NCBI RefSeq assembly: GCF_030684315.1 | Contig: NC_081375.1 | Location: 37,757,828-37,821,827 of the forward strand | Length of the DNA stretch: 64,000 bases | Source of the DNA: Stegostoma tigrinum | Lineage: Eukaryota | Direction: 5' to 3' | Shown: one piece after another, positions 1 to 64,000 of the stretch | Layout of the letters: each line of letters starts with the position of its first letter | How positions within the stretch are numbered: the stretch's first letter is position 1 | The notes under the pieces: model-generated | Database searches by the model: none | What the model was told of the DNA's origin: nothing | What the model saw: only the letters and a program-made list of their open reading frames with translations | Translations under genes and position numbers: made by a program

Positions 1-1163
1 ATCAAGGGATCATAACCAGCAAACTCACTATTTTATCAACTGCTGGAACAGATCATTTAATTTCTGTATGACTTCTTTCTACCAGAAGCCTTTCATTTAT
101 AGCTTGTAACCAGATAGTGCCTTTACTTGGAACATGCTTCATGCATTTAATTTCACTGAAAAAAAAATCAAAGGAGAAAATACATTTGGGAGAAGAGTGG
201 GGCAGTACGTTCAGGGAAAGGGGGTTCAGTACAGCTGGGAAAGGCTACAGTTGTAAAAGATTGAGGCCAATGCTCCTGACAGGCACCAATGCCTTGAACC
301 AAAGTTAAGGCTGTGAACAGTATTATCATGCTGATCGCCACCACACATGGACCCTCAATGGCAGTTGTGTAGCTTGACCAGGGATGGTGATCAAAGCCAT
401 GAACGTATCATAAACACCAGGCTGAGAAGTTAACCTGGTACACTGGAAGACTGAGAACTAATGTAGTCCAGCAAGCACAGGGCTAAAAATGAGAGAAATA
501 GATGATTGGAAAAGGATTTAAGGATCCCAGAATTGTAATGCAAGTTTTTGATGTTCTCAAGCAATATGAAATCTCTTACATTCAACCCAATTAACACCTT
601 GTTTCCTATTACATTTCTGCTATTGATTCACACCATGTGATTAATCACAGCCCATCCAGTACCCAAACTTGTGGGCATCCAGTTTGAAAATTATCATTAC
701 CCTTACCCTAAAAATATTACCAGAAACAGGGTATGGCATATGATTATAGCGTTTGCTCCTTCATTCATTAAGATCATGAATGATCCAGGTAAGACTGCAA
801 CCTTATTTGCCTGTTGATCTGAAATACTCATGTTACTTCAAGAATCTGAAAAGTGCTTTTTTTTGTCGCAGTCTTAAGTCAGTAGTTTACCTAATGTGAT
901 GTTGTTGACATTTCAATAAAAAGCATAATCTTCAATGACCAGTCTAAACCCAACATCTACAGATAATGTAGAAATAAACAAAACTTGGAGAAATCAAACT
1001 GTCAATATTTATATACTTCAAATTGGTAAATCATGTCAGTGCTGTATTTACAAAAATTCAATAATGTACCTCCTTATTTTCATGACATTTCCTATTCCAA
1101 CTTACCAGAAGTAATCTCTCCCTTATCATGGCCATTCTGCACACTAACTGTTTAAAGAACAAA

Positions 1164-1169
1164 TTTATT
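1164..1169 (-). terminator. Probable NDEL1 polyadenylation signal (3'UTR ~0.85 kb)
   Basis: AATAAA on the minus strand followed by ttgttctttaaaca and a GU-rich gttagtgtg. No transcript evidence. Confidence 0.55.
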
Positions 1170-1992
1170 TTCAGAAGTTTAGACAGGTTCTACATAATGA
1201 GATCATATGATTTGTTACAACTGTCTGGTAACTGCTTCACTTATTAATCATGCCATATAGAATCTGAATAAATAATGTTACAAAGCCCAAGCTATATACA
1301 AATATCTTGGGCAAAGTCATGTTTACAAACTTATATACATTAACAAAGAAACAGCCAATGTAATTTTCCAAATTATGCAACGAAATAAAATGTCAAAGTG
1401 ATCGAGTTGATACATAGAAACAAAAATCAATGCTGTCAATAGTTCAAAAGTTTGTTATACAACTTTTTTAAAAACAAACCAATTTACACTTAATGTTTAC
1501 ACTTAATATCTTCTTAATAAACTTGACATTAGAAACCAAGCAAAATTGTACAGTTCAAAATAAAAATTACAAGACTTGGCATTTTAAAGTATCACCAAAT
1601 CCAGGCACATAACCGAGGAACCCAGACCAATTATCTGGAGAGTCATACATTGTATAAGTGGCTATATATACACACCATCGTTAGCTTTAAATATGTAGAC
1701 TTTCCAATACTGCTTAGGATTTCAAATTTTAATTCTCAATATACAAATCTGGTGTAATGTACAACAGGAATAGCATTAAAATCCCCATGAATTGTAAATG
1801 GTAAATTAACTACACTGCAGTGACAGTATACCAGGAGATTAAGATGCAAACTGTATCTAACAAACTAAATCTTAAAGAACAAGCAAGATAATTCAGAAGT
1901 TCCGACACATTACAGTGCACTCCACTTGTAATCAGGGTTATCCTGCTGCTTGAAGAAGATGGTTATAAATAAAAATGATGCAGTTGGACTGT

Positions 1993-2083
1993 TCAGACAC
2001 TGAGTGGCAGCATGCCTGGTGGTGAAGGTGGTGGTGCTGCTGATCCAATTCCTGCAGGTCCTTGGTCTAGACCATTTACTACC
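1993..2083 (-). CDS. NDEL1: NDEL1 terminal coding exon
   Basis: gaatatag|G GTA GTA AAT... gives (G)VVNGLDQGPAGIGSAAPPPSPPGMLPLSV-TGA; the GMLPLSV end is diagnostic of NDEL1. Confidence 0.96.
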
Positions 2084-3678
2084 CTATATTCAACAAAAAC
2101 AAGATATGAAATAGTTTCATGCAAAGTGATGACAGTAGCTAGTAATTTAGATGTTCCAGCATTCACAATAGGAACATGAAATAAGGAGAACTTCTCAAAT
2201 CATCAAGTCCACTCTTAGCTCTGGGTTCAGCAGAAAATTTAAATTATACAGACTAATCAATTTGCTTGTTCTTGTTTCTTAATGGTTCTAATTTTGGCTA
2301 TTTAATTTAACTCCATACTGTTTCTGCTTTCTGCACCATTATCGGGTCTTGAAAACTGCACAAAAACTACAAATGACAACATTTTCTTATAAATTTAAAT
2401 AGCTACCAACTGCAACTGAAATTATATATGTGTTTTGCATAGCAATTGCATCAGAGCAATGTGATTTTTAAACCTTAGTTGCCTTACTACAATATTACGG
2501 ATGGATTCAAAGCCATTTATTGTCCAATTTGGAAATATTTTATAAAAATAAAAGCTAACACACGATGACTGGAATTCCCTCAAGTTGCCTGAAGTTTAAG
2601 GATTGACGAAGAGTTTGCTTTCGATAGGCGTTTTAGAAAAAGGAAATAGCAACATTCGTTATAAAAACCACTGATGATAATATCAGCACTAGAACAAACC
2701 ACTAATGATCATTCATACAGACAACTGATTCATTGCAAAATTACATAATGCATTAGTTACTTCTGGAATGTATACAGTTTTTTAAAAATGTGAACATGCA
2801 GATCAGTAGCAAATGCACAATTTACTGCATTTTATAATATATGCACATATTAGTTGTGGATTTAAATACAGCCATGCCTCAGCATATAATATAAAAAAAA
2901 GAGACAAAACAGCCAGATAACTGCAAAAAAATTGTACCATTGGTATGAACCATTCTTATGTTTGCTTTCGACCACTAACTCAATTTTCCTTTATTTAAAT
3001 AGTCAAGTTTTAGTCTGATAAATTTTCCATTTAGTGATTAGTTGTTCAAATTGATTATGCTGTTGCAAAGCTTAGCTCAGTGCACTAAGCTTTCACTGAG
3101 TACTTCTGCATACATTTTAAGAGTGTAATTTTGATTATTTTTTCATTCACTGTATCACTTAGCCAAGCAGGCTTGGTATTGTGCAGATTTGGCACTCAAC
3201 CAGAAAGGGCAAGGTTGGAAAGAAAAATCTACTCACTACTCTAAAATGTGTTTCTACACATTTGTTCTTGTAAACAAACTCCTCGTTAAGGTACATGTGA
3301 ACAGGCATTCTGTAGCGCCTCCACCAGTTTAATAGGTATTATATTTTTACAGTTCTGCAGCACAAAGCTGCATAAATGTTTAACTGCAAAAAAAGTCAAC
3401 AAAAAGATGAAGTCCACAGATCATTGGGCAAGCCCTATACATTGACTGTAAAAGCATAGAGTGAAAAATTAACAGACACCAATAAAAGCATTATATTTTT
3501 AATATTATACATCCAGCATTTTAATCTAGATTCTTACAAATTGACAGAATACCAAATTCCCCGTGCAGTTAGTGGAAATTCAGCCTAAATCTAGTTGTTA
3601 ATCCTGTTTTCAATTACATCACAATTTGTTGCTCACATGCAGGTGATTACTCGAAAGGAATACAATAAAATGAATTAC

Positions 3679-3713
3679 CCATGATAAACTTGGTGAAAAA
3701 GACTCTTTCTTTT
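3679..3713 (-). CDS. NDEL1: NDEL1 35-nt alternative cassette exon (FMGQ-type isoform, C-terminus ...DKGKERVFFTKFIMG*)
   Basis: tcttttcttttatcag|AAAAGAAAGAGTCTTTTTCACCAAGTTTATCATGG|gtaatt. Resembles the mammalian NDEL1 alternative end GQEKVIFPTLFMGQ (recalled, not aligned). Confidence 0.85.
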
Positions 3714-6189
3714 CTGATAAAAGAAAAGACATACTGAAATCAAATTTAAACACATGCGGATTTCATGTTGAACTCTAAGCCAGTCTCGGGTGGTTTAAAT
3801 GCTTAAATCATTCTCCTACTTAAAGCTAAAATCAGATAATTGTTCAACTGATTACACCTAACTGAACAGGTTGGAAAATATTGCAAGTTTTTTAATGTTT
3901 AGGAACTGAAATTTGTGGAACAATGCAAAATGCTGCCCTACATGTATACCAAAATTACAGGAATCAGCAGTTTGACATAAATGAAAGAATGCCAGAGTGG
4001 ATCAGACTGACAGCACAATACAATTTAATACTAGTTTATTAACCTTTCTTTGGATTTCAACTCTTTACTGGGGAGTATGCTATTTTGCCAATATTCTTAC
4101 TTTTGAAGAGGTTGACTTCAATTGAACTAAAAAGTTTCAAAATGTTCACAGTTCATCAGTACCTCTCAAAAGATTGTTCACATTTGAGCCCAGATGCCAA
4201 GTATGGACTAGATATTTGCATGTGCAGACTGCATTCTAAACTAAATTTCTTCTTATCATACCTACATACTGATTTCATGCACGAATCATTAGATAAAGAA
4301 ACAGGCGTGGCATGCTAGCAGCTTAGATCGCTCCCTGACTTGGGCCACCACTAATAATTTGAAACTCATTGAAGCTACCTAATCAGAGGCCACACAAATT
4401 CAGGATCAAATCTGGGATTTTGCTGTCTAAATATTATGACAGCTGGACATGCTATACATCACGAGAAGCAATTAGATTTAAAAGGCTTCTTTTAAGTTTT
4501 GTTAGACAATGGTACTAAAATATAGCAAGTTAGAAATTCAGTGAAGCTAAACTAATTTCAAACAAACCATTCAATTGTACTTCAAGGCTTCACAATTTGG
4601 AATTTTCCCCCTAATTTACTTAGGTTTTTAAACTTAGTGATCAAAAACTAGTAACTCCCCTCCTTGTAACTAAATTACTTCTGTAAATTCACAACATGCA
4701 GAAGAATAATTACATGAATTCATACGCAAGAGATCAGTGGCCCCCAACTTTCTAGCCGATAGCAGCTGTAGGTTTGGGAAACATGCAGTTTAAAGAGCCT
4801 CGTTGAACTTCTGGTGGGTATGTGTGAATCACAGGATACCACAATGCAGAAGACCATTTGGTCCATCCAGTCTGCACTAACCCTCTAAAGAGCACCCCAC
4901 CCAGATCTATCCACAGCAAGTAGTACACACTGCTGCTGTGTGGAGGAATGGCTTTTAAGGATTACGTTGCCCAGGAACGGTATTAAAGTTTATTGACATA
5001 TTGGATCTGCATTCATCCACGCAAGTAGTGGGCATAACATCATACTCTTGACATATGCCCTGAAGACAGTCGGCAGGCTTTGGGCAATCAGGAAATAGGT
5101 TACTCACCACAGGATTCCTCGCTTCTGACCCGCTCTTATAACCCCCCAGAATATTGTTACTGTGCAACTGGGTGACGGCAACACCACTGAATATCAAGGG
5201 ATGAGGATGGTCATTGCCTGGCACTGTGTCACATGATTATTACTTGCCACCTTTCAGTCTAAACTTGGATATCATCCTGGTGTTGTTATATTTCGTCATG
5301 GACTGCTTTAGTATCAGAGTCATCACAAATAGTGAGCATCCTCATTCCTAAGCTTGTGATGGAGAGATGGTCACTGATTAAGCTGCTAAGGATGGTTGAA
5401 CTGCAGACATGACTGACCTCCTAAAACCAGAACCATCTCCCTTATGCGCTAAGGTATCACTTCAACCCAAAAACTGGAGAGACTGCACCCCTACCACCCA
5501 CCAATTCCCAAAGGGCTTCTTGAGGAAACTCATTCAAATGTGGCCTCGATATCAAGGGCAGTCCTCACATCCCCTCTGGAGTTCAGCTTTTTTTTGCATC
5601 AAAGTTACAATGTGGTCTGAAGCCGACAGCCCCTGGTGGAACCCAAACTGAGCATCAGCGAATAGGATATTGCTAAGCAAGTGCTGCTTGATAGCACTGC
5701 TCATGATTGATTTATCAATTTACAGACTAATAGACTGATGAAGTGATCATTAAGTTTTACTTGTACTGCTTGTGGTGTGCAGGAGATGCTAGGCCAACGT
5801 TCCACATCGTAGGGGAGATGTTCCATCAGGATGCAATGATCTAGTGATGTTGTTACGAGAATATTCACCCAGAAACTTGGCTCATGCTTTTGGGACCCAG
5901 AAATACCTAGAGTTAAGAATCTAATAACCATGAAACTACTGCCCACTGTCAGAAAAATGAATCTGGCTCACTGACGGATAAGAAATCTGCTATCCTCACC
6001 TGGTCTGGCCTACATGTAATTCCAGAGCCACAATGTGGTCGACTCTCAAATGGCCTCTAAAATGGACTAGCAAGCCACTCAGTTGTATTGTGATAATACA
6101 ATTACTTTAAAAAGGTGTACTTGGTCTCAAACTTTGTTCACTTTTAGAAGGACAGAGGTGCTGAATGGTCTGCTCAAAGCCAATGAACA

Positions 6190-6385
6190 GCTTGAGAGGT
6201 CTTGGAGTAACAGTGTGGAGCTGGAGGTACACAGCAGGCCAGGGAGCATCAGAGGAGCAGGAAAGCTGACACTTTAGGTCAGGACCCTTCTTCAGAAATC
6301 AGGGAAGGGGGAGCGAGCGAGCTCTGGAATAAGGTGGGGGGGGGGTGGGGCAGAGGAAGGTAGGTGGGATAGTGACAGGGTCTTG
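6190..6385 (-). mobile_element. Old PLE 3'-end fragment
   Basis: Reverse complement of the PLE 3' end, including a degenerate hammerhead motif at 6268-6295. Confidence 0.7.
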
Positions 6386-6660
6386 GTGAGGTCTTGGGTT
6401 TTTCTTAAGTTGGAACAAATGACCCCACCCATTCAGGCTAGGTCTAACTCTCAGAACCAGGAATTTTAGTTTTCGCTTTTAGCAGTTGCTGGGATAGGGA
6501 ATTATAGTAAAAGCAATTCTTTTCTGTTGTATTTTAGCTTTAGTGCAAAAAAAAGTGTATTTTGTTTAAAATCAAGTAGTTTGACCACTTGAATTGCATC
6601 TAGAATGCAACACTTTACACCGACCTTTAAAGTGAGGAAAAAAAAGTTAGCATCTAGGCT

Positions 6661-8639
6661 TCCTTCCCAAAATCCACAAACCTGCCTGCCCCGGTCGACC
6701 AATCGTCTCAGCCTGCTCCTGCCCCACCGAACTCATCTCCACCGATCTGGACTCCATTTTCTCCCCCTTGGTCCAGGAACTCCCCACCTACGTCCGTGAC
6801 ACCACCCACACCCTCCACCTCCTCCAGGACTTCCAATTCCCTGGCCCCCAACACCTCATCTTCACCATGGACGTCCAGTCCCTATACACCTGCATTCCGC
6901 ATGCAGATGGCCTCAAGGCCCTCCACTTCTTCCTGTCCCGCAGGCCCGACCAGTCCCCCTCCACCGACACCCTCATCCGCCTAGCCGAACTCGTCTTCAC
7001 CCTCAACAACTTCTCTTTTGACTCCTCCCACTTCCTACAGACTAAGGGGGTGGCCATGGGCACCCGCATGGGCCCCAGCTATGCCTGCCTCTTTGTAGGT
7101 TATGTGGAACAGTCCCCCTTCCGCACCTACACAGGCCCCAAACCCCACCTCTTCCTCCGGTACATTGATGACTGTATCGGCGCCGCCTCTTGCTCCCCAG
7201 AGGAGCTTGAACAGTTCATCCACTTCACCAACACCTTCCACCCCAACCTTCAGTTCACCCCTGCCATCTCCAGCACATCCCACACCTTCCTGGACCTCTC
7301 AGTCTCCATCTCAGGCAACCAGCTTTTAACTGATGTCCATTTCAAGCCCACCGACTCCCAAAGCTACCTAGAATACACCTCCTCCCACCCACCCTCCTGA
7401 AAAAATTCCATCCCCTATTCCCAATTCCTCCGCCTCCGCCCCCACGACAAGACATTCCACTCCCGCACATCCCAGATGTCCAAATTCTTCAAGGACCGCA
7501 ACTTTCCCCCCACAGTGAACGAGAACGCCCTCGACCGCGTCTCCCTTATTTCCCGAAACACGTCTCTCACACCCCACCCCCGCCACAACCGCCCTAAGAG
7601 GATCCCCCTCGTTCTCACACACCACCCCACCAACCTCCGGATACAATGCATCATCCTCCGACACTTCCGCCATTTACAATCTGACCCCAGCACCCAAGAC
7701 ATTTTTCCATCCCCACCCCTGTCTGCTTTCTGGAGAGACCACTCTCTCCGTGACTCCCTTGTTCGCTCCACACTGCCCTCCAACGCCACCACACCCGGCA
7801 CCTTCCCCTGCAACCGCAGGAAATGCTACACTTGCCCCCACACCTCCCCCCTCACCCCTATCCCAGGCCCCAAGATGACATTCCACATTAAGCAGAGGTT
7901 CACCTGCACATCTGCCAATGTGGTATACTGCATCCACTGTACCCGGTGTGGCTTCCTCTACATTGGGGAAGCCAAGCGGAGGCTTGGAGACCGCTTTGCA
8001 GAACACCTCCACTCAGTTCGCAACAAACAACTGCACCTCCCAGTCGCAAACCATTTCCACACCCCCTCCCATTCTTTAGATGACATGTCCATCATGGGCC
8101 TCCTGCAGTGCCACAATGATGCCACCCGAAGGTTGCAGGAACAGCAACTCATATTCCGCCTGGGAACCCTGCGGCCTAATGGTATCAATGTGGACTTCAC
8201 TAGTTTCAAAATCTCCCCTTCCCCAACTGCATCCCTAAACCAGCCCAGTTCGTCCCCTCCCCCCACTGCACCACACAACCAGCCCAGCTCCTCCACTTCA
8301 CCCACTGCATCCCAAAACCAGTCCAACCTGTCTCCGCCTCCCTAACCTGTTCTTCCTCTCACCCACCCCTTCCTCCCACCCCAAGCCGCACCCCCATCTA
8401 CCTACTAACCTCATCCCACCTCCTTGACCTGTCTGTCTTCCCTGGACTGGCCTATCCCCTCCCTACCTATCTTCTTTTCTCTCCATCTTCGGTCCGCCTT
8501 CCCCCCCTCTCCCTATTTATTCATGAACCCTCACCCCATCCCCCTCTCTGATGAAGGGTCTAGGCCCGAAACGTCAGCTTTTGTGCTCCTGAGATGCTGC
8601 TTGGCCTGCTGTGTTCATCCAGCCTCACATTTTGTTGTC
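6661..8639 (+). mobile_element. Penelope-like element (Neptune-type), 5'-truncated, copy 1
   Basis: RT motifs LPKIHK..RPIVS, MDVQSLYT, GVAMG, RYIDD; CxxxxCxxC linker (CNRRKCYTC); GIY-YIG domain VVYCIHCTRCGFLYIGE..R..EH. One stop at 7398-7400 and a small deletion. 13-bp TSD TAGCATCTAGGCT at 6648-6660 and 8640-8652. Confidence 0.93.
8548..8575 (+). ncRNA. Minimal type I hammerhead ribozyme motif in the PLE 3' region
   Basis: CUGAUGA-A-GGGU(CUAG)GCCC-GAAA-CG-UC: both core boxes are intact, stem II is present, and helix III is replaced by palindromic ACGU. Confidence 0.75.
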
Positions 8640-8729
8640 TAGCATCTAGGCTATTTCAGTATATTTTGAGGGCCTTGAGTCTGGTCCATAACAGTATCAA
8701 TCACTGAAGTCTCAACAAAGAAATGAAAC

Positions 8730-9380
8730 TGGATAGACCACTTGGCATTGACAGAGGCAGTGGAAGTGACAAGAGAAACAGCCCTGCTGACCCTGTAAAG
8801 TCCTCTTTACTAACATCTGAAGCTAGCGACAGAATTGGGAGAGCTGTCTCACATAACAGTCAAGGAACAGCCACACAGTCAGTCATTTTCACAGAATCAT
8901 AATGCCCCAAACACTACCATCACCTTGCCCCACAAGGAGAACATACCCACATGTGGCGGCACAGTGGTATACAGTTGGAAGAGTGTTGCCCTGGGATTCA
9001 TCAACATTGTCTCCGAGCCCTCTGAATTCTCATGGCTTCTGGTTAAACGCGGACACAGAAAGCTCCTGCTGATTACCACATGCTGCCCCTCCTCAGTTAA
9101 TGAATCAGTAATTCTCCATGTCGACCAACACTTGGAGGAAGCACTGAGGGTGGCAAGGGCACAAAATGGCTTGGCAGCAGCACTACTGATTAAGCTGGTT
9201 GGGTCCTACAGGGCATAGCTGCTAGACTGGGTCTGCAGCAGGTGATGAGGGAACCAAGAGGGGAAAACATACATGATCTGCCAACTATTGATTGATCTGT
9301 CCTTGACAGCATTGGTTGCAGTCCCAACACTCAGCCGTTGTGGAAACAAAGTCCCACCTTCACATTAAGAGTGCCCTCCA
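8730..9380 (+). mobile_element. Degraded LINE apurinic endonuclease region
   Basis: ORF 8835-9218 (GGTVVYSW...LLLITTC..LEEALRVARAQN) is APE-like. Related antisense pieces appear at ~4960-5830 and ~10520-10645. Confidence 0.55.
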
Positions 9381-9849
9381 TTGTGATGGGGTTATTCATG
9401 AAATCTCCTTTCAGTGAGTTGTTTAATTGTCTATCACCGTTTGTAACTAGATGTGGCAGGACTGTAGAGCTTAGGTCTGATGCATTGATAGACAAAGCTA
9501 AGTGATTGCACTATCAGCACTGCTAGGCTGCATAGTTACTGAAGGTCCATGCATGTCAATCACCATGCCAATGCTGTTTCCAGTACAGACTAACAGTTTG
9601 AGGTCCGCACAAATGAAAACAAAATTAGAGGGAACATAATTGATCACTTGCTGCTTGGCACACACAAGCTAGTCCTGTACTATAGCTTCAGACTGACACT
9701 TAAGTTTTCGGCACACTTGGTGCTGCTCCAGGCGTGGAGTAGGGGATACGCTGGATTGAGAGGCTGTTGATCGTATGGGTTTGCAATTCCAATTCTGATG
9801 GATGAAAGTGCCTCAGGGATGCCCAATGGAGGCTATTTTCAGTGTGAAC

Positions 9850-10505
9850 GAAAGAGAAATATAGCACAGGAACAGGGTCTTTGGCCCTCCAAGCACCATG
9901 CCCTAACTAACCCTTTTTAAGAAAAAAAAACCTCTGCCCTTATCCCTCTGTTCCCTCCTTACTCATGTAACCATCCAGATACCTCTTAAATATTACCAAC
10001 ATGTCACTTCCACCACCTCTTCTGGGCAGTGCATTCCAGGCTCCTACCATTTCCTGCATGAAAAACTTTCCCTCACACATCTCCCTTAAACTTTCTCAGT
10101 CTCACCTTCAACCTGTGTCCCCTTACAATCGGAACCTCAACCCCGGGAAAAAGGCTCCAACTATCAACCCTATCTATGCCTCTCAATTTTGTAGATAGTT
10201 ATCAGGTCTCCTCTCAGCCATCGTCTTTCCAGTGAAAACAATCCTGGTTTTTTTATTTAAAAAATTCACTTTTCCTCATAGCCAGTGCCCTCAAGACTAC
10301 ACAACATCCCGGTGAAACTTCTCTGTACTCTCTCCAAAGCTTCCACGTCCTTCTGGTAGTGTGGCGACCAAAACTGCACACGATACTCAAATTCAGCCTA
10401 ACAAAGGTTTTACATATGAGCAACACAGTTTAACAACTCTTGTACTCCACGCCCCAGCCAATGAAGGCAAGCATGCCACTTGCCTTCTTAATCATTTTGG
10501 CCACC
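9850..10505 (-). mobile_element. CR1 LINE 3' fragment
   Basis: Diverged match to the 39.0-39.6 kb CR1 3' end, including the tail. Confidence 0.7.
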
Positions 10506-10649
10506 CATGAAGACAAGACTTGCTCTAAGGACTGTATGGCTGCCACTATGATTGATAGTTATAGACAGATGCATCTGTGAAAGATAGATTGAGGAGAACG
10601 ATGTCAAATATGTTTCTCCCTCCCACTCGCCCCTGCCACCACCATTGTC

Positions 10650-13508
10650 AGTTTCTCTACCACTTAAAGACCCAGTCTATCATTTAGAATTTGATCAGCT
10701 TGGTAGTACGGGCATTTCAGCCACTCTGTGGTGGACATCCAGAAAACATGCTGCACCTTTGCCAACCTTAGTACTACCTCCAAGTGATGCCCAACGTAGA
10801 AGAGTGCTGGGTCATCAACCAAAAATTCTAAAACTGATCGGGTGGTTAACACTGCTTTTAAATTCTCAAATGCCTCCTGGCATTGTTCCGTCCACTCAAA
10901 TTTTGAGTTCTTCAACAAATCCATCAACGGTGCCACCATATTACTACTTTGATACAAACATCCGATAGAATCCAATTTAGTCCAAAAAACTGTAACACTT
11001 CTTTCTTCAAGGATGGTCTTGGATATTCCTCTATGGCTTTCTCCTTCACGTTCCTCAGTGTCATCCTTCCACACCTGATGTTGGGTCCTAAGAACGTCAC
11101 TTCCGCCTTTGCAAATTCTGTCTTTGTTCAATTTATGATCTCCATAACTTTCTTTGCCTTGACATCCCTAATGGAATTACCTTCAGAAATCTGGCAGAGA
11201 GCATCAATTATAGTTAGCGAATACTTTTGGTTTTACGGAGGGGACCTAGACAATCATAACCCATGTGAAAGGTTGTTCAAATGCAGAAATTGCCAAAGGC
11301 ACTGGTTTTATTACTGCCTGTAGCTGCCTTTCCATGTGACACTCGTGACAGGTGCAGCAAATTTCAACCAGATCTTAAGTAATCCAGGCCATAGAAAGGG
11401 TTCTGCCTCTTCACACGAGACCTCCTCACTCCTACAGGTAATTCATGTGCTACCAGCATTACTTCCCCTGTGTGCTGCCAACAATACCATCTGTTGAGCT
11501 TCTGCCCATTTCTCCTCTGCACTAACCTGCCAAGTCTCCATTTCCACCTCAGGATTCTATCCTTAAGGTAATACCATTATGGCATATATTCTGATTCCTT
11601 TTCTGAGTAGACTTCAATGGTATAAATCTTTTGTTTCATCTTTTTGTTGCAACTCCATTAGTCTTTCAGAACAAAATACCTCTGCCTGATCCTCTACCTG
11701 CTTTGCTTTCTCATTTACCATTTCATCAAAGTTTCAGCCAACTCGACCTCAACTCCTTCATCCTTTAACTTCTGACTGAGATCTCATCACCATAGTCTGG
11801 AAAAATTCCAGGGTATTTTTCTTTTAATAGATCAGTCCCCTGGTTTTCTTTTGGCTTCTCTATTACGATGGGCATTACTTCCATCTTTGATGCGGCTAGG
11901 GTGTTCTAAGAACAAACTACATTCCTGGAATAGCCACTCTTTCAATCACTCCCACTGTCACTCGCCCAGTCTCAATTGGACTTTCTAGCCTTATCGTAAC
12001 AGGGGAACACCAAATCTTCCTCCATTTATTCCACAGATTACTACACTTGGGTAACATTTCAGATGGGGTCCAAATATTTTCATCTTACTATTAGAGACTG
12101 ACTAGCTCCTGTATCTGTCGATATTGTAACTTCTTTGCCTTCTCTCCCTGTTCTACCTGAGTAAACCTTACCCACAGACATGAAGCCTTTGAAGAGATCA
12201 GGCAACATCTTACTATCCAGCCCATGCCTAGGCTGTACACTCTCCCACAGCTCACCTTCTCTTGGGATTTCCTTCACCATCTCAACTTAGCCCAATGTTT
12301 AGCCTTTTTAAACCACATCCTTTCCCCCAGTATCTTTCTTAAGCCACCTGCACTGTGCCTTAATGTATTGCCCTCTAGTACCGTCAAAACATCAGAGGCT
12401 TTTCACCCTCTTGGGTTTCTTTTCTCATACGTGGTAAACTGTTCCTAACGTGATCTACTTTTTATATTTCAGTGAAAGATCTCACCGTTTCCCCAATTCC
12501 TATCCGTCACAGAATGAAATTGCTGTCAGAAGCCATATTTCGATTTATGCACTAATGTGTATTCATGCACCATCTCTACAGCTCTTCTTTCTGTTCCTCA
12601 ACAGGAGTTAAAACAGCAAGTTACGATCATTTCTGGAAGTGAATTTTTGAACTCCTCCAGCAGAATAATCTAAGATCCTCATTCATCTTTTCTGTCTTTG
12701 ATGCTCTCGGCCATCTATCCAAGTTGCTATGTCTAATTCTTTCAAATTCGACAAGTCTGACCTGGTTCCTTTATGAACTGTCGTCTCTGTGCTTCTGGTG
12801 CCGATTTGTAGGCACTCAAAATAGCCTGACCTACTTCTTCATATTCTCCTGACACCGCTGCAAACACCTTACTAGCCCCGCCTACCAACTTAGTCTGAAT
12901 TAACATTATCCACAGTGTTTCTGGCCAGTTCATCTGTTTAGCCAATTTCTTAAAGGAAATGAAAAAGGTTTCTAAATCTTTTTCGTCAAATTTTGGTAAT
13001 GTTTTGACATATTTGTATATATCCTTATCAGGGTGTTGGCCACAATGAATTTGCTTATGCTCACTTAATTTGTACTTTTCCTTCCACCATTTGAAGTATT
13101 TTTGCTTCAAGTTCCAACTCTAACATTCTTCTCTTTTTCTCTTTCTTACTCCACTGCACTTGCCTGTTTCTCTGGTATACCTAAATGCTTGACTAACTCC
13201 TTTACAACTTCAGCTTGCCTCTTATCCCTAGTTAAACCCAATTCTAGCCTATTTGCTAGGTCGAAAAGTGCGTCCTTCGCGTCTTTCTAAAACTTTCTTG
13301 GCAAATTTGAGAAGCATCTTCTAACACCAGAACCTCTTTAGCAATGTTAAGAGCCATTTCTCCTACTTTTAATTTAACCAACCACAAATAACTGAAACTA
13401 CACAGATTTTCCACTTTTCACCTAAGCTTTATTTAAAGATCTGGGATACTAGCTCCCAAGTCCATTTAAACCATCCAAATCCATTCAGATCCCAGATGAA
13501 GCCCCAAC
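10650..13508 (-). mobile_element. Gypsy (Gmr1-like) LTR retrotransposon internal region, degraded and internally deleted
   Basis: Gag (LPKFDEKDLETFFISF..MNWP..LIQTKLVG, 12742-13110); protease DTGASQS (~12100); integrase Zn-binding remnant (AHELPVG..WPGL..CxxC, ~11330-11450) and core start (DCLGP..LTIID); then RT/RNase H tail (FAKAEVTFLG; FEWTEQCQEAFENLK). PBS TGGGGCTTCATCTGGGAT (tRNA-Pro-like) at ~13489-13506. Confidence 0.85.
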
Positions 13509-14331
13509 TGTTACGAAGGAGCAGTCAACCCACCTCCTCTGATAACTAAAACCAAAACACCCAGAAAAGCTTGCCTCACCTCGCAAACTTTTAAAGGAGT
13601 GGTTAACTCAAAGAAATCCCTGATACTCACTTCATAATCAAGTAAATACATCTGATTAACTCAATTCACAAAACTAACAAACTGAACAATTCCCCCTTAA
13701 CTACTAACTATTCCCAAATAAAACAAAATTCTAACAGCATGCTGTTCCAATAGATACATATACCACTTAAATAAGACAGATTAATAATAAAAAAAAGCAA
13801 AGCTTAAATCTCTCAAAATTATAGCCAGGATCTGTTTTCTAAAACAATGCTTTCTCCACTGTCTTCCAGTCAGGAACGCCTTCCCCCATCAAATATTAGC
13901 TAATGGGTGCAGTGTCCTTTATTTAAATGGCGTTTACTCTAAGATCTTAGGAGATTTCTGGAAGAGCTTGTAATTTTCTCTTAGAGAAGATGCCTCTTGG
14001 GGGCTGTTCTCTTAACAGATGGCAGTTTGCTCTCGAACTGCTTTTCAAATGCCTTCTTTTATATCCTTGTTGACCCATTTATTTCTTACAATGGTGTTGG
14101 TCTGAGGTTGTCAAAATCACCAAATTTAAATTTAATTGGGTTTTGGTATCCAGGGTCTGGTTTAAGTTAATTGGCTAAATTCAAAAACCTGTCATCTTGG
14201 TAAAATTGTTGCTTTGCCTGCAAGTAGTATAGGCTTTTGATACAATGTTTCAATTTCAAGAATTCCCAGTGCATCTGCTGCGGCCTGCAGATATTTTTAA
14301 TATCTCCAAACACCTTTTAAAAGGGATCACA
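13509..14331 (-). mobile_element. Putative 5' LTR of the Gypsy element
   Basis: Ends ...CGTAACA immediately before the PBS; candidate start TGTGAT at 14331. No second LTR is available to confirm the far boundary. Confidence 0.55.
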
Positions 14332-14772
14332 GCACTTCCTCGCACCCCCTTATCTTTTACAAATTCTAATGTCCTGTCTTCGAGCTCACAAGTACTAGAC
14401 CAACTTCACCAAAGGAAGTTGGTCAACCACACCTCTTAGAAACTCTTTGAAAGAGCTATTCAACTAATTTCTTTCCCCCGTTCCAGTCTCCATGGCCTTT
14501 ATATAGTCTTTTCCCCCACATGTCAATAAATCCCATTTGATTGAATGTTACCACTAAAATCTGTTTACACCATTGTCTCAGGTAGTGTCTTCCAGATCTA
14601 GACAGCTTGCAGCATCAGAAAATGTCCACTGATTTTTCTCCAGATTCTTTTACCAACGTTTAGTACTAGCAAATTTGTCTAAGTGCTCCAGTTCACAAAA
14701 AAGTTTAATTAATTGCTGATTTTTTTTCCCCCCTTAAAGAATGATTAGCACTTGCACATTCTAAATACTTAC

Positions 14773-14924
14773 CCTTTGTCAAAATATGTTGCAAGACCTG
14801 AATTAGAAAACTTTGCACTGTTGACCATAGCAGAGGTACCATTACCGTTCCCTGAACTGTAACTTTTTCGTGTTGCTTGGTCCTTTGCAAAATTTCTGCA
14901 TGCTGCTAACTTTGATTCTAAGGC
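14773..14924 (-). CDS. NDEL1: NDEL1 coding exon 7
   Basis: Hand translation gives [50 protein letters not shown](G); ttcag| ... GG|gtaagt; 152 nt. The ORF track does not show this frame. Confidence 0.96.
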
Positions 14925-16942
14925 CTGAAAAAGAAATCAAGTTAGCTGGAAATAATAAACAAAGAAATTCCACACAACAGTATGAACTAATAAAGGAACC
15001 TCTTCCTAGACTATTCAAGGGGAACTCATGAATTTTCCCTCCCATCCCACCATAAAAATAGCACTGATCTGTTTTGAATGAGCAAACAATTTCAAAAATA
15101 AACAAAACAAACACAGAAACAATGCACAATGATGCTTATGTTTGAAATCTAAAACCACTGACACGTGACAAAAATCAGATCTCTTTCTCAATTGTGGAAG
15201 GGGGAAACTTAAGATAGGAGAATGCCATTTAATCTTTAGAGTCTGTTCTGCCATTGTAGAGATCAAGGCCAATCCATAACCTATCTTCGTCTCATGTCCC
15301 TGAATATGTGGGTAACATATATCTATCAATTTAGAAATTAAAATTAACAACTGACTCAGCATCAACTGTTGCTTGCATGCAAGTGTTCCAAACTTTTATC
15401 ACACTTTCCTTTACTCAAGGAAGGCCAAGCTCTAAATTTTTGACTTTGATCTTGTAGCACGGTTAACCAGGACTTGTATACACCTGCATGACCTCTTACA
15501 ATGCAAGAATAATCTGAAATATAGTAGCTACTGTAATTACTTACTGGCTGTAAAGCAATTTGAGATGGTGATAATGGGAGTATTTTTAGTCTGCTAGATA
15601 CAAAATCCATAACTGCAAGAGACTGAATATTTTTTGTACCAGTCCACCCATCCAATGTTTGGATCTCAGCTGTGTCTAGCTTTTCAATATTGAAAAAGAA
15701 TCCTGACCTGTCCTGTTTAGACAGAAAGTGAATGTCTATATGCTGCAGTTTCATCACTTGAATTAATCTATTAATGTCTCTTTGCAATTTTATGCTTCTA
15801 CGTAAGAGGGAAAAGCATAGGCACAGTGTCCTTCCTGGCCTACAAATAATAAATTGTCTTAACCACCCCTTCCTCCACATCTCCTTATGTGGATTCATGC
15901 TACAGTTCAGATCCATGGTGGGACAAAGTGACTTTTCATTATCAACAAAGCCAAGCATTGTTTACCCTGAAGGTCATGGAAAAATGAATGCAGAGGTTGC
16001 TGTTGAACAGGGACTCTTACAACTTTCTTTCTCCAATTCAGATTAACTGCAGTGTTTTCTTGCCCTATCGAAATGTACAGTATATATCCCTAAATATTAA
16101 AGATTTGCATATTTCAAATGAAAAATGCTCTTTTAAATCTTCCAAATCAGTTTGCTTTACAGGCAACCAGGCCATCTTGGGATTGTTACAGCACAGGAGG
16201 CAGCTATTTCGCCCATTCCGCCTGTGCCAGTTTTCCAAATCAGCATCTCATTTCGAGTCATTCTCCTGCCTTCTCCATGTAATCGTTCCCCTTTGAAAAC
16301 AAACAATGTAATAATTCCATTTGCAATGTGTCTGAACTTACCTCCACCACACTTGGGCTGTGCATTCCAGATGCTAACAACTCGGAATGAAAACGGTTCC
16401 CCTCATATCACTTTTACTTCTTTTATTAATTTAGAAAGAACTTTAAGTCTACTCCCTGTTGTACCACAAACAAGGCTGTAGCTAACTTGAGCACAGCAAT
16501 ATCAGGAAAACAGCAATTAAATTAATGACCAAATAACCTCTCTTTAGTAATGTTGGCAATACGTAAATACCGGGCATTCAGAAATAGTGTGTCTGGCAAG
16601 AGGACCAGTGACAGAGAGCTTGAGGTTATGATGGAGACATTAAGTTACAATCAAGGCATGACCAACACTTAGTATAGGGAATGTTGTACAGTAACATTAG
16701 ACAAGTATCATAGACGGTAAGCATTCAGTTCAGTATTGATTTAAGGAGGAATGCTTCCTAGGATTGTTGCAGAAGCATGTTCTTCCTTATACAAGTGTGG
16801 AATTTTAACGTTTGAACAGCTAGCTGTACTAGTTAACAACTTATGCAAAAGTAAAAATCAGTAAAGAACCACAACTGAAGAGAGGCTAAGAAGAATTTAC
16901 AGAAATAAAGGTTGCAAGTAAGTGATTGGAGATAGTACTTAC

Positions 16943-17034
16943 CCCTACTTTTCTTAAAAGGTCACCAACAATATTTAGTGCAGATATTCTTGCTGATGGA
17001 GTTAATGGCATTGTACCATAGCCATTTTGTACAG
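16943..17034 (-). CDS. NDEL1: NDEL1 coding exon 6
   Basis: [31 protein letters not shown]; tttcag| ... GGG|gtaagt; 92 nt. Confidence 0.97.
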
Positions 17035-19544
17035 CTGAAACAACAAGCCTTAGAATTTTTATACAAGTAATATGGGCATACAGATATACACACACCTGCA
17101 CAAACAGCTAAACTTAAATAGCTCCTGAAACAGTTACTGTCATTCATTTAACCAGTACTTGTTTCCCGCATTACAATCAACTTTTGAACTTTAGTCATTT
17201 TAAACAGCAGACAATTCAATCTTTCAAGCTTTTACTAAATTCTGCTGCCGTTTGGCCCCATACTCTGCTGCACATGAATGGCATTACAAATTTAAGCTGC
17301 ATTTCTTACAGGTAACCTGAATCTATGCAATTCAAGTCACATTGTGTCTGGGCCAGGTGCTTGCAGTCACGTGGACACAGAATCTGACCGAGGGAAAATC
17401 AGATACATGGCATCTCAATTGAGTCCCAAGTTTTTCAAATTTTGCTCTACCTTGATGGAGCAAATGCTGGAATTTTGCATTTCAAAATGGTACCATTTAT
17501 ATCAAAACATTGCCACCTCCAATAACATGGCACCGTGCAGATTCCCCAAAAAGTGGGCACGTATGCCACAGACATGCATTTGAACACCCTTAGTGTCAAA
17601 TCCAAGTTTTGCATCGACTCATTCTAAATATGGGTGTTTCACCAAAAACAATTTTCAAAGGCAAGGCAATGAGAGAACAAAATCCATGTGAAAATACTCA
17701 GATTTGATGTTACATTACTAGTGACAAAGTTCTTAGTGAGGTACCGGCAGATAGCTCAGACCCAAATTTGCGTATGACTTAAACCCAGTATCCAATCAGG
17801 TTGAAGTCTTTTTTAAAAAAGACCATTTCCTCCCTCTATCCTGATGTTAAAAACTAAAAGAGGTGTGTGAGTGCTCCATGTTTGAATAATAGAACATAGA
17901 ACATAGAACAACACAGCACAAAACAGGCCCTCTGGCCCACAGTGTTGTGTCGAACTATTATCCTATAAAGATCAATCTACCCTGTACATCTGAAAATACA
18001 TGTACGTTAGATTTTAAGATCATACGGACAAACGTTTGTAGAGTAGCTGTAAAACTATCATAACGGTGGCAGGCTTTCCTTCATTCATTCTCATTGTTTA
18101 GAGTGCCGGCCAGTGCTGGCAGGCATTTCAAACAGCTGATCAAATTCTCTCCTTCCTCCTCTTTAGTTTCAAAGTCAGAGCAAAACCAGATAAATTTCGT
18201 GAATGGAGCAAAATAACCAACATTTGAGATGCACATAAGCTATGTCCACATGCATATCACAACTCCATACAGAATCTCTGTACACAGAGGACACCACTCT
18301 CACCAATTGGGATAATCAAGCCTTAGTCTTACATCTGATATCCTCAATTTGGAAGACAGACAAAAAAAATTGGTTTCCTATGAACTCTTGCTGATATCCA
18401 AATTGTCCCATGTTGCACTTTTGAACCAAGAACGATAATACAAAAAAGTGCTAACTAAAGTAATGAGAAGGCCTGGAGTTTCTACTTCGTTGTATTGTTT
18501 ACTCCATGCAATTTAAATTTTTAATAATTACAGCCCTATACGTTGATCATTTGTGCCAACGCTCAGGAGAGTGTAACAGTGGTATATGAATGAGTATGAG
18601 CAGAAACTGGAGGTGAAAAAGAAAACATTTCAAAGCAAACAATTTTGAGCATAAATTCCACCAAAATGTAAGTCAACTGAGAATGTGTTACTTAAAACAA
18701 GCACTGAACACACCTTACTCTAAATGATATCCTGTGATCAAACCCAGTTTTACCAAAACTAGGTCCTGTATGAATTAAGTAACACTGATCAATGAATAAC
18801 TCAAGTAAATGCTCACCTGACTACTCTTAGCTTCTCGGATTACTAAACTGAGTACGTATTTTAGATTTGCAAGATTTTACACCACAGATTTGCACTGAAT
18901 GTGTTGATACTTGTACACAAAGCACTTGACTTGCACTTGAACACTGCCAATATCAAAAGTAGATCAATTTATAATTCTACATTGAAACATACTTGAGCAT
19001 TACTGCTGTATCTACTCAACTTTACATCAACATTTAGTTCAATCCCTATGGCTGTCAAACAAATTAGAATGTGTTTGGTCAAGTGATGTGAAATGCATGA
19101 GTAGAATTCCAAGTTCTTAGAGAAGTTGAACAGCACAAAACATGAGTGGACATGTACACACAGGATCCTTTCTGCATTTACATACTTACACATCCTAATG
19201 CTAACCTCAAGATTGAAATGGAATTACAATAGCGTTTAGTTTGTGGAACACTACCAAATTATTTAAGATAGCTCATTAATGCACACATTATTATAATTGG
19301 TTTCTGATAGCTGACTGAAACAGGAGGGGTGTTCCCAAATGTGACTGATTCAAGTTGGTAACCAACTTAATTCCTAAACAAAAATAGAAGTTGCTGGAGA
19401 AACTCAACAGGCTTAGTAACATCTGTGGAAAGAATTCTTACATCAGCTTACTACAAACATAATAAGCAGCCCATACTTATAAATGTATATACACAAACTC
19501 AGAATCAATATTTTGGTGATGCTCCAAAAACTTACAGCACAAAC

Positions 19545-19715
19545 CTTTGGGTGAAGCAAATCCATTGCCAGCAGTTCTTCCTACGGGCGTGGCTGGTAGA
19601 GAAAGGGATGCTTGAACAGCTGTATCCATCTTCTCACACTCCAGTGTTGGTGAACTAGGGGCAGATTTTCTTGTTACTTCCTGCCTTTCCCTTACTGCTA
19701 ATTCTTGACGCAGAT
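19545..19715 (-). CDS. NDEL1: NDEL1 coding exon 5 (phospho-rich linker)
   Basis: [57 protein letters not shown]; ttcgcag| ... AAG|gtttgt; 171 nt. The linker is NDEL1-type rather than NDE1-type. Confidence 0.95.
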
Positions 19716-21359
19716 CTGCGAATATAATCACAGGATTGGAGTTGAACAAAATTTGTGCTAAGGAACAAAAGTCTCAAACATTAATTTAGTATCATAATTT
19801 TAGTGCTAAATGTTACCATAAAGGTTACAACAACTCAGTAACAAACTCATGTGTCCTACGGTCAATGAAATCTCCAAACGGTCCAACTGGAATAGGACCT
19901 CAAGTCACAAGTAGCTGTATCGCTATGTACTCCCTTATAAGTGCAACAAATATTGGCTATTCAAGATTCTTAGTGTAGGATGTGGTGCCTTGTATACACT
20001 ATCGCTAAGATTGGTAATGCAGAATAGCTCAATCCCACTAACCTATCTTTTCTGGCATTCTCAAAAATAGGTGAGTCAGTTCAGTTGTATAGGTGTTTAA
20101 CAATCCCAGGGCATAACAGAACTTGCTTCCTCGAGTGATAAATTTGGTTTCAACAGGAGTACTCATTATTGTCCAGGCAAGCAACAATTGGAAATATCAA
20201 GCACAGGGAGGCCAGTAGTCAGAAAGCAGGCAGCTAGAAACAAAGACGTTTGTTTTTATACTATACCTCATCACATTCCTGCTGGCAGTACTAATGCAGA
20301 ATTATTCCCAAATACAAATATGTTGGATTGAAAATCACTAATTCAGCATATTGGTTGTTTTCCCTTTTGAATAAATGAGTAAAGGAACTTGCATTTATGT
20401 CTCATGAAGAGACATTCCAAAGCATTTCACAATGGAATATTGTTGTGACGTAGGAATTATGTGCCAAAAAAATTAACTTTTGGAATATAGTATGATAAAG
20501 TAGAAAATTCAAATTTACGTATAGAGTCCAAGTAGTGCTGGGGCTAATGTTATTCATAAATTGTGTCAGTATAATAGTTTAACACTCCATTTTAATTCAA
20601 TACTATTCGCCAGTCTTCCTGTTAGGTCTTGTCGACCATGAACTTCCTTCTGACACTTCGACTGTCAGCCTCAGTTCCCTTCTCAAACTACAGCCTGTGA
20701 TATTCTCAGCCTCATTTCCTGCCCTAACTCCTGGCTGCAACTTAACACCCTCTCCCACGAAGCCTTACCTCCTGCCCTTGCTCCCTAGCCCCCTCTCTGC
20801 AGGGCTTGGCTCACTTTAACTTTGCAGGTGCTTCCATCCCTTGCTCCCTGGCCTCTTCTCATCTGTTCTTATTTTAGGTCTTGGCTTTAGCCATTCCTGA
20901 ACTCTAGTTGTCATCCCCATCCAGCAACAGAATGTAAGTCAGTGCAACAGCTCCAGCTGCACTGACAAATTCCACCACTAGATGGGGATGGGTAATTCTG
21001 AAAATCCTGCAAGTTCTGTAGATTTTTAAAAATATATACATAAGCAGTATTTAAGTTCATGATGCATCTTATTTAGCAAGTTGTGTCAGCTAGGAATGCA
21101 CTTTCGTACAGTATTTCAACTTGTATATTGTTTCTTTCTGGACACTAACTATCCCAAGGAACCCAACTCCAAACTTTAACGCCGAATCCTATGGGAACCC
21201 CCAACTCATTTAAAGTCAGGATTTTCAGTAATGTAGCTGTATTGCACTTAGATGGGGAGGTTAAGAAAGTTCCCTCACCCTGAGCTTATCAATTCCACCT
21301 TAAAACTTTGTCTGCATTTAATTGATCCTGCTGAAACACTGCTTTAAAAATGAACACAC

Positions 21360-21496
21360 CTCGGGCTTCATCTTTTAACCTTTGAACAGAAACAAGAAGG
21401 GACTCCTTCTCATCAAGTTCACTTTCTAAAAATGCATTTCTTTCAATTGCTTGATTCAGCCGCTGTTCAAAATCTTCTAATGACACTATGGTAGCT
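21360..21496 (-). CDS. NDEL1: NDEL1 coding exon 4
   Basis: (R)[45 protein letters not shown]; tttttag| ... G|gtgtgt; 137 nt. Confidence 0.97.
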
Positions 21497-22585
21497 CTAA
21501 AAAAGAAAGAGACTTATGAATATTTCTGGGACTAACACCAGACAAGGCTGTGAAACAAAAAAACTACATTTCTTTATAAAAAAAAGAGAAATGTTTCACT
21601 GCTCAACATTAGTAATTAGTAACAAAAGTACAACTTAACGCAAGTGTATAATTTATTAGAAAACATTCAACATTAAAAGAAATATAAAATCATGAACTCA
21701 ACAATTCTGAGCAATCATTTTAATCAATGTTACTCCACTATAAACGTAATCAAACTGTAGTTGATGCTAATTTTCAATTGATTTTAAACAAATATTTTAT
21801 TAAATACTTGGATTTATTTGGCATCTTTAAATGGAGGCAACTACACCAAGGCACTTCACAGGACTATAAATGGACAAAACTTGAGGCCACATCGATGGAA
21901 AAAGACAAGGAAAGGTGTTAAAAGCTTAGTTAAGTAGTGACTTTTTAAAAGAGCTAAGATATAAAGAAATTGAGGTACTTATGGACAGAATTTGAACCTA
22001 GGGCACAGGTAGGCAAGATACGATATAGATGATGTGAAGAATGTGTGTAGGGAAATGTTTAAGGTCAGAATTAAAGAGTGTACAATTTGAGGGGGCACGA
22101 AGGTGGTCATGGAGACATTTGAATACATGAATGAGAACTTTAAAAACAAGACATTGGTGAATGGGGTACCAATGTAGTTCAAATGGACAGAGAAATGTCA
22201 GTTTGACTTGGTGTGGATTAGGATACTGACAGTAGAGCTTTAGATGAGTTCAAGTTTATGAACAGTGTAAGATAAAAGGAGGGTTAAAAAGCGTTGGAAC
22301 AGTTGACTCTAATATGTGATTTGAATAAATGAAAAGTACAATTAAGTCCAACATGCAGCAACTTCTGGTCCAACATTTTTGCGTATTACAAAATGAAAGA
22401 TAATGCTTTGTATTATTTCTCAGACATAATACAACAATGTGTGTCAAATTCTCCAGAAGGTTCCCTGCTGCAGATCCAGAATCACAGACTCAAGTGTAAA
22501 TACAGAACTTCCATAATCAAGTTTTCAACTAAATAAATAAAGTTTACTTTTTACAAATAAAATTAACATGAAACTAAATTCTCAC

Positions 22586-22734
22586 CTTTTGGCTCGTTCC
22601 AAATCATCATTTGCCTGCTCCAACTCTCTTACGTATTTATGCAACTGATCTTTGATACCTCTTGTTTGACCCAAGTCATCTTCTAGCATAGATATCTGTT
22701 TATAACTCTGTGCATACTGTTGTTCAAGTTTCTC
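22586..22734 (-). CDS. NDEL1: NDEL1 coding exon 3
   Basis: [49 protein letters not shown](R); tttcag| ... AG|gtgag; 149 nt. Confidence 0.97.
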
Positions 22735-23661
22735 CTGAAAGTAGCCAGCAAAAACAAAAGAACATTCCAAGATTTGATTTGTAATTTAAAGCTTTTAAAA
22801 TCAGGACCACATTTCATGAGCTTATGCAATGCAATTTTCATGAGAATATCACTCTCTCTCCTTTGTGCAAAATAATTCAAATTAGGTCCAATAAAATTAA
22901 TGCACTAGTTCACTAAATCACAATAATTTCAATCAAATAGCCAACAAGCTTTTAAGCCTAACCTAACCACATGATTTGAATTCCAGAAATAATGATCAAT
23001 TCCTGGAACTAACTCCAAAATTATCCAACTTGATCAGCATTCTAAATACATACTTGAGTGACTCAATTATTTTAATGCAAAGATTTGCCATTTTTGTATG
23101 TTACATTGTTTGTAATAGTATGTTACTATTTACTGAACAGAAGATTGGTGGTAGAATGGTTTACAGCATATGGGCTTTTCACTTCTGGGATGGGAATGCA
23201 TATCCAGCCTTCCGTAAGGTAAACACATCTGTTCTCATTTCTAGATGCAAAAATTCAAAATGAAAATAAGGTCGAGACCAAAAAACTCAAATTGCTACAT
23301 TTTGACAAGATCTAACAGCCAGCACATCAGCAGTCTCAAGATGTGCCGTACGGATGGTTGGTAGAGATCCTTTCCAAGTGAAGTAGGAGAAAACACCACA
23401 TTCTCTATTAAAATGTGTCCTTCATCTACGACAGTAAAATTAAACTGAAAATGAGACACGATAGTGATTTTAAAAAAAAGGACCATCAATTTTCCAACTC
23501 CATCGTCTGATTTTAATACCTGGGCTTTCATGGACTGAAATGTTCACGGTTTAAAAAAACCACACCATTTATTAACTAAATAATTTCAGTTGAGGGTGGT
23601 TTTATCATTTTCATCAAATGAGACTGAAATCAGTAAACTGGTACTTTCATTTTGATTGAGG

Positions 23662-24330
23662 GATAGCAAGAACTTCAGATGCTGGAGTCAGAGATATCAC
23701 AGTGTGGAACTGGAGGAACACAGCAGGCCAGGTAGCATCAGAGGGGCAGGAAAGTTGATGTTTTGGGTTAGGACCCTTCTTCATAAATGAAGGGGGTGGG
23801 GAGGGAAACAGGGAAATAATGAGAGAGGGGAGATGGGGCTGGGGAAGGTAGGTGTGTTGGTGATGAATGAGTGCATGTAGGGGAGTGGTGGGGACTGGTC
23901 AGTGGGATGGGTGGGGAAGATAGGTGGGAGAGAAGATGGACAGGTTGTGTCAGGTCAAGGAGGCAGGGCTGAGGGGGAGGGTTGGATATGGGATGAGGCC
24001 AGGGTTGGGGAGATTTTAAAACTGATGAATTCATGTTCAGGATGGGCCGTAGGATCCCAAGACAGAATATATGAGCTGTTGCCCCTATGGTTTGCAGGTG
24101 GTGTCATTGTGACACTAGTCGAGGCCCAGAATGGACATGTTACCCAGGGAGTGGGGGAGTTAAAAATGGTTCATGACCAGAAGGAAGGCTGTGTCATTTG
24201 TTGTGTATGCGGCACACAGATTCTCTACAAAACACACAGTCTCGGAGTCTACACTTGGTCTCTCTGATGTAGAGGAGGCCACATTGGGAGCAGCAGACCC
24301 AGTTGACCAAGTTGGTAGACGTACAGGTCT
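23662..24330 (-). mobile_element. Old PLE 3' fragment (degraded GIY-YIG end, 3' region and tail)
   Basis: Diverged reverse complement of the PLE 3' ~650 nt; degenerate hammerhead at 23757-23784. Confidence 0.75.
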
Positions 24331-24829
24331 GATATAAAAGGTTTCCCTTAGGCTTTTTGGTTTATGCTTTTGAACAAGTTAATTTGCTGCAAGCAAAGAG
24401 AAATCACCTGTGACGATCAGTCTCAAAGTAAGGACTCCAGGTATCAAAATACACAAACTGTGTATTTCAGGGAGCTGCTTTCGAATACAGCAGAGGAAAT
24501 TAATTTTAAGTGAAAATCAAGAAAGTTCACTGCGCTGAGTTTTAGGAAGGACAAAGCCCAATGACAAAGCAATCTGAACGCTGAGGGCTCAAAGATACCT
24601 GCAATGTTCACAGGTGCCATTGATCCAGGACATCCCTAACAAGCCACAGCCTCCGGAGAAAATGAGTAACTGTTTTCCCTGACAAAGTAACAAGCAATTT
24701 TCCAGGAAGTGACCTAAGGGACTAGGGACAAATGAGGAACCAAAGGAAATTTGTATTAGTACTAAGGCAGGACTTACACAGTTAATGCTAGGGCCCTGGG
24801 GATTGCTACCAAACAAAGACATAAAAAAG

Positions 24830-25455
24830 CTGCATGTGCATTAGTTCCTTGAAATGGCATCGCAGGCAGACAGAGCAGTGAAAGTAGCATTTGGCACACT
24901 CGCCTTCAGTTGCCAGTGCTTTGAACACAGGAGTTGTGTCATCATGCTGCAGCTGAACAAGACATTGGGGAGGCCAATTTTACAAAAGTGTACACAATTC
25001 TGGTTTCCCTGCTACAAGAAAGATGTTGTTAAACTTGAAAGGGTACAGAAAAGATTTAAAAGAAGTTGCTGTGATTGGAGGGTTTGAACTATAGGGAAGA
25101 GGCAAAATAGGTTGGAATTCCACCCCTCCCCGTAGTGTTGGGGCTGAGGGGTGACCTTAGAAGTTTATAAAATCACGAGGGGTGTGGAAATAATGAATAG
25201 CCAAGGTCTTTTTCTCAGGATAGGAGAATCCAAAACTAGAGGGTACAGGTTTAAGGTGAGAGGGGAAAAGATCCAAAACAGACCCGAGGGGCAACTTCTT
25301 CATGCAGGGGGTGGTGGTGCAGGCAGACACAATTACAACATTTAAAAGGCATCTGGATGGGTACGTGAGTAAGAAGGATTGAGGGATATGGCCAAATGGG
25401 AAATGAGAAAGTTGAAGATATCTGGTTGGTGCAGACAAGTTGGACTGAAGGGAAC
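24830..25455 (+). mobile_element. CR1 LINE 3' fragment
   Basis: ORF 24854-25087 (YKKDVVKLERVQKRF) and a CR1-like 3' region. Confidence 0.8.
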
Positions 25456-25810
25456 ATGCTTAAATATATTTTTAAAAGTTTCTAAGAATGGACAGTTGTA
25501 TATTAACGGTCTGATTGGAAAATGGTTTAACAAACTTGGAGTTTGAGGTTGTTGCGAATAAAATTGATAATGGGGAAGCTCGGTGCATACAGTATACTTT
25601 GTTTGCAGAAGTCTCTTGGTAAAGTTCCCCACAGAAGCTTGGTTAACAAAATTAAAACATATGGACAGGAGGTAATGTAGTGTAACGAGTTAAGGATGAG
25701 CTAACAGATAGAATGCTGTAAAACTAAAATGGGTCATTTTCTCATTGGCAAGCAACGATTACTGCAGTATTACAAGAATCAGACCTTGGGCCCAGCTGTT
25801 TACAATGTGT

Positions 25811-27316
25811 CAGAGATAATGGGAACTGCAGATGCTGGAGAATTCCAAGATAATAAAATGTGAGGCTGGATGAACACAGCAGGCCAAGCAGCATCTCAGG
25901 AGCACAAAAGCTGACGTTTTGGGCCTAGACCCTTCATCAGAGAGGGGGATGGGGAGAGGGAACTGGAATAAATAGGGAGAGAGGGGGAGGCGGACCGAAG
26001 ATGGAGAGTAAAGAAGATAGGTGGAGACAGTACAGGTGGGGAGGTAGGGAGGGGATAGGTCAGTCCAGGGAAGACGGACAGGTCAAGGAGGTGGGATGAG
26101 GTTAGTAGGTAGATGGGGGTGCGGCTTGGGGTGGGAGGAAGGGATGGGTGAGAGGAAGAACCAGTTAGGGAGGCAGAGACAGGTTGGACTGGTTTTGGGA
26201 TGCAGGGGGGGGGGGGGGGGGGGGGGGGGAAAGAAAGAGAGAGAAGAGAAGAGAAGAGAAGAGCTGGGCTGGTTGTGATTCCACCAACCTCCGGATACAA
26301 CGCATCATCCTCCGACACTTCCGCCATTTACAATCCGACCCCACCACCCAAGACATCTTTCCATCCCCACTCCTGTCTGCTTTCCGGAGAGACCACTCTC
26401 TCCGTGACTCCCTTGTTCGCTCCACACTGCCCTCCAACCCCACCACACCCGGCACCTTCCCCTGCAACCGCAGGAAATGCTACACTTGCCCCCACACCTC
26501 CCCCCTCACCCCTATCCCAGGCCCCAAGATGACATTCCACATTAAGCAGAGGTTCACCTGCACATCTGCCAATGTGGTATACTGCATCCACTGTACCCGG
26601 TGTGGCTTCCTCTACATTGGGGAAACCAAGCGGAGGCTTGGAGACCGCTTTGCAGAACACCTCCGCTCAGTTCGCAACAAACAACTGCACCTCCCAGTCG
26701 CAAATCATTTCCACTCCCCCTCCCATTCTTTAGATGACATGTCCATCATGGGCCTCCTGCACTGCCACAATGATGCCACCCGAAGGTTGCAGGAACAGCA
26801 ACTCATATTCCGCCAGGGAACCCTGCAGCCTAATGGTATCAATGTGGACTTCACCAGTTTCAAAATCTCCCCTTCCCCTACTGCATCCCTAAACCAGCCC
26901 AGTTCGTCCCCTCCCCCCACTGCACCACACAACCAGCCCAGCTCTTCCCCCCCACCCACTGCATCCCAAAACCAGTCCAACCTGTCTCTGCCTCCCTAAC
27001 CTGTTCTTCCTCTCACCCATCCCTTCCTCCCACCCCAAGCCGCACCCCCATCTACCTACTAACCTCATCCCACCTCCTTGACCTGTCCGTCTTCCCTGGA
27101 CTGACCTATCCCCTCCCTACCTCCCCACCTACACTCTCTCCACCTATCTTCTTTACTCTCCATCTTCGGTCTGCCTCCCCCTCTCTCCCTATTTATTCCA
27201 GTTCCCTCTCCCCATCACCCTCTCTGATGAAGGGTCTAGGCCTGAAACATCAGCTTTTGTGCTCCTGAGATGCTGCTTGGCCTGCTGTGTTCATCCAGCC
27301 TCACATTTTATTATCT
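25811..27316 (+). mobile_element. Penelope-like element copy 2: inverted 3' arm (25811-26278, minus) fused to direct arm (26281-27316)
   Basis: GIY-YIG ORF nearly identical to copy 1. The left arm is the reverse complement of the 3' end. 14-bp TSD TGTTTACAATGTGT at 25797-25810 and 27317-27330. It interrupts an older LINE RT fragment. Confidence 0.93.
26205..26262 (+). repeat. Poly-G run followed by (GAGAA)n microsatellite
   Basis: About 25 G then aaagaaagagaga(gaaga)n, inside the inverted PLE arm. Confidence 0.9.
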
Positions 27317-28967
27317 TGTTTACAATGTGTGTTTGGTTGGAAGGTGCACAAATATAAAAAGTGAGTTAGGTTACTTTAAGTCCCTGAAAGATGACATGCA
27401 GGTGTAGCTTTCCTAATGTCCTGCTATCAGTATGTTAGCCTTTAGCAAGAGTACAGGAGCAGCACAGTCTTGTGTCTGTTGTATGGGAGCTTGATTAGCA
27501 TCTGGGAGTACTGCATGCAGTTGTAATTCCCTTACCTTAGGATGGCTATTAATTGCTGGAGAAAAAAATGCAACAGAGGTTCACCAGACATTTGGCATGG
27601 TGGCTTTAACTTATGAGACTGAGCAAATGGGGACTGTATTTTCTAGAATTTCAGAGTATGAGGGGTAACCACATTAAAACCTACAAAATACCTCAGAGAT
27701 AGATAGAGCAGTTACAGGTGAGATGTTTCCAATGGTTGGAGAATTTAAAATCAGAGACAGACAATTTCAAATTAAGTGAAGCCACTTGGGACTGACAGAA
27801 GAATTTTTCTACTCGCAAGTTGAGAATCTCAAATCTTATCAGGAACTCTGCCATTGAGTATGTTTAAGAGTGAACCTATTTCTTAACATCAATACCATAA
27901 CAAATACCAAGAATAGTGAGGAGAAAGACACAGAAGAAGTGGGTGAACAGCCATTACTGTACTAATTTATACTCATTGAGGCTAAACACCCAATTGCTTT
28001 CTCCATGTTCCTAATTCAAGGACAAGCCAAGGACATATTCTTTTACCTTCCTTTTTACAATGGAGACTATCCTCTAACTTTGTGCCCGTGTCAGTGTCTG
28101 CTTGATGTTGCATCTTTATTATTTTTCTTGTTGTTAATGATAACTTAATTAATTTTCTTTTCACGAGAAACTTTTGTAATTGGCTCCTTTATTCAGTTAG
28201 TGTTGGAGCCTTCAGTGACCATTGCAATTAAAGGATTCCTTCATTTATCTGCAAACTTCCAACATTCTGAAGTTGTAGTCAGTTTCAGAGGAATAATTAT
28301 GGTTGACTTGATAATTCACTATCAACACTGTCCCCTTTGGCTCAAAAATCCACTGCAAAATGAGATTCCTCCTCAATAAGGAACTGTTCAATACTTTGGC
28401 CAGATATATATTTTCACATTACATTGCAAAAGCCTGAAATGTGGTTCCAGGCAGTTAACAGAAAAGAACTGTTGTAGAACATGCTTCTTTAGTCTACTGT
28501 TTTCCCCTCAAGTAAAAGACATGAAGTTGCTTTACGAGCGTTCAGAAGATTGCACCTACTTGAGCAACTTTGTCATGAAAGCCTTCAGGCTTGGAGGACG
28601 CATTCCAAACAATATGCACGTTAGTACAATAAATCTACATTCAGCTAGCTACAACTGAAAATAATTTTAACTGTGCTCAGCAATTTAAAAAAAAATTTAG
28701 TACAGTGCTGGCTGTGCTTGTATCCAAGACTTCACAGGAAAGCCCCCTTGATTATTCATGTCAATTTGTTCAACTTGGGTAACTGCCTATTAACGGGGGG
28801 CTCAATCACCCTTGTTTGCAGCTGGCAAGCAATTTCAAAACAGTGCTAGAAATCCAGGACGAGGTTATCCAGCAGCGTAGGAAAAGATAGTGCAAAAGGT
28901 GTAGCACGGGAGAAAAGTCTTTGGACGATCAGCAAAAACAAACTGTTTGTCTACAGTATGGGGAAGA

Positions 28968-29050
28968 TGACAGCACAGTGGTAATATCACCAGACTAGTA
29001 ATCACTGGCTAATGCTCTGGGCTCAGGGGTTCAAATTCCACTTGCTGTTG
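28968..29050 (+). mobile_element. tRNA-derived SINE head (related pieces at ~5950-6090 plus and ~42860-43060 minus)
   Basis: GCACAGTGGTAAT (A-box-like) ... GGTTCAAATTCC (B-box-like), without a complete cloverleaf. Confidence 0.5.
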
Positions 29051-29679
29051 TTATTTATTATCTGTCATTTTTAATCACCTCCACCATTGGGTGAAATGTC
29101 ACAAGTACGGTTTGTAATAGGTTCTGCTGATAGTAATCCCATAATACCAGAGGAGTCACAGTAGTGTTATAGTGCAGAAGGAAGCCAGGTAGCCCACTGT
29201 GACTTCGTACACCCCCGTAATCAGCATTGTGACTTAGTGCCATACCCTCGCACATTGTTTCAATTGAAACAATAGCCTTTTACCCTCATACATGGTTAAA
29301 AGAATCTGCCACCATCACACTTCCAGGCAGTGCATTCCAGAACCAAAAATCACATGCTGAACCAGAACTGCACAGTGGTGATACTGAGCACGGAGTGGGA
29401 AGTGAAATGAAATAAGGAGTGTGATTAAGCAGCATAAATGTGCAAGAACAACAGAGAAATCAGAACTCAAAAACAGTACCACAATTCATCATCATAGCTT
29501 TGGGTAAGTTTTGGTTGACCACTTCCTCTGAATAGTTCTATCAGAAGTCTACTTATAATGAGGGGTAATCCCTCAAAATAGGCCTTTTTGGGAAGAGTGA
29601 ACTGGTGCAACTGCTGATGTCAAAATAATAGAAAACAATAGATGCAAAGGTTAAAAAAGCTAACTAAGTCTGTGCATTG

Positions 29680-32317
29680 ATAATGGGAACTGCAGATGCG
29701 GGAGAATACAAGATAACAAAGTGTGGAGCTGCATGAACACAGCAGGCCAAGCGGCATCTCAGGAGCACAAAAGCTGACGTTTCGGGCCTTGACCCTTCAG
29801 AGAGGGGTATGGGGAGAGGGAACTGGAATAAATAGGGAGAGAGGGGGAGGCGGACCGAAGATGGAGAGTAAAGAAGATAGGTGGAGAGGAGAGTATAGGT
29901 GAGGAGGTAGGGAGGGGATAGGTCAGTAGGGAAGATGGACAGGTCAAGGAGGCAGGATGAGGTGGTAGGTAGGAAATTGAGGTGCGGCTTGAGGTGGGAG
30001 GAAGGGATGGGCGAGAGGAAGAACAGGTTAGGGAAGCAGAGACAGGCTGGGCTGGTTTTGGGATGCAGTGGGGGAAGGGGAGATTTTGAAACTGGTGAAG
30101 TCCACATTGATACCATTGGGCTGCAGGGTTCCTAAGCGGAATATGAGTTGCTGTTCCTGCAACCTTTGGGTGGCATCACTGTGGCACTGCAGGGGGCCCA
30201 GGATGGACATGTCGCCTGAGGAATGGGAGGGGGAGTTGAAATGGCTCGTGACTGGGAGGTGCAGTTGTTTGTTGTGAACCGAGCGGAGGTGTTCTGCAAA
30301 GCGGTCCCCAAGCCTCCGCTTGTTTTCCCCAATGTAGAGGAAGCCACACCGGGTGCAATGGATACAATATACCACATTGGCAGATGTGCAGGTGAACACC
30401 TGCTTGATATGGAAGATCATCTTGGGGCGGTCCCATAATCCACAAACCTGCCTGCCCTGGTCGACCCATTGTCTCAGCCTGTTCCTGCCCCACCGAACTC
30501 ATCTCCACCTATCTGGACTCCATTTTCTCCCCTTTGGTCCAGGAGCTCCCCACCTATATCCGTGACACCACCCATGCCCTCCACCTCCTCCAGGACTTCC
30601 AATTCCCTGGTCCCCAACACTTCATTTTCATAATGGATGTCCAGTCCCTATACACCTGTATTCCTCATGCAGATGGCCTCAAGGCCCTCCACTTCTTCCT
30701 GTCCCGCAGGCCCGACCAATCCCCCTTCACCGACACCCTCATCCACCTAGTCGAACTCGTCCTCACCCTCAAAAACTTCTCTTTCGATTCCTCCCACTTC
30801 CTACAGACAAAGGGGGTGGCCATGGGCACCCAGCTATGCCTGCTTCCTTGTAGGTTACGTGGAACAGTCCCTCTTCCGCACCTACACAGGCCTCAAACCC
30901 CAGCTCTTCGTCCGTTACATTGATGACTGTATCGGCGCCGCCTCTTGCTCCCCAGAGTAGCTCAAACAGTTCATCCACTTTACCAACACCTTCCACCCCA
31001 ACCTCAAGTTCACCTGGGCCATCTCCAACACATCCCTCACCTTCCTGGACCTCTCAGTCTCCAGCTCAGGTAACCAGCTAGAAACTGATGTCCATTTCAA
31101 GTCCACTGACTCCCACAGCTACCTAGAATACACCTCCTCCCACCCACCCTCCTGCACAAATTCCATCCCCTATTCCCAATTCATCCGCCGCATCTGCTCC
31201 CAGGATGAGGCATTCCACTCCCGCACATCCCAGATGTCCAAATTCTTCAAGGACCGCAACTTTCCCCCTGCAGTGGCCGAGAACGGCCTTTACCGCATCT
31301 CCCGCAACACATCCCTCACACCCCGCCCCCGCCACAACCGCCCCCAGAGGATCCCCCTCGTTCTCACATACCACCCCACCAACCTCCGGATACAACGCAT
31401 CATCCTCCGACACTTCCGCCATCTACAACCCAACCCCACCACCCAAGCTATTTTTCCATCCCCACCCTTGTCTGCCTTCCGGAGAGACCACTCTCTCCGC
31501 GACTCCCTTGTCCGCTCCACACTCCCCTCCGACCCCACCATGCCCGGCACCTTCCCCTGCAACCGCAGGAAATGCTACACTTGCCCCCACACCCCCTCCC
31601 TCACCCCTATCCCAGGCCCCAAGATGACCTTCCATATCAAGCAGATGTTCACCTGCACATCTGCCAATGTGGTATATTGTATCCATTGCACCCGGTGTGG
31701 CTTCCTCTACATTGGGGAAACCAAGCGGAGGCTTTGCTTTGCAGAACACCTCTGCTCGGTTCACAATAAACAACTGCACCTCCCAGTCGCAAACGATTTC
31801 AACTCCCCCTCCCATTCCTCAGGCGACATGTCCATCATGGGCCCCCTGCACTGCCACAATGATGCCACCCAAAGGTTGCAGGAACAGCAACTCATTCTGC
31901 TTAGGAACCCTGCAGCCCAATGCAGCACAAGCTTCAAAATCTCCCCTCCCCCCACTGCATCCCAAAAGCAGCCCAGTCTGTCTCTGCTTCCCCAACCTGT
32001 TCTTCATCTCACCCATCCCTTCCTCCCACCTCAACCCGCACCTCCATTTCCTACCCACCACCTCATCCCACCTCCTTGACCTGTCCATCTTCCCTACTGA
32101 CTTATCCCCTCCCTACCTCCTCACCTATACTCTCCTCTCCACCTATCTTGTTTTCTCTCCATCTTCGGTCCGCCTCCCCCTCTCTCCCTATTTATTCCAG
32201 AACCCTCACCCCATCCCCTTCTCTGATGAAGGGTCTAGGACCGAAACTTCAGCTTTTGTGCTCCTGAGATGCTGCTTGGCCTGCTATGTTCATCCAGCTC
32301 CACACTTTGTTATCTTG
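29680..32317 (+). mobile_element. Penelope-like element copy 3: inverted arm (29680-30428, minus) plus direct arm (30431-32317)
   Basis: RT and GIY-YIG remnants with stops and deletions; the inverted arm encodes the GIY-YIG domain (ORF 30028-30420). 14-bp TSD AAGTCTGTGCATTG at 29666-29679 and 32318-32331. Confidence 0.93.
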
Positions 32318-32582
32318 AAGTCTGTGCATTGTTTACTTGAACAAAACATACTAAGTGGCATATTTTGAGTAATAGTGATTGCAGGCTGTTGGTTCTTAGG
32401 TCATTATGATGCTCCAGTCCTCAGATGTAGACTTAAACTATTTGTTGACATTTTAGGATTATTCTGTATGGAATGCCCAATTAATACAACCAAGTTTTAT
32501 AAATTTGTATAAAACAATAAAAGTGTAAAGACTAGTCAATACTAAACTGATAAAAAAAAAATCAGCTTTATAGTAATCTTAC

Positions 32583-32736
32583 CTTTAATAACTCCAAATC
32601 CAGTTTTAGTCTTTGGTTGTCAGATGCTAAATCTCTGTTTCTGTGCTCTGCCTGCTCCAACTGTGCTTCCAACTCAGCCTCAAGCTCCCTGCTTCCCTCC
32701 TGGAATTCTTCTAGTTCTTCACGTGTTTCCAAAAAA
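32583..32736 (-). CDS. NDEL1: NDEL1 coding exon 2 (coiled coil)
   Basis: (S)[51 protein letters not shown]; ttcag| ... AAG|gtaaga; 154 nt. Confidence 0.97.
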
Positions 32737-35700
32737 CTGAACAAGATTTTGACAGAGGTCAAAGATTTATTGTTAAAAATAACATTGAATGCAATGGAAA
32801 GATTGCACAAAAGTAGCAGACTAGACAAATACATTTTTGGGCACCTAGAGAAACCCACACTCTGTTGCTGATCAAGTCATCATGCTGTCAGTTTAGGCGT
32901 AATTTCCAGACTCTGTGCAAGTCACACCAGCAAGGATAAAAGTTGAGCTGACCTTGCGCAGGATGTACTGCAGCAATTTGACAAGGTTTCTTCAAACCAA
33001 CAACATCATCTCCCACCTAGACAGACAAGAGTAGCAGCCAAATGAGAGGACCAATACAGACAAGATTATAGCCAATTGACATGCCATCCTGCCCTGGAAC
33101 TATATTGTTTCTTCACTGTACCTGGGTTGAAATCCTGAAGTGCTCTCCCTGACAAAAGAGTATGTATGTGTGTAGACCAGAGGTACAGCAATTTAATGTG
33201 GCAAATCACCATTATCTCAAGGGCAATTGACAGCAACTTTCAAATACTTTTAACTTTTGTTCTTAAAAACTCCTCTCAGGTATGGAGCGGAAGAGAAACA
33301 AGAAGGAATTATGATTTCTAATGCTATGAAGTACAAATTCACGCAAGTGTTGTTTTGCAGCAAATTCTACTCAGTTTAATTAAAGTTGTTTACACTTTGC
33401 ATCTGAGCTCTGTCAGGAGAAAGAGGGATTCATTTAACCAGGGTTCACGAAACCAGGGGCTCAAGGAAATCAACTCAGTCAGGGCAATGTTTTCACATGA
33501 ACCTTCTGCACATTTCAGTCACTTACATTAGTTTACAGTGTAATCATGCCCTTCCAGACTGAGATGGATACAATGTCAACTGCTTTTTTGTGTGAAATAA
33601 TGCATTTTATTTTCTCTTCCTGATGTTTTACTCACAACTGGTGAAATGAATGACTGAATCGTATTTTTCTTTGACTAAGTTTGACTTCAGTTGAGTGTTT
33701 ATCACTGCAAGGTCCAGCAGGTTTTCTTGCTCAGTCATATCAAACTGATTTCATTACTTACTTACGACTGCCCTAGAGCATTTCTCAATCAATCAATCTG
33801 AACAGCTCCCACAACAGTTTGCCAATAAGCAAAAATCTGAATTTGACGGCATTCTTTGCACTGGTGCCATCTATAGAAGCCCATGGTACAACCTGGCAAG
33901 CACCGTCAGTCCAGAGCTGTCCTGCAGTTTCTAACATTAGCCATAGACAAGGCTCACAGCAGGAATTTAAAAAAAAAGGTATTCCACTTGGAGGGTAGGG
34001 TGCTGGAAATCCTGTTGGGACAGGGTAGTGTCACACAGAACTTTCTCCTACAATCAGGACCAGCAGTGGAGGCCACAACTCTAGACCATACCAGCCTTTT
34101 CCAAGGTTATCAATCCAGTTAAAGCAGTCGTATCCATCTGGAGGAATGCCCAACATTGTCCAAAAGGAGGTCAATGTCAATACCAATACCACCATCTTCT
34201 AATACGTCATTATCTCTGCTGCAGCAGCCAACTCTCACCATGACTCATGCTCTACTATTCCCACTAATGCCTGCACCATCTTTCCCCAGCAACCCAAACC
34301 CCCATTAACTCTGAATCAAGGAATCAAGGGCTACGGGTAGAGTGCAGGGAAGTGGTGTTGAAATGCCCATCAGCCATGATTTAAAATGGCGGAGTGGACT
34401 TGATGGGCCGAATGGCCTTACTTCCACTCCTATGTCTTATGGTCTTATGAATCCACTCTCACTCCCCAGCCGCATCACTGATTTTCATTTCCCATAATAC
34501 CAGCCTCCCTCACATTCCAGAAGGAAAACAGTCCTGAATAGGACAGAAAGTATCAAGACAGGTGGTATGTTGCCTGTTATTCAGCTCCTCACCCCTTATG
34601 AAAGAAAGGATTCAGACTGTGACTACCCCACCAAACAGCCTAGACTGGTATCAAAGGCCTGCCCTTGATTTACTGGGCCAGTTGCCCCTAAGCAAAGAGC
34701 ATCCCACTTGACTTGATAAAGACCTCCCAAAAACTCCAGCAAGTTTTCTGGCTTTGTGTCTGTGCCAAGCAGTAAAGCAAAGTAGCAGTATCACAAGCCT
34801 GGTATTTCCGACAGAGGGCAAAGCACAAAAAGGTAAGACAAGATAATGAAAGGCATGAATGCTGCGAACATCTAGGTAGGCACTGAGCAAGTGAGCTAAC
34901 TGAAGATCTGGAGACAGCCTGGTCTAGTCCATGGGCTGTGCATGTGTCCAATTCACAGTATCCTCGCAGCAGCCTGTGATACAGCATAAAAGTAAGAAAT
35001 TGCGTTAAGTGAAATGGAGAGGGTTCCTGGATGGTGATACTATTGGATGCCAATGACTATATATGTAACATGAATGTGGTTGTTACCCAAGTTCCAACAT
35101 GGTTGTTCAGAGCAGGCAGTTAGCTGAATCCACCAGGTACCCCGCTCTAGCTTCCACGTCAAGCTTTTTCCTGACGTCTTGCTTGTTTTGAGAGCACGGT
35201 TAAATGGGAATCTGAATATTGATGAGGTGAGTTTATCAATAACAAATCATCAATTGACATCTTGCCGCTGCCTAGCAAGAATCTTGCCACATTATTTGAG
35301 AAGAGATGGAGTGAGATGATCTCACCCTCGAGATGAGCCTTGCCACACTTGTCATCTGACTTTGCCCCACATCTTGCTCGTGTTGTTCATACCCTAAAAA
35401 GATTCCAACCAAAAAGTGTTCACTGAAAGTACAGGAATGTGATATACAAGCCAAGAGGTTCTCCAGTTTAGTCAACAGTCCAGGAACTAGGCATTCTCAG
35501 CTGAAATACAGATACTGAAACAATTTTAGTATCTCCAAATTTGAGATGGAATGAAGAGACAGAATTCCCATTTCACAATGCTATGCGTCGAGTTGTGCTA
35601 GAATGAAAGTACATGCTCGAGTTGTCAGGTACCGAGAAACTAACAATCATTCACAAGTAAGTTTCACACAACTCATTTCCATTGTGCTTCTGAAGACAGA

Positions 35701-38700
35701 CAAGCTGAAATTTCACAGACATATAATTTTTTTTTTCTATATTTGAGAACACCATCCATTTGAGTGTGTCAATCAGGACAATTTGAGAAAAAACAGCAAT
35801 CATAACTCCAATTGGCTAGTTACGACACAGAACAAAATACGATAGTGCCAGTTCATTGACTAAAGTACGTAAGGGTGTACAAATAGAACAGCACGAATTA
35901 GTCTGGATAACAGCAAACAAATATTAAACATCAGTTCCATTTTGTACTAATGTACACTGTACAGCTAAATATTTAACAAATGCTTTAAAATGACGGGACA
36001 GAAAGCCATATTTCTACATTTGCTGATTGCAGAGATATAAGCAATGTAGATAGTGGCATAAAATTCAAAAATGTTCAGAGGTAAACTGAAATGTTGTGAC
36101 AAATGGATTTCAACGTAGGATTGAAATTTGACACCCTCAAATTCATCTGAAAAGTGTACAACAGAAGTTTGCAGCTTTTCACCATTTAGAAAGACAGAAG
36201 GTCCAGAGGCCTGGTGGTAGAGGTGCACAAATGACTAAAATGTCATGGTAAGGTACAAAAAAAATGACATGGAGATCTTTGTTATACAAAGCCCCAGTCT
36301 GAAAACATTGCATATAACGTGAACTGATCTAGGCTAGTTTGGTGAGGCTCAATAATGTCCCTGTAAAATCAGAGGTAATCCGTAGAAGTTGCCTTTTCTA
36401 CTCAGCCCTTTGCGATATGATGGAAAGATTGATAGAAAGTCTGCAAGATCAGGGGAGTCTGAAACTAGAAGTCAAAGAAATAATTATTAACTAGATCTTT
36501 CTGGAGCAAAATTAGAAAATATTTCTACACACGAAGTGATCAAGGTTTGGAATGATCATCCTCAAACAGCAACTTAGGCTAAATAAATTGTTTATTTTAA
36601 AATAAAGTTGGTAGGTCTTGGTTAGTGAACATAACCAAGGTACATAGGACAATGGCAAGTATGTTTTGTAACGTTAGCGTGCACCAAATGGTGGATCAAG
36701 CTCAAACAGTTAAATGGCTTACTCCAGTTCTTGTGTTTCTACATTCTTGCAAATCATTAAACCAAAGAGAATTTTCTGATCTTCTTGCTAGTTTATTCCA
36801 CACGCTTAAGCTGCAACTTAACTTACACTGGCACTAGCTCAGTACCTATGATCCTAAAAGCCGAGGACCCTTAATTACATTTCTTCCATCCTACCACAGT
36901 GTAAAAATTGCAGGTGCCTGTAGTTTGACAGTCCAGATGGCACAAAGCAGGTAGCTGAAGTATCAACAGCTTTGTGACTCAGAAGCAGTATTTAACATAT
37001 CCTGAAACTGAGGTTAACAGTCATGTGACAAAGCTTTCAGTCATACCTAGTGATTTGATATCATCTGGTTTCAGAACAGGAATACTGCAAGCCAGCCACA
37101 CAAGTTAGCCTCCCAGATTAAAGCAGAAGTAGATTTCTCCCCAGCCTTCACCTTTCTATCTTATCTTTAGATGACCTTGGTCTGCACTGATTCATCCTCC
37201 CCATCTTCAAATTGTCTGGCAAGCATTCATTATCCATACAATTCCAGTTTTTAAATACAAGAAAAGCAATACACCAACTCTCTCAAAAGACAGGGGGTGA
37301 ACTCAGAACCATTATTGGCCTGGCAATATGAAGTTCAAAAATGTGGCGTTCAGTCACTTACTATGAACACCCCTACACACTATATCCTCTTGATGACACA
37401 CAAAAGATTGATTTGAAAATGTTACTGGTGGTGGTGGGGGGGAGCGTGAGAGCACAAGAGTGGAAACTAGCATCTACCTATGAATCGCAAACTTATCCAG
37501 CGGAAACCCATATGACATAATGCAACAAAATGAATTTTGACCAATACTCTTCGTGAGCACTCTCCTAATGCTCATCCTATGCATCTGGGAGAAGTAAATC
37601 AGACAACTAACTTAAATGTAATAAAAATTGCAAATAATGCTCAAAACTATAACGGTTTGTATTTATTTACTTTAAACAGAATATCCCAAGGCACTTAAGA
37701 ACAATATTGACAAATTATCATTTTGACAGCAAGCCACAAGAGGGGCTGGGAAGGAGGAGAAGAGAGATAGGGAGCAAGTGAGGGAGGCATACAAAGCACA
37801 GTTGATATTTTTGAGATCACAAGTATATGAAGGGTGGAAGGTGCAAGGCTAGGCGAGAATTGAAATAGTATTGTTGAAAGGTATCAATTACACAAATGAG
37901 AGTTTTAGCCGATTAGCTGAGGCATGGAAGCAGGCAGTTTTGACGAAATGGATGTGGGGTCATAGGTCAAACTGCATCAAGGTTTGAATGGACTGGTTCA
38001 CTACCGATAATTGTTAGTAACAGGAGCAACAGTCAGGGCATGAGTTTGTGGTAGGAAGCAAAGATAATACATTCAGTTTTCCCAACATGCAGCTTAAGAA
38101 AATTTCTGTTCCTTCAAACTTGAATGTTAAATAGTGTGAAAAATCACAGGTAGTAAAAATAGCAACCATTGAAATGTGATATTATAGGCAGTCCTATTTG
38201 GTAGACTCCGATTTCCAAGTAAACAAATTAAAATCAAATATCATTTCCTCTTTTAATACTACATACTTCAGATCTAAATAAACTGATAGCTTTTAAAACA
38301 TCCTTGTGAAAGCTGCAACCAAAACAGAAAAAATAAGTAATTATTCAGCAATGCCCTACATGCTAAATCAGGAATTCAGAACCACATTTTTAGTTTGGGC
38401 TACACAGTTATACTCAGAACACAGTTTGAGATTTGCTGAAATTATGGAGTTTGTCGCTGACAACAGCTCATTGTATACATTAGAAATGGGGAAAAATACT
38501 ATTGCGTCACTGGTGCTAAACAGAATTGTGCTATTAGCTGGAGGTCAGTTAAACAAAATGTTAACAGTTGACCATACAAATCATGTCTATCACATGGCTC
38601 ATGTGACTGTATTACAGTTAAAGTCACAAGAATCTATCGTGTTCAAACAAAGTGGACAGGAAATAAACAATTTGACAAATGCTCATTTAAAAATTTCAGA

Positions 38701-38789
38701 AAAATAAATTAAAATGAACAGACAGAACTCCTATTTTACGGAAACTTGGTTTTATGAAGTGTTTATCAGTAATTATCGCTGAGAAGATT

Positions 38790-41700
38790 TATCTTGAAAA
38801 AGAAGTTGCAGGTGTGATGAGGAGAGAAGTAGTAAAAGAGGTGGAGGCATTGCGTTATTCACAAAGAAAACCACCACTGCCATAACGAACAGGAAATGTC
38901 CCTAAAGAGTCTTCAAAATCAGAGCATTTGGGTAAAGCTTAGAAATAAAAATAGGGGTGATTACCTTGCTGGGATTGTGCTCCAGTCTTCCCAATAATGG
39001 AAGAAATAGAACGTAGAACATTACAGCACAGTACAGGCCCTTCGGCCCTCGATGTTGTGCCGACCTGTCATACCGATCTCAAGCCCATCTAACCTACACA
39101 ATTCCACGTACGTCCATATGCGTGTCCAATGATGACTTAAATATACCTAAAGTTGGCGAATCTACTACCGTTGCAGGCAAAGCATTCCATTCCCTTACTA
39201 CTCTCTGAGTAAAGAAACTACCTCTGACATCTGTCCTATATCTTTCACCCCTCAATTTAAAGCTATGTCCCATCGTGCTCGCCGTCACCATCCTAGGAAA
39301 AAGGCTCTCCCTATCCACCCTATCTAACCCTCTGATTATTTTATATGTTTCAATTAAGTCACCTCTCAACCACCTTCTCTCTAATGAAAATAGCCTCAAG
39401 TCCCTCAGCCTTTCCTCCATACCAGGCAACATCCTAGTAAATCTCCTCTGCACCCTTTCCAAAGCTTCCACATCCTTCTTATAACGCAGTGACCAGAACC
39501 GTACACAATACTCCAAGTGCAGCTGCACCAGAGATTTGTACAGCTTCACCATAACCTCTTGGTTCCGGAACTCAATCCCTCTATAAATAAAAGCTAAAAC
39601 ACTGTATGCCTTCTTAACAGCCCTGTCAACCTGGGTAGCAACTTTCAAGGATCTGTGTACATGGACCCAGAGATCTCTCTGCTCATCTATACTGTACTTT
39701 GCCTTCCGGTTACTCCTACCAAAGTGCATCACCTCACACTTGTCTGCATTAACTCCATTTGCCACCTCTCAGCCCAGCTCTGCAGCTTATCTATGTCTCT
39801 CTGCAACCTACAGCATCCTTCGTCACTATCCACAACTCCACTGACCTTAGTGTCATCTGCAAATTTACTAACCCATCCTTCTACGCCCTCATCCAGGTCA
39901 TTTATAAAAACGACAAACAGCAGTGGACCCAACACCGACCCTTGCGGTACACCACTAGTAACTGGTCTCCAGGATGAACATTTCCCATCAACTACCACCC
40001 TCTGTCTTCTTTCAGCAAGCCAATTTCCGATCCAAACTGCTATATCTCCCACAATTCCATTCCTCTGCATTTTGTACAATAGCCTATTGTGGGGAACCTT
40101 ATTGAACGCCTTGCTGAAATCCATATACACCACATCAACCGGTTTACTCTCATCTACCTGTTTGGTCACCTTCTCAAAGAACTCAATAAAAGGTTTGTGA
40201 GGCATGACCTTCCCTTCACAAAACCGTGCTGACTATCCCTAATCAATTTATTCTTTTCTAGATGATTATAAATCCTATCCCTTATAACCTTTTCCAACAC
40301 TTTACCAACAACTGAGGTAAGGCTCACTGGTCTATAATTACCAGGGTTGTCTCTACTCCCCTTCTTGAACAGGGGAACCACATTTGCTATCCTCCAGTCA
40401 TCTGGCACTATTCCTGTAGACAACGACGAGTTAAAGATCAATGCCAAAGACTCGGCAATCTCCTCCCTGGCTTCCCAGAGGATCCGAGGATAAATCCCAT
40501 CCGGCCCAAGGAACCTATCTATCTTCACCTACTGAAGGATTTCTAATACCTCTTCCGTCTGAACCTCAATCCCACCTAGTCTAGTAGCCTGGGACATATT
40601 GCTAACGTTAACTGGATTCATCCTTTTCTCAAAGGATTAGGCCATGTGGAATTTTTGCAATGCATCCTAGAGAGCTTTTTATGCCAATGTGTAGACAGCC
40701 TTACCAGCAGAGAGACAGGTCTCAACCTAATCCTAGCTAATGAAGCTAGTCAAGTGATTAAAGTTTCAGTAGGTAAGCATTTTGAGGATAGTAACTATAA
40801 CTCCCAAGTTTCAAAATTATAGAAAGGGATAAGAATAGTGAAGATTTTAATTGCCTTGATTGGGGGAGGGGCATTTTCAATGTCATTAGACAGGATCTGG
40901 CTAAGAGAATGGGAATAGGCACATGCTGGTAAGTCAATATTTGGAAAGTGGGAGAGTCTTAAAGGCACTACACTGAGAATACAGGGCTAGTGTGTTCCTA
41001 AGAATGAAGGGCAAGGGCATCAAGTCCAAGGAATGCTGGATGTCGAGAGACAGAAAGTTTCATAAAGCAAAAAAAGGAGGGAGGGTAGGTCAGTTACAGT
41101 GCATTAAAAACTGAGGAGATCCTTCAAACGTATAGAATGTCGAAGGTTATTTGAAAAGCAAATTAGGATGGCAAAGAGGGAGCATAAAAATACCTTTGGC
41201 AGATGGAATGAAGAAAAAACCCAAAGCTTTTTATAAGCCTATTAAGAGTAAGAGGATTAACAGGGAAATAGTGGGACCTACTAGAAAAGAAAGAGCGATC
41301 TGTGCATGAGCCAGTGGACATAGTGAGGTTTTAAATAAATATTTTTCAACTGTATTGAGAGAAAAAAAAGACGTTGTAGCTGTGGGTTTCAGTTGGGATG
41401 GCGAGGTTCTAGACATGCTATGATTAATAAGGCAGTGATATTAGAGGTTTTAGCAGGCAGACAGGTGTATAAATTCCCAGGGCATGATGGAGATGAATTT
41501 CAGGCTGCCACAGGAGGCAAGGAAGCAGGTTGCTGGGCCCTGGTGGATATACTTACTACTTTGCTGACAGCAGGTGAAGTGCCAGGTGATTGGAGTATAG
41601 CTAATGTGGTTCATTTATTCAAGAAGGGCAGCCGGGATAAGTCAAATAATTACAGACCAGTTAGTCTGACAGTGGTAGAGAAATTATTGGAAATAATTCT

Positions 41701-42803
41701 GAAGGACAGGATTAATCAATACTTGGAAAAGCAAGGATTGCTAATGGACAGTCAGCACAGACTTGTTACAGGCAGATTCTGTCCAACTTATTAAATTGAG
41801 ATTTTTTCTGAGAAGTTAACTATACTGAAGATGGTAGTGTAGTTGATGGGGTTTACATGGACTTCAGTAAAGCTGTTGACAAGGTCTCATATGGATAGCT
41901 GGTCCAAAAGTTAAGAGCCCATGGGATCCAAGGCAAGTTGGCAAATCAGTAATAAATAGCTTACAAATAGGAGACATGAGGTGATGGTGAATGGATTTTT
42001 TTTGTAATTGGAAGCCTGTGACTAGCAGTGAACCACAGGGATTGGTGCTGTGGCCCTTGCTGTTTGCTATGTGCATTAACAATTTGGATATGAAAGTAGA
42101 AGTTATGAGTTAAGTTTGCAGATGACAAATATTGGTGGTGGTGATAGTGGGGAGGGTGGTCTCAGCCTACAGTCTGATATTGATCAGCTAATAAATCAGG
42201 CAAAGCAATCGCAGATGCAATTTAATCACAATAAGTACTGTATCTTAGGAGGTCTAACAAGGGAAGGATAATCACAAGGTGGCATACACGATGCTTGGCT
42301 TCATTAGCAGGGGCATTTATAAAAGATCCTTAGTGCACAAATGGAATAGTGTGGAGGAGTTTCACCAGGATATTGTCTGGGATGTAAAGTCTTGGTTAGG
42401 AGCAGAGACTGAGTTTGTTTCTCTTAGTGCACAGTAGGCTGAGGGAGGGTCTGATTGAGGTGTACAAAAATATAACAGGCATAAAAAGAACAGATTGAGA
42501 GAATCTCTTCCCCATGGCAGACATGTATAAGCCCAGAGGGCATTAAAGTTTAAGGTGAGGAGTAAGTAAGTAGTGTGAAGAGATCGGAAGAAATATTTTT
42601 TTCCCAAAGGATGGTAGGAATATAGTGATGTAGTATTCCCACAATATTCTGGAAACATCTGAATGAGTACTTAAAATGCCAAACCATAGTAGGCTATGGA
42701 TCAAACGCAAGTAAATAGAATTAGTAGAGTTTGGGCTTTGTTGGTCAGCATAGACATGGTGGACATAAGACCTGTTACTGCTGTGTGACTCAAACGACTC
42801 TAG
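38790..42803 (+). mobile_element. Older CR1 LINE (endonuclease to 3' tail), interrupted by the antisense CR1
   Basis: Degraded APE segment at 38790-39000 resumes at ~40590; RT remnants (NYRPVSLT in ORF 41393-41794; ..KFADD..); tail near 42800. Confidence 0.8.
39008..40590 (-). mobile_element. CR1 LINE, 5'-truncated, relatively young
   Basis: Three overlapping ORFs with RT motifs ([37 protein letters not shown]) and a 3' (TTCTA)n-like tail at ~39008. Confidence 0.93.
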
Positions 42804-45800
42804 AACCCTATTAAGTATTCCAACAAACACCTACGTGATAATAATGAGGGATGAAGGAAGAATGGCAGATGTCCTTCCCTACAAAAGGACATTCGTGAAC
42901 AAGATTTTTTTTTAAAGAACAAATTGACAGTTTCATGGTCACCATTACAAAGACTAGCTTCATAATTCAGACTGACTAATTGAATTCAAATTCCACCAGC
43001 TGCCATGTGAATTGAACCCATGTCCTCAGACTACGTACCTGGTCTCAAGATTACTAACAGTCTATGACAAATAAACATGATCTTCAGCTGAAACTTTGTT
43101 TGACTTAGGAGGACTGAATTTAAAAACTTTGATTAAAAAGTGAGATGGCATCCATTTCTGGACAAATCCCAGAAATGCAAATTATAAAAGCAAATTCTTA
43201 ACTTCACTGGTTGAATAATTATTGTAAACCAGCACTGCAAGTAAAAGCCTTGTGGTGTATCTATAAAATTAAAAATATCCCGTGCTTCGCAATGAAAGAG
43301 ATAACGATGCTAAGGAGTAACAAAAAGTATAGAGAAATGGCTGAGAGCACAGTTAAAGCTTTGGAATAAAATTTCCAAAGAAAGGACTAAGACAAATAGA
43401 CTTGCGAATAGTTCTGTAAAATATAGCTGAAAAATCTTTGATCAATAAAGCAGCTGCAGTAAGCTACACCAGAGCTGTCATCAGAGCAAGGGTAGAGCTG
43501 GACCATTAGACAGTAGTTAAATTAGGCTATATTTACTTTTCTTAAAAAAAATAATTTGAGAATGTGCAATAGCTAGGAAAGGAAACAACATACAATTGAG
43601 CTAGAGTATTTTGTCCAGATAGAATGCATCTTCCTGATTCTGCTACACCTTCGCACGTGCACAGATGTTCCTACATCATAATGGGATAGTAGGTAAGGTA
43701 CAGAACTAGTTATAACTAATTGGTGTATACCAGTTGTTCTGAAAATTTGGAAATGTTTTGCAGCCACTACTAACATTGTTTACAGATCTGATTGCAGCTA
43801 AACAGCAAGAGCAAGAGCTACCTAAACAGATTGCCATGGATTTTGAACTATTTTCCTAACAGTGGCTTCTTACCTTAAACACTACAAATTCTTGGTCAGT
43901 TGCAACTTATACCATCTTTCAGAAAAGACAGTAGAATCCACCAGCAGAAAGGTGACATTTGCCTGACAGACATTTTACAATACCTGTTTAATTGGAGGAC
44001 TTCTGAAAATTCAGGCTATTGGTCTACTGCAACTCAAAAACAGTATTACCTGTAATAGTCTAAAAACAGATCATCTTTATTGACTCCATCTGTACTTCCA
44101 ACTACCTCCGGAAAGCAAACGTTATCTGAGACTCCTCCCATTCTGGCTTTACTCTCTTCCACCTTCTGTCAGGTAGAAGATATAAAATCTTGAAAATGCA
44201 AGAACAGATCCAAGAACAGCTTCTAGGGAGGTACTGGACTGCTGTTATCAGACTTTTGAATGGACTTCTCAAATGTTAATTCTGACCTCTCTTGCTTGAC
44301 CCCTCTCTGCGCCTTCTCCACAGCCATTAACACTGTATCCTGCACTGTCCTGCTACCCTGATGCACTTTGTATGGTACGATCTGCCCGTACAAAATACCA
44401 CTTTTCACTTTCTCAGTAACAACAATAAGATCAAACATCCCAGCACCTGGGCTTAGCAAGTGCAGCAACTTTACACTCTAGGAGTCCTAGGTTCAGATTT
44501 TAGGTGCACTATCACATGATATAACATTAGTTTAATATCAACAATGACATTTCTGAGACGACAACCACATTTCAGCAGAGAGAATTGCAATTTTTTAAGA
44601 ATCAGGGGGAGCAAGAGAGAGGGGTGGTGGTGAAGGGTGGCGGGGAGCAGTGTAGAAAACAGTTCGGTCAACAAAACTGTGCTGTGTTGAAGATGATAGG
44701 AGACAGTCAAAATTAAAACAAACAAGAATAACTAGCTACACATGAGGGGAACAGAGCTTCGGGCAGTAAATCAAATCACATTAAACTCAATGAGTTTAGT
44801 CAGCTTAAAAGGAAAAACATTAGAATTCTGAACATTTTTCCCCTCAATGCACTTTGGTTCAACAATGACAAAATATAGCACTTCCATGTGATGTGCAGCA
44901 AAACAAAATTTGATACCAGTCCTATTCAAACCACATTTGATCACAAGAATCCACACTCTAGCAGACAGAAATAAAAACCATCTTTCCAAATACAGACTTA
45001 AAAACTAAATTCCACCAGTAAACATCATGCAAAACACTATAGCTCAGTGTGTAGTTGACAGATAAAATAAACACTAACAAAGATCATATTAGACCAACTA
45101 TTCAAATCATACCATGGTTGTTTTCACATTATCTTGTGGCATACTCAAACATGCCAACCTATAAAACTCAAGAGCTGCCGGCCTTTAAAAACCAACTATT
45201 CAAAAAAGCTATAATAGAATCCAATTGCAAAGTCAAAATGACTTTATAAATTACAATAAAATGAGAATTCCTTTAAAATGGAAAGGAGCAAAAATTGAAG
45301 GTCTGGTGTATAGAATTTTTTGTTTAAATTTCACAGTATCATACAATGCAAAACACAGTATAACTTTTTAACTTTTCCTTTTCATCCCAAAATTGCTATC
45401 AATCAGGTGAATAACATCAAATCAGATTTCAGACACATTAAGTAATTAAATTGACAAATGAAAACCTCCAGGACCAACAATGAGTATTTTGGTTTAAGCG
45501 AAACTTCTAAATCGCCACACCAGCAGAAATTTTAGTAACATTACTTTTCCACAAATGGGAGTTTAGGAAGCTGAAGTTTAGATTACAATTAAGTGATTTG
45601 CCACCAAATAAGCATGATCACATAACTGAAAAACAGCTTCCAAGGAAAGGCTGCTCCATCAAGTCAATTGAGCAGATTAAATTTATCAACTTCGAGTTTC
45701 TTTTTAAAATTAGTGCTTAGCAATCATGATTCAATCCACTTTTCAGTGAAAGTCAAAGCCATTATATTTGCTATATAGAGTTTTAAAAAAAATCACATGA

Positions 45801-47092
45801 AGACAGAATAAAAACTCTGATGCAGTTCCAGTAAGCAACGAGAAGTATTCACAAGATCCATTTAAAGCTAGCATATGCTTGCAGGAGAAACAAATGCCTG
45901 TTAGTCAAGTATAGCATCGAATTTGCCATGCTCAAATATTTTAATATGCTCAAGGCACTGTCAAAATGATACCTCCAAGTAACCTAACTCAGACAAAGCA
46001 CACAATGATGGCAATGAGTGTTTTCACCTCTATTTAAACTCTATGTACGTCACATCCAACAAGCCCATATTGAATTTGATGGCAACATACCAAGTGTGCA
46101 AACCACAGACTAAAATCTAACTTTCATCCTCAATGCGTCGCTGCTTGCGTCAACTTATTAGTACAACTTGCTAGCAAATGACAATGCACCAATGTAAAGA
46201 TTTGATGAACTTTAGTCTTTAACAGTTCATTCTGTCTATTTATTTAAAAAGACTCCCAAGTCTCAGAAGAAATATTTTTAATTAATCCAGGTAGTAATTT
46301 CAGCATAGATGATACAATTAAATACCTTTGACATTTTCCTGTGACAATATTAACTGTGAACAGTTGCCTGCTGTTTGTTTCAGTGTACGACTGTCAGCCT
46401 GCCAAAGGGTTTCCCAAACTTCAACCTTGATCTCTAGTTTTTCACTTCCAGATCAAAACAGATCATCCTTTATAAATTAGCTGAACACATTTTGACCACC
46501 TCCAAATTTGCTGTTTTGCACCTTCTCAAACAAGCTGCACAGATGAGGCTCAAAGCTAACGTTTGTATAAATAGGAAAGCTTGGCAAATTATGATTTAAG
46601 AAAGGATGACTTTAAATTGGAAGATCAGAAGCCTTCAATGGACATTAAAATTTTGATACTTCCTTTCCCTGTACCCTGATGCAGAGACTTCTTGAATATC
46701 ACAGGGCTGGTCCAAATGTATGAACACACACGCACACGCACCTACCTACTGCAGACTGACAAGATCCAGTCAAGCACACATCTGAACAGACATTTACACC
46801 CAAATAGGCACATTCACAGATAAGGGTGTGCAAAATGTTGATTCAAGGAAGTAACATCAACTGTTAATGGTAAGCATGAAGTGGTCAACAACAAAATGTG
46901 GGATAAATCATTTCCAGAACACAAATGAAAACTCACCAGAAAAGTATGAACTAAATACATTACAGATTAATTATTGCAGACTTGGAAAGAAACAAGCCAA
47001 CCGAGAGGCACCACTTTCTCACCCTGTACAGTGTCACAATCATGACATGCGTTATATTTAGACGAAATCTAATGCATGCAACTCTTACCAAC

Positions 47093-47178
47093 CTTTTTTT
47101 GTATTTCAAAGCCAGTTCTTTCCAATACACAACTTTTGCTTCTGGAGTTGCTGGTTCTGGGCTATCCTCACTATCCAT
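47093..47178 (-). CDS. NDEL1: NDEL1 coding exon 1 (exon starts at 47190 with 12 nt of 5'UTR)
   Basis: MDSEDSPEPATPEAKVVYWKELALKYKK(S) matches the NudE-like N-terminus. Acceptor ctctttag|GTCCATTTCATC-ATG; donor AG|gttggt; 86 nt, phase 2. Confidence 0.95.
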
Positions 47179-47364
47179 GATGAAATGGACCTAAAGAGTA
47201 CAAAAAAGCATCACTATTAATAGCAATTCATAGAATATTCTTGTGCAATAATTAAAGATACAACTCCACACAAATGGTGCACTGTCTAAAAAAAATTGAC
47301 AATCAAGATCTTTTTCTCAAATCTTGAAGTAAATTCCATAGGCCATTTATTTTACAAAAGAAAA

Positions 47365-47670
47365 GGGAGACAGCGGTCAGCACTGCTGCCTCACAGCACC
47401 GGGGACCAGAGTTCAATTCCACCCTCAAGCAACTGTATGTGCGGAGGTTGCACATTCTCCCCTTGTTTGCGTGGGTTTCCTCCCACAGTCTAAAGATGTG
47501 CAGGCTAGGTGGAGTGGCCATGCTAAATTGTCCATAGAGTCCAAGGGCGTTTGGGTTAGACATGAGGAAATGCAGGAGTAGGGGAATGAGTCAGAATGGG
47601 ATGATCTTCAGAGGGGCAATGTGGGTTTGTCGGGCTGAATGGCCTGTTTCTACACTGTAGGGATTCTATG
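47365..47670 (+). mobile_element. tRNA-derived V-SINE (HE1-like)
   Basis: B-box-like GAGTTCAATTCC, V-domain GGTTTCCTCCCACAGTCTAAAGATGTGCAGG, and CR1-like tail GAATGGCCTGTTTCTACACTGTAGGGATTCTATG. Confidence 0.8.
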
Positions 47671-48449
47671 GTTGCATTCACCCACTGCAATTAGTAAAGG
47701 GCAACATCCCCCCCCCCACCAGACTGAAATCTGGCACTTGACAAAACTCTTCACAAAACACTTCCCAGGCTTCAAACTGGACAAAAAAATTCAGCTACCT
47801 TATATAATATTAAGACGACACTCATGCACAATTTGAACTCATATCCTTCTAGGTCATTCACTCTACTATTTCACTGAATGCCACACATGAAAATATCTAA
47901 ACGTGTGTACTTACTCTTCACATGAATATCACACTTCATGAAATCTACCTGGTCCTCATCCATACACTCACTTCCACATGGAGTTGCAAGATAAAAATCA
48001 GACTCAAGAAACTTACCTGAATAATTTTCCCCCTTAAATCAACTGGCACATTGACCAACTGTAGCTCTTGACTGTTGCCCTGACCACAATTAATTCAACT
48101 CATCTTAGACGATGGATCAAACCTGAATTTGGAAATTTGCCGGATTAGTTTTCAGAACTGTCACAGGGAACTTTTCTAATATCATACTAATTTGGTGTGG
48201 CAATCACAGTAATTCTTCTTAATGGTGATAAACACTAAATACTCCCCTTCAATCCCTCTGCCAGAGTCCAAACCTGAAACTAAGACTCAATGTGACAGGG
48301 CTTTGATTCTGCAGGCAGACTTTTTTTGAAAAATATCCTTTCTTCCATATTCAACATTAAACTTAAGATTTTAATACTTATTGAAAATAGCCACTTCCTC
48401 TCTGCATACATTGCCAGCAATATTCTGGCTTGGAAGATTAAATTATAAA

Positions 48450-48880
48450 GAAAGGCTGGAGCTTTCCTCCCCCCTGGAATATAGGAGATTGAAGGGTGAC
48501 CTTATAGAGGTTTTATAAAATCAGGATGGGCACAGATAAGGTGAATGGGAGTTGTATTTTCCCTAGAATGGGGGATTTCAAGACGGTTGGGGGGGGGGGG
48601 GGGGGTGTCACATTTAAGGAGAGAGAGGAGAGAGATTTAAAACAAAAAGACACAAGGAGCAAATCTCTTTAACACAGAGGGCGATTCGCGTGTGGAATGA
48701 ACTTCCCAAGGAACTGGTGAACGTGGGCACAACTACAGCTTTTTTTTTAAAAATTGATATTTTCACATGAATAGAAAAGGTTTGGAAGGATAAGGGCCAG
48801 GAGCAGGCAGGTAGGACTAGTTTAGTTGGGATTTTGTATGGCATGGAACATGGTCTGTTTCCATGATGTATGACTTTAAG
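48450..48880 (+). mobile_element. CR1 3' fragment with internal poly-G
   Basis: GGGTGACCTTATAGAGGTTTTATAAAATC... matches the CR1 3' region; tail near 48870. Confidence 0.65.
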
Positions 48881-51429
48881 ACTGAACCCTCAAATTGGAT
48901 AAGGTCACCTTGGAAGAAGGAGCATTGCATTGAAAAGAAAAATTACACATGGCGGCTCAGCAGTAACTTTGTGGAAGTCTTGTATTAACAGTCAATTGGC
49001 TTTAAAACCAGCAGCATTTTGGACACCATTTATGCAGAAACACCACTGCAACCGGATGCCCTGAAAAATAAACCAACCGATGCCCTATACTGGATTTGTT
49101 ATTTTTTTTAAAAAATAAAGAAGCAAAGACAAAACTGTTGTATATGCAGTATGAAGACAAAACAAAATAAAACTTCAAGTTACCACACAATGTGAAATTG
49201 GAATAGCTTAGACTCTCAAAATATAAGAACGCATCTGTGTGTTCAAAAGATTACAAAAGAAATCTAGTCACATAGCTTGATAAGTCATTTTATACTGGTA
49301 TTGGTACAGTGTCTTACATAAAAGAGGAGCCTTTTTCACAAAAGTACAAGATAAAGGTTGTTTCTCTTCAGTCACTTTGGAAATGTGAGGGTGGGGTTTC
49401 ATTAATGTCACTTCCAAACCAAGCCCCCTGATTTACCTCTAAACCATCTTTCTTGTATACTATCTTTCAGCTACAGAATCAGCTACCACATGCAGGCAGC
49501 AGCTTGACTTCGCTCCCATTTCCCACTACCCCATTAATGCCTGTGGTGTAACCTCTGCTACATTGAAACATGTGGAACAGCCAAAATTTCCTCAAATAAA
49601 ACATCAAGTTGAGAAAGCTGATTATGATCTGTCATTTCAATCTTGTTTCTATCCCAGTCACAAGCAGAATCTGAAACTGATCATGTGAACTCGTGTCCTG
49701 TGTGATCTACAGCTAGCTTTAAACTAGTTACTGTAATGATCACCAAGACTGTTTACAATCAAAATGCAATCCTACTCACCTGTACACATCCTTGCGATCA
49801 CCCCTCAACACCAACCTTTAGTCTCACTCCACAATCAAAACCCCTAGCTAATTGGACTATTTGCATAGTTACACGGTTTAAGAGTATTTATCTAGCTTAT
49901 CCTTAAATGGATTTATGCTAAATCAACTCAACGAATCCTCCTGGCAGCAAGTTCCACATTCTAATCTTTCTCTGAATAAAAAAATTCCCCTTGAATTTCC
50001 CATTTAATTACGGAATCCTATGAATAGGACTCCTAGCTTGGGTTATCCTCAGGTTAACCTCCTCTATAATCAATATTTGCAAACTCTTATATAAAAAGCC
50101 TACATCAGGTCATTCCTCAGCCTCCATTTTCCTGGAGAAAAACACTTCCAGCCTATTTAAATTACACTGAAGGATACAATCCTCATGCTGGAATTAGATA
50201 TTCTTCCCCTCCTTTGCTATCGTCTCTATCTCTTTCATGCTATGGAGAGCTAAACTGTTCATAGTACTCCAGGTTTGACAGGAATTTAACATTACTTTTC
50301 AGGTCTATCCCTCAAGAAAGGAACCCAAATGGGCCGAATAACTGCATCACTATCTGCAGCATTTTGTGTATTTCTACCTATAGATTCCTATGCTCATGTA
50401 CCCATTTAGGTACTGTACTTGTTTTCCCCATGAGAATGCGACCTCAAATCTTCCTACCAATACACAGCACCTCATTTTTCTATATTAAAGTTCACTTGCT
50501 AATTATGTGCCCATTTGGCAAGTCCTCCTCTATTTTGTCACATCCTCCTTTGCTTGAACTCCCAGTGTCCTGCGCAACTTTAGTAACCACAATTATTTAA
50601 GAAGTTCAAATCAATACATAAATGGGGGAGAAAACATTCTAACTGATATGTACTGGCCAGTAACACAGCTTCAAAAGTCCAACTTGCAAAGTAAGCCCAA
50701 TTATAGATTAATGCGAACATCACACAGTGGTGAAAGTTACACCTTTAACTTGTAGTAAATCATTAATTTCGGGAAGATCTTTCTTCCCCAGAGAGGCTGC
50801 AACTGCTTAAAATTTACAGTTTGTATGCCATGTCAAAACAAAATGACAAAAGGCAAGGTGATTTTCCATGAAGATTCCATTCAAAAAGCAGCATTATACT
50901 GGAGTATGTAAAAGACTGATTACACCTATTTTACAGCATTACATACACCAGATTAATACCCTCTAATTATGCATAATTTTTAATCATTTACAAATTGGTT
51001 CCTTAAATTATGCAGTGCAGGGATATGTCTAGAAACATTTCCAGATTATAAATTAGTTATCCAATGTCGAAATGAAGGAACAACTGAATACTTTTGCGCA
51101 AGTTAGACATTTGCTTGCATATGACTTCTATAAACAGTTAAACCAATTCAAAACCACTTGAAACTACTGCATTACACCAATTTATCATCAATTGGCAGAA
51201 AAGATTTTGTTGACAAAATACTTCACACTTACAGAAACCACAAAAAGAATTAACTCTTTACTCTAAGAAAATGGTAAAGCATAAAAGACTGTATCATAAA
51301 CTGAAACACTTAAAAATATTAGCAAGACTTCACTGAATGACATTGGCTTCTTCTTTTCCCCTTTATAGTTCTGTACCATTCACAAAAGTGAATAAGCTGA
51401 AAAGTGAGGACAGAAAGGGGGTAAACCAA

Positions 51430-51995
51430 GAGATAGCTAGAACGGTAGATGTTGGAGTCAGAGACAACACAGCAGGCCAGACAGCATCAGAGGAGCAGGA
51501 AAGTTGATGTTTCAGGTTGGGATCCTTCCTCAGAAATGGGGAGGGAGAAGGGAGCTGGGAAATAAATAGAGGAGCAGGGCTGGGGAAGGTAGGTAGGATG
51601 GTGATAGGTGAGTGCAAGGACGAAGTGGTGGGGAATTGGTCAGTAGAATGGGTGGGGAGGATAGGTTTCAGAAGATGGACAGGCTGCATCAGGTCAAGGA
51701 GGGGGTGAGTGAGAGGGAGTGTTGGATATGGGATGAGCCGGTTTTGGAGGGGGGGGGGGGGTGGTGTCCAGGAGATTTTAAAGCTGCCAAATTCCACATT
51801 TTAAGCCATTGGGCAGTGGGCTCCGGAGGCGGAATATGAGGTGCTGCTCCTCCAGTTTGTGGGTGGTATCATTGTGATACTGGAGAAGGCCCAGTATGGA
51901 CATGTTACCCAGGGAGTGGGAGGGAGACTTAAAATGGTTGGTGACTGGAAGGTGTTGACGTTTGTCAAGTATGGAGCGCAGATGCTCTACAAAAG
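51430..51995 (-). mobile_element. Old PLE 3' fragment
   Basis: Diverged reverse complement of the PLE 3' end (..FGSFKIS..); hammerhead-like motif at 51506-51533. Confidence 0.75.
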
Positions 51996-54900
51996 GTCAT
52001 TTCCAACTTTGATCATTTTCAGGACAATTCAGTGGAAGAAAGAATAATATCACTTACTCCAGAGCTATGTTCCTGCCACCAGACCCAAAGAAAGCAATAA
52101 AAAAGGGGAAAATGGAGCTCAGTGGAAACTGCATTCAGAATTATTACATGCAGTACTGACGAGTTTTGGTATTAAGCTTCGCAGTTCATCATCTGTACAT
52201 GATGTTAAAATATTTAAATATCAGACATCACCATGGGAAATAAAGGATTAATGGGAATATCGGCATAATGAAGTATCCTGGATCTTGGTACTGATGTTAT
52301 TATTCTAATTTTGGAACAGAAGGGTATACACCTTTTCCATCAGGATTAGCAGCGGGGCATCCATTTTGCCACATTCTCTTGGCCATCATCTTATTTGAAA
52401 ATTAAGTCAAGATTTATCTAAGGCACAACATGTTTCCGCATTTCAAATCAAACCAAAAGCACATCAACGTCATTGTTTGTTCACCCTACATAAACAAACG
52501 TTTTCAATCCTTTGTACCGAAATTGTAATTATTGCATGGTCTATTGCAATTAATCTTTATAATCTTTCAGCTTTAATCCTCAAGTGCAATAAACTGAACC
52601 ACTCAAACAACTTGCTCAATTCCTCATGTTTTAAAGTAACTATGATCATAAATATGAAAAGTATATCCTTGACCTACATTTAATAGTGAGCTTGTTTTAA
52701 TGCAATGAAAAGCTATAATTAAACAAAACATAATGCATTAACGTCTCAATAACAGGTTATAAACTTGTACAGGTATAGCCTATTGCCATAATGTACACTT
52801 AATACATCCATTTTAACAAGACCTACAAAGGTTAAATGCCAGCTCATTGTAATTGCATATTAAATCCCAAAGATGGTTTTCTCATTTTGAGTCCCAAGAA
52901 TGACAGCTTTCGTTCCAAGTTAACAATGCTGACAAACGGTTAGTATTCTAGGTTAATGGCCTTTCATCAGAACTGGAAGTTGCAGTCTATTAAGTACATT
53001 GCTAACTTTCACTAGTTCTGATAAAAAAAGCAATTAATCCAAAAGATTAATTTTGTTTTGCTCTCCACAGAACTGCTGAGTATTTCAAGCATTGCGTTTT
53101 TATTTCAGACTTCCAGCATCCATGACATCCTACTTTTCTGACATAAATGATGTTCATTAGTTCTTTCCATAACCCTGAGGGTCACTACTGACCAGAAACT
53201 TAACTGAACATGGTTAAATCAGCAAGGCAGAGGTCAGCAAGTAACTCCTCAACTCCCCAAAGCCTTGCTACCGCCTACCAGTAAATAAAATCTATATTCA
53301 CTCCATAACACTTTTTGTGGTTAGAAAGGCACTGATCTTGGTTGTGTGGTAACTCACCCCCTGACTACCAAAGCCTATCCACCATCTAGAAGGCACAAGT
53401 CAGGAGCATGATGGAATGCTTCCTGTTTGCCTGGGTGCAGCTCCGAGAACACTTATGAAGCTTGAAACATTCAAGGATAAAACAACAGGTTGACTGGCAC
53501 CATGTGCCAATTTCTAGAGACACTGCAGAAATTCCCTAAGGCTCCTTACAGCAGCACATTTCATACATACTACTCTTGGTCACTCTAATCCCAGCTCATC
53601 ACTTGCTGAAAAATTCAAACTTGAACATTCCCAGTACATTCCTAGTCATTTCCCCATTTTCTACTTTAAAATCATTATAAACTCTCCTATCCTGTCTTTA
53701 TTCAGGTCAAGTCCACTTCACTCAATCCTACACTTGCAGACCTACATCGCTATCCAATTTAAAGTGCTCGACTTTGTTTATAAATCCTGCCAGAGCTCCC
53801 TCAATCCCAAACTCAAGCTCCAATTATCTGTACCAACCCAATTCTGGCTTGTCAAGCATACCCAATTTACAATTGTGCACCACTGATGGCTGTGTCTTTA
53901 GCTGATGTTCCAAGCTCTGAAATTCTCTGTCTAAACTTTTCCATCACTCTTTCCTCCTAAAACATGCTGGAAAACAAACTTGTGGCCACAAACTGGTTTC
54001 CAATTTGCTTCATACTCCTTCCATTAATTGCTAAAAATTTTAGATAAACAAGCTGAGACAGCCACTGTAAGCAAAACAGTTGGCACAACCCAGAAGCTAA
54101 ATAAAAGTTAATGCAAAGACACAATTTAGAGTCATTTAATTCTTGGTTTTCTTATTTACTTCATCGTACTTCTAGCGAGTTTGAATACGAGTCAAAATCT
54201 GGGACAAATTTTGGTTCAATGTAGTTACTTTCTTGAGGGTGCAGACAAGTAACAAAATTATATATGTGTCAGCATTAAATAGAAAACAGTGGTATATGAG
54301 AGAAACAGAGAAATCAGGCTGTTATAGTATAAAGATTGCATCATTTTTCACCTTTTACCTTAAACTTAACCTAAACCTATCAATACTATTCTACGTAAGA
54401 ACACACAAATCTGGCAATGAGTTCAAAAAACGCAAAATGTTCAATTTGCTATCTTGGTAGTTTGATGTTCAAGAAGCAAAGTGAAAGTGTTATGTGAGCT
54501 TTGGAAAAATCAATTCAACACCACAGTAGGAGGGTGAATACGGTCTTAAACTCTCAAGCTTAAAAAAGGTACAGATTGGATGCAAGTTATATAATTGGGT
54601 GAAGCATTCTTTCCAGGGATCACACCTGAACCCTGCTGTAATCAAGCCATAAGGTCTGCATGTTGTCCACATGCTATTGAGATATCAGAAGTATAAAAGG
54701 ATATAAACAACACAACTTACCAAAGAAGAAAACAGCATTCATATTCTTCAATTAAATAAAATTGAGGCTTCATTCATAATGACAAATCATATGCCAGTGA
54801 TATTGTATCACTTTAGTGCACAAGACCTCCAAATCAAGGACAAATATTTCAACGTTAAGTCCAATTTCACTTCATCCTATCAAAGGTACATTTATTAAAC

Positions 54901-55204
54901 AAGCTTAACAGTCAAAACAACAATTCAACTCCAACTTCAAGAAACAGGATAAACAAAAATACAGTGAAGCCTCCATTATTCACACCACTTATTTGTCTTT
55001 CCAAACACTATCAGAATTTTCATATAGCCAAGTCTGGTTTGAGGAACTAAATTTTACTTGTGTCTAAAGCAACACATTTAACTACTGAATACAAAAACAG
55101 CTGTTATAGGAACAGATTTAGAAAATTAAGATATAAAGACAATCTGCCGTGTTTAAAATGTAAAATGAATTAATTCGATGAGGTACAAAGACCTTCAGGG
55201 TTAT

Positions 55205-56685
55205 CCGAGTCCTTCAGCACAGAGATAGGCCCTTCGGCCCAAACTGGTCCATGCCGAACAAAATGTTGATCTAAGCTAACCCCATTTCCCTGCACTTGGC
55301 CCATATCATTCCAAACCTTTCCTATCCATGCATTTATCCAAAAGCCTTTCAACTGTTGTTAATGCACTCACCTCAACCACTTCTGCTGGTAGCTCATTCC
55401 ACGTGCAAACCACCTTCTGTTTTTTAAAAAAAAGTTGCCCCTCAGTTTCCCATTTATTCTCTCCCCCCTTACTTTGAGCTGATGCGCTCTAGTCCTCAAT
55501 TTTCCCTAACCTTGGGAAAAATACTGTGCATTCACCCAATCCATGCCTCTCATGATCTTACATACTTCCATAAGATTCACCCTCTTCAGTATCCCAAACT
55601 GAAGAAAAAAGTCCTAGCTTATCCAATCTCTCCAACTCAGTCGTCTTTTGAATTCTAGCAACATCCTTGTAAATTTCTTCTGCATGCTTTCCAGTTTAAT
55701 AACATCCTTCCTATAGCAAGATGACCAAAACTGAACATAATACTCCGAGTGCAGCCTCACCAACATCCTGTACAACTGCAACATAACTTCCCAACATCTA
55801 TACTCAGTGCTCTTGACTGACATAGGGCAGTGTGCCAACACCCTTCTTCACGGATAGCAGGAACTGCAGAATCGCTGTGTTCATCCAGCTCTATACCTTT
55901 CTTCACGGCCCTGTCTACCCGAGACTCCACTTTCAGAAACACACACCTGAGCGCCAAGGTCCCCCTGTTCCACTACAGGTGGTGATCTGCCCTTTTTCAA
56001 GGGCTGCAAAGAAAAACCTGGGAACTATTGACCAGTAAACCAGTGATAGATAAGTTACTCGAGTAGATTCTGAGGGATTACACATGCATTTCAAAAGACA
56101 GGGTTTGCTTAGGAGTAGTCAGCATGGCTTTGTACGTGGGAGATCATGCCTCACAAAATTTGTTACAGTTCTTTGAAGTGACCAGGAAGGTTATTGAGGG
56201 CAGGGTGGTAGATATAGTCTGTATGGATTTCAGGAAGGCCTTTGATAAGGTTCCACATGATGGACTGCTCTGGTAGCTTAGATCACATGGAATCCACGGA
56301 GAGCTAGAAAATTGGATACACAAGCTGGCTTGATGGTAGGAAGCAGAGTGTGATTGTGGAAGGATGCTAATCGGACTGAAGGCCTGTCTCTGGTGGTGTG
56401 CCCCGGGTGGCGCTGGATCCATTGCCATTTGTTATCTATTACAATGATTTGGATGACAATGTACAAGGCATGATTTTGTTTGCAGATGACACTAAAATAG
56501 GCAGTATCATGGACAGTAAGGAAGGTTATCGGAAACTGCAGCAGGATCTTGATCAGCTGGGGAATGGGCAGAGAAATGACAAATGGAGTTTAATGCAACA
56601 AAATGAGATGTTGCATTTTGGAAAGTCAAATCAATGTAGGAGTTACATGATGAATGGCAGGGGCCTATGGATTGCAGTGGAAGTC
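55205..56685 (-). mobile_element. CR1 LINE 3' part (55205-55975, minus) with an inverted RT segment (55980-56685, plus)
   Basis: Minus piece: LKVESRVDRAVKK...YRKDVIKLE..tail. Plus piece: FVIYYNDLDDNV..FADDTKIG..LHFGKSN. Confidence 0.8.
55854..55894. mobile_element. 41-bp ends-only Penelope-like footprint
   Basis: Inverted tail ATAGCAGGAACTGCAGA plus direct 3' end GCTGTGTTCATCCAGCTC, flanked by ACC(C/T)TTCTTCACGG at 55840-55853 and 55895-55908, inside a CR1 RT fragment. Confidence 0.75.
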
Positions 56686-56689
56686 TAAT

Positions 56690-58365
56690 TCCATCAAAAT
56701 TTGCCTTACCCCAGTTGAAGAATTTGAACCTGTGGACCAGTTTTGTCCATCTCTATAACTATTTTAAAATTAATAGCACTCTGGGCACTGGTCCCAAAGT
56801 GCCACCTCACTGCCACCTCATTCATCTGCCTCGCCCTATTTCCAAAGGGTTCGTTGGGTTTTGCCCCTTCCTGAGTCAGACCCTCCACATACTGTCTAAC
56901 GAAATTTTCCTGAACACTCAAATTTCACCCAATGTAAACCCATGTCTGTGACAGGGAAAATTAAAATCCCCCTGCTATGACAATTCTTATGCTCTTGCAA
57001 GTCCCCCCAATCTCCCTGCATATTTGTTCCTCTAATTCCCGTTGGCTATTTGGGGACCTATTGTACGATCCCAATAACTTCCCAGCCACTTCTTATTTCT
57101 TAGCTCCACCTAGAAAACCTCACTGGACGATCCCTCAGTTATTTCATCTCTGACTACTGCTGTGATACTGCCCTTAATCAAAACTGCAACACTCACTCAC
57201 CCTTCTTTCCTCCACCTGTCTTGTCTAAAGCACCTGCAGCCTGGCACATTAAGCTGCAAGTCCCTCCCTTAGCCATGTTTCCATAATGGCTATAATAACA
57301 CAGTCCCAGGTACCTATCCACAACCTGAGTTCATTGGCCTTACCTGTCAGCCCTCTTGTATTGAAACACATACAATTTAATCAAACAGGCATTCCTCTCT
57401 GTCATGTTTCAGCCTGATCCATCTCATTCCAGCCACGCACTTGCCTCCCTGTGCCTCCCACGCACCTGCCAAGCTAGTCTAAACCCTCTCTTGTAGCTCC
57501 AAATCTGCCCACCAGAAACTGGTCCCCTCCAGTTCAGATGCAACCCACCCCTCTTGAACAGGCCACCTCTGCCCCAGAAAAGATCCCAATGATCCAAGAA
57601 TTTGAATCCCTGCCACCATACCAATTGTTTATCATTCATTTGCCAAGTCCTCCTGTTCTTACCCTCACTAGCACGTGGCACTGGAGGTAACCTGGAGATT
57701 ACCACTGCCGAGGTGCTAGCTTTTAAAATTTTTTTTCCTAGCTCTCTCACATCACTCTGCAGGGCCTCATCCCTATTTCTACCAGTGTGTACACTGACTT
57801 CTGACTGCTTACCCTACCCCTTGCTGCAACTACTCTGATACATCCTGGACGGCAACACACCATATTGGGATCCTGTTCGCAGCCACAGTCTGTTCCTCTA
57901 ATAATTGAAACTCCTGTCACTATGGTCCTGTTTACCTTTACCCTTTCCCCCTGTGCCCAAGAGCCAGTTGTAGTGCCACTGACCTAGCCACTGCTGCTTT
58001 CCCCCGAATGGTCACCCACCCTCCCAACAGTATCGAAAACAATATACTTATCTTCAAGGGGAATGACGACAGAGGATTCCTGCACTCTCTGCCTACTCCC
58101 TTTGCCTTTCCTGGTGATCACCTAGCTACTCTCTGCCTGCAACTTAGGTGTGACCACTTCATTAAAATTCTTATCTACGATGTCCTCAGCATCTCAGATG
58201 ATCCTGAGTGCAACCAACTCCAGCTCCCCAACATGGTCTCTCAGGAGCTGCAGCTAGGTGAAATTCCCACAGTTGTAATCATTATGGATGATGGAGGTCT
58301 CCCCCCAATCTCCCACATCCTGCAGGAGGAGCATCTCATTGCCCTAACTGCCATCTCAACTGCTC
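56690..58365 (-). mobile_element. CR1 LINE 5' part: ORF1 (Zn finger, SGNH esterase-like) and start of endonuclease
   Basis: ORF 57424-57750 VVISRLPPVPRA..GFKFLDHWDLFWGR..GLHLNWRG is the typical CR1 ORF1 esterase; CSSCRMWE motif near 58330. Confidence 0.75.
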
Positions 58366-59749
58366 AGAGGCTAAAGAGGAAAGTTAAAAGGACTTTACCT
58401 GAGCATACATGTACTGCATGATGAGCTGCTGCTCACCAAAGCCTTTCAAGCCTTATTACACACTCTGCTACCAAATTTTCCAATAGCATGTCTCTCATCA
58501 TTATTGATAGAAAATTCTTGAATTAAAGCCAAGCAAATACCTTATTTTCATGCAAAGTACAAAAGACAACCAAACTTAGTACTTTTGTGACTTTATACTA
58601 TAATTACAGAAAAGTCGTGGCACAAAAGGAGGCCATTTAGTCTATTGTGCCCATTACTAGCTCAGCTAATCCTCCTGGAAATTCAGTTCTAAAGAAATGG
58701 AAGCATTTTGAAAACAAAATTCAGACACAAGCTTTATGTTCTTAATTTGTGCTTTGCAAAGTCCCGGATTTCTTATTGAAAAGTGCCTCAGTTCTTCCAT
58801 GTGAAATATTTAACTTCCCACTACTCATGTTTTTAGGTTCACATCAAATATTTGGTCATTCCACTAAACAAGTCCATAATCATTATCATGCTCTCAGTTC
58901 AGAATACACAAAGGTTTGTACCATTTCCAAATTATGTATTCTGTTGAAAACCTCAATCAATTTACATCATGAAAAGCAATAACTTTGGTATTTGTCCCTG
59001 GAAATCCCCCACAGTATACCTTCCTGTAATAGGTGCGCTTCAGGTCCGTCCATCGCAAATTGCAATACATTAAGTTTAACAAAGCCATCTAAGAAAAAAA
59101 AATCCCAAAAGAAATTTGGCACGTACGATGGCACCAAACAGGAAATGGTTTTGTAAAGTGGAATGCCATGTTGCAAGTTTGTTGGACTTGGTCACCAACA
59201 AACAAACAAACAAAACGCATGGCAACAATTTGTGGCTTTGCAGTGGTTTCCAATGGAATTAAACAGTACTTTGAAAGCAAGTTCCCACACAACTTCAGGA
59301 CACTCGACGGTGCACTTCAGAAAACATCAATACAACTCGTTGCACTGTCACAGCTCTGTAATCAGATCAAAAGCCAAAGGCCAGGTAAAAATTATACTCC
59401 AACTGGAAATAGTCACTCGTGAATTGGTCTTCACTAAAAATAGGCTGACAAGAGTGCTTACAGCGCATTTCAGAAGTTCAATCAGTATTTCCCTAGTTCT
59501 TCCCTCTCACCCAGGGACTGAATGTCTAGCTCATACCACTTAGGTCCTACCCTCTAATTTACGGATTGACAGTCACCTTTTGTCCTGCACGCTTATCTAG
59601 GCACTGTCAGTCCATCCTATTCTCCTTCACAGCCTATCGCAGGCCCCAAGATCTTATCCCATAACCCAATCTTACCTCCTCTCACCCAAGGGTTAGCCAT
59701 TGGAACTACTACATTCAATTCCTCCACTCAGTGGCTGACCCTCTGCTCC

Positions 59750-60760
59750 ATTCCCCCCACTTCCTTACCGAGGGGAGGCCCTTCACCTCAAGGGGTCAAC
59801 ATCCACACCGCACCACGTTCCCCGCTCCCCTCTCCCTCGCTCGTGGTCAGGAACCCTACCACGTCCCCCGCTCCCTACCGCATCCCTTCTCCATGGAGAG
59901 GCTGACAGTCTGTTACATCGCGCTCTGATCGACAGCCAGGCGCGCCAATCGGAGGGGGAGACTGGGTCCTCGCCACCAATCAGGCACCGGGAGGGGTGGG
60001 CCTTACCCAAAGGGCGTCACTTACAGACGGGATATTTTCTACCCTGGGCAGCAGCTTTTGTCCCGGAAACGGCGAGGAACCGCGCCCTCGGACTCTATTT
60101 CGTCCCAGACCTCTCGATAGCGAGATCGATCGTGTAAGCAAACGGGAAGCCAAATGTCATGGACAAGGCGACAGCGGCCGGATACCCCACGACATAAGAG
60201 TACGTGGCAGCTCTGCCGGTAGCGTCCGGAGTTAGATTGGACACTGTACTGATGGGACGAGTGGGAGAAGCGACGTCCAGGCCGACCGGTCTCCTACCTA
60301 TACATTTCCGATACGAAGCCGTTCCTGTTGCCGTTAGTAACTCTTCATCGTCACCACCATCTTTCCACCCTCTCGAAGCCGGCTCAGTCTCTATCACATT
60401 CGGCCCAGCAACAACCACTATCACATCCGGCCCACGCGTCACGTCCGCTCGCGCTTCATTTTTAACGGAGAGCGCAAGCGCAAAGACACGGCCACCCTTT
60501 TTGCATCGGTCTAACGTCACCGCGGCAAATGTCCCACTCCTCGATTTGGCCGTTGCAGCCATGGTACCATCCCCCTACACGTCATTGAAGCCTAGGATCC
60601 GCCCACCACTACACTGCTGGCGGTCGTTCTCCATGACGTAATTGCCACAACTGCCGCGCCCCTGAAACGTCATTATCACTGACGTCAATAGGCGTCTGTC
60701 ACAATGATCAGCTGATCTGTCACCGTATTTGGCTCAAAGGGAATTCTCTCTCCCCGTTTG
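59750..60760. promoter_or_regulatory. CpG-rich promoter / non-coding first-exon region of NDEL1
   Basis: Sharp CpG enrichment against an AT-rich, CpG-depleted background, ~12.6 kb upstream of the first coding exon. CCAAT boxes at 59945-59949 and 59976-59980; full CRE TGACGTCA at 60680-60687 plus half-sites. Candidate minus-strand donors at 60024 (gtaagt), 60006 (gtaagg) and 59768 (gtaagg). Confidence 0.75.
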
Positions 60761-60829
60761 GGGAGTCAGTCACTGCTGATGCTTACTTCATTTCCCATAG
60801 TAAAATAAAATATCTTTGTTTACTCGACT

Positions 60830-60985
60830 AAAACTACCCCGTCTTCTCCCCCAGCCCACCCCTTCTCTGTTTATTTCGGATCCCCCTCCCTCCCGCCTAT
60901 TTATGAAGAAGGGTCATGACCCGAACGTCAACTTTCCTGCTGTTCTGATGCTACCTGGCCTGCTACCTGTTGTGTTCTCTCTACA
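60830..60985 (+). mobile_element. Short PLE 3'-end fragment next to the promoter
   Basis: ATGAAGAAGGGTCATGACCCGAACGTCAACTTTCCTGCTGTTCTGATGCTACCTGGCCTGCT matches the PLE terminus. Confidence 0.7.
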
Positions 60986-62009
60986 ACGGTGCTTAAAGTT
61001 TTCTTTTGCCTCCACTACCTTTCGGGAATGCACGCATTGTGCCATTTGTAGATCTGTTGTTTCCGAATGGGTGAAGTTTTTCACTGTGGCACCAACAAGG
61101 CTATCGCCTGTATTGTGTTTTAGATAGCTTCTTTAATGGCCATTGATCGTCCCAAAGTTCTTTACAGTGAAGTGATTTTGCAGTCGTGTTACAATGCACT
61201 CAATCTTGTTATAAACTCTAGAACAATTATAATCTGTCTCTGTGATGTTGGTTGAGTCTTAAATATTGACTAGAATACCAGGTTAACCTGCCTGGGGTAA
61301 TTTGAAACAGTGATTAATAGGTCTACTATTAGAATCAGAGCCAAAGGCACAACCTGAATGAGATTCACCTTAATGGAGCTACAGCTGACACAAAGTGTTC
61401 AATGTTGCAACACGTATTATACTTCAAATCATATAGCATGTTTCATTCCATGTATTTATTAGCTCAATCTAGAGTTAGATATTTTATTCCTCTTTGGGGC
61501 AGCCATGTGTCCCACCTACATAAACCTGAACTCAAACTCCATTGCCCTTAACACAACATATCGCATTGAAACATTATCTGTGCTCTCTGACCTACATTAG
61601 CTCTGTTTCTAGCAATACCTCAGTTTAACATTTTCAACATTCCCTTCAATTTTATCTTTGGCTTTGTCACTTGCTGTGTTTTCTTGTGGAAATGACAAAA
61701 TTGTCAGTGTTTAGTATCATTGCTCTTTTGGAATCTCCCAGACATTCATGATAATATGGGCGTCCTAAGGTCATTTTGAGACAGTCTATGTTCCTCCATA
61801 TGATGTACAGTAAATGTTTGTATAAAACACAAATATGAATTGAAGAGAACTTTAATTGTAATGCAGTTGGTCTCACTGTAAAATTTGCTGGGTGAATAAG
61901 GAAAAATAGTGTTCAATAAATATTTTTCGGGCTTGAGGAAAGCCTGTGGTGGAATTTTACAGGTGTCAGTATTGGGACCCTTGCTTTTCCTGACGTGTAT
62001 TAATGATCT

Positions 62010-63290
62010 AGATCCTAGTGAATCTTCTCTGCACCGTCTCGCTTACCCAGTGTGGCAACCAGAAATGCACACACTCCAGTTGTGGCCTAACCAAAGTTTT
62101 GAACCACTCCAACATGACCTCCCTGCTCTTATAATCCATGCCACAACTGATGAAGGTAAGCATCTTGTATGCCTTTTTAAGCACTCTACCTCTCCTGCCA
62201 CCTTCAGAGATCAGTGAACAAGCATCCCAAAATCCCTTTGTTCCTCCAAGCTTCCCAGTGCCCTGCCATTCATTGACTGTTCTATGTTCTAAGTGCATCA
62301 TCTCATATTTTTCAGGGTTATATTTCACCTGCCACTGATCAGCCCATCTGACCAATCTGTTTAGATCCTCCTAAGACACTGTCAACTGCCTGATCAATCT
62401 TCATGTTATCCACAAACTTACCTATCATCCCTCCCACCTTCTCACCTATATTGTTTATATGTATTGGGAATAATAAGTGACCCAGTACCAGTCCTTGTGA
62501 TACACCACAGAAACTATCACCAGTACACAGACAGGCTTCTATCACTATCCCCATCTCGAATCACAAAGCCAATTTTTGATTCAACTTACCAAGTGACCCT
62601 GGATCCCATGTGCTTTGCATTCTTTATCAGTTTCCAATGTGGGATCTTGTGAAAGGCCCTATAAACTACATCAACTGCACTGCCCTCATCTATTCACCTG
62701 GCCACCTCCTTGAAAAGCTCAACCAAATTTTGTTAGGTGTGACTTCTCTCTGACATCCATACTACCCTTGATCAAAGCTTGCCTCTCCAAGCAGAGGTGA
62801 ATTCTCTCCTGCAGAATTTTCTCTAATAATTTGTTTACAACTGATGTGGGACTCACTGATCTGTAATTCCCTGGTGTATCTCTACCACCCTACTTGAAAA
62901 GTGAAGACACATTAGCTATGCTTGAATCTTTTGGCGTCTCTGCTGTGCCCAGAGGGTAAGTAAAAAATCAGGACCTCTGTAATTTCCTCCTTCACCTCCC
63001 ATTACTGCCTGGGATATACTCATCAGGACCTGAAGATTTTTCCACCTTTGAATCACCAATGCCTCATCACTCCCTATGTCAATCTGCTCAGTAATCTCAC
63101 ATTCTATCTGTACATAAATTCCGCTTCTCAAAGTGAAGACAGACATGAAGTACTTATGCAACACCCTGCCAACAACCTTCAGCTCTAAGCTCGGATTGCC
63201 CCCTTCAACCCTAAAGGCCCCTACTCTTTCTCTGGTTATCCTCTTCCCCGAATATACTGATAGAATATCATGATATTCACCCCAAACTGT
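62010..63290 (-). mobile_element. Degraded CR1 LINE RT fragment
   Basis: GVSQGLVLGHLLF, WADQWQVKYNPEK and KTLVRPQLE remnants. Confidence 0.8.
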
Positions 63291-64000
63291 CAAACCAGTG
63301 CTTTTTATGCCACCTCTTTGCTGTCCTAATTATTTCTTTAAAAATAATAAAATATAAAGAGGTCACATTAGCAGGGCCTTTCTGTCTGGGGGAGCTATAT
63401 TGGAGAAGGTGTCCTTTAGCTGCAGTCATTGTGGTATGGAGACAATGCAGTGTCAGAGATCTTAAAGAATGCATTGAAGCACTGGTTACCTCATTGGTTA
63501 CAAAGAGACCCCACCCCACCATGTCCCTGGCCATGTTTCTGCCATTAAGGAGGCCACATATTATTTCCAGTTGGCATCAGAGATTGGTCTCAGGAAGCTG
63601 CTTAATTATTAGGGCCTCCAATTTTAGCTTACTGAGAGAAGGGTTGTTGTGGTGCATTTGGAGTATCCTTCCCAGAGGATCTAGGATAAGTCCCACTGCA
63701 GGAATAATGGCCATGGGCATACTGTGTGATGGATATAGTCCTACCATATCAGTTTGTTTTGAAAAGAGTACTCTAACTGATAATCTCATATTCTTGGAGC
63801 TCTTTTCACATGACTTTCTACATGCAAGCACTTTGCTAATTAACCAGCCTCCTTCTCCTCTCCAGTATGTCTAGAATGAAAAAGTGAACATGGTTGATGA
63901 ATAAATGTCGATATTTCGTTTTGGCATCTAGCTTTCTTCAGTGCTGCTTTGTAGCAGCATCCAGGAAATCTGTTTTAATTCCTACAGCCTCTAGGGCACT

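Follow-up and report, generated by a model that had tools for sequence, protein, structure and literature searches.

The 64,000-nucleotide stretch of Stegostoma tigrinum contig NC_081375.1 analysed here (the window) carries a 5'-truncated Penelope-like element (PLE), with which a second copy at 30431-32314 shares 85% identity. The 3' terminal repeat of the truncated element contains a minimal hammerhead ribozyme motif (Table 1). The protein encoded by the element is up to 90% identical to a predicted protein of the zebra shark and 60% identical to one of the bamboo shark, both of PLE type. As expected for an endonuclease-bearing PLE, the reverse transcriptase (RT) is followed by a C-terminal GIY-YIG endonuclease with a CX2-5CxxC linker, here CNRRKCYTC, and it is by this linker that the type was assigned, since it is described as the mark of Neptune and Nematis elements (PMC8557442). 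Neptune is the likelier of the two because Neptune and Poseidon are the groups listed for vertebrates in the literature consulted. The element is flanked by a 13-bp target-site duplication, a length of agreement reached or exceeded in 2 of 1500 random zone pairs. With its truncated start and in-frame stop it is a dead copy carrying one hammerhead. The insertion features known from PLEs, namely 5' truncation, inverted 5' arms and an optional tail of 30-40 bp, are all found here. The last 30 residues of the zebra shark predicted protein come from a reading frame that crosses the element's 3' repeat and hammerhead, so the annotation has likely mistaken a Penelope-like copy for a gene. Among the 36 long open frames scanned in the window, a search that would miss short exons, there was no host gene.

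Table 1. Features of the element, its hammerhead motif and related insertions in the window. Ends marked + followed by a number are distances in nucleotides from the predicted cut.
Feature	Position	Strand	Evidence or remark
Left copy of 13-bp target-site duplication	6648..6660	+	exact match to 8640-8652
5'-truncated Penelope-like element, Neptune/Nematis type	6661..8639	+	tblastn match to PLE proteins begins at residue 240 of 759
RT part, YIDD at 7161, premature in-frame stop 7398-7400	6651..7400	+	PF00078 E 4.8e-6, below curated cut-off
RT thumb, CX4CxxC linker 7809-7835, C-terminal GIY-YIG endonuclease (YIG at 7959)	7401..8345	+	PF01541 E 0.006, below cut-off
Stem I, 5' arm CU	8546..8547	+	pairs with 8576-8577
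Core box C3-U4-G5-A6-U7-G8-A9	8548..8554	+	sequence
Unpaired A between A9 and G10.1, min-HHR hallmark	8555	+	sequence; Discussion and Fig. S3 of PMC4209133
Stem II, 4 bp GGGU/GCCC, G10.1-C11.1 first, loop CUAG	8556-8559/8564-8567	+	sequence
G12-A13-A14 (GAAA 8568-8571), palindromic A15.1-C-G-U16.1 (8571-8574), C17	8568..8575	+	sequence, descriptor match
Stem I, 3' arm AG	8576..8577	+	alternatively pairs with C3-U4 in predicted inactive hairpin
Stretch past cut site to the element's short 3' end, 64 nt	8576..8639	+	bounded by target duplication
Right copy of 13-bp target-site duplication	8640..8652	+	exact match to 6648-6660
182-bp insertion, terminal repeat only with broken hammerhead, ends +62	6206-6387	-	10-bp duplication
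Composite insertion, inverted 5' arm ends +102, forward arm +65	25797-27330		14-bp duplication
Composite insertion, inverted 5' arm ends +96, forward arm +67	29666-32331		14-bp duplication

The sequence and coordinates of the motif (8548-8575) are exactly those of the original prediction, a note on this DNA made from its letters, and the eight related motifs that it listed elsewhere in the window are all found where it had placed them. Its classification as a minimal type I hammerhead in a Penelope-like 3' repeat was also right, as judged by a descriptor match and by the top rank that the copy takes in a custom covariance model (CM). C15.2-G16.2-U16.1-C17 occupies 8572-8575 on the forward strand, with the predicted cut after 8575, and stem I consists of U8547-A8576 and C8546-G8577, the third pair being a U-C mismatch. 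The features that Cervera and De la Pena (2014; PMC4209133) describe for the minimal hammerheads (min-HHRs) of PLEs are found here: CUGANGA and GAAA boxes, a UH cut site, an extra nucleotide before stem II, a G10.1-C11.1 pair, a palindrome at 15.2-16.2 without a closed helix III, a short helix I closing the motif, and a place on the sense strand of the terminal repeat (pseudo-LTR), 3' of the frame that encodes RT and GIY-YIG; there too most copies are solo and derive from truncated elements. The canonical type I hammerhead, with an Rfam score and a 6-bp helix I that supports loop 1-loop 2 contacts, is a different object, as helix I here is 2 bp. Nor is the locus a non-LTR retrozyme, in which at least two consecutive non-coding units would each carry a hammerhead: a single hammerhead lies between the target duplications, and the nearest one on the same strand is 18.7 kb away and broken.

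Two features of the motif had been flagged as unusual, and both are in print. A nucleotide separating position 9 from 10.1 is, together with the G10.1-C11.1 pair and the palindromic 15.2-16.2, a published min-HHR feature, with the consensus CUGANGAH (PMC4209133), and the unpaired A at 8555 is invariant in all nine window copies. A stem I of about 2 bp is at the short end of the range, but rows with a 2-bp helix I are present in the published alignment for D. virilis, Culex and Oikopleura (PMC4209133), and stem I is exactly 2 bp in 21 of the 109 relatives introduced below. The motif is thus of a kind already known. It stands apart from the min-HHRs of that study in combining a 2-bp stem I with a 4-bp stem II, both at the short end, and in the full core-hiding hairpin predicted for it. 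There is no shark among the 56 rows of Fig. S3 of that paper, nor in its Table S1, and a literature search (subscription journals and repeat databases lay outside its scope) found no published shark PLE hammerhead. The locus contributes an instance from a carpet shark to a class of motifs known since 2014, which as it stands is of little significance.

When both strands of the 64 kb were searched with the full min-HHR descriptor, the copy at 8548-8575 was the sole match, and any match at all was obtained in just 2 of 300 dinucleotide shuffles of the window. A looser pattern, CUGANGA..GAAA..UH, gave 34 matches where 13.4 were expected and was discarded as too loose for use. The Rfam hammerhead models found nothing in the window, in 8300-8800 or in 8520-8610, either at the gathering score or at E values up to 10. 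This miss is uninformative, because none of 20 well-paired relatives matches at the gathering thresholds either. Relatives were collected by scanning metagenomes with a pattern made from the focal motif, which gave 122 loci from 2 of the 64 parts of the collection and one further locus in viral contigs, with 109 distinct motifs whose core and extra A match by construction. Stem I was left unspecified in the pattern, and it is at least 3 bp long in 67 of the 108 relatives with full flanks, against a mean of 10 and a maximum of 22 in a swap control. A PLE protein match on the same strand lies within 300 nt at 13 of the 123 loci. A CM built from 38 of these non-shark motifs ranked the focal copy first (40.2 bits, rough E 5.5e-10) and recovered eight of the nine window copies at E < 0.01; its core was fixed by the search pattern made from the focal motif, so that core matches arise by construction. 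Copies of the shark family itself were found neither in the viral contigs nor, with a pattern anchored outside the motif, in the metagenome contigs. By estimate the min-HHR architecture is present in about 5,800 metagenome stretches, and at many loci another copy lies no more than 300 nt away in the opposite orientation.

Covariation across copies, as claimed in the original prediction, was overstated for the window but is strong among the non-shark relatives. Of the eight pairs compared across the nine window copies, a single one has both partners changed, namely the second pair of stem I (CG in five copies, UA in three, UG in one); the two proximal pairs had both been said to covary, but all nine copies have the same proximal U-A. 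Stem II cells are paired in 94.4% of cases across these copies, with no stem II pair changed on both sides, and the contrast between GGCCC and GACCC that had been taken for stem II covariation is a one-sided change from U-G to U-A. The resulting score of 0.306 is reached by 21 of 500 shuffles, and covariation within the window is weak, amounting to one event between two subfamilies. Among the 38 relatives, by contrast, seven of nine pairs change on both sides and the score is reached by none of 500 shuffles; this set comprises the motifs of 26-29 nt among 112 with 7-nt flanks, longer ones having been excluded for the sake of a simple alignment.

None of the eight other copies in the window is an intact variant: each is broken in the core, in stem II or in the palindrome, predominantly at CpG positions, and ten CpG-type transitions are distributed over five of them. 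The copies of subfamily B share changes at N7, in loop II, from a U-G to a U-A pair and from a C-G to a U-A pair; within the core it is N7 that distinguishes the subfamilies (U, A, G). The palindromic loop II CUAG was considered as a kissing site and rejected, as it is not kept in subfamily B. Across the motif the focal copy represents the majority of the five subfamily-A copies, with every catalytic position kept. Non-CpG changes among these five affect 5 of 140 cells in the motif, three of them through one deletion, compared with 12 of 315 in the downstream flank, and 4 of 20 CpG cells in the motif are changed. The motif decays like its flank among subfamily-A copies, as expected of dead copies. 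The copies at 23757-23784 (-) and 60903-60929 (+) both have A at position 7 and a change of C3 to A, the latter of which would disrupt the pair between C3 and G8; the shared change arose either twice independently or in a sub-lineage whose non-standard core did not prevent it from spreading.

The element ends found in the window fall into four short ones, at +62 to +67 from the cut, and two long ones, at +96 and +102. Two end classes 30-40 nt apart, together with inverted arms, constitute the published 'tail' pattern of PLEs (PMC8557442, PMC11167929), and the two composite insertions look as if both target strands had been primed at different start sites. In the long-tail copies 25811-25912 (-), 29680-29775 (-) and 23653-23756 (-), pairing is predicted between a GAUGC about 17-23 nt past the cut and a GCAUC of the tail. 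The prediction applies to both subfamilies and points to a candidate signal near the two sites at which reverse transcription starts.

Secondary-structure prediction favours an inactive form of the motif. In the predicted hairpin CUGAUG (8548-8553) pairs with CGUCAG (8572-8577) over 6 bp, at -11.0 kcal/mol compared with -3.1 kcal/mol for the open-core fold, and a 32-mer is predicted to fold 81% into this core-hiding structure, which takes the same AG that stem I needs. Forcing the core open costs about 8 kcal/mol in each of four sequence contexts, and the predicted pair probability of stem II is 0.999 in the 32-mer and 0.03 in a 120-nt context. The burial of the core is to be read as a prediction, since nearest-neighbour energies take no account of the tertiary core or of Mg2+. 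The complete six-pair hairpin is found in 8 of 114 relatives, three of its six pairs being inherent in any such motif, and it is incomplete in subfamily B. The modelled active dimer lies 17.5 kcal/mol above two inactive hairpins, and on this model the active fold may never be reached. It had been suggested that activity may need a partner RNA or distal pairing; four helices of 5-6 bp are predicted around the motif, none of them adjoining stem I, and no conserved distal pairing that would extend it was found. The description of the ribozyme as probably dimeric agrees with its kind, which is thought to work as a dimer, but dimerisation is impossible in cis at this solo repeat. ACGU is unable to close a hairpin, so helix III could form only between two copies, and the copy at 8548-8575, which lacks both a partner in cis and an upstream repeat with a promoter, is likely inert. 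Since the element extends for 64 nt beyond the predicted cut, the RNA from which 6661-8639 was copied was uncut at 8575/8576.

We therefore interpret the locus, with a probability of about 0.8, as a dead, truncated PLE whose 3' terminal repeat retains an intact minimal type I hammerhead, likely inert in this copy. While the parent element was active, ACGU palindromes would have joined two such motifs into a dimer and the RNA would have been cut after GUC, likely with the aid of the element's own protein. In this subfamily the AG past the cut could shift by two bases, leaving stem I for C3-U4, and close the 6-bp core-hiding hairpin, so that naked RNA, predicted to be off by about 8 kcal/mol, would need both a partner and a chaperone. 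Cleavage would then trim tandem transcripts upstream of the next unit. Single min-HHRs did not cleave and dimers cleaved slowly or weakly (PMC4209133, with which the review PMC6765202 agrees), and the dimer-cleaving hammerheads with short stem III of Lunse, Weinberg and Breaker (as reviewed in PMC6765202) are likewise of type I, tied to PLEs and palindromic in a very short stem III. The hammerhead of the Anolis carolinensis Poseidon element PAc (Frangieh et al. 2024, PMC11167929) also lies in the repeat, with element ends past the cut at two sites 30-40 nt apart; it is reported to cleave only with the element's protein present and to be dispensable for insertion in vitro, reverse transcription starting at two internal sites past the ribozyme. 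PAc is a Penelope/Poseidon element in which the frame starts inside the ribozyme, whereas the shark element has the CX2-5CxxC linker of the Neptune/Nematis type and its 5' end lies outside the window; protein-assisted cleavage is a feature of PAc, while the shark motif is known here from sequence. The non-LTR retrozymes (bioRxiv 10.64898/2026.07.22.740005) share a type I hammerhead derived from PLE repeats and are reported in one cartilaginous fish, but they consist of non-coding units in tandem, each with its own hammerhead, while the present motif is solo and attached to an RT-endonuclease remnant.

A possible trace of cleavage comes from the contigs of run X10, which cover most of the stretch (210,564 records compared). 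Among 12 joints listed out of 131, four begin at the 3' end of the element and two of these land exactly on 8576, one from 8633 with three added letters (depth 255) and the other from 8640 with three added letters (depth 91). By a hand estimate, two of four joints falling on one pre-named site among some 340 would arise about once in 2,000 to 20,000 cases, for rows that were selected and do not show strand sense. It is tempting to suppose that these joints, from an element end at about +61 to +66 onto the first base past the cut, record ribozyme cutting in vivo, and that the AG slip is an off-switch flipped by the element's protein; reverse transcriptase would have run off the ribozyme-cleaved 5' end and restarted at an internal start site. 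We regard this as a tentative reading, possible rather than probable. As an alternative, an identical joint at 8576 results when one element inserts into another at a hot spot of the endonuclease. No joint or second copy starting at the cut site was found in the 123 fetched metagenome and viral loci, one of which has a second copy on the same strand with an edge beyond the reach of the exact-match method. What PLE hammerheads contribute to transposition is unsettled, the motif being dispensable in vitro and no Anolis RNA ends being reported at the cut (PMC11167929). If the joints at 8576 belonged to a genome-wide pile-up, this high-copy family would give direct genomic evidence of in vivo cleavage, and its copy ends could show whether PLE hammerheads cleave during real transposition, a question that in vitro work has left open.

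Other explanations for the motif have to be weighed against this interpretation. The hammerhead likeness might be chance in an ordinary retroelement 3' end, as would suit a short motif that Rfam does not recognise, but the rarity of descriptor matches in shuffled sequence, the position of the motif where min-HHRs are published to sit, and the covariation of the same architecture across unrelated hosts have largely refuted this view already, and its probability is close to nil. It would also be conceivable that the motif is an active monomeric ribozyme, its stem I extended by distal pairing, that cuts a host transcript at the locus. It is, after all, the only unbroken motif among the nine copies, and a 6-bp helix between 8523-8528 and 8613-8618 can be drawn. 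That helix, however, has a probability of about 0.4 and needs letters specific to this copy (in run X10, 96-97% of the depth reads otherwise at 8523-8524), ACGU cannot close helix III within one molecule, single min-HHRs are reported not to cleave (PMC4209133), and the long frames scanned, short exons aside, include no host gene to be cut; we consider such activity highly improbable.

More serious is the idea that the hammerhead descends from an active one but no longer cuts in the shark lineage, being kept as a protein-bound RNA signal or hitch-hiking beside the reverse-transcription start sites. The 2-bp stem I, the complete six-pair core-hiding hairpin that is so rare among relatives, and the change of C3 to A common to two window copies would all be explained in this way. 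Published work points in the same direction, as hammerhead mutants were not impaired in insertion in vitro and no Anolis RNA-seq reads start or end at the cut (PMC11167929), and one of nine Xenopus retrozyme dimers was cleaved in vitro (bioRxiv 10.64898/2026.07.22.740005). Against a loss of cutting, the focal copy has the majority sequence of subfamily A and keeps every catalytic position, stems I and II stay paired despite the differences between subfamilies, and two contigs join at the exact predicted cut. We therefore judge it unlikely, and prefer the reading of an intact dimeric hammerhead that would have cut in the parent element.

Among the differences listed for the run X10 contigs, those within 8548-8575 are C>T at 8567 and G>A at 8568 and at 8573, at 12-15% of depth, again in keeping with dead copies. 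In contigs of two other organisms, position 8546 is T in 93-99% of depth. Elsewhere in the window, decayed hammerhead-like relics of a third repeat family lie back to back on opposite strands at 52948-52977 (-) and about 53017-53120 (+); both are absent from the list in the original prediction, the former has a 3-bp stem I and a CM E value of 4.2, and a tail-like fragment of similar appearance is present at 19393-19429 (-). Remnants of other retroelements include an LTR-retroelement-like RT/RNase H region at 10664-11167 (-), with a weak match to PF17919, and a LINE-like RT at 39729-40528 (-), which matches PF00078 with an E value of 3.6e-18.

Follow-up and report, generated by a model that had tools for sequence, protein, structure and literature searches.

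Three insertions in the window analyzed here, a 64-kb stretch of Stegostoma tigrinum DNA in which all positions below are counted, hold two oppositely oriented RNA-derived pieces of one element inside a single TSD (3/3 two-armed units). Each unit is probably one insertion made by twin target-primed reverse transcription of a Penelope-like element (PLE) of the Neptune/Nematis type. In this reading, the endonuclease would nick the two strands at positions 13–14 nt from each other. Both exposed 3′ ends would act as primers, each starting cDNA synthesis at one of two fixed sites along the element RNA, and a 5′-to-5′ join would link the growing ends of the two cDNAs. The tail would then be the RNA stretch between the two start sites, both likely internal. 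The scheme supposes that both nicks are extended on one target molecule, that end-joining makes the inner join, and that each cDNA templates the second strand of the other. Two-armed insertions were confirmed as a real feature, with an architecture that was already known. Statements below on PMC3846280, PMC4209133, PMC8557442, PMC11167929, and PMC13174262 refer to the available excerpts of these papers.

Layout of the Insertions

The features of the three two-armed units (copies 2, 3, and a short footprint) and of the single-armed copy 1 were as follows.

6648–8652, plus strand: copy 1, single-armed and tail-less; arm 6661–8639; 13-nt TSD at 6648–6660 and 8640–8652
25797–25810, plus strand: copy 2, left TSD (14 nt), TGTTTACAATGTGT, equal to the letters at 27317–27330
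25811–25845, minus strand: copy 2, tail, 35 nt past TTATCTTG
25811–26277, minus strand: copy 2, short arm with tail, 467 nt; contains a C/TCTTC microsatellite expansion at ~26206–26262
25913–25940, minus strand: copy 2 short arm, putative minimal hammerhead core CUGAUGA...GAAAC-GUC, by motif reading against the description in PMC4209133
26278–26280, no strand: copy 2, inner 5′-to-5′ junction, three bases (ATT) that match neither arm
26281–27318, plus strand: copy 2, long arm without tail, 1038 nt; linker, GIY-YIG endonuclease, 3′ region, hammerhead at 27224–27251
27311–27318, plus strand: copy 2, long-arm end TTATCTTG
27317–27330, plus strand: copy 2, right TSD TGTTTACAATGTGT, 2 nt shared with the arm end TTATCTTG
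29666–29679, plus strand: copy 3, left TSD (14 nt), AAGTCTGTGCATTG, equal to the letters at 32318–32331
29680–29708, minus strand: copy 3, tail, 29 nt
29680–30428, minus strand: copy 3, short arm with tail, 749 nt; copy-2-type variants at 29811–29873
30429–30430, no strand: copy 3, inner junction, two extra bases (GG)
30431–32317, plus strand: copy 3, long arm without tail, 1887 nt; partial RT, endonuclease; copy-1-type variants at 32150–32212
32310–32317, plus strand: copy 3, long-arm end TTATCTTG
32318–32331, plus strand: copy 3, right TSD AAGTCTGTGCATTG
55840–55908, plus strand: footprint, whole unit; 41-nt insert at 55854–55894 between 14-nt repeats with one mismatch
55840–55853 and 55895–55908, plus strand: footprint TSDs, one mismatch between them
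55854–55870: footprint, inverted tail-end arm, 17 nt, then three extra bases
55874–55894: footprint, arm without tail, 21 nt, stopping upstream of TTATCTTG

The first-pass annotation had read the order TSD, inverted arm, direct arm, TSD in copies 2 and 3 and in a 41-bp footprint, and this order was found at all three, with one TSD around both arms in every case. The ends of the direct arms of copies 2 and 3 at TTATCTTG and the tails of 35 and 29 nt were likewise as described there. For the footprint the insert was recovered, but its arm without tail stops short of TTATCTTG, more than 10 nt upstream. The chance of an exact 14-mer at two predefined ends is ~1e-8; TTATCTTG by itself is not rare (10 matches vs. 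4.0 expected). The host repeat interrupted by the footprint has a paralogue at 24844–25038 (65% identical), which, aligned across the emptied site, carries a single copy of the duplicated stretch. About 50 other repeats of 12–25 nt with a spacing of up to 4 kb occur in the window.

A TSD length of ~14 nt had been proposed as part of the mechanism; it holds for the three two-armed units, but single-armed copy 1 has 13 nt, so the length is not special to two-armed insertions. Among four older copies of subfamily C, none was two-armed, one (6206–6385) had a plausible TSD, another had a doubtful 12-nt match with two mismatches, and no TSD was found for the remaining two.

In all three two-armed units the tail sits on one arm, the one of shorter 5′ reach, and it is missing from the long arm of copies 2 and 3. 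The earlier reading placed it on the “inverted” arm; inverted and direct are a drawing convention, and the meaningful category is the shorter arm. The footprint arms have no common sequence and do not overlap. The three inner junctions all differ, with 3, 2, and 3 extra bases and overlap microhomology in none. Stems at these junctions (3, 4, and 3 bp) were not clearly beyond chance (P 0.29, 0.10, and 0.29) in a test whose offset limit passed over a gapped 5-bp stem in copy 2.

These details bear on the idea that the second arm arose after insertion by inverted duplication or conversion, that one site received two independent insertions, or that a ready-made two-armed unit was copied whole. Copy 1, single-armed with a 13-nt TSD, the very many copies of the family, and the ability of PLEs to target their own pLTR (PMC11167929) would suit such histories. 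Both arms lie within one TSD in all three units, however, the short arm has sequence that is missing in the long arm, and the three inner junctions are all unlike; we regard this group of explanations as highly improbable.

That inverted pLTRs with tails are already described for PLEs was correctly stated in the earlier reading (PMC3846280; PMC8557442). Pen2a_Av combines an inverted pLTR with a tail of 31 bp on one side and a TSD of 9 bp (Arkhipova, 2013, PMC3846280), and a general scheme of PLE insertion is given in Craig 2021 (PMC8557442). Like Pen2a_Av/Pen2_Av of Adineta vaga, the shark element has a head-to-head, 5′-truncated inverted copy, a 30–40-nt tail at one end, and a single TSD. By contrast, its TSD measures 13–14 nt rather than 8–10 nt, its arms reach 0.5–1.9 kb, and its inner junctions are not long palindromes.

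Identity of the Element

Judged from its motifs, the element is classified as a hammerhead-bearing PLE with a Neptune/Nematis-type linker. Copy 1 contains RT, a CX4CX2C linker, a GIY-YIG endonuclease, and an intact hammerhead core. Its reading frame (6651–8345, one stop) gave an RVT_1 match at E 4.8e-6, under the Pfam cut-off, and its translation comprises a partial RT, the linker CNRRKCYTC, and a VVY-CxxC-YIG endonuclease. The Pfam search of the window protein returned no GIY-YIG match; homologous proteins contain PF00078 and PF01541, and the top protein match (the best of 25 listed) is a Stegostoma tigrinum protein with 90% identity. Endonuclease-bearing PLEs are defined by a CCHH motif whose two cysteines lie between GIY and YIG (PMC8557442), and this motif is present here as VVYCIHCTRCGFLYIG followed by histidines in AEH and ANH. 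The same source gives a CX2-5CxxC linker for Neptune and Nematis and none for Penelope/Poseidon; the CX4CX2C linker is of this type, is combined with a C-terminal endonuclease as in Neptune/Nematis, and separates the element from the linker-free Penelope/Poseidon clade. All the traits of a PLE unit are present: a pLTR with a hammerhead (by motif), tails of 35 and 29 nt, an inverted 5′-truncated copy, and a TSD.

Exact-pattern scans of metagenome, viral, and prokaryote genome contigs gave 0 loci, and a metagenome protein scan gave two short contigs at 26–31% identity, which were set aside. A read depth of ~25,000 in 1,938 million letters suggests a copy number of the order of 10^5 arms if half of the bisulfite reads are alignable and the genome measures a few gigabases, which we take to be its size.

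Probable Priming From Both Target Strands

Each unit has a single TSD of 13–14 nt and outer ends at two fixed places, 29–35 nt apart. Matches of 1–2 nt between target and RNA were seen at six of seven outer ends (copies 1–3 and footprint) in a by-eye comparison with other copies, and at a footprint outer end the match extends up to 5 nt if one family variant is allowed. Together with the biochemistry of PAc, the fixed ends and short matches suggest that both pieces were primed from 3′ ends of the target DNA.

PAc, the Poseidon element of Anolis carolinensis, has been studied in an in vitro system (Frangieh, 2024, PMC11167929). It nicks the two strands and extends both, its tail lies between two internal start sites, and homology is not needed. 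The shark element shares with it a hammerhead upstream of a predicted stem-loop, two sites bracketing the tail, and AT-rich flanks. The two differ in that PAc belongs to the Poseidon clade, which lacks the linker, whereas the shark element has one, and in the distance from the hammerhead cut to the first site, which is 67 nt in the shark and ~85–92 nt in PAc as worked out from the text of that paper. The PAc start site shows no strand difference (PMC11167929), and therefore no published result forces one tail per pair; the in vitro gel in the same paper does not show both strands of one molecule extended. In the available excerpts of PMC11167929 no model of the inverted arm or of the inner join was found, and no ACGU palindrome mutants.

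The published model for head-to-head PLE repeats differs: antisense RNA primes on itself (Arkhipova, 2013, PMC3846280). In this model, or in a version where the first cDNA folds back, self-priming would produce a mirror arm, and resolution by the endonuclease, to which Craig 2021 attributes the tail (PMC8557442), would leave it on one side. Since the long arm of copies 2 and 3 has no tail, the short arm cannot be its plain DNA copy. The tail on the short arm, the non-overlapping footprint arms, and the extra bases at the joints mean that a plain fold-back of one cDNA fails. Self-priming also sits poorly with inner junctions that have no overlap microhomology and stems near chance, with the four linked family variants that differ between the arms of copy 3 (see below), and with the direct extension of both target strands by PAc (PMC11167929). 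We consider it rather unlikely overall, also in the form of antisense self-priming followed by trimming, with further evidence in its favor coming from the joints described in the next section. The same features (the tail on the short arm, the footprint arms, the 2–3 extra bases, and PAc) support the earlier proposal that staggered nicks both prime, from two starts, with a 5′-to-5′ join.

Twin priming of LINE-1 was reportedly proposed by Ostertag and Kazazian in 2001. In LINE-1 the second start is internal and varies in position, with little overlap between the pieces; unlike this, the shark element has two fixed starts, both close to the end of the pLTR, and in copies 2 and 3 the arms duplicate the same region. 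The LINE-1 model, also with a second RNA, is accepted and has been proposed for antisense LINE-1 chimeras (PMC13174262), and it shares with the present one reverse transcription from opposite ends of one staggered break, opposite orientation of the pieces, one TSD, and a possible second RNA. A literature search with thin subscription coverage found no application of twin priming to PLE inverted arms. The origin of the PLE inverted arm was called unresolved in Craig 2021 (PMC8557442), and the steps after the first strand were left for validation in Frangieh 2024 (PMC11167929).

Outer Ends and Joints Across the Family

A family-wide survey was carried out with the region 25450–26200; it counts contigs, which are not equivalent to loci, and its figures come from the best rows of each table, 15 out of 395 joints, 24 out of 1435 loose ends, 12 out of 186 joints that have letters in between, and 40 out of 158 variants. 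Among the best 24 loose-end rows, same-species contigs (X1) left the element at ~25810 (at least 793) and at ~25848 (at least 983, a class that is partly a tail-variant subfamily). Their loose parts had a median length of 255 and an AT-rich consensus. Two outer-end classes thus exist across the whole family in similar numbers, and the ratio of 793:983 fits strict pairing and independent choice alike. No ratio of tail to no-tail ends was taken from the bisulfite reads (X20), because C-to-T conversion penalizes reads of the tail-less end. One X1 contig that spans the left junction of copy 2 (25450–25831) without differences has 21 element bases, which is under the 31-base rule; it possibly comes from the source sample and was left uncounted.

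In other copies the element runs on beyond the tail, in at least nine contigs of a relative (X9) and at the end of the X1 consensus, and the tail end is a position within the pLTR-ORF sequence. Therefore, the tail end is not necessarily the 3′ terminus of the RNA. The earlier claim that one start lies at the true RNA 3′ end is not supported on this point, and PAc reverse transcription, too, starts internal to the 3′ end of its template in vitro (PMC11167929).

Two further classes of ends were seen near the hammerhead. At least 751 contigs (among the best 24 of 1435 loose ends) exit at the hammerhead core’s 5′ edge (25941), which may be a truncation hot spot or the homology limit of older subfamilies. 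Two of the best 12 of 186 rows with letters between run from 25912, the base directly after the hammerhead cut, to 25810 or 25846.

Joints of a kind absent from the first-pass annotation were also detected. In six of the best 15 of 395 joint rows, covering at least 130 contigs, the tail end (25806–25815) is joined 3′-to-3′ to the internal end (25844–25849) on opposite strands. No tail-to-tail or internal-to-internal joints occurred in these 15 rows, but this absence carries no weight, since symmetric joints are hard to detect in de Bruijn contigs. The tail-to-internal joints need a further step, either re-priming from a free sense end, self-priming of an RNA end, or a nested insertion at the element’s own end, and they are a weak point of twin priming, since its simple version does not predict them. 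A sense-strand version of self-priming predicts tail-to-tail joints (PMC3846280), and the at least 130 contigs have joints of this sort. Additionally, at least three rows of raw X20 reads, with 100–126 starts each, join opposite strands within the near-palindrome of hammerhead stem II (25919–25939). This concentration favors self-priming and is a further weak point of twin priming, being naturally explained by fold-back. Another is the small sample of two-armed units (n = 3), in which independent 50:50 choice would yield a single tail per pair in 3/3 with a chance of 1 in 8.

Hammerhead and Tail Stem

The hammerhead of the copy 2 short arm has a G-to-A change in GAAA and a putative cut between 25913 and 25912. 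The distance from this cut is 67 nt to the internal end and 102 nt to the tail end. An Rfam search returned no hammerhead match. Minimal metazoan PLE hammerheads are of a dimer type (Cervera and de la Pena, 2014, PMC4209133), and their CUGAUGA core, stem II, GAAA, and palindromic stem III region (ACGU) are all found here; a role in pairing templates for integration was not found in the available excerpts of that paper.

A stem enclosing the internal end was predicted in all three tail-bearing ends that were folded. The pairing of AGATGCTG with CAGCATCT that had been proposed for the tail is intact in copy 2 only, and the tail arm of copy 3 has a C-C mismatch. Compensatory changes were seen in 0 of 18 pairs among three aligned sequences, and the region folds no better than shuffled sequence (z 0.17).

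The earlier reading had gone further and proposed that the hammerhead, ~70 nt upstream, pairs two RNAs through its ACGU palindrome, one of them being copied internally and the other from its true 3′ end. The dimer-built minimal PLE hammerheads (PMC4209133) and the discordant block in copy 3 are in line with two RNAs, and RNA-seq read ends of PAc coincide with its start sites according to the text of PMC11167929. However, the element extends past the tail, extra sequence 3′ of the PAc template leaves the start unmoved, and the arms belong to the same subfamily in both testable units. PAc insertion is also unaffected by hammerhead catalytic mutants, and the PAc protein is predicted to be a dimer, an alternative means of bringing two templates together (PMC11167929). 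Pairing of two RNAs by the hammerhead is thus very unlikely in our view.

One Template or Two

The arms of copy 2 differ at 10 of 360 aligned bases outside the microsatellite, several of them at CpG; the differences look like ordinary decay, and discordance like that of copy 3 is absent. The arms of copy 3 differ at 43 of 699 bases. They agree with each other against copy 1 and the long arm of copy 2 at 35 of 671 columns, and both are without two 39-nt units, so they belong to one subfamily (B). Within 56 columns, nevertheless, they are discordant at four linked transversions, the long arm having the bases of copy 1 there and the short arm those of copy 2; the Stegostoma protein is of the copy-2 type at this block. 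One of the four, site 26009, is polymorphic across the family, at 60% of X1 depth and 66% of X20 reads, and the other three lie outside the best 40 of 158 variants. A fifth discordant site (column 258) was set aside as a possible single homoplasy. Recurrent mutation as the source of the discordance was rejected (~1e-8).

The discordance reflects either the copying of different pLTR units or a later conversion of one arm over 56 to ~165 nt. Each of the four possible pairings of subfamily with variant block is present among five arms, which means that recombination is common in this element family and that gene conversion is a real rival. Template discordance was thus seen in one of two testable units (copy 3, not copy 2). 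The proposed check of whether two arms ever come from different subfamilies gave a divided answer, with the same subfamily in 2/2 units and four linked variants differing in copy 3 alone. The copy 3 arms hint at different RNA templates, and a single tandem RNA carrying two pLTRs would account for them equally well, as would gene conversion.

If twin priming made these units, the template could tentatively have been two different pLTR units on one tandem transcript. Two separate RNA molecules are a somewhat less probable source, and similarly doubtful is a single pLTR copied twice with strand displacement, which would require a later gene conversion in copy 3. The shorter tail arm in 3/3 units fits a trailing polymerase on one RNA; it fits a tandem RNA with a 5′ partial pLTR just as well, and such a partial pLTR also explains copy 3.

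A more elaborate form of twin priming would assign the asymmetry to the enzyme. A dimer would load two different pLTR templates, one nick always starting internally and the other at the tail end, re-primed free ends would connect tail ends with internal ends and build chains of alternating head-to-head and tail-to-tail units, and some templates would be hammerhead-cut RNA. The arms of copy 3 and the at least 130 contigs with tail-to-internal joints would be its traces. We regard this form as speculative and, on balance, unlikely.

Implications

The core of the proposal, priming from both nicks, is plausible and was largely anticipated by the biochemistry of 2024 and by LINE-1 twin priming. What is new consists of two small and thin leads, the arm discordance of copy 3 and the joints between tail and internal ends in contigs of the same species. 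With the layout known, and with one discordant insertion and contig-level joints in hand, the current value is that of a testable lead rather than a discovery. The shark family, with its inferred order of 10^5 arms, is a large natural data set in which such features can be counted. If young insertions were found often to mix templates and nearly always to have one tail per pair, twin priming by an asymmetric dimer would replace antisense self-priming as the working model for these elements.

Joints between the two outer ends of the element

Opposite-strand joints linking the tail end (25806-25815) to the internal end (25844-25849), the two outer-end positions in copy 2 coordinates, were found in at least 130 same-species contigs among the joints listed. 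These are 3'-to-3' joints with no target DNA in between, and the 64-kb window itself contains none.

Older copies and host repeat

The older copies, assigned to subfamily C, were located as follows:

6194-6397, single arm, TSD of about 10-13 nt
23659-24330, 51429-51993 and 60854-60990, three further old fragments with hammerhead-like cores

Part of the TSD of the single arm is present once more at its 5' junction. A tail was observed in two of the three fragments; all three are single-armed and lack a clearly recognisable TSD.

The 41-nt two-armed footprint (55854-55894) lies within a host repeat family that resembles LINEs of the CR1/L2 type:

55690-56058, member enclosing the footprint
24844-25038, further member

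Judged by eye, the flanks of copy 2 also resemble this family.

Repeats within the arms

Two repeated features were distinguished:

26206-26262, C-run and TCTTC repeat expansion in the tail arm of copy 2, absent from its long arm
8198-8332, 26852-26986 and 31926-31982, 39-nt unit located 3' of the endonuclease

The expansion may be due to slippage, either at reverse transcription or afterwards. The number of 39-nt units, three in copies 1 and 2 and one in each arm of copy 3, is a subfamily marker.

Arm 5' ends

The long arms of copy 1 (6661) and copy 3 (30431) start no more than 4 nt apart, in the LLPKIHK codons, and these copies belong to different subfamilies. For PAc, the Anolis carolinensis PLE studied in vitro, RNA reads at the hammerhead cut site were not found (PMC11167929). 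Among the joints listed, two start at 25912, the first base past the cut site, and among the loose ends listed 751 contigs exit the element at 25941, the 5' edge of the hammerhead core. The hammerhead thus seems to be an accumulation point of arm 5' ends. The nearly shared start of the long arms of copies 1 and 3 may represent a truncation hot spot or an RNA 5' end.
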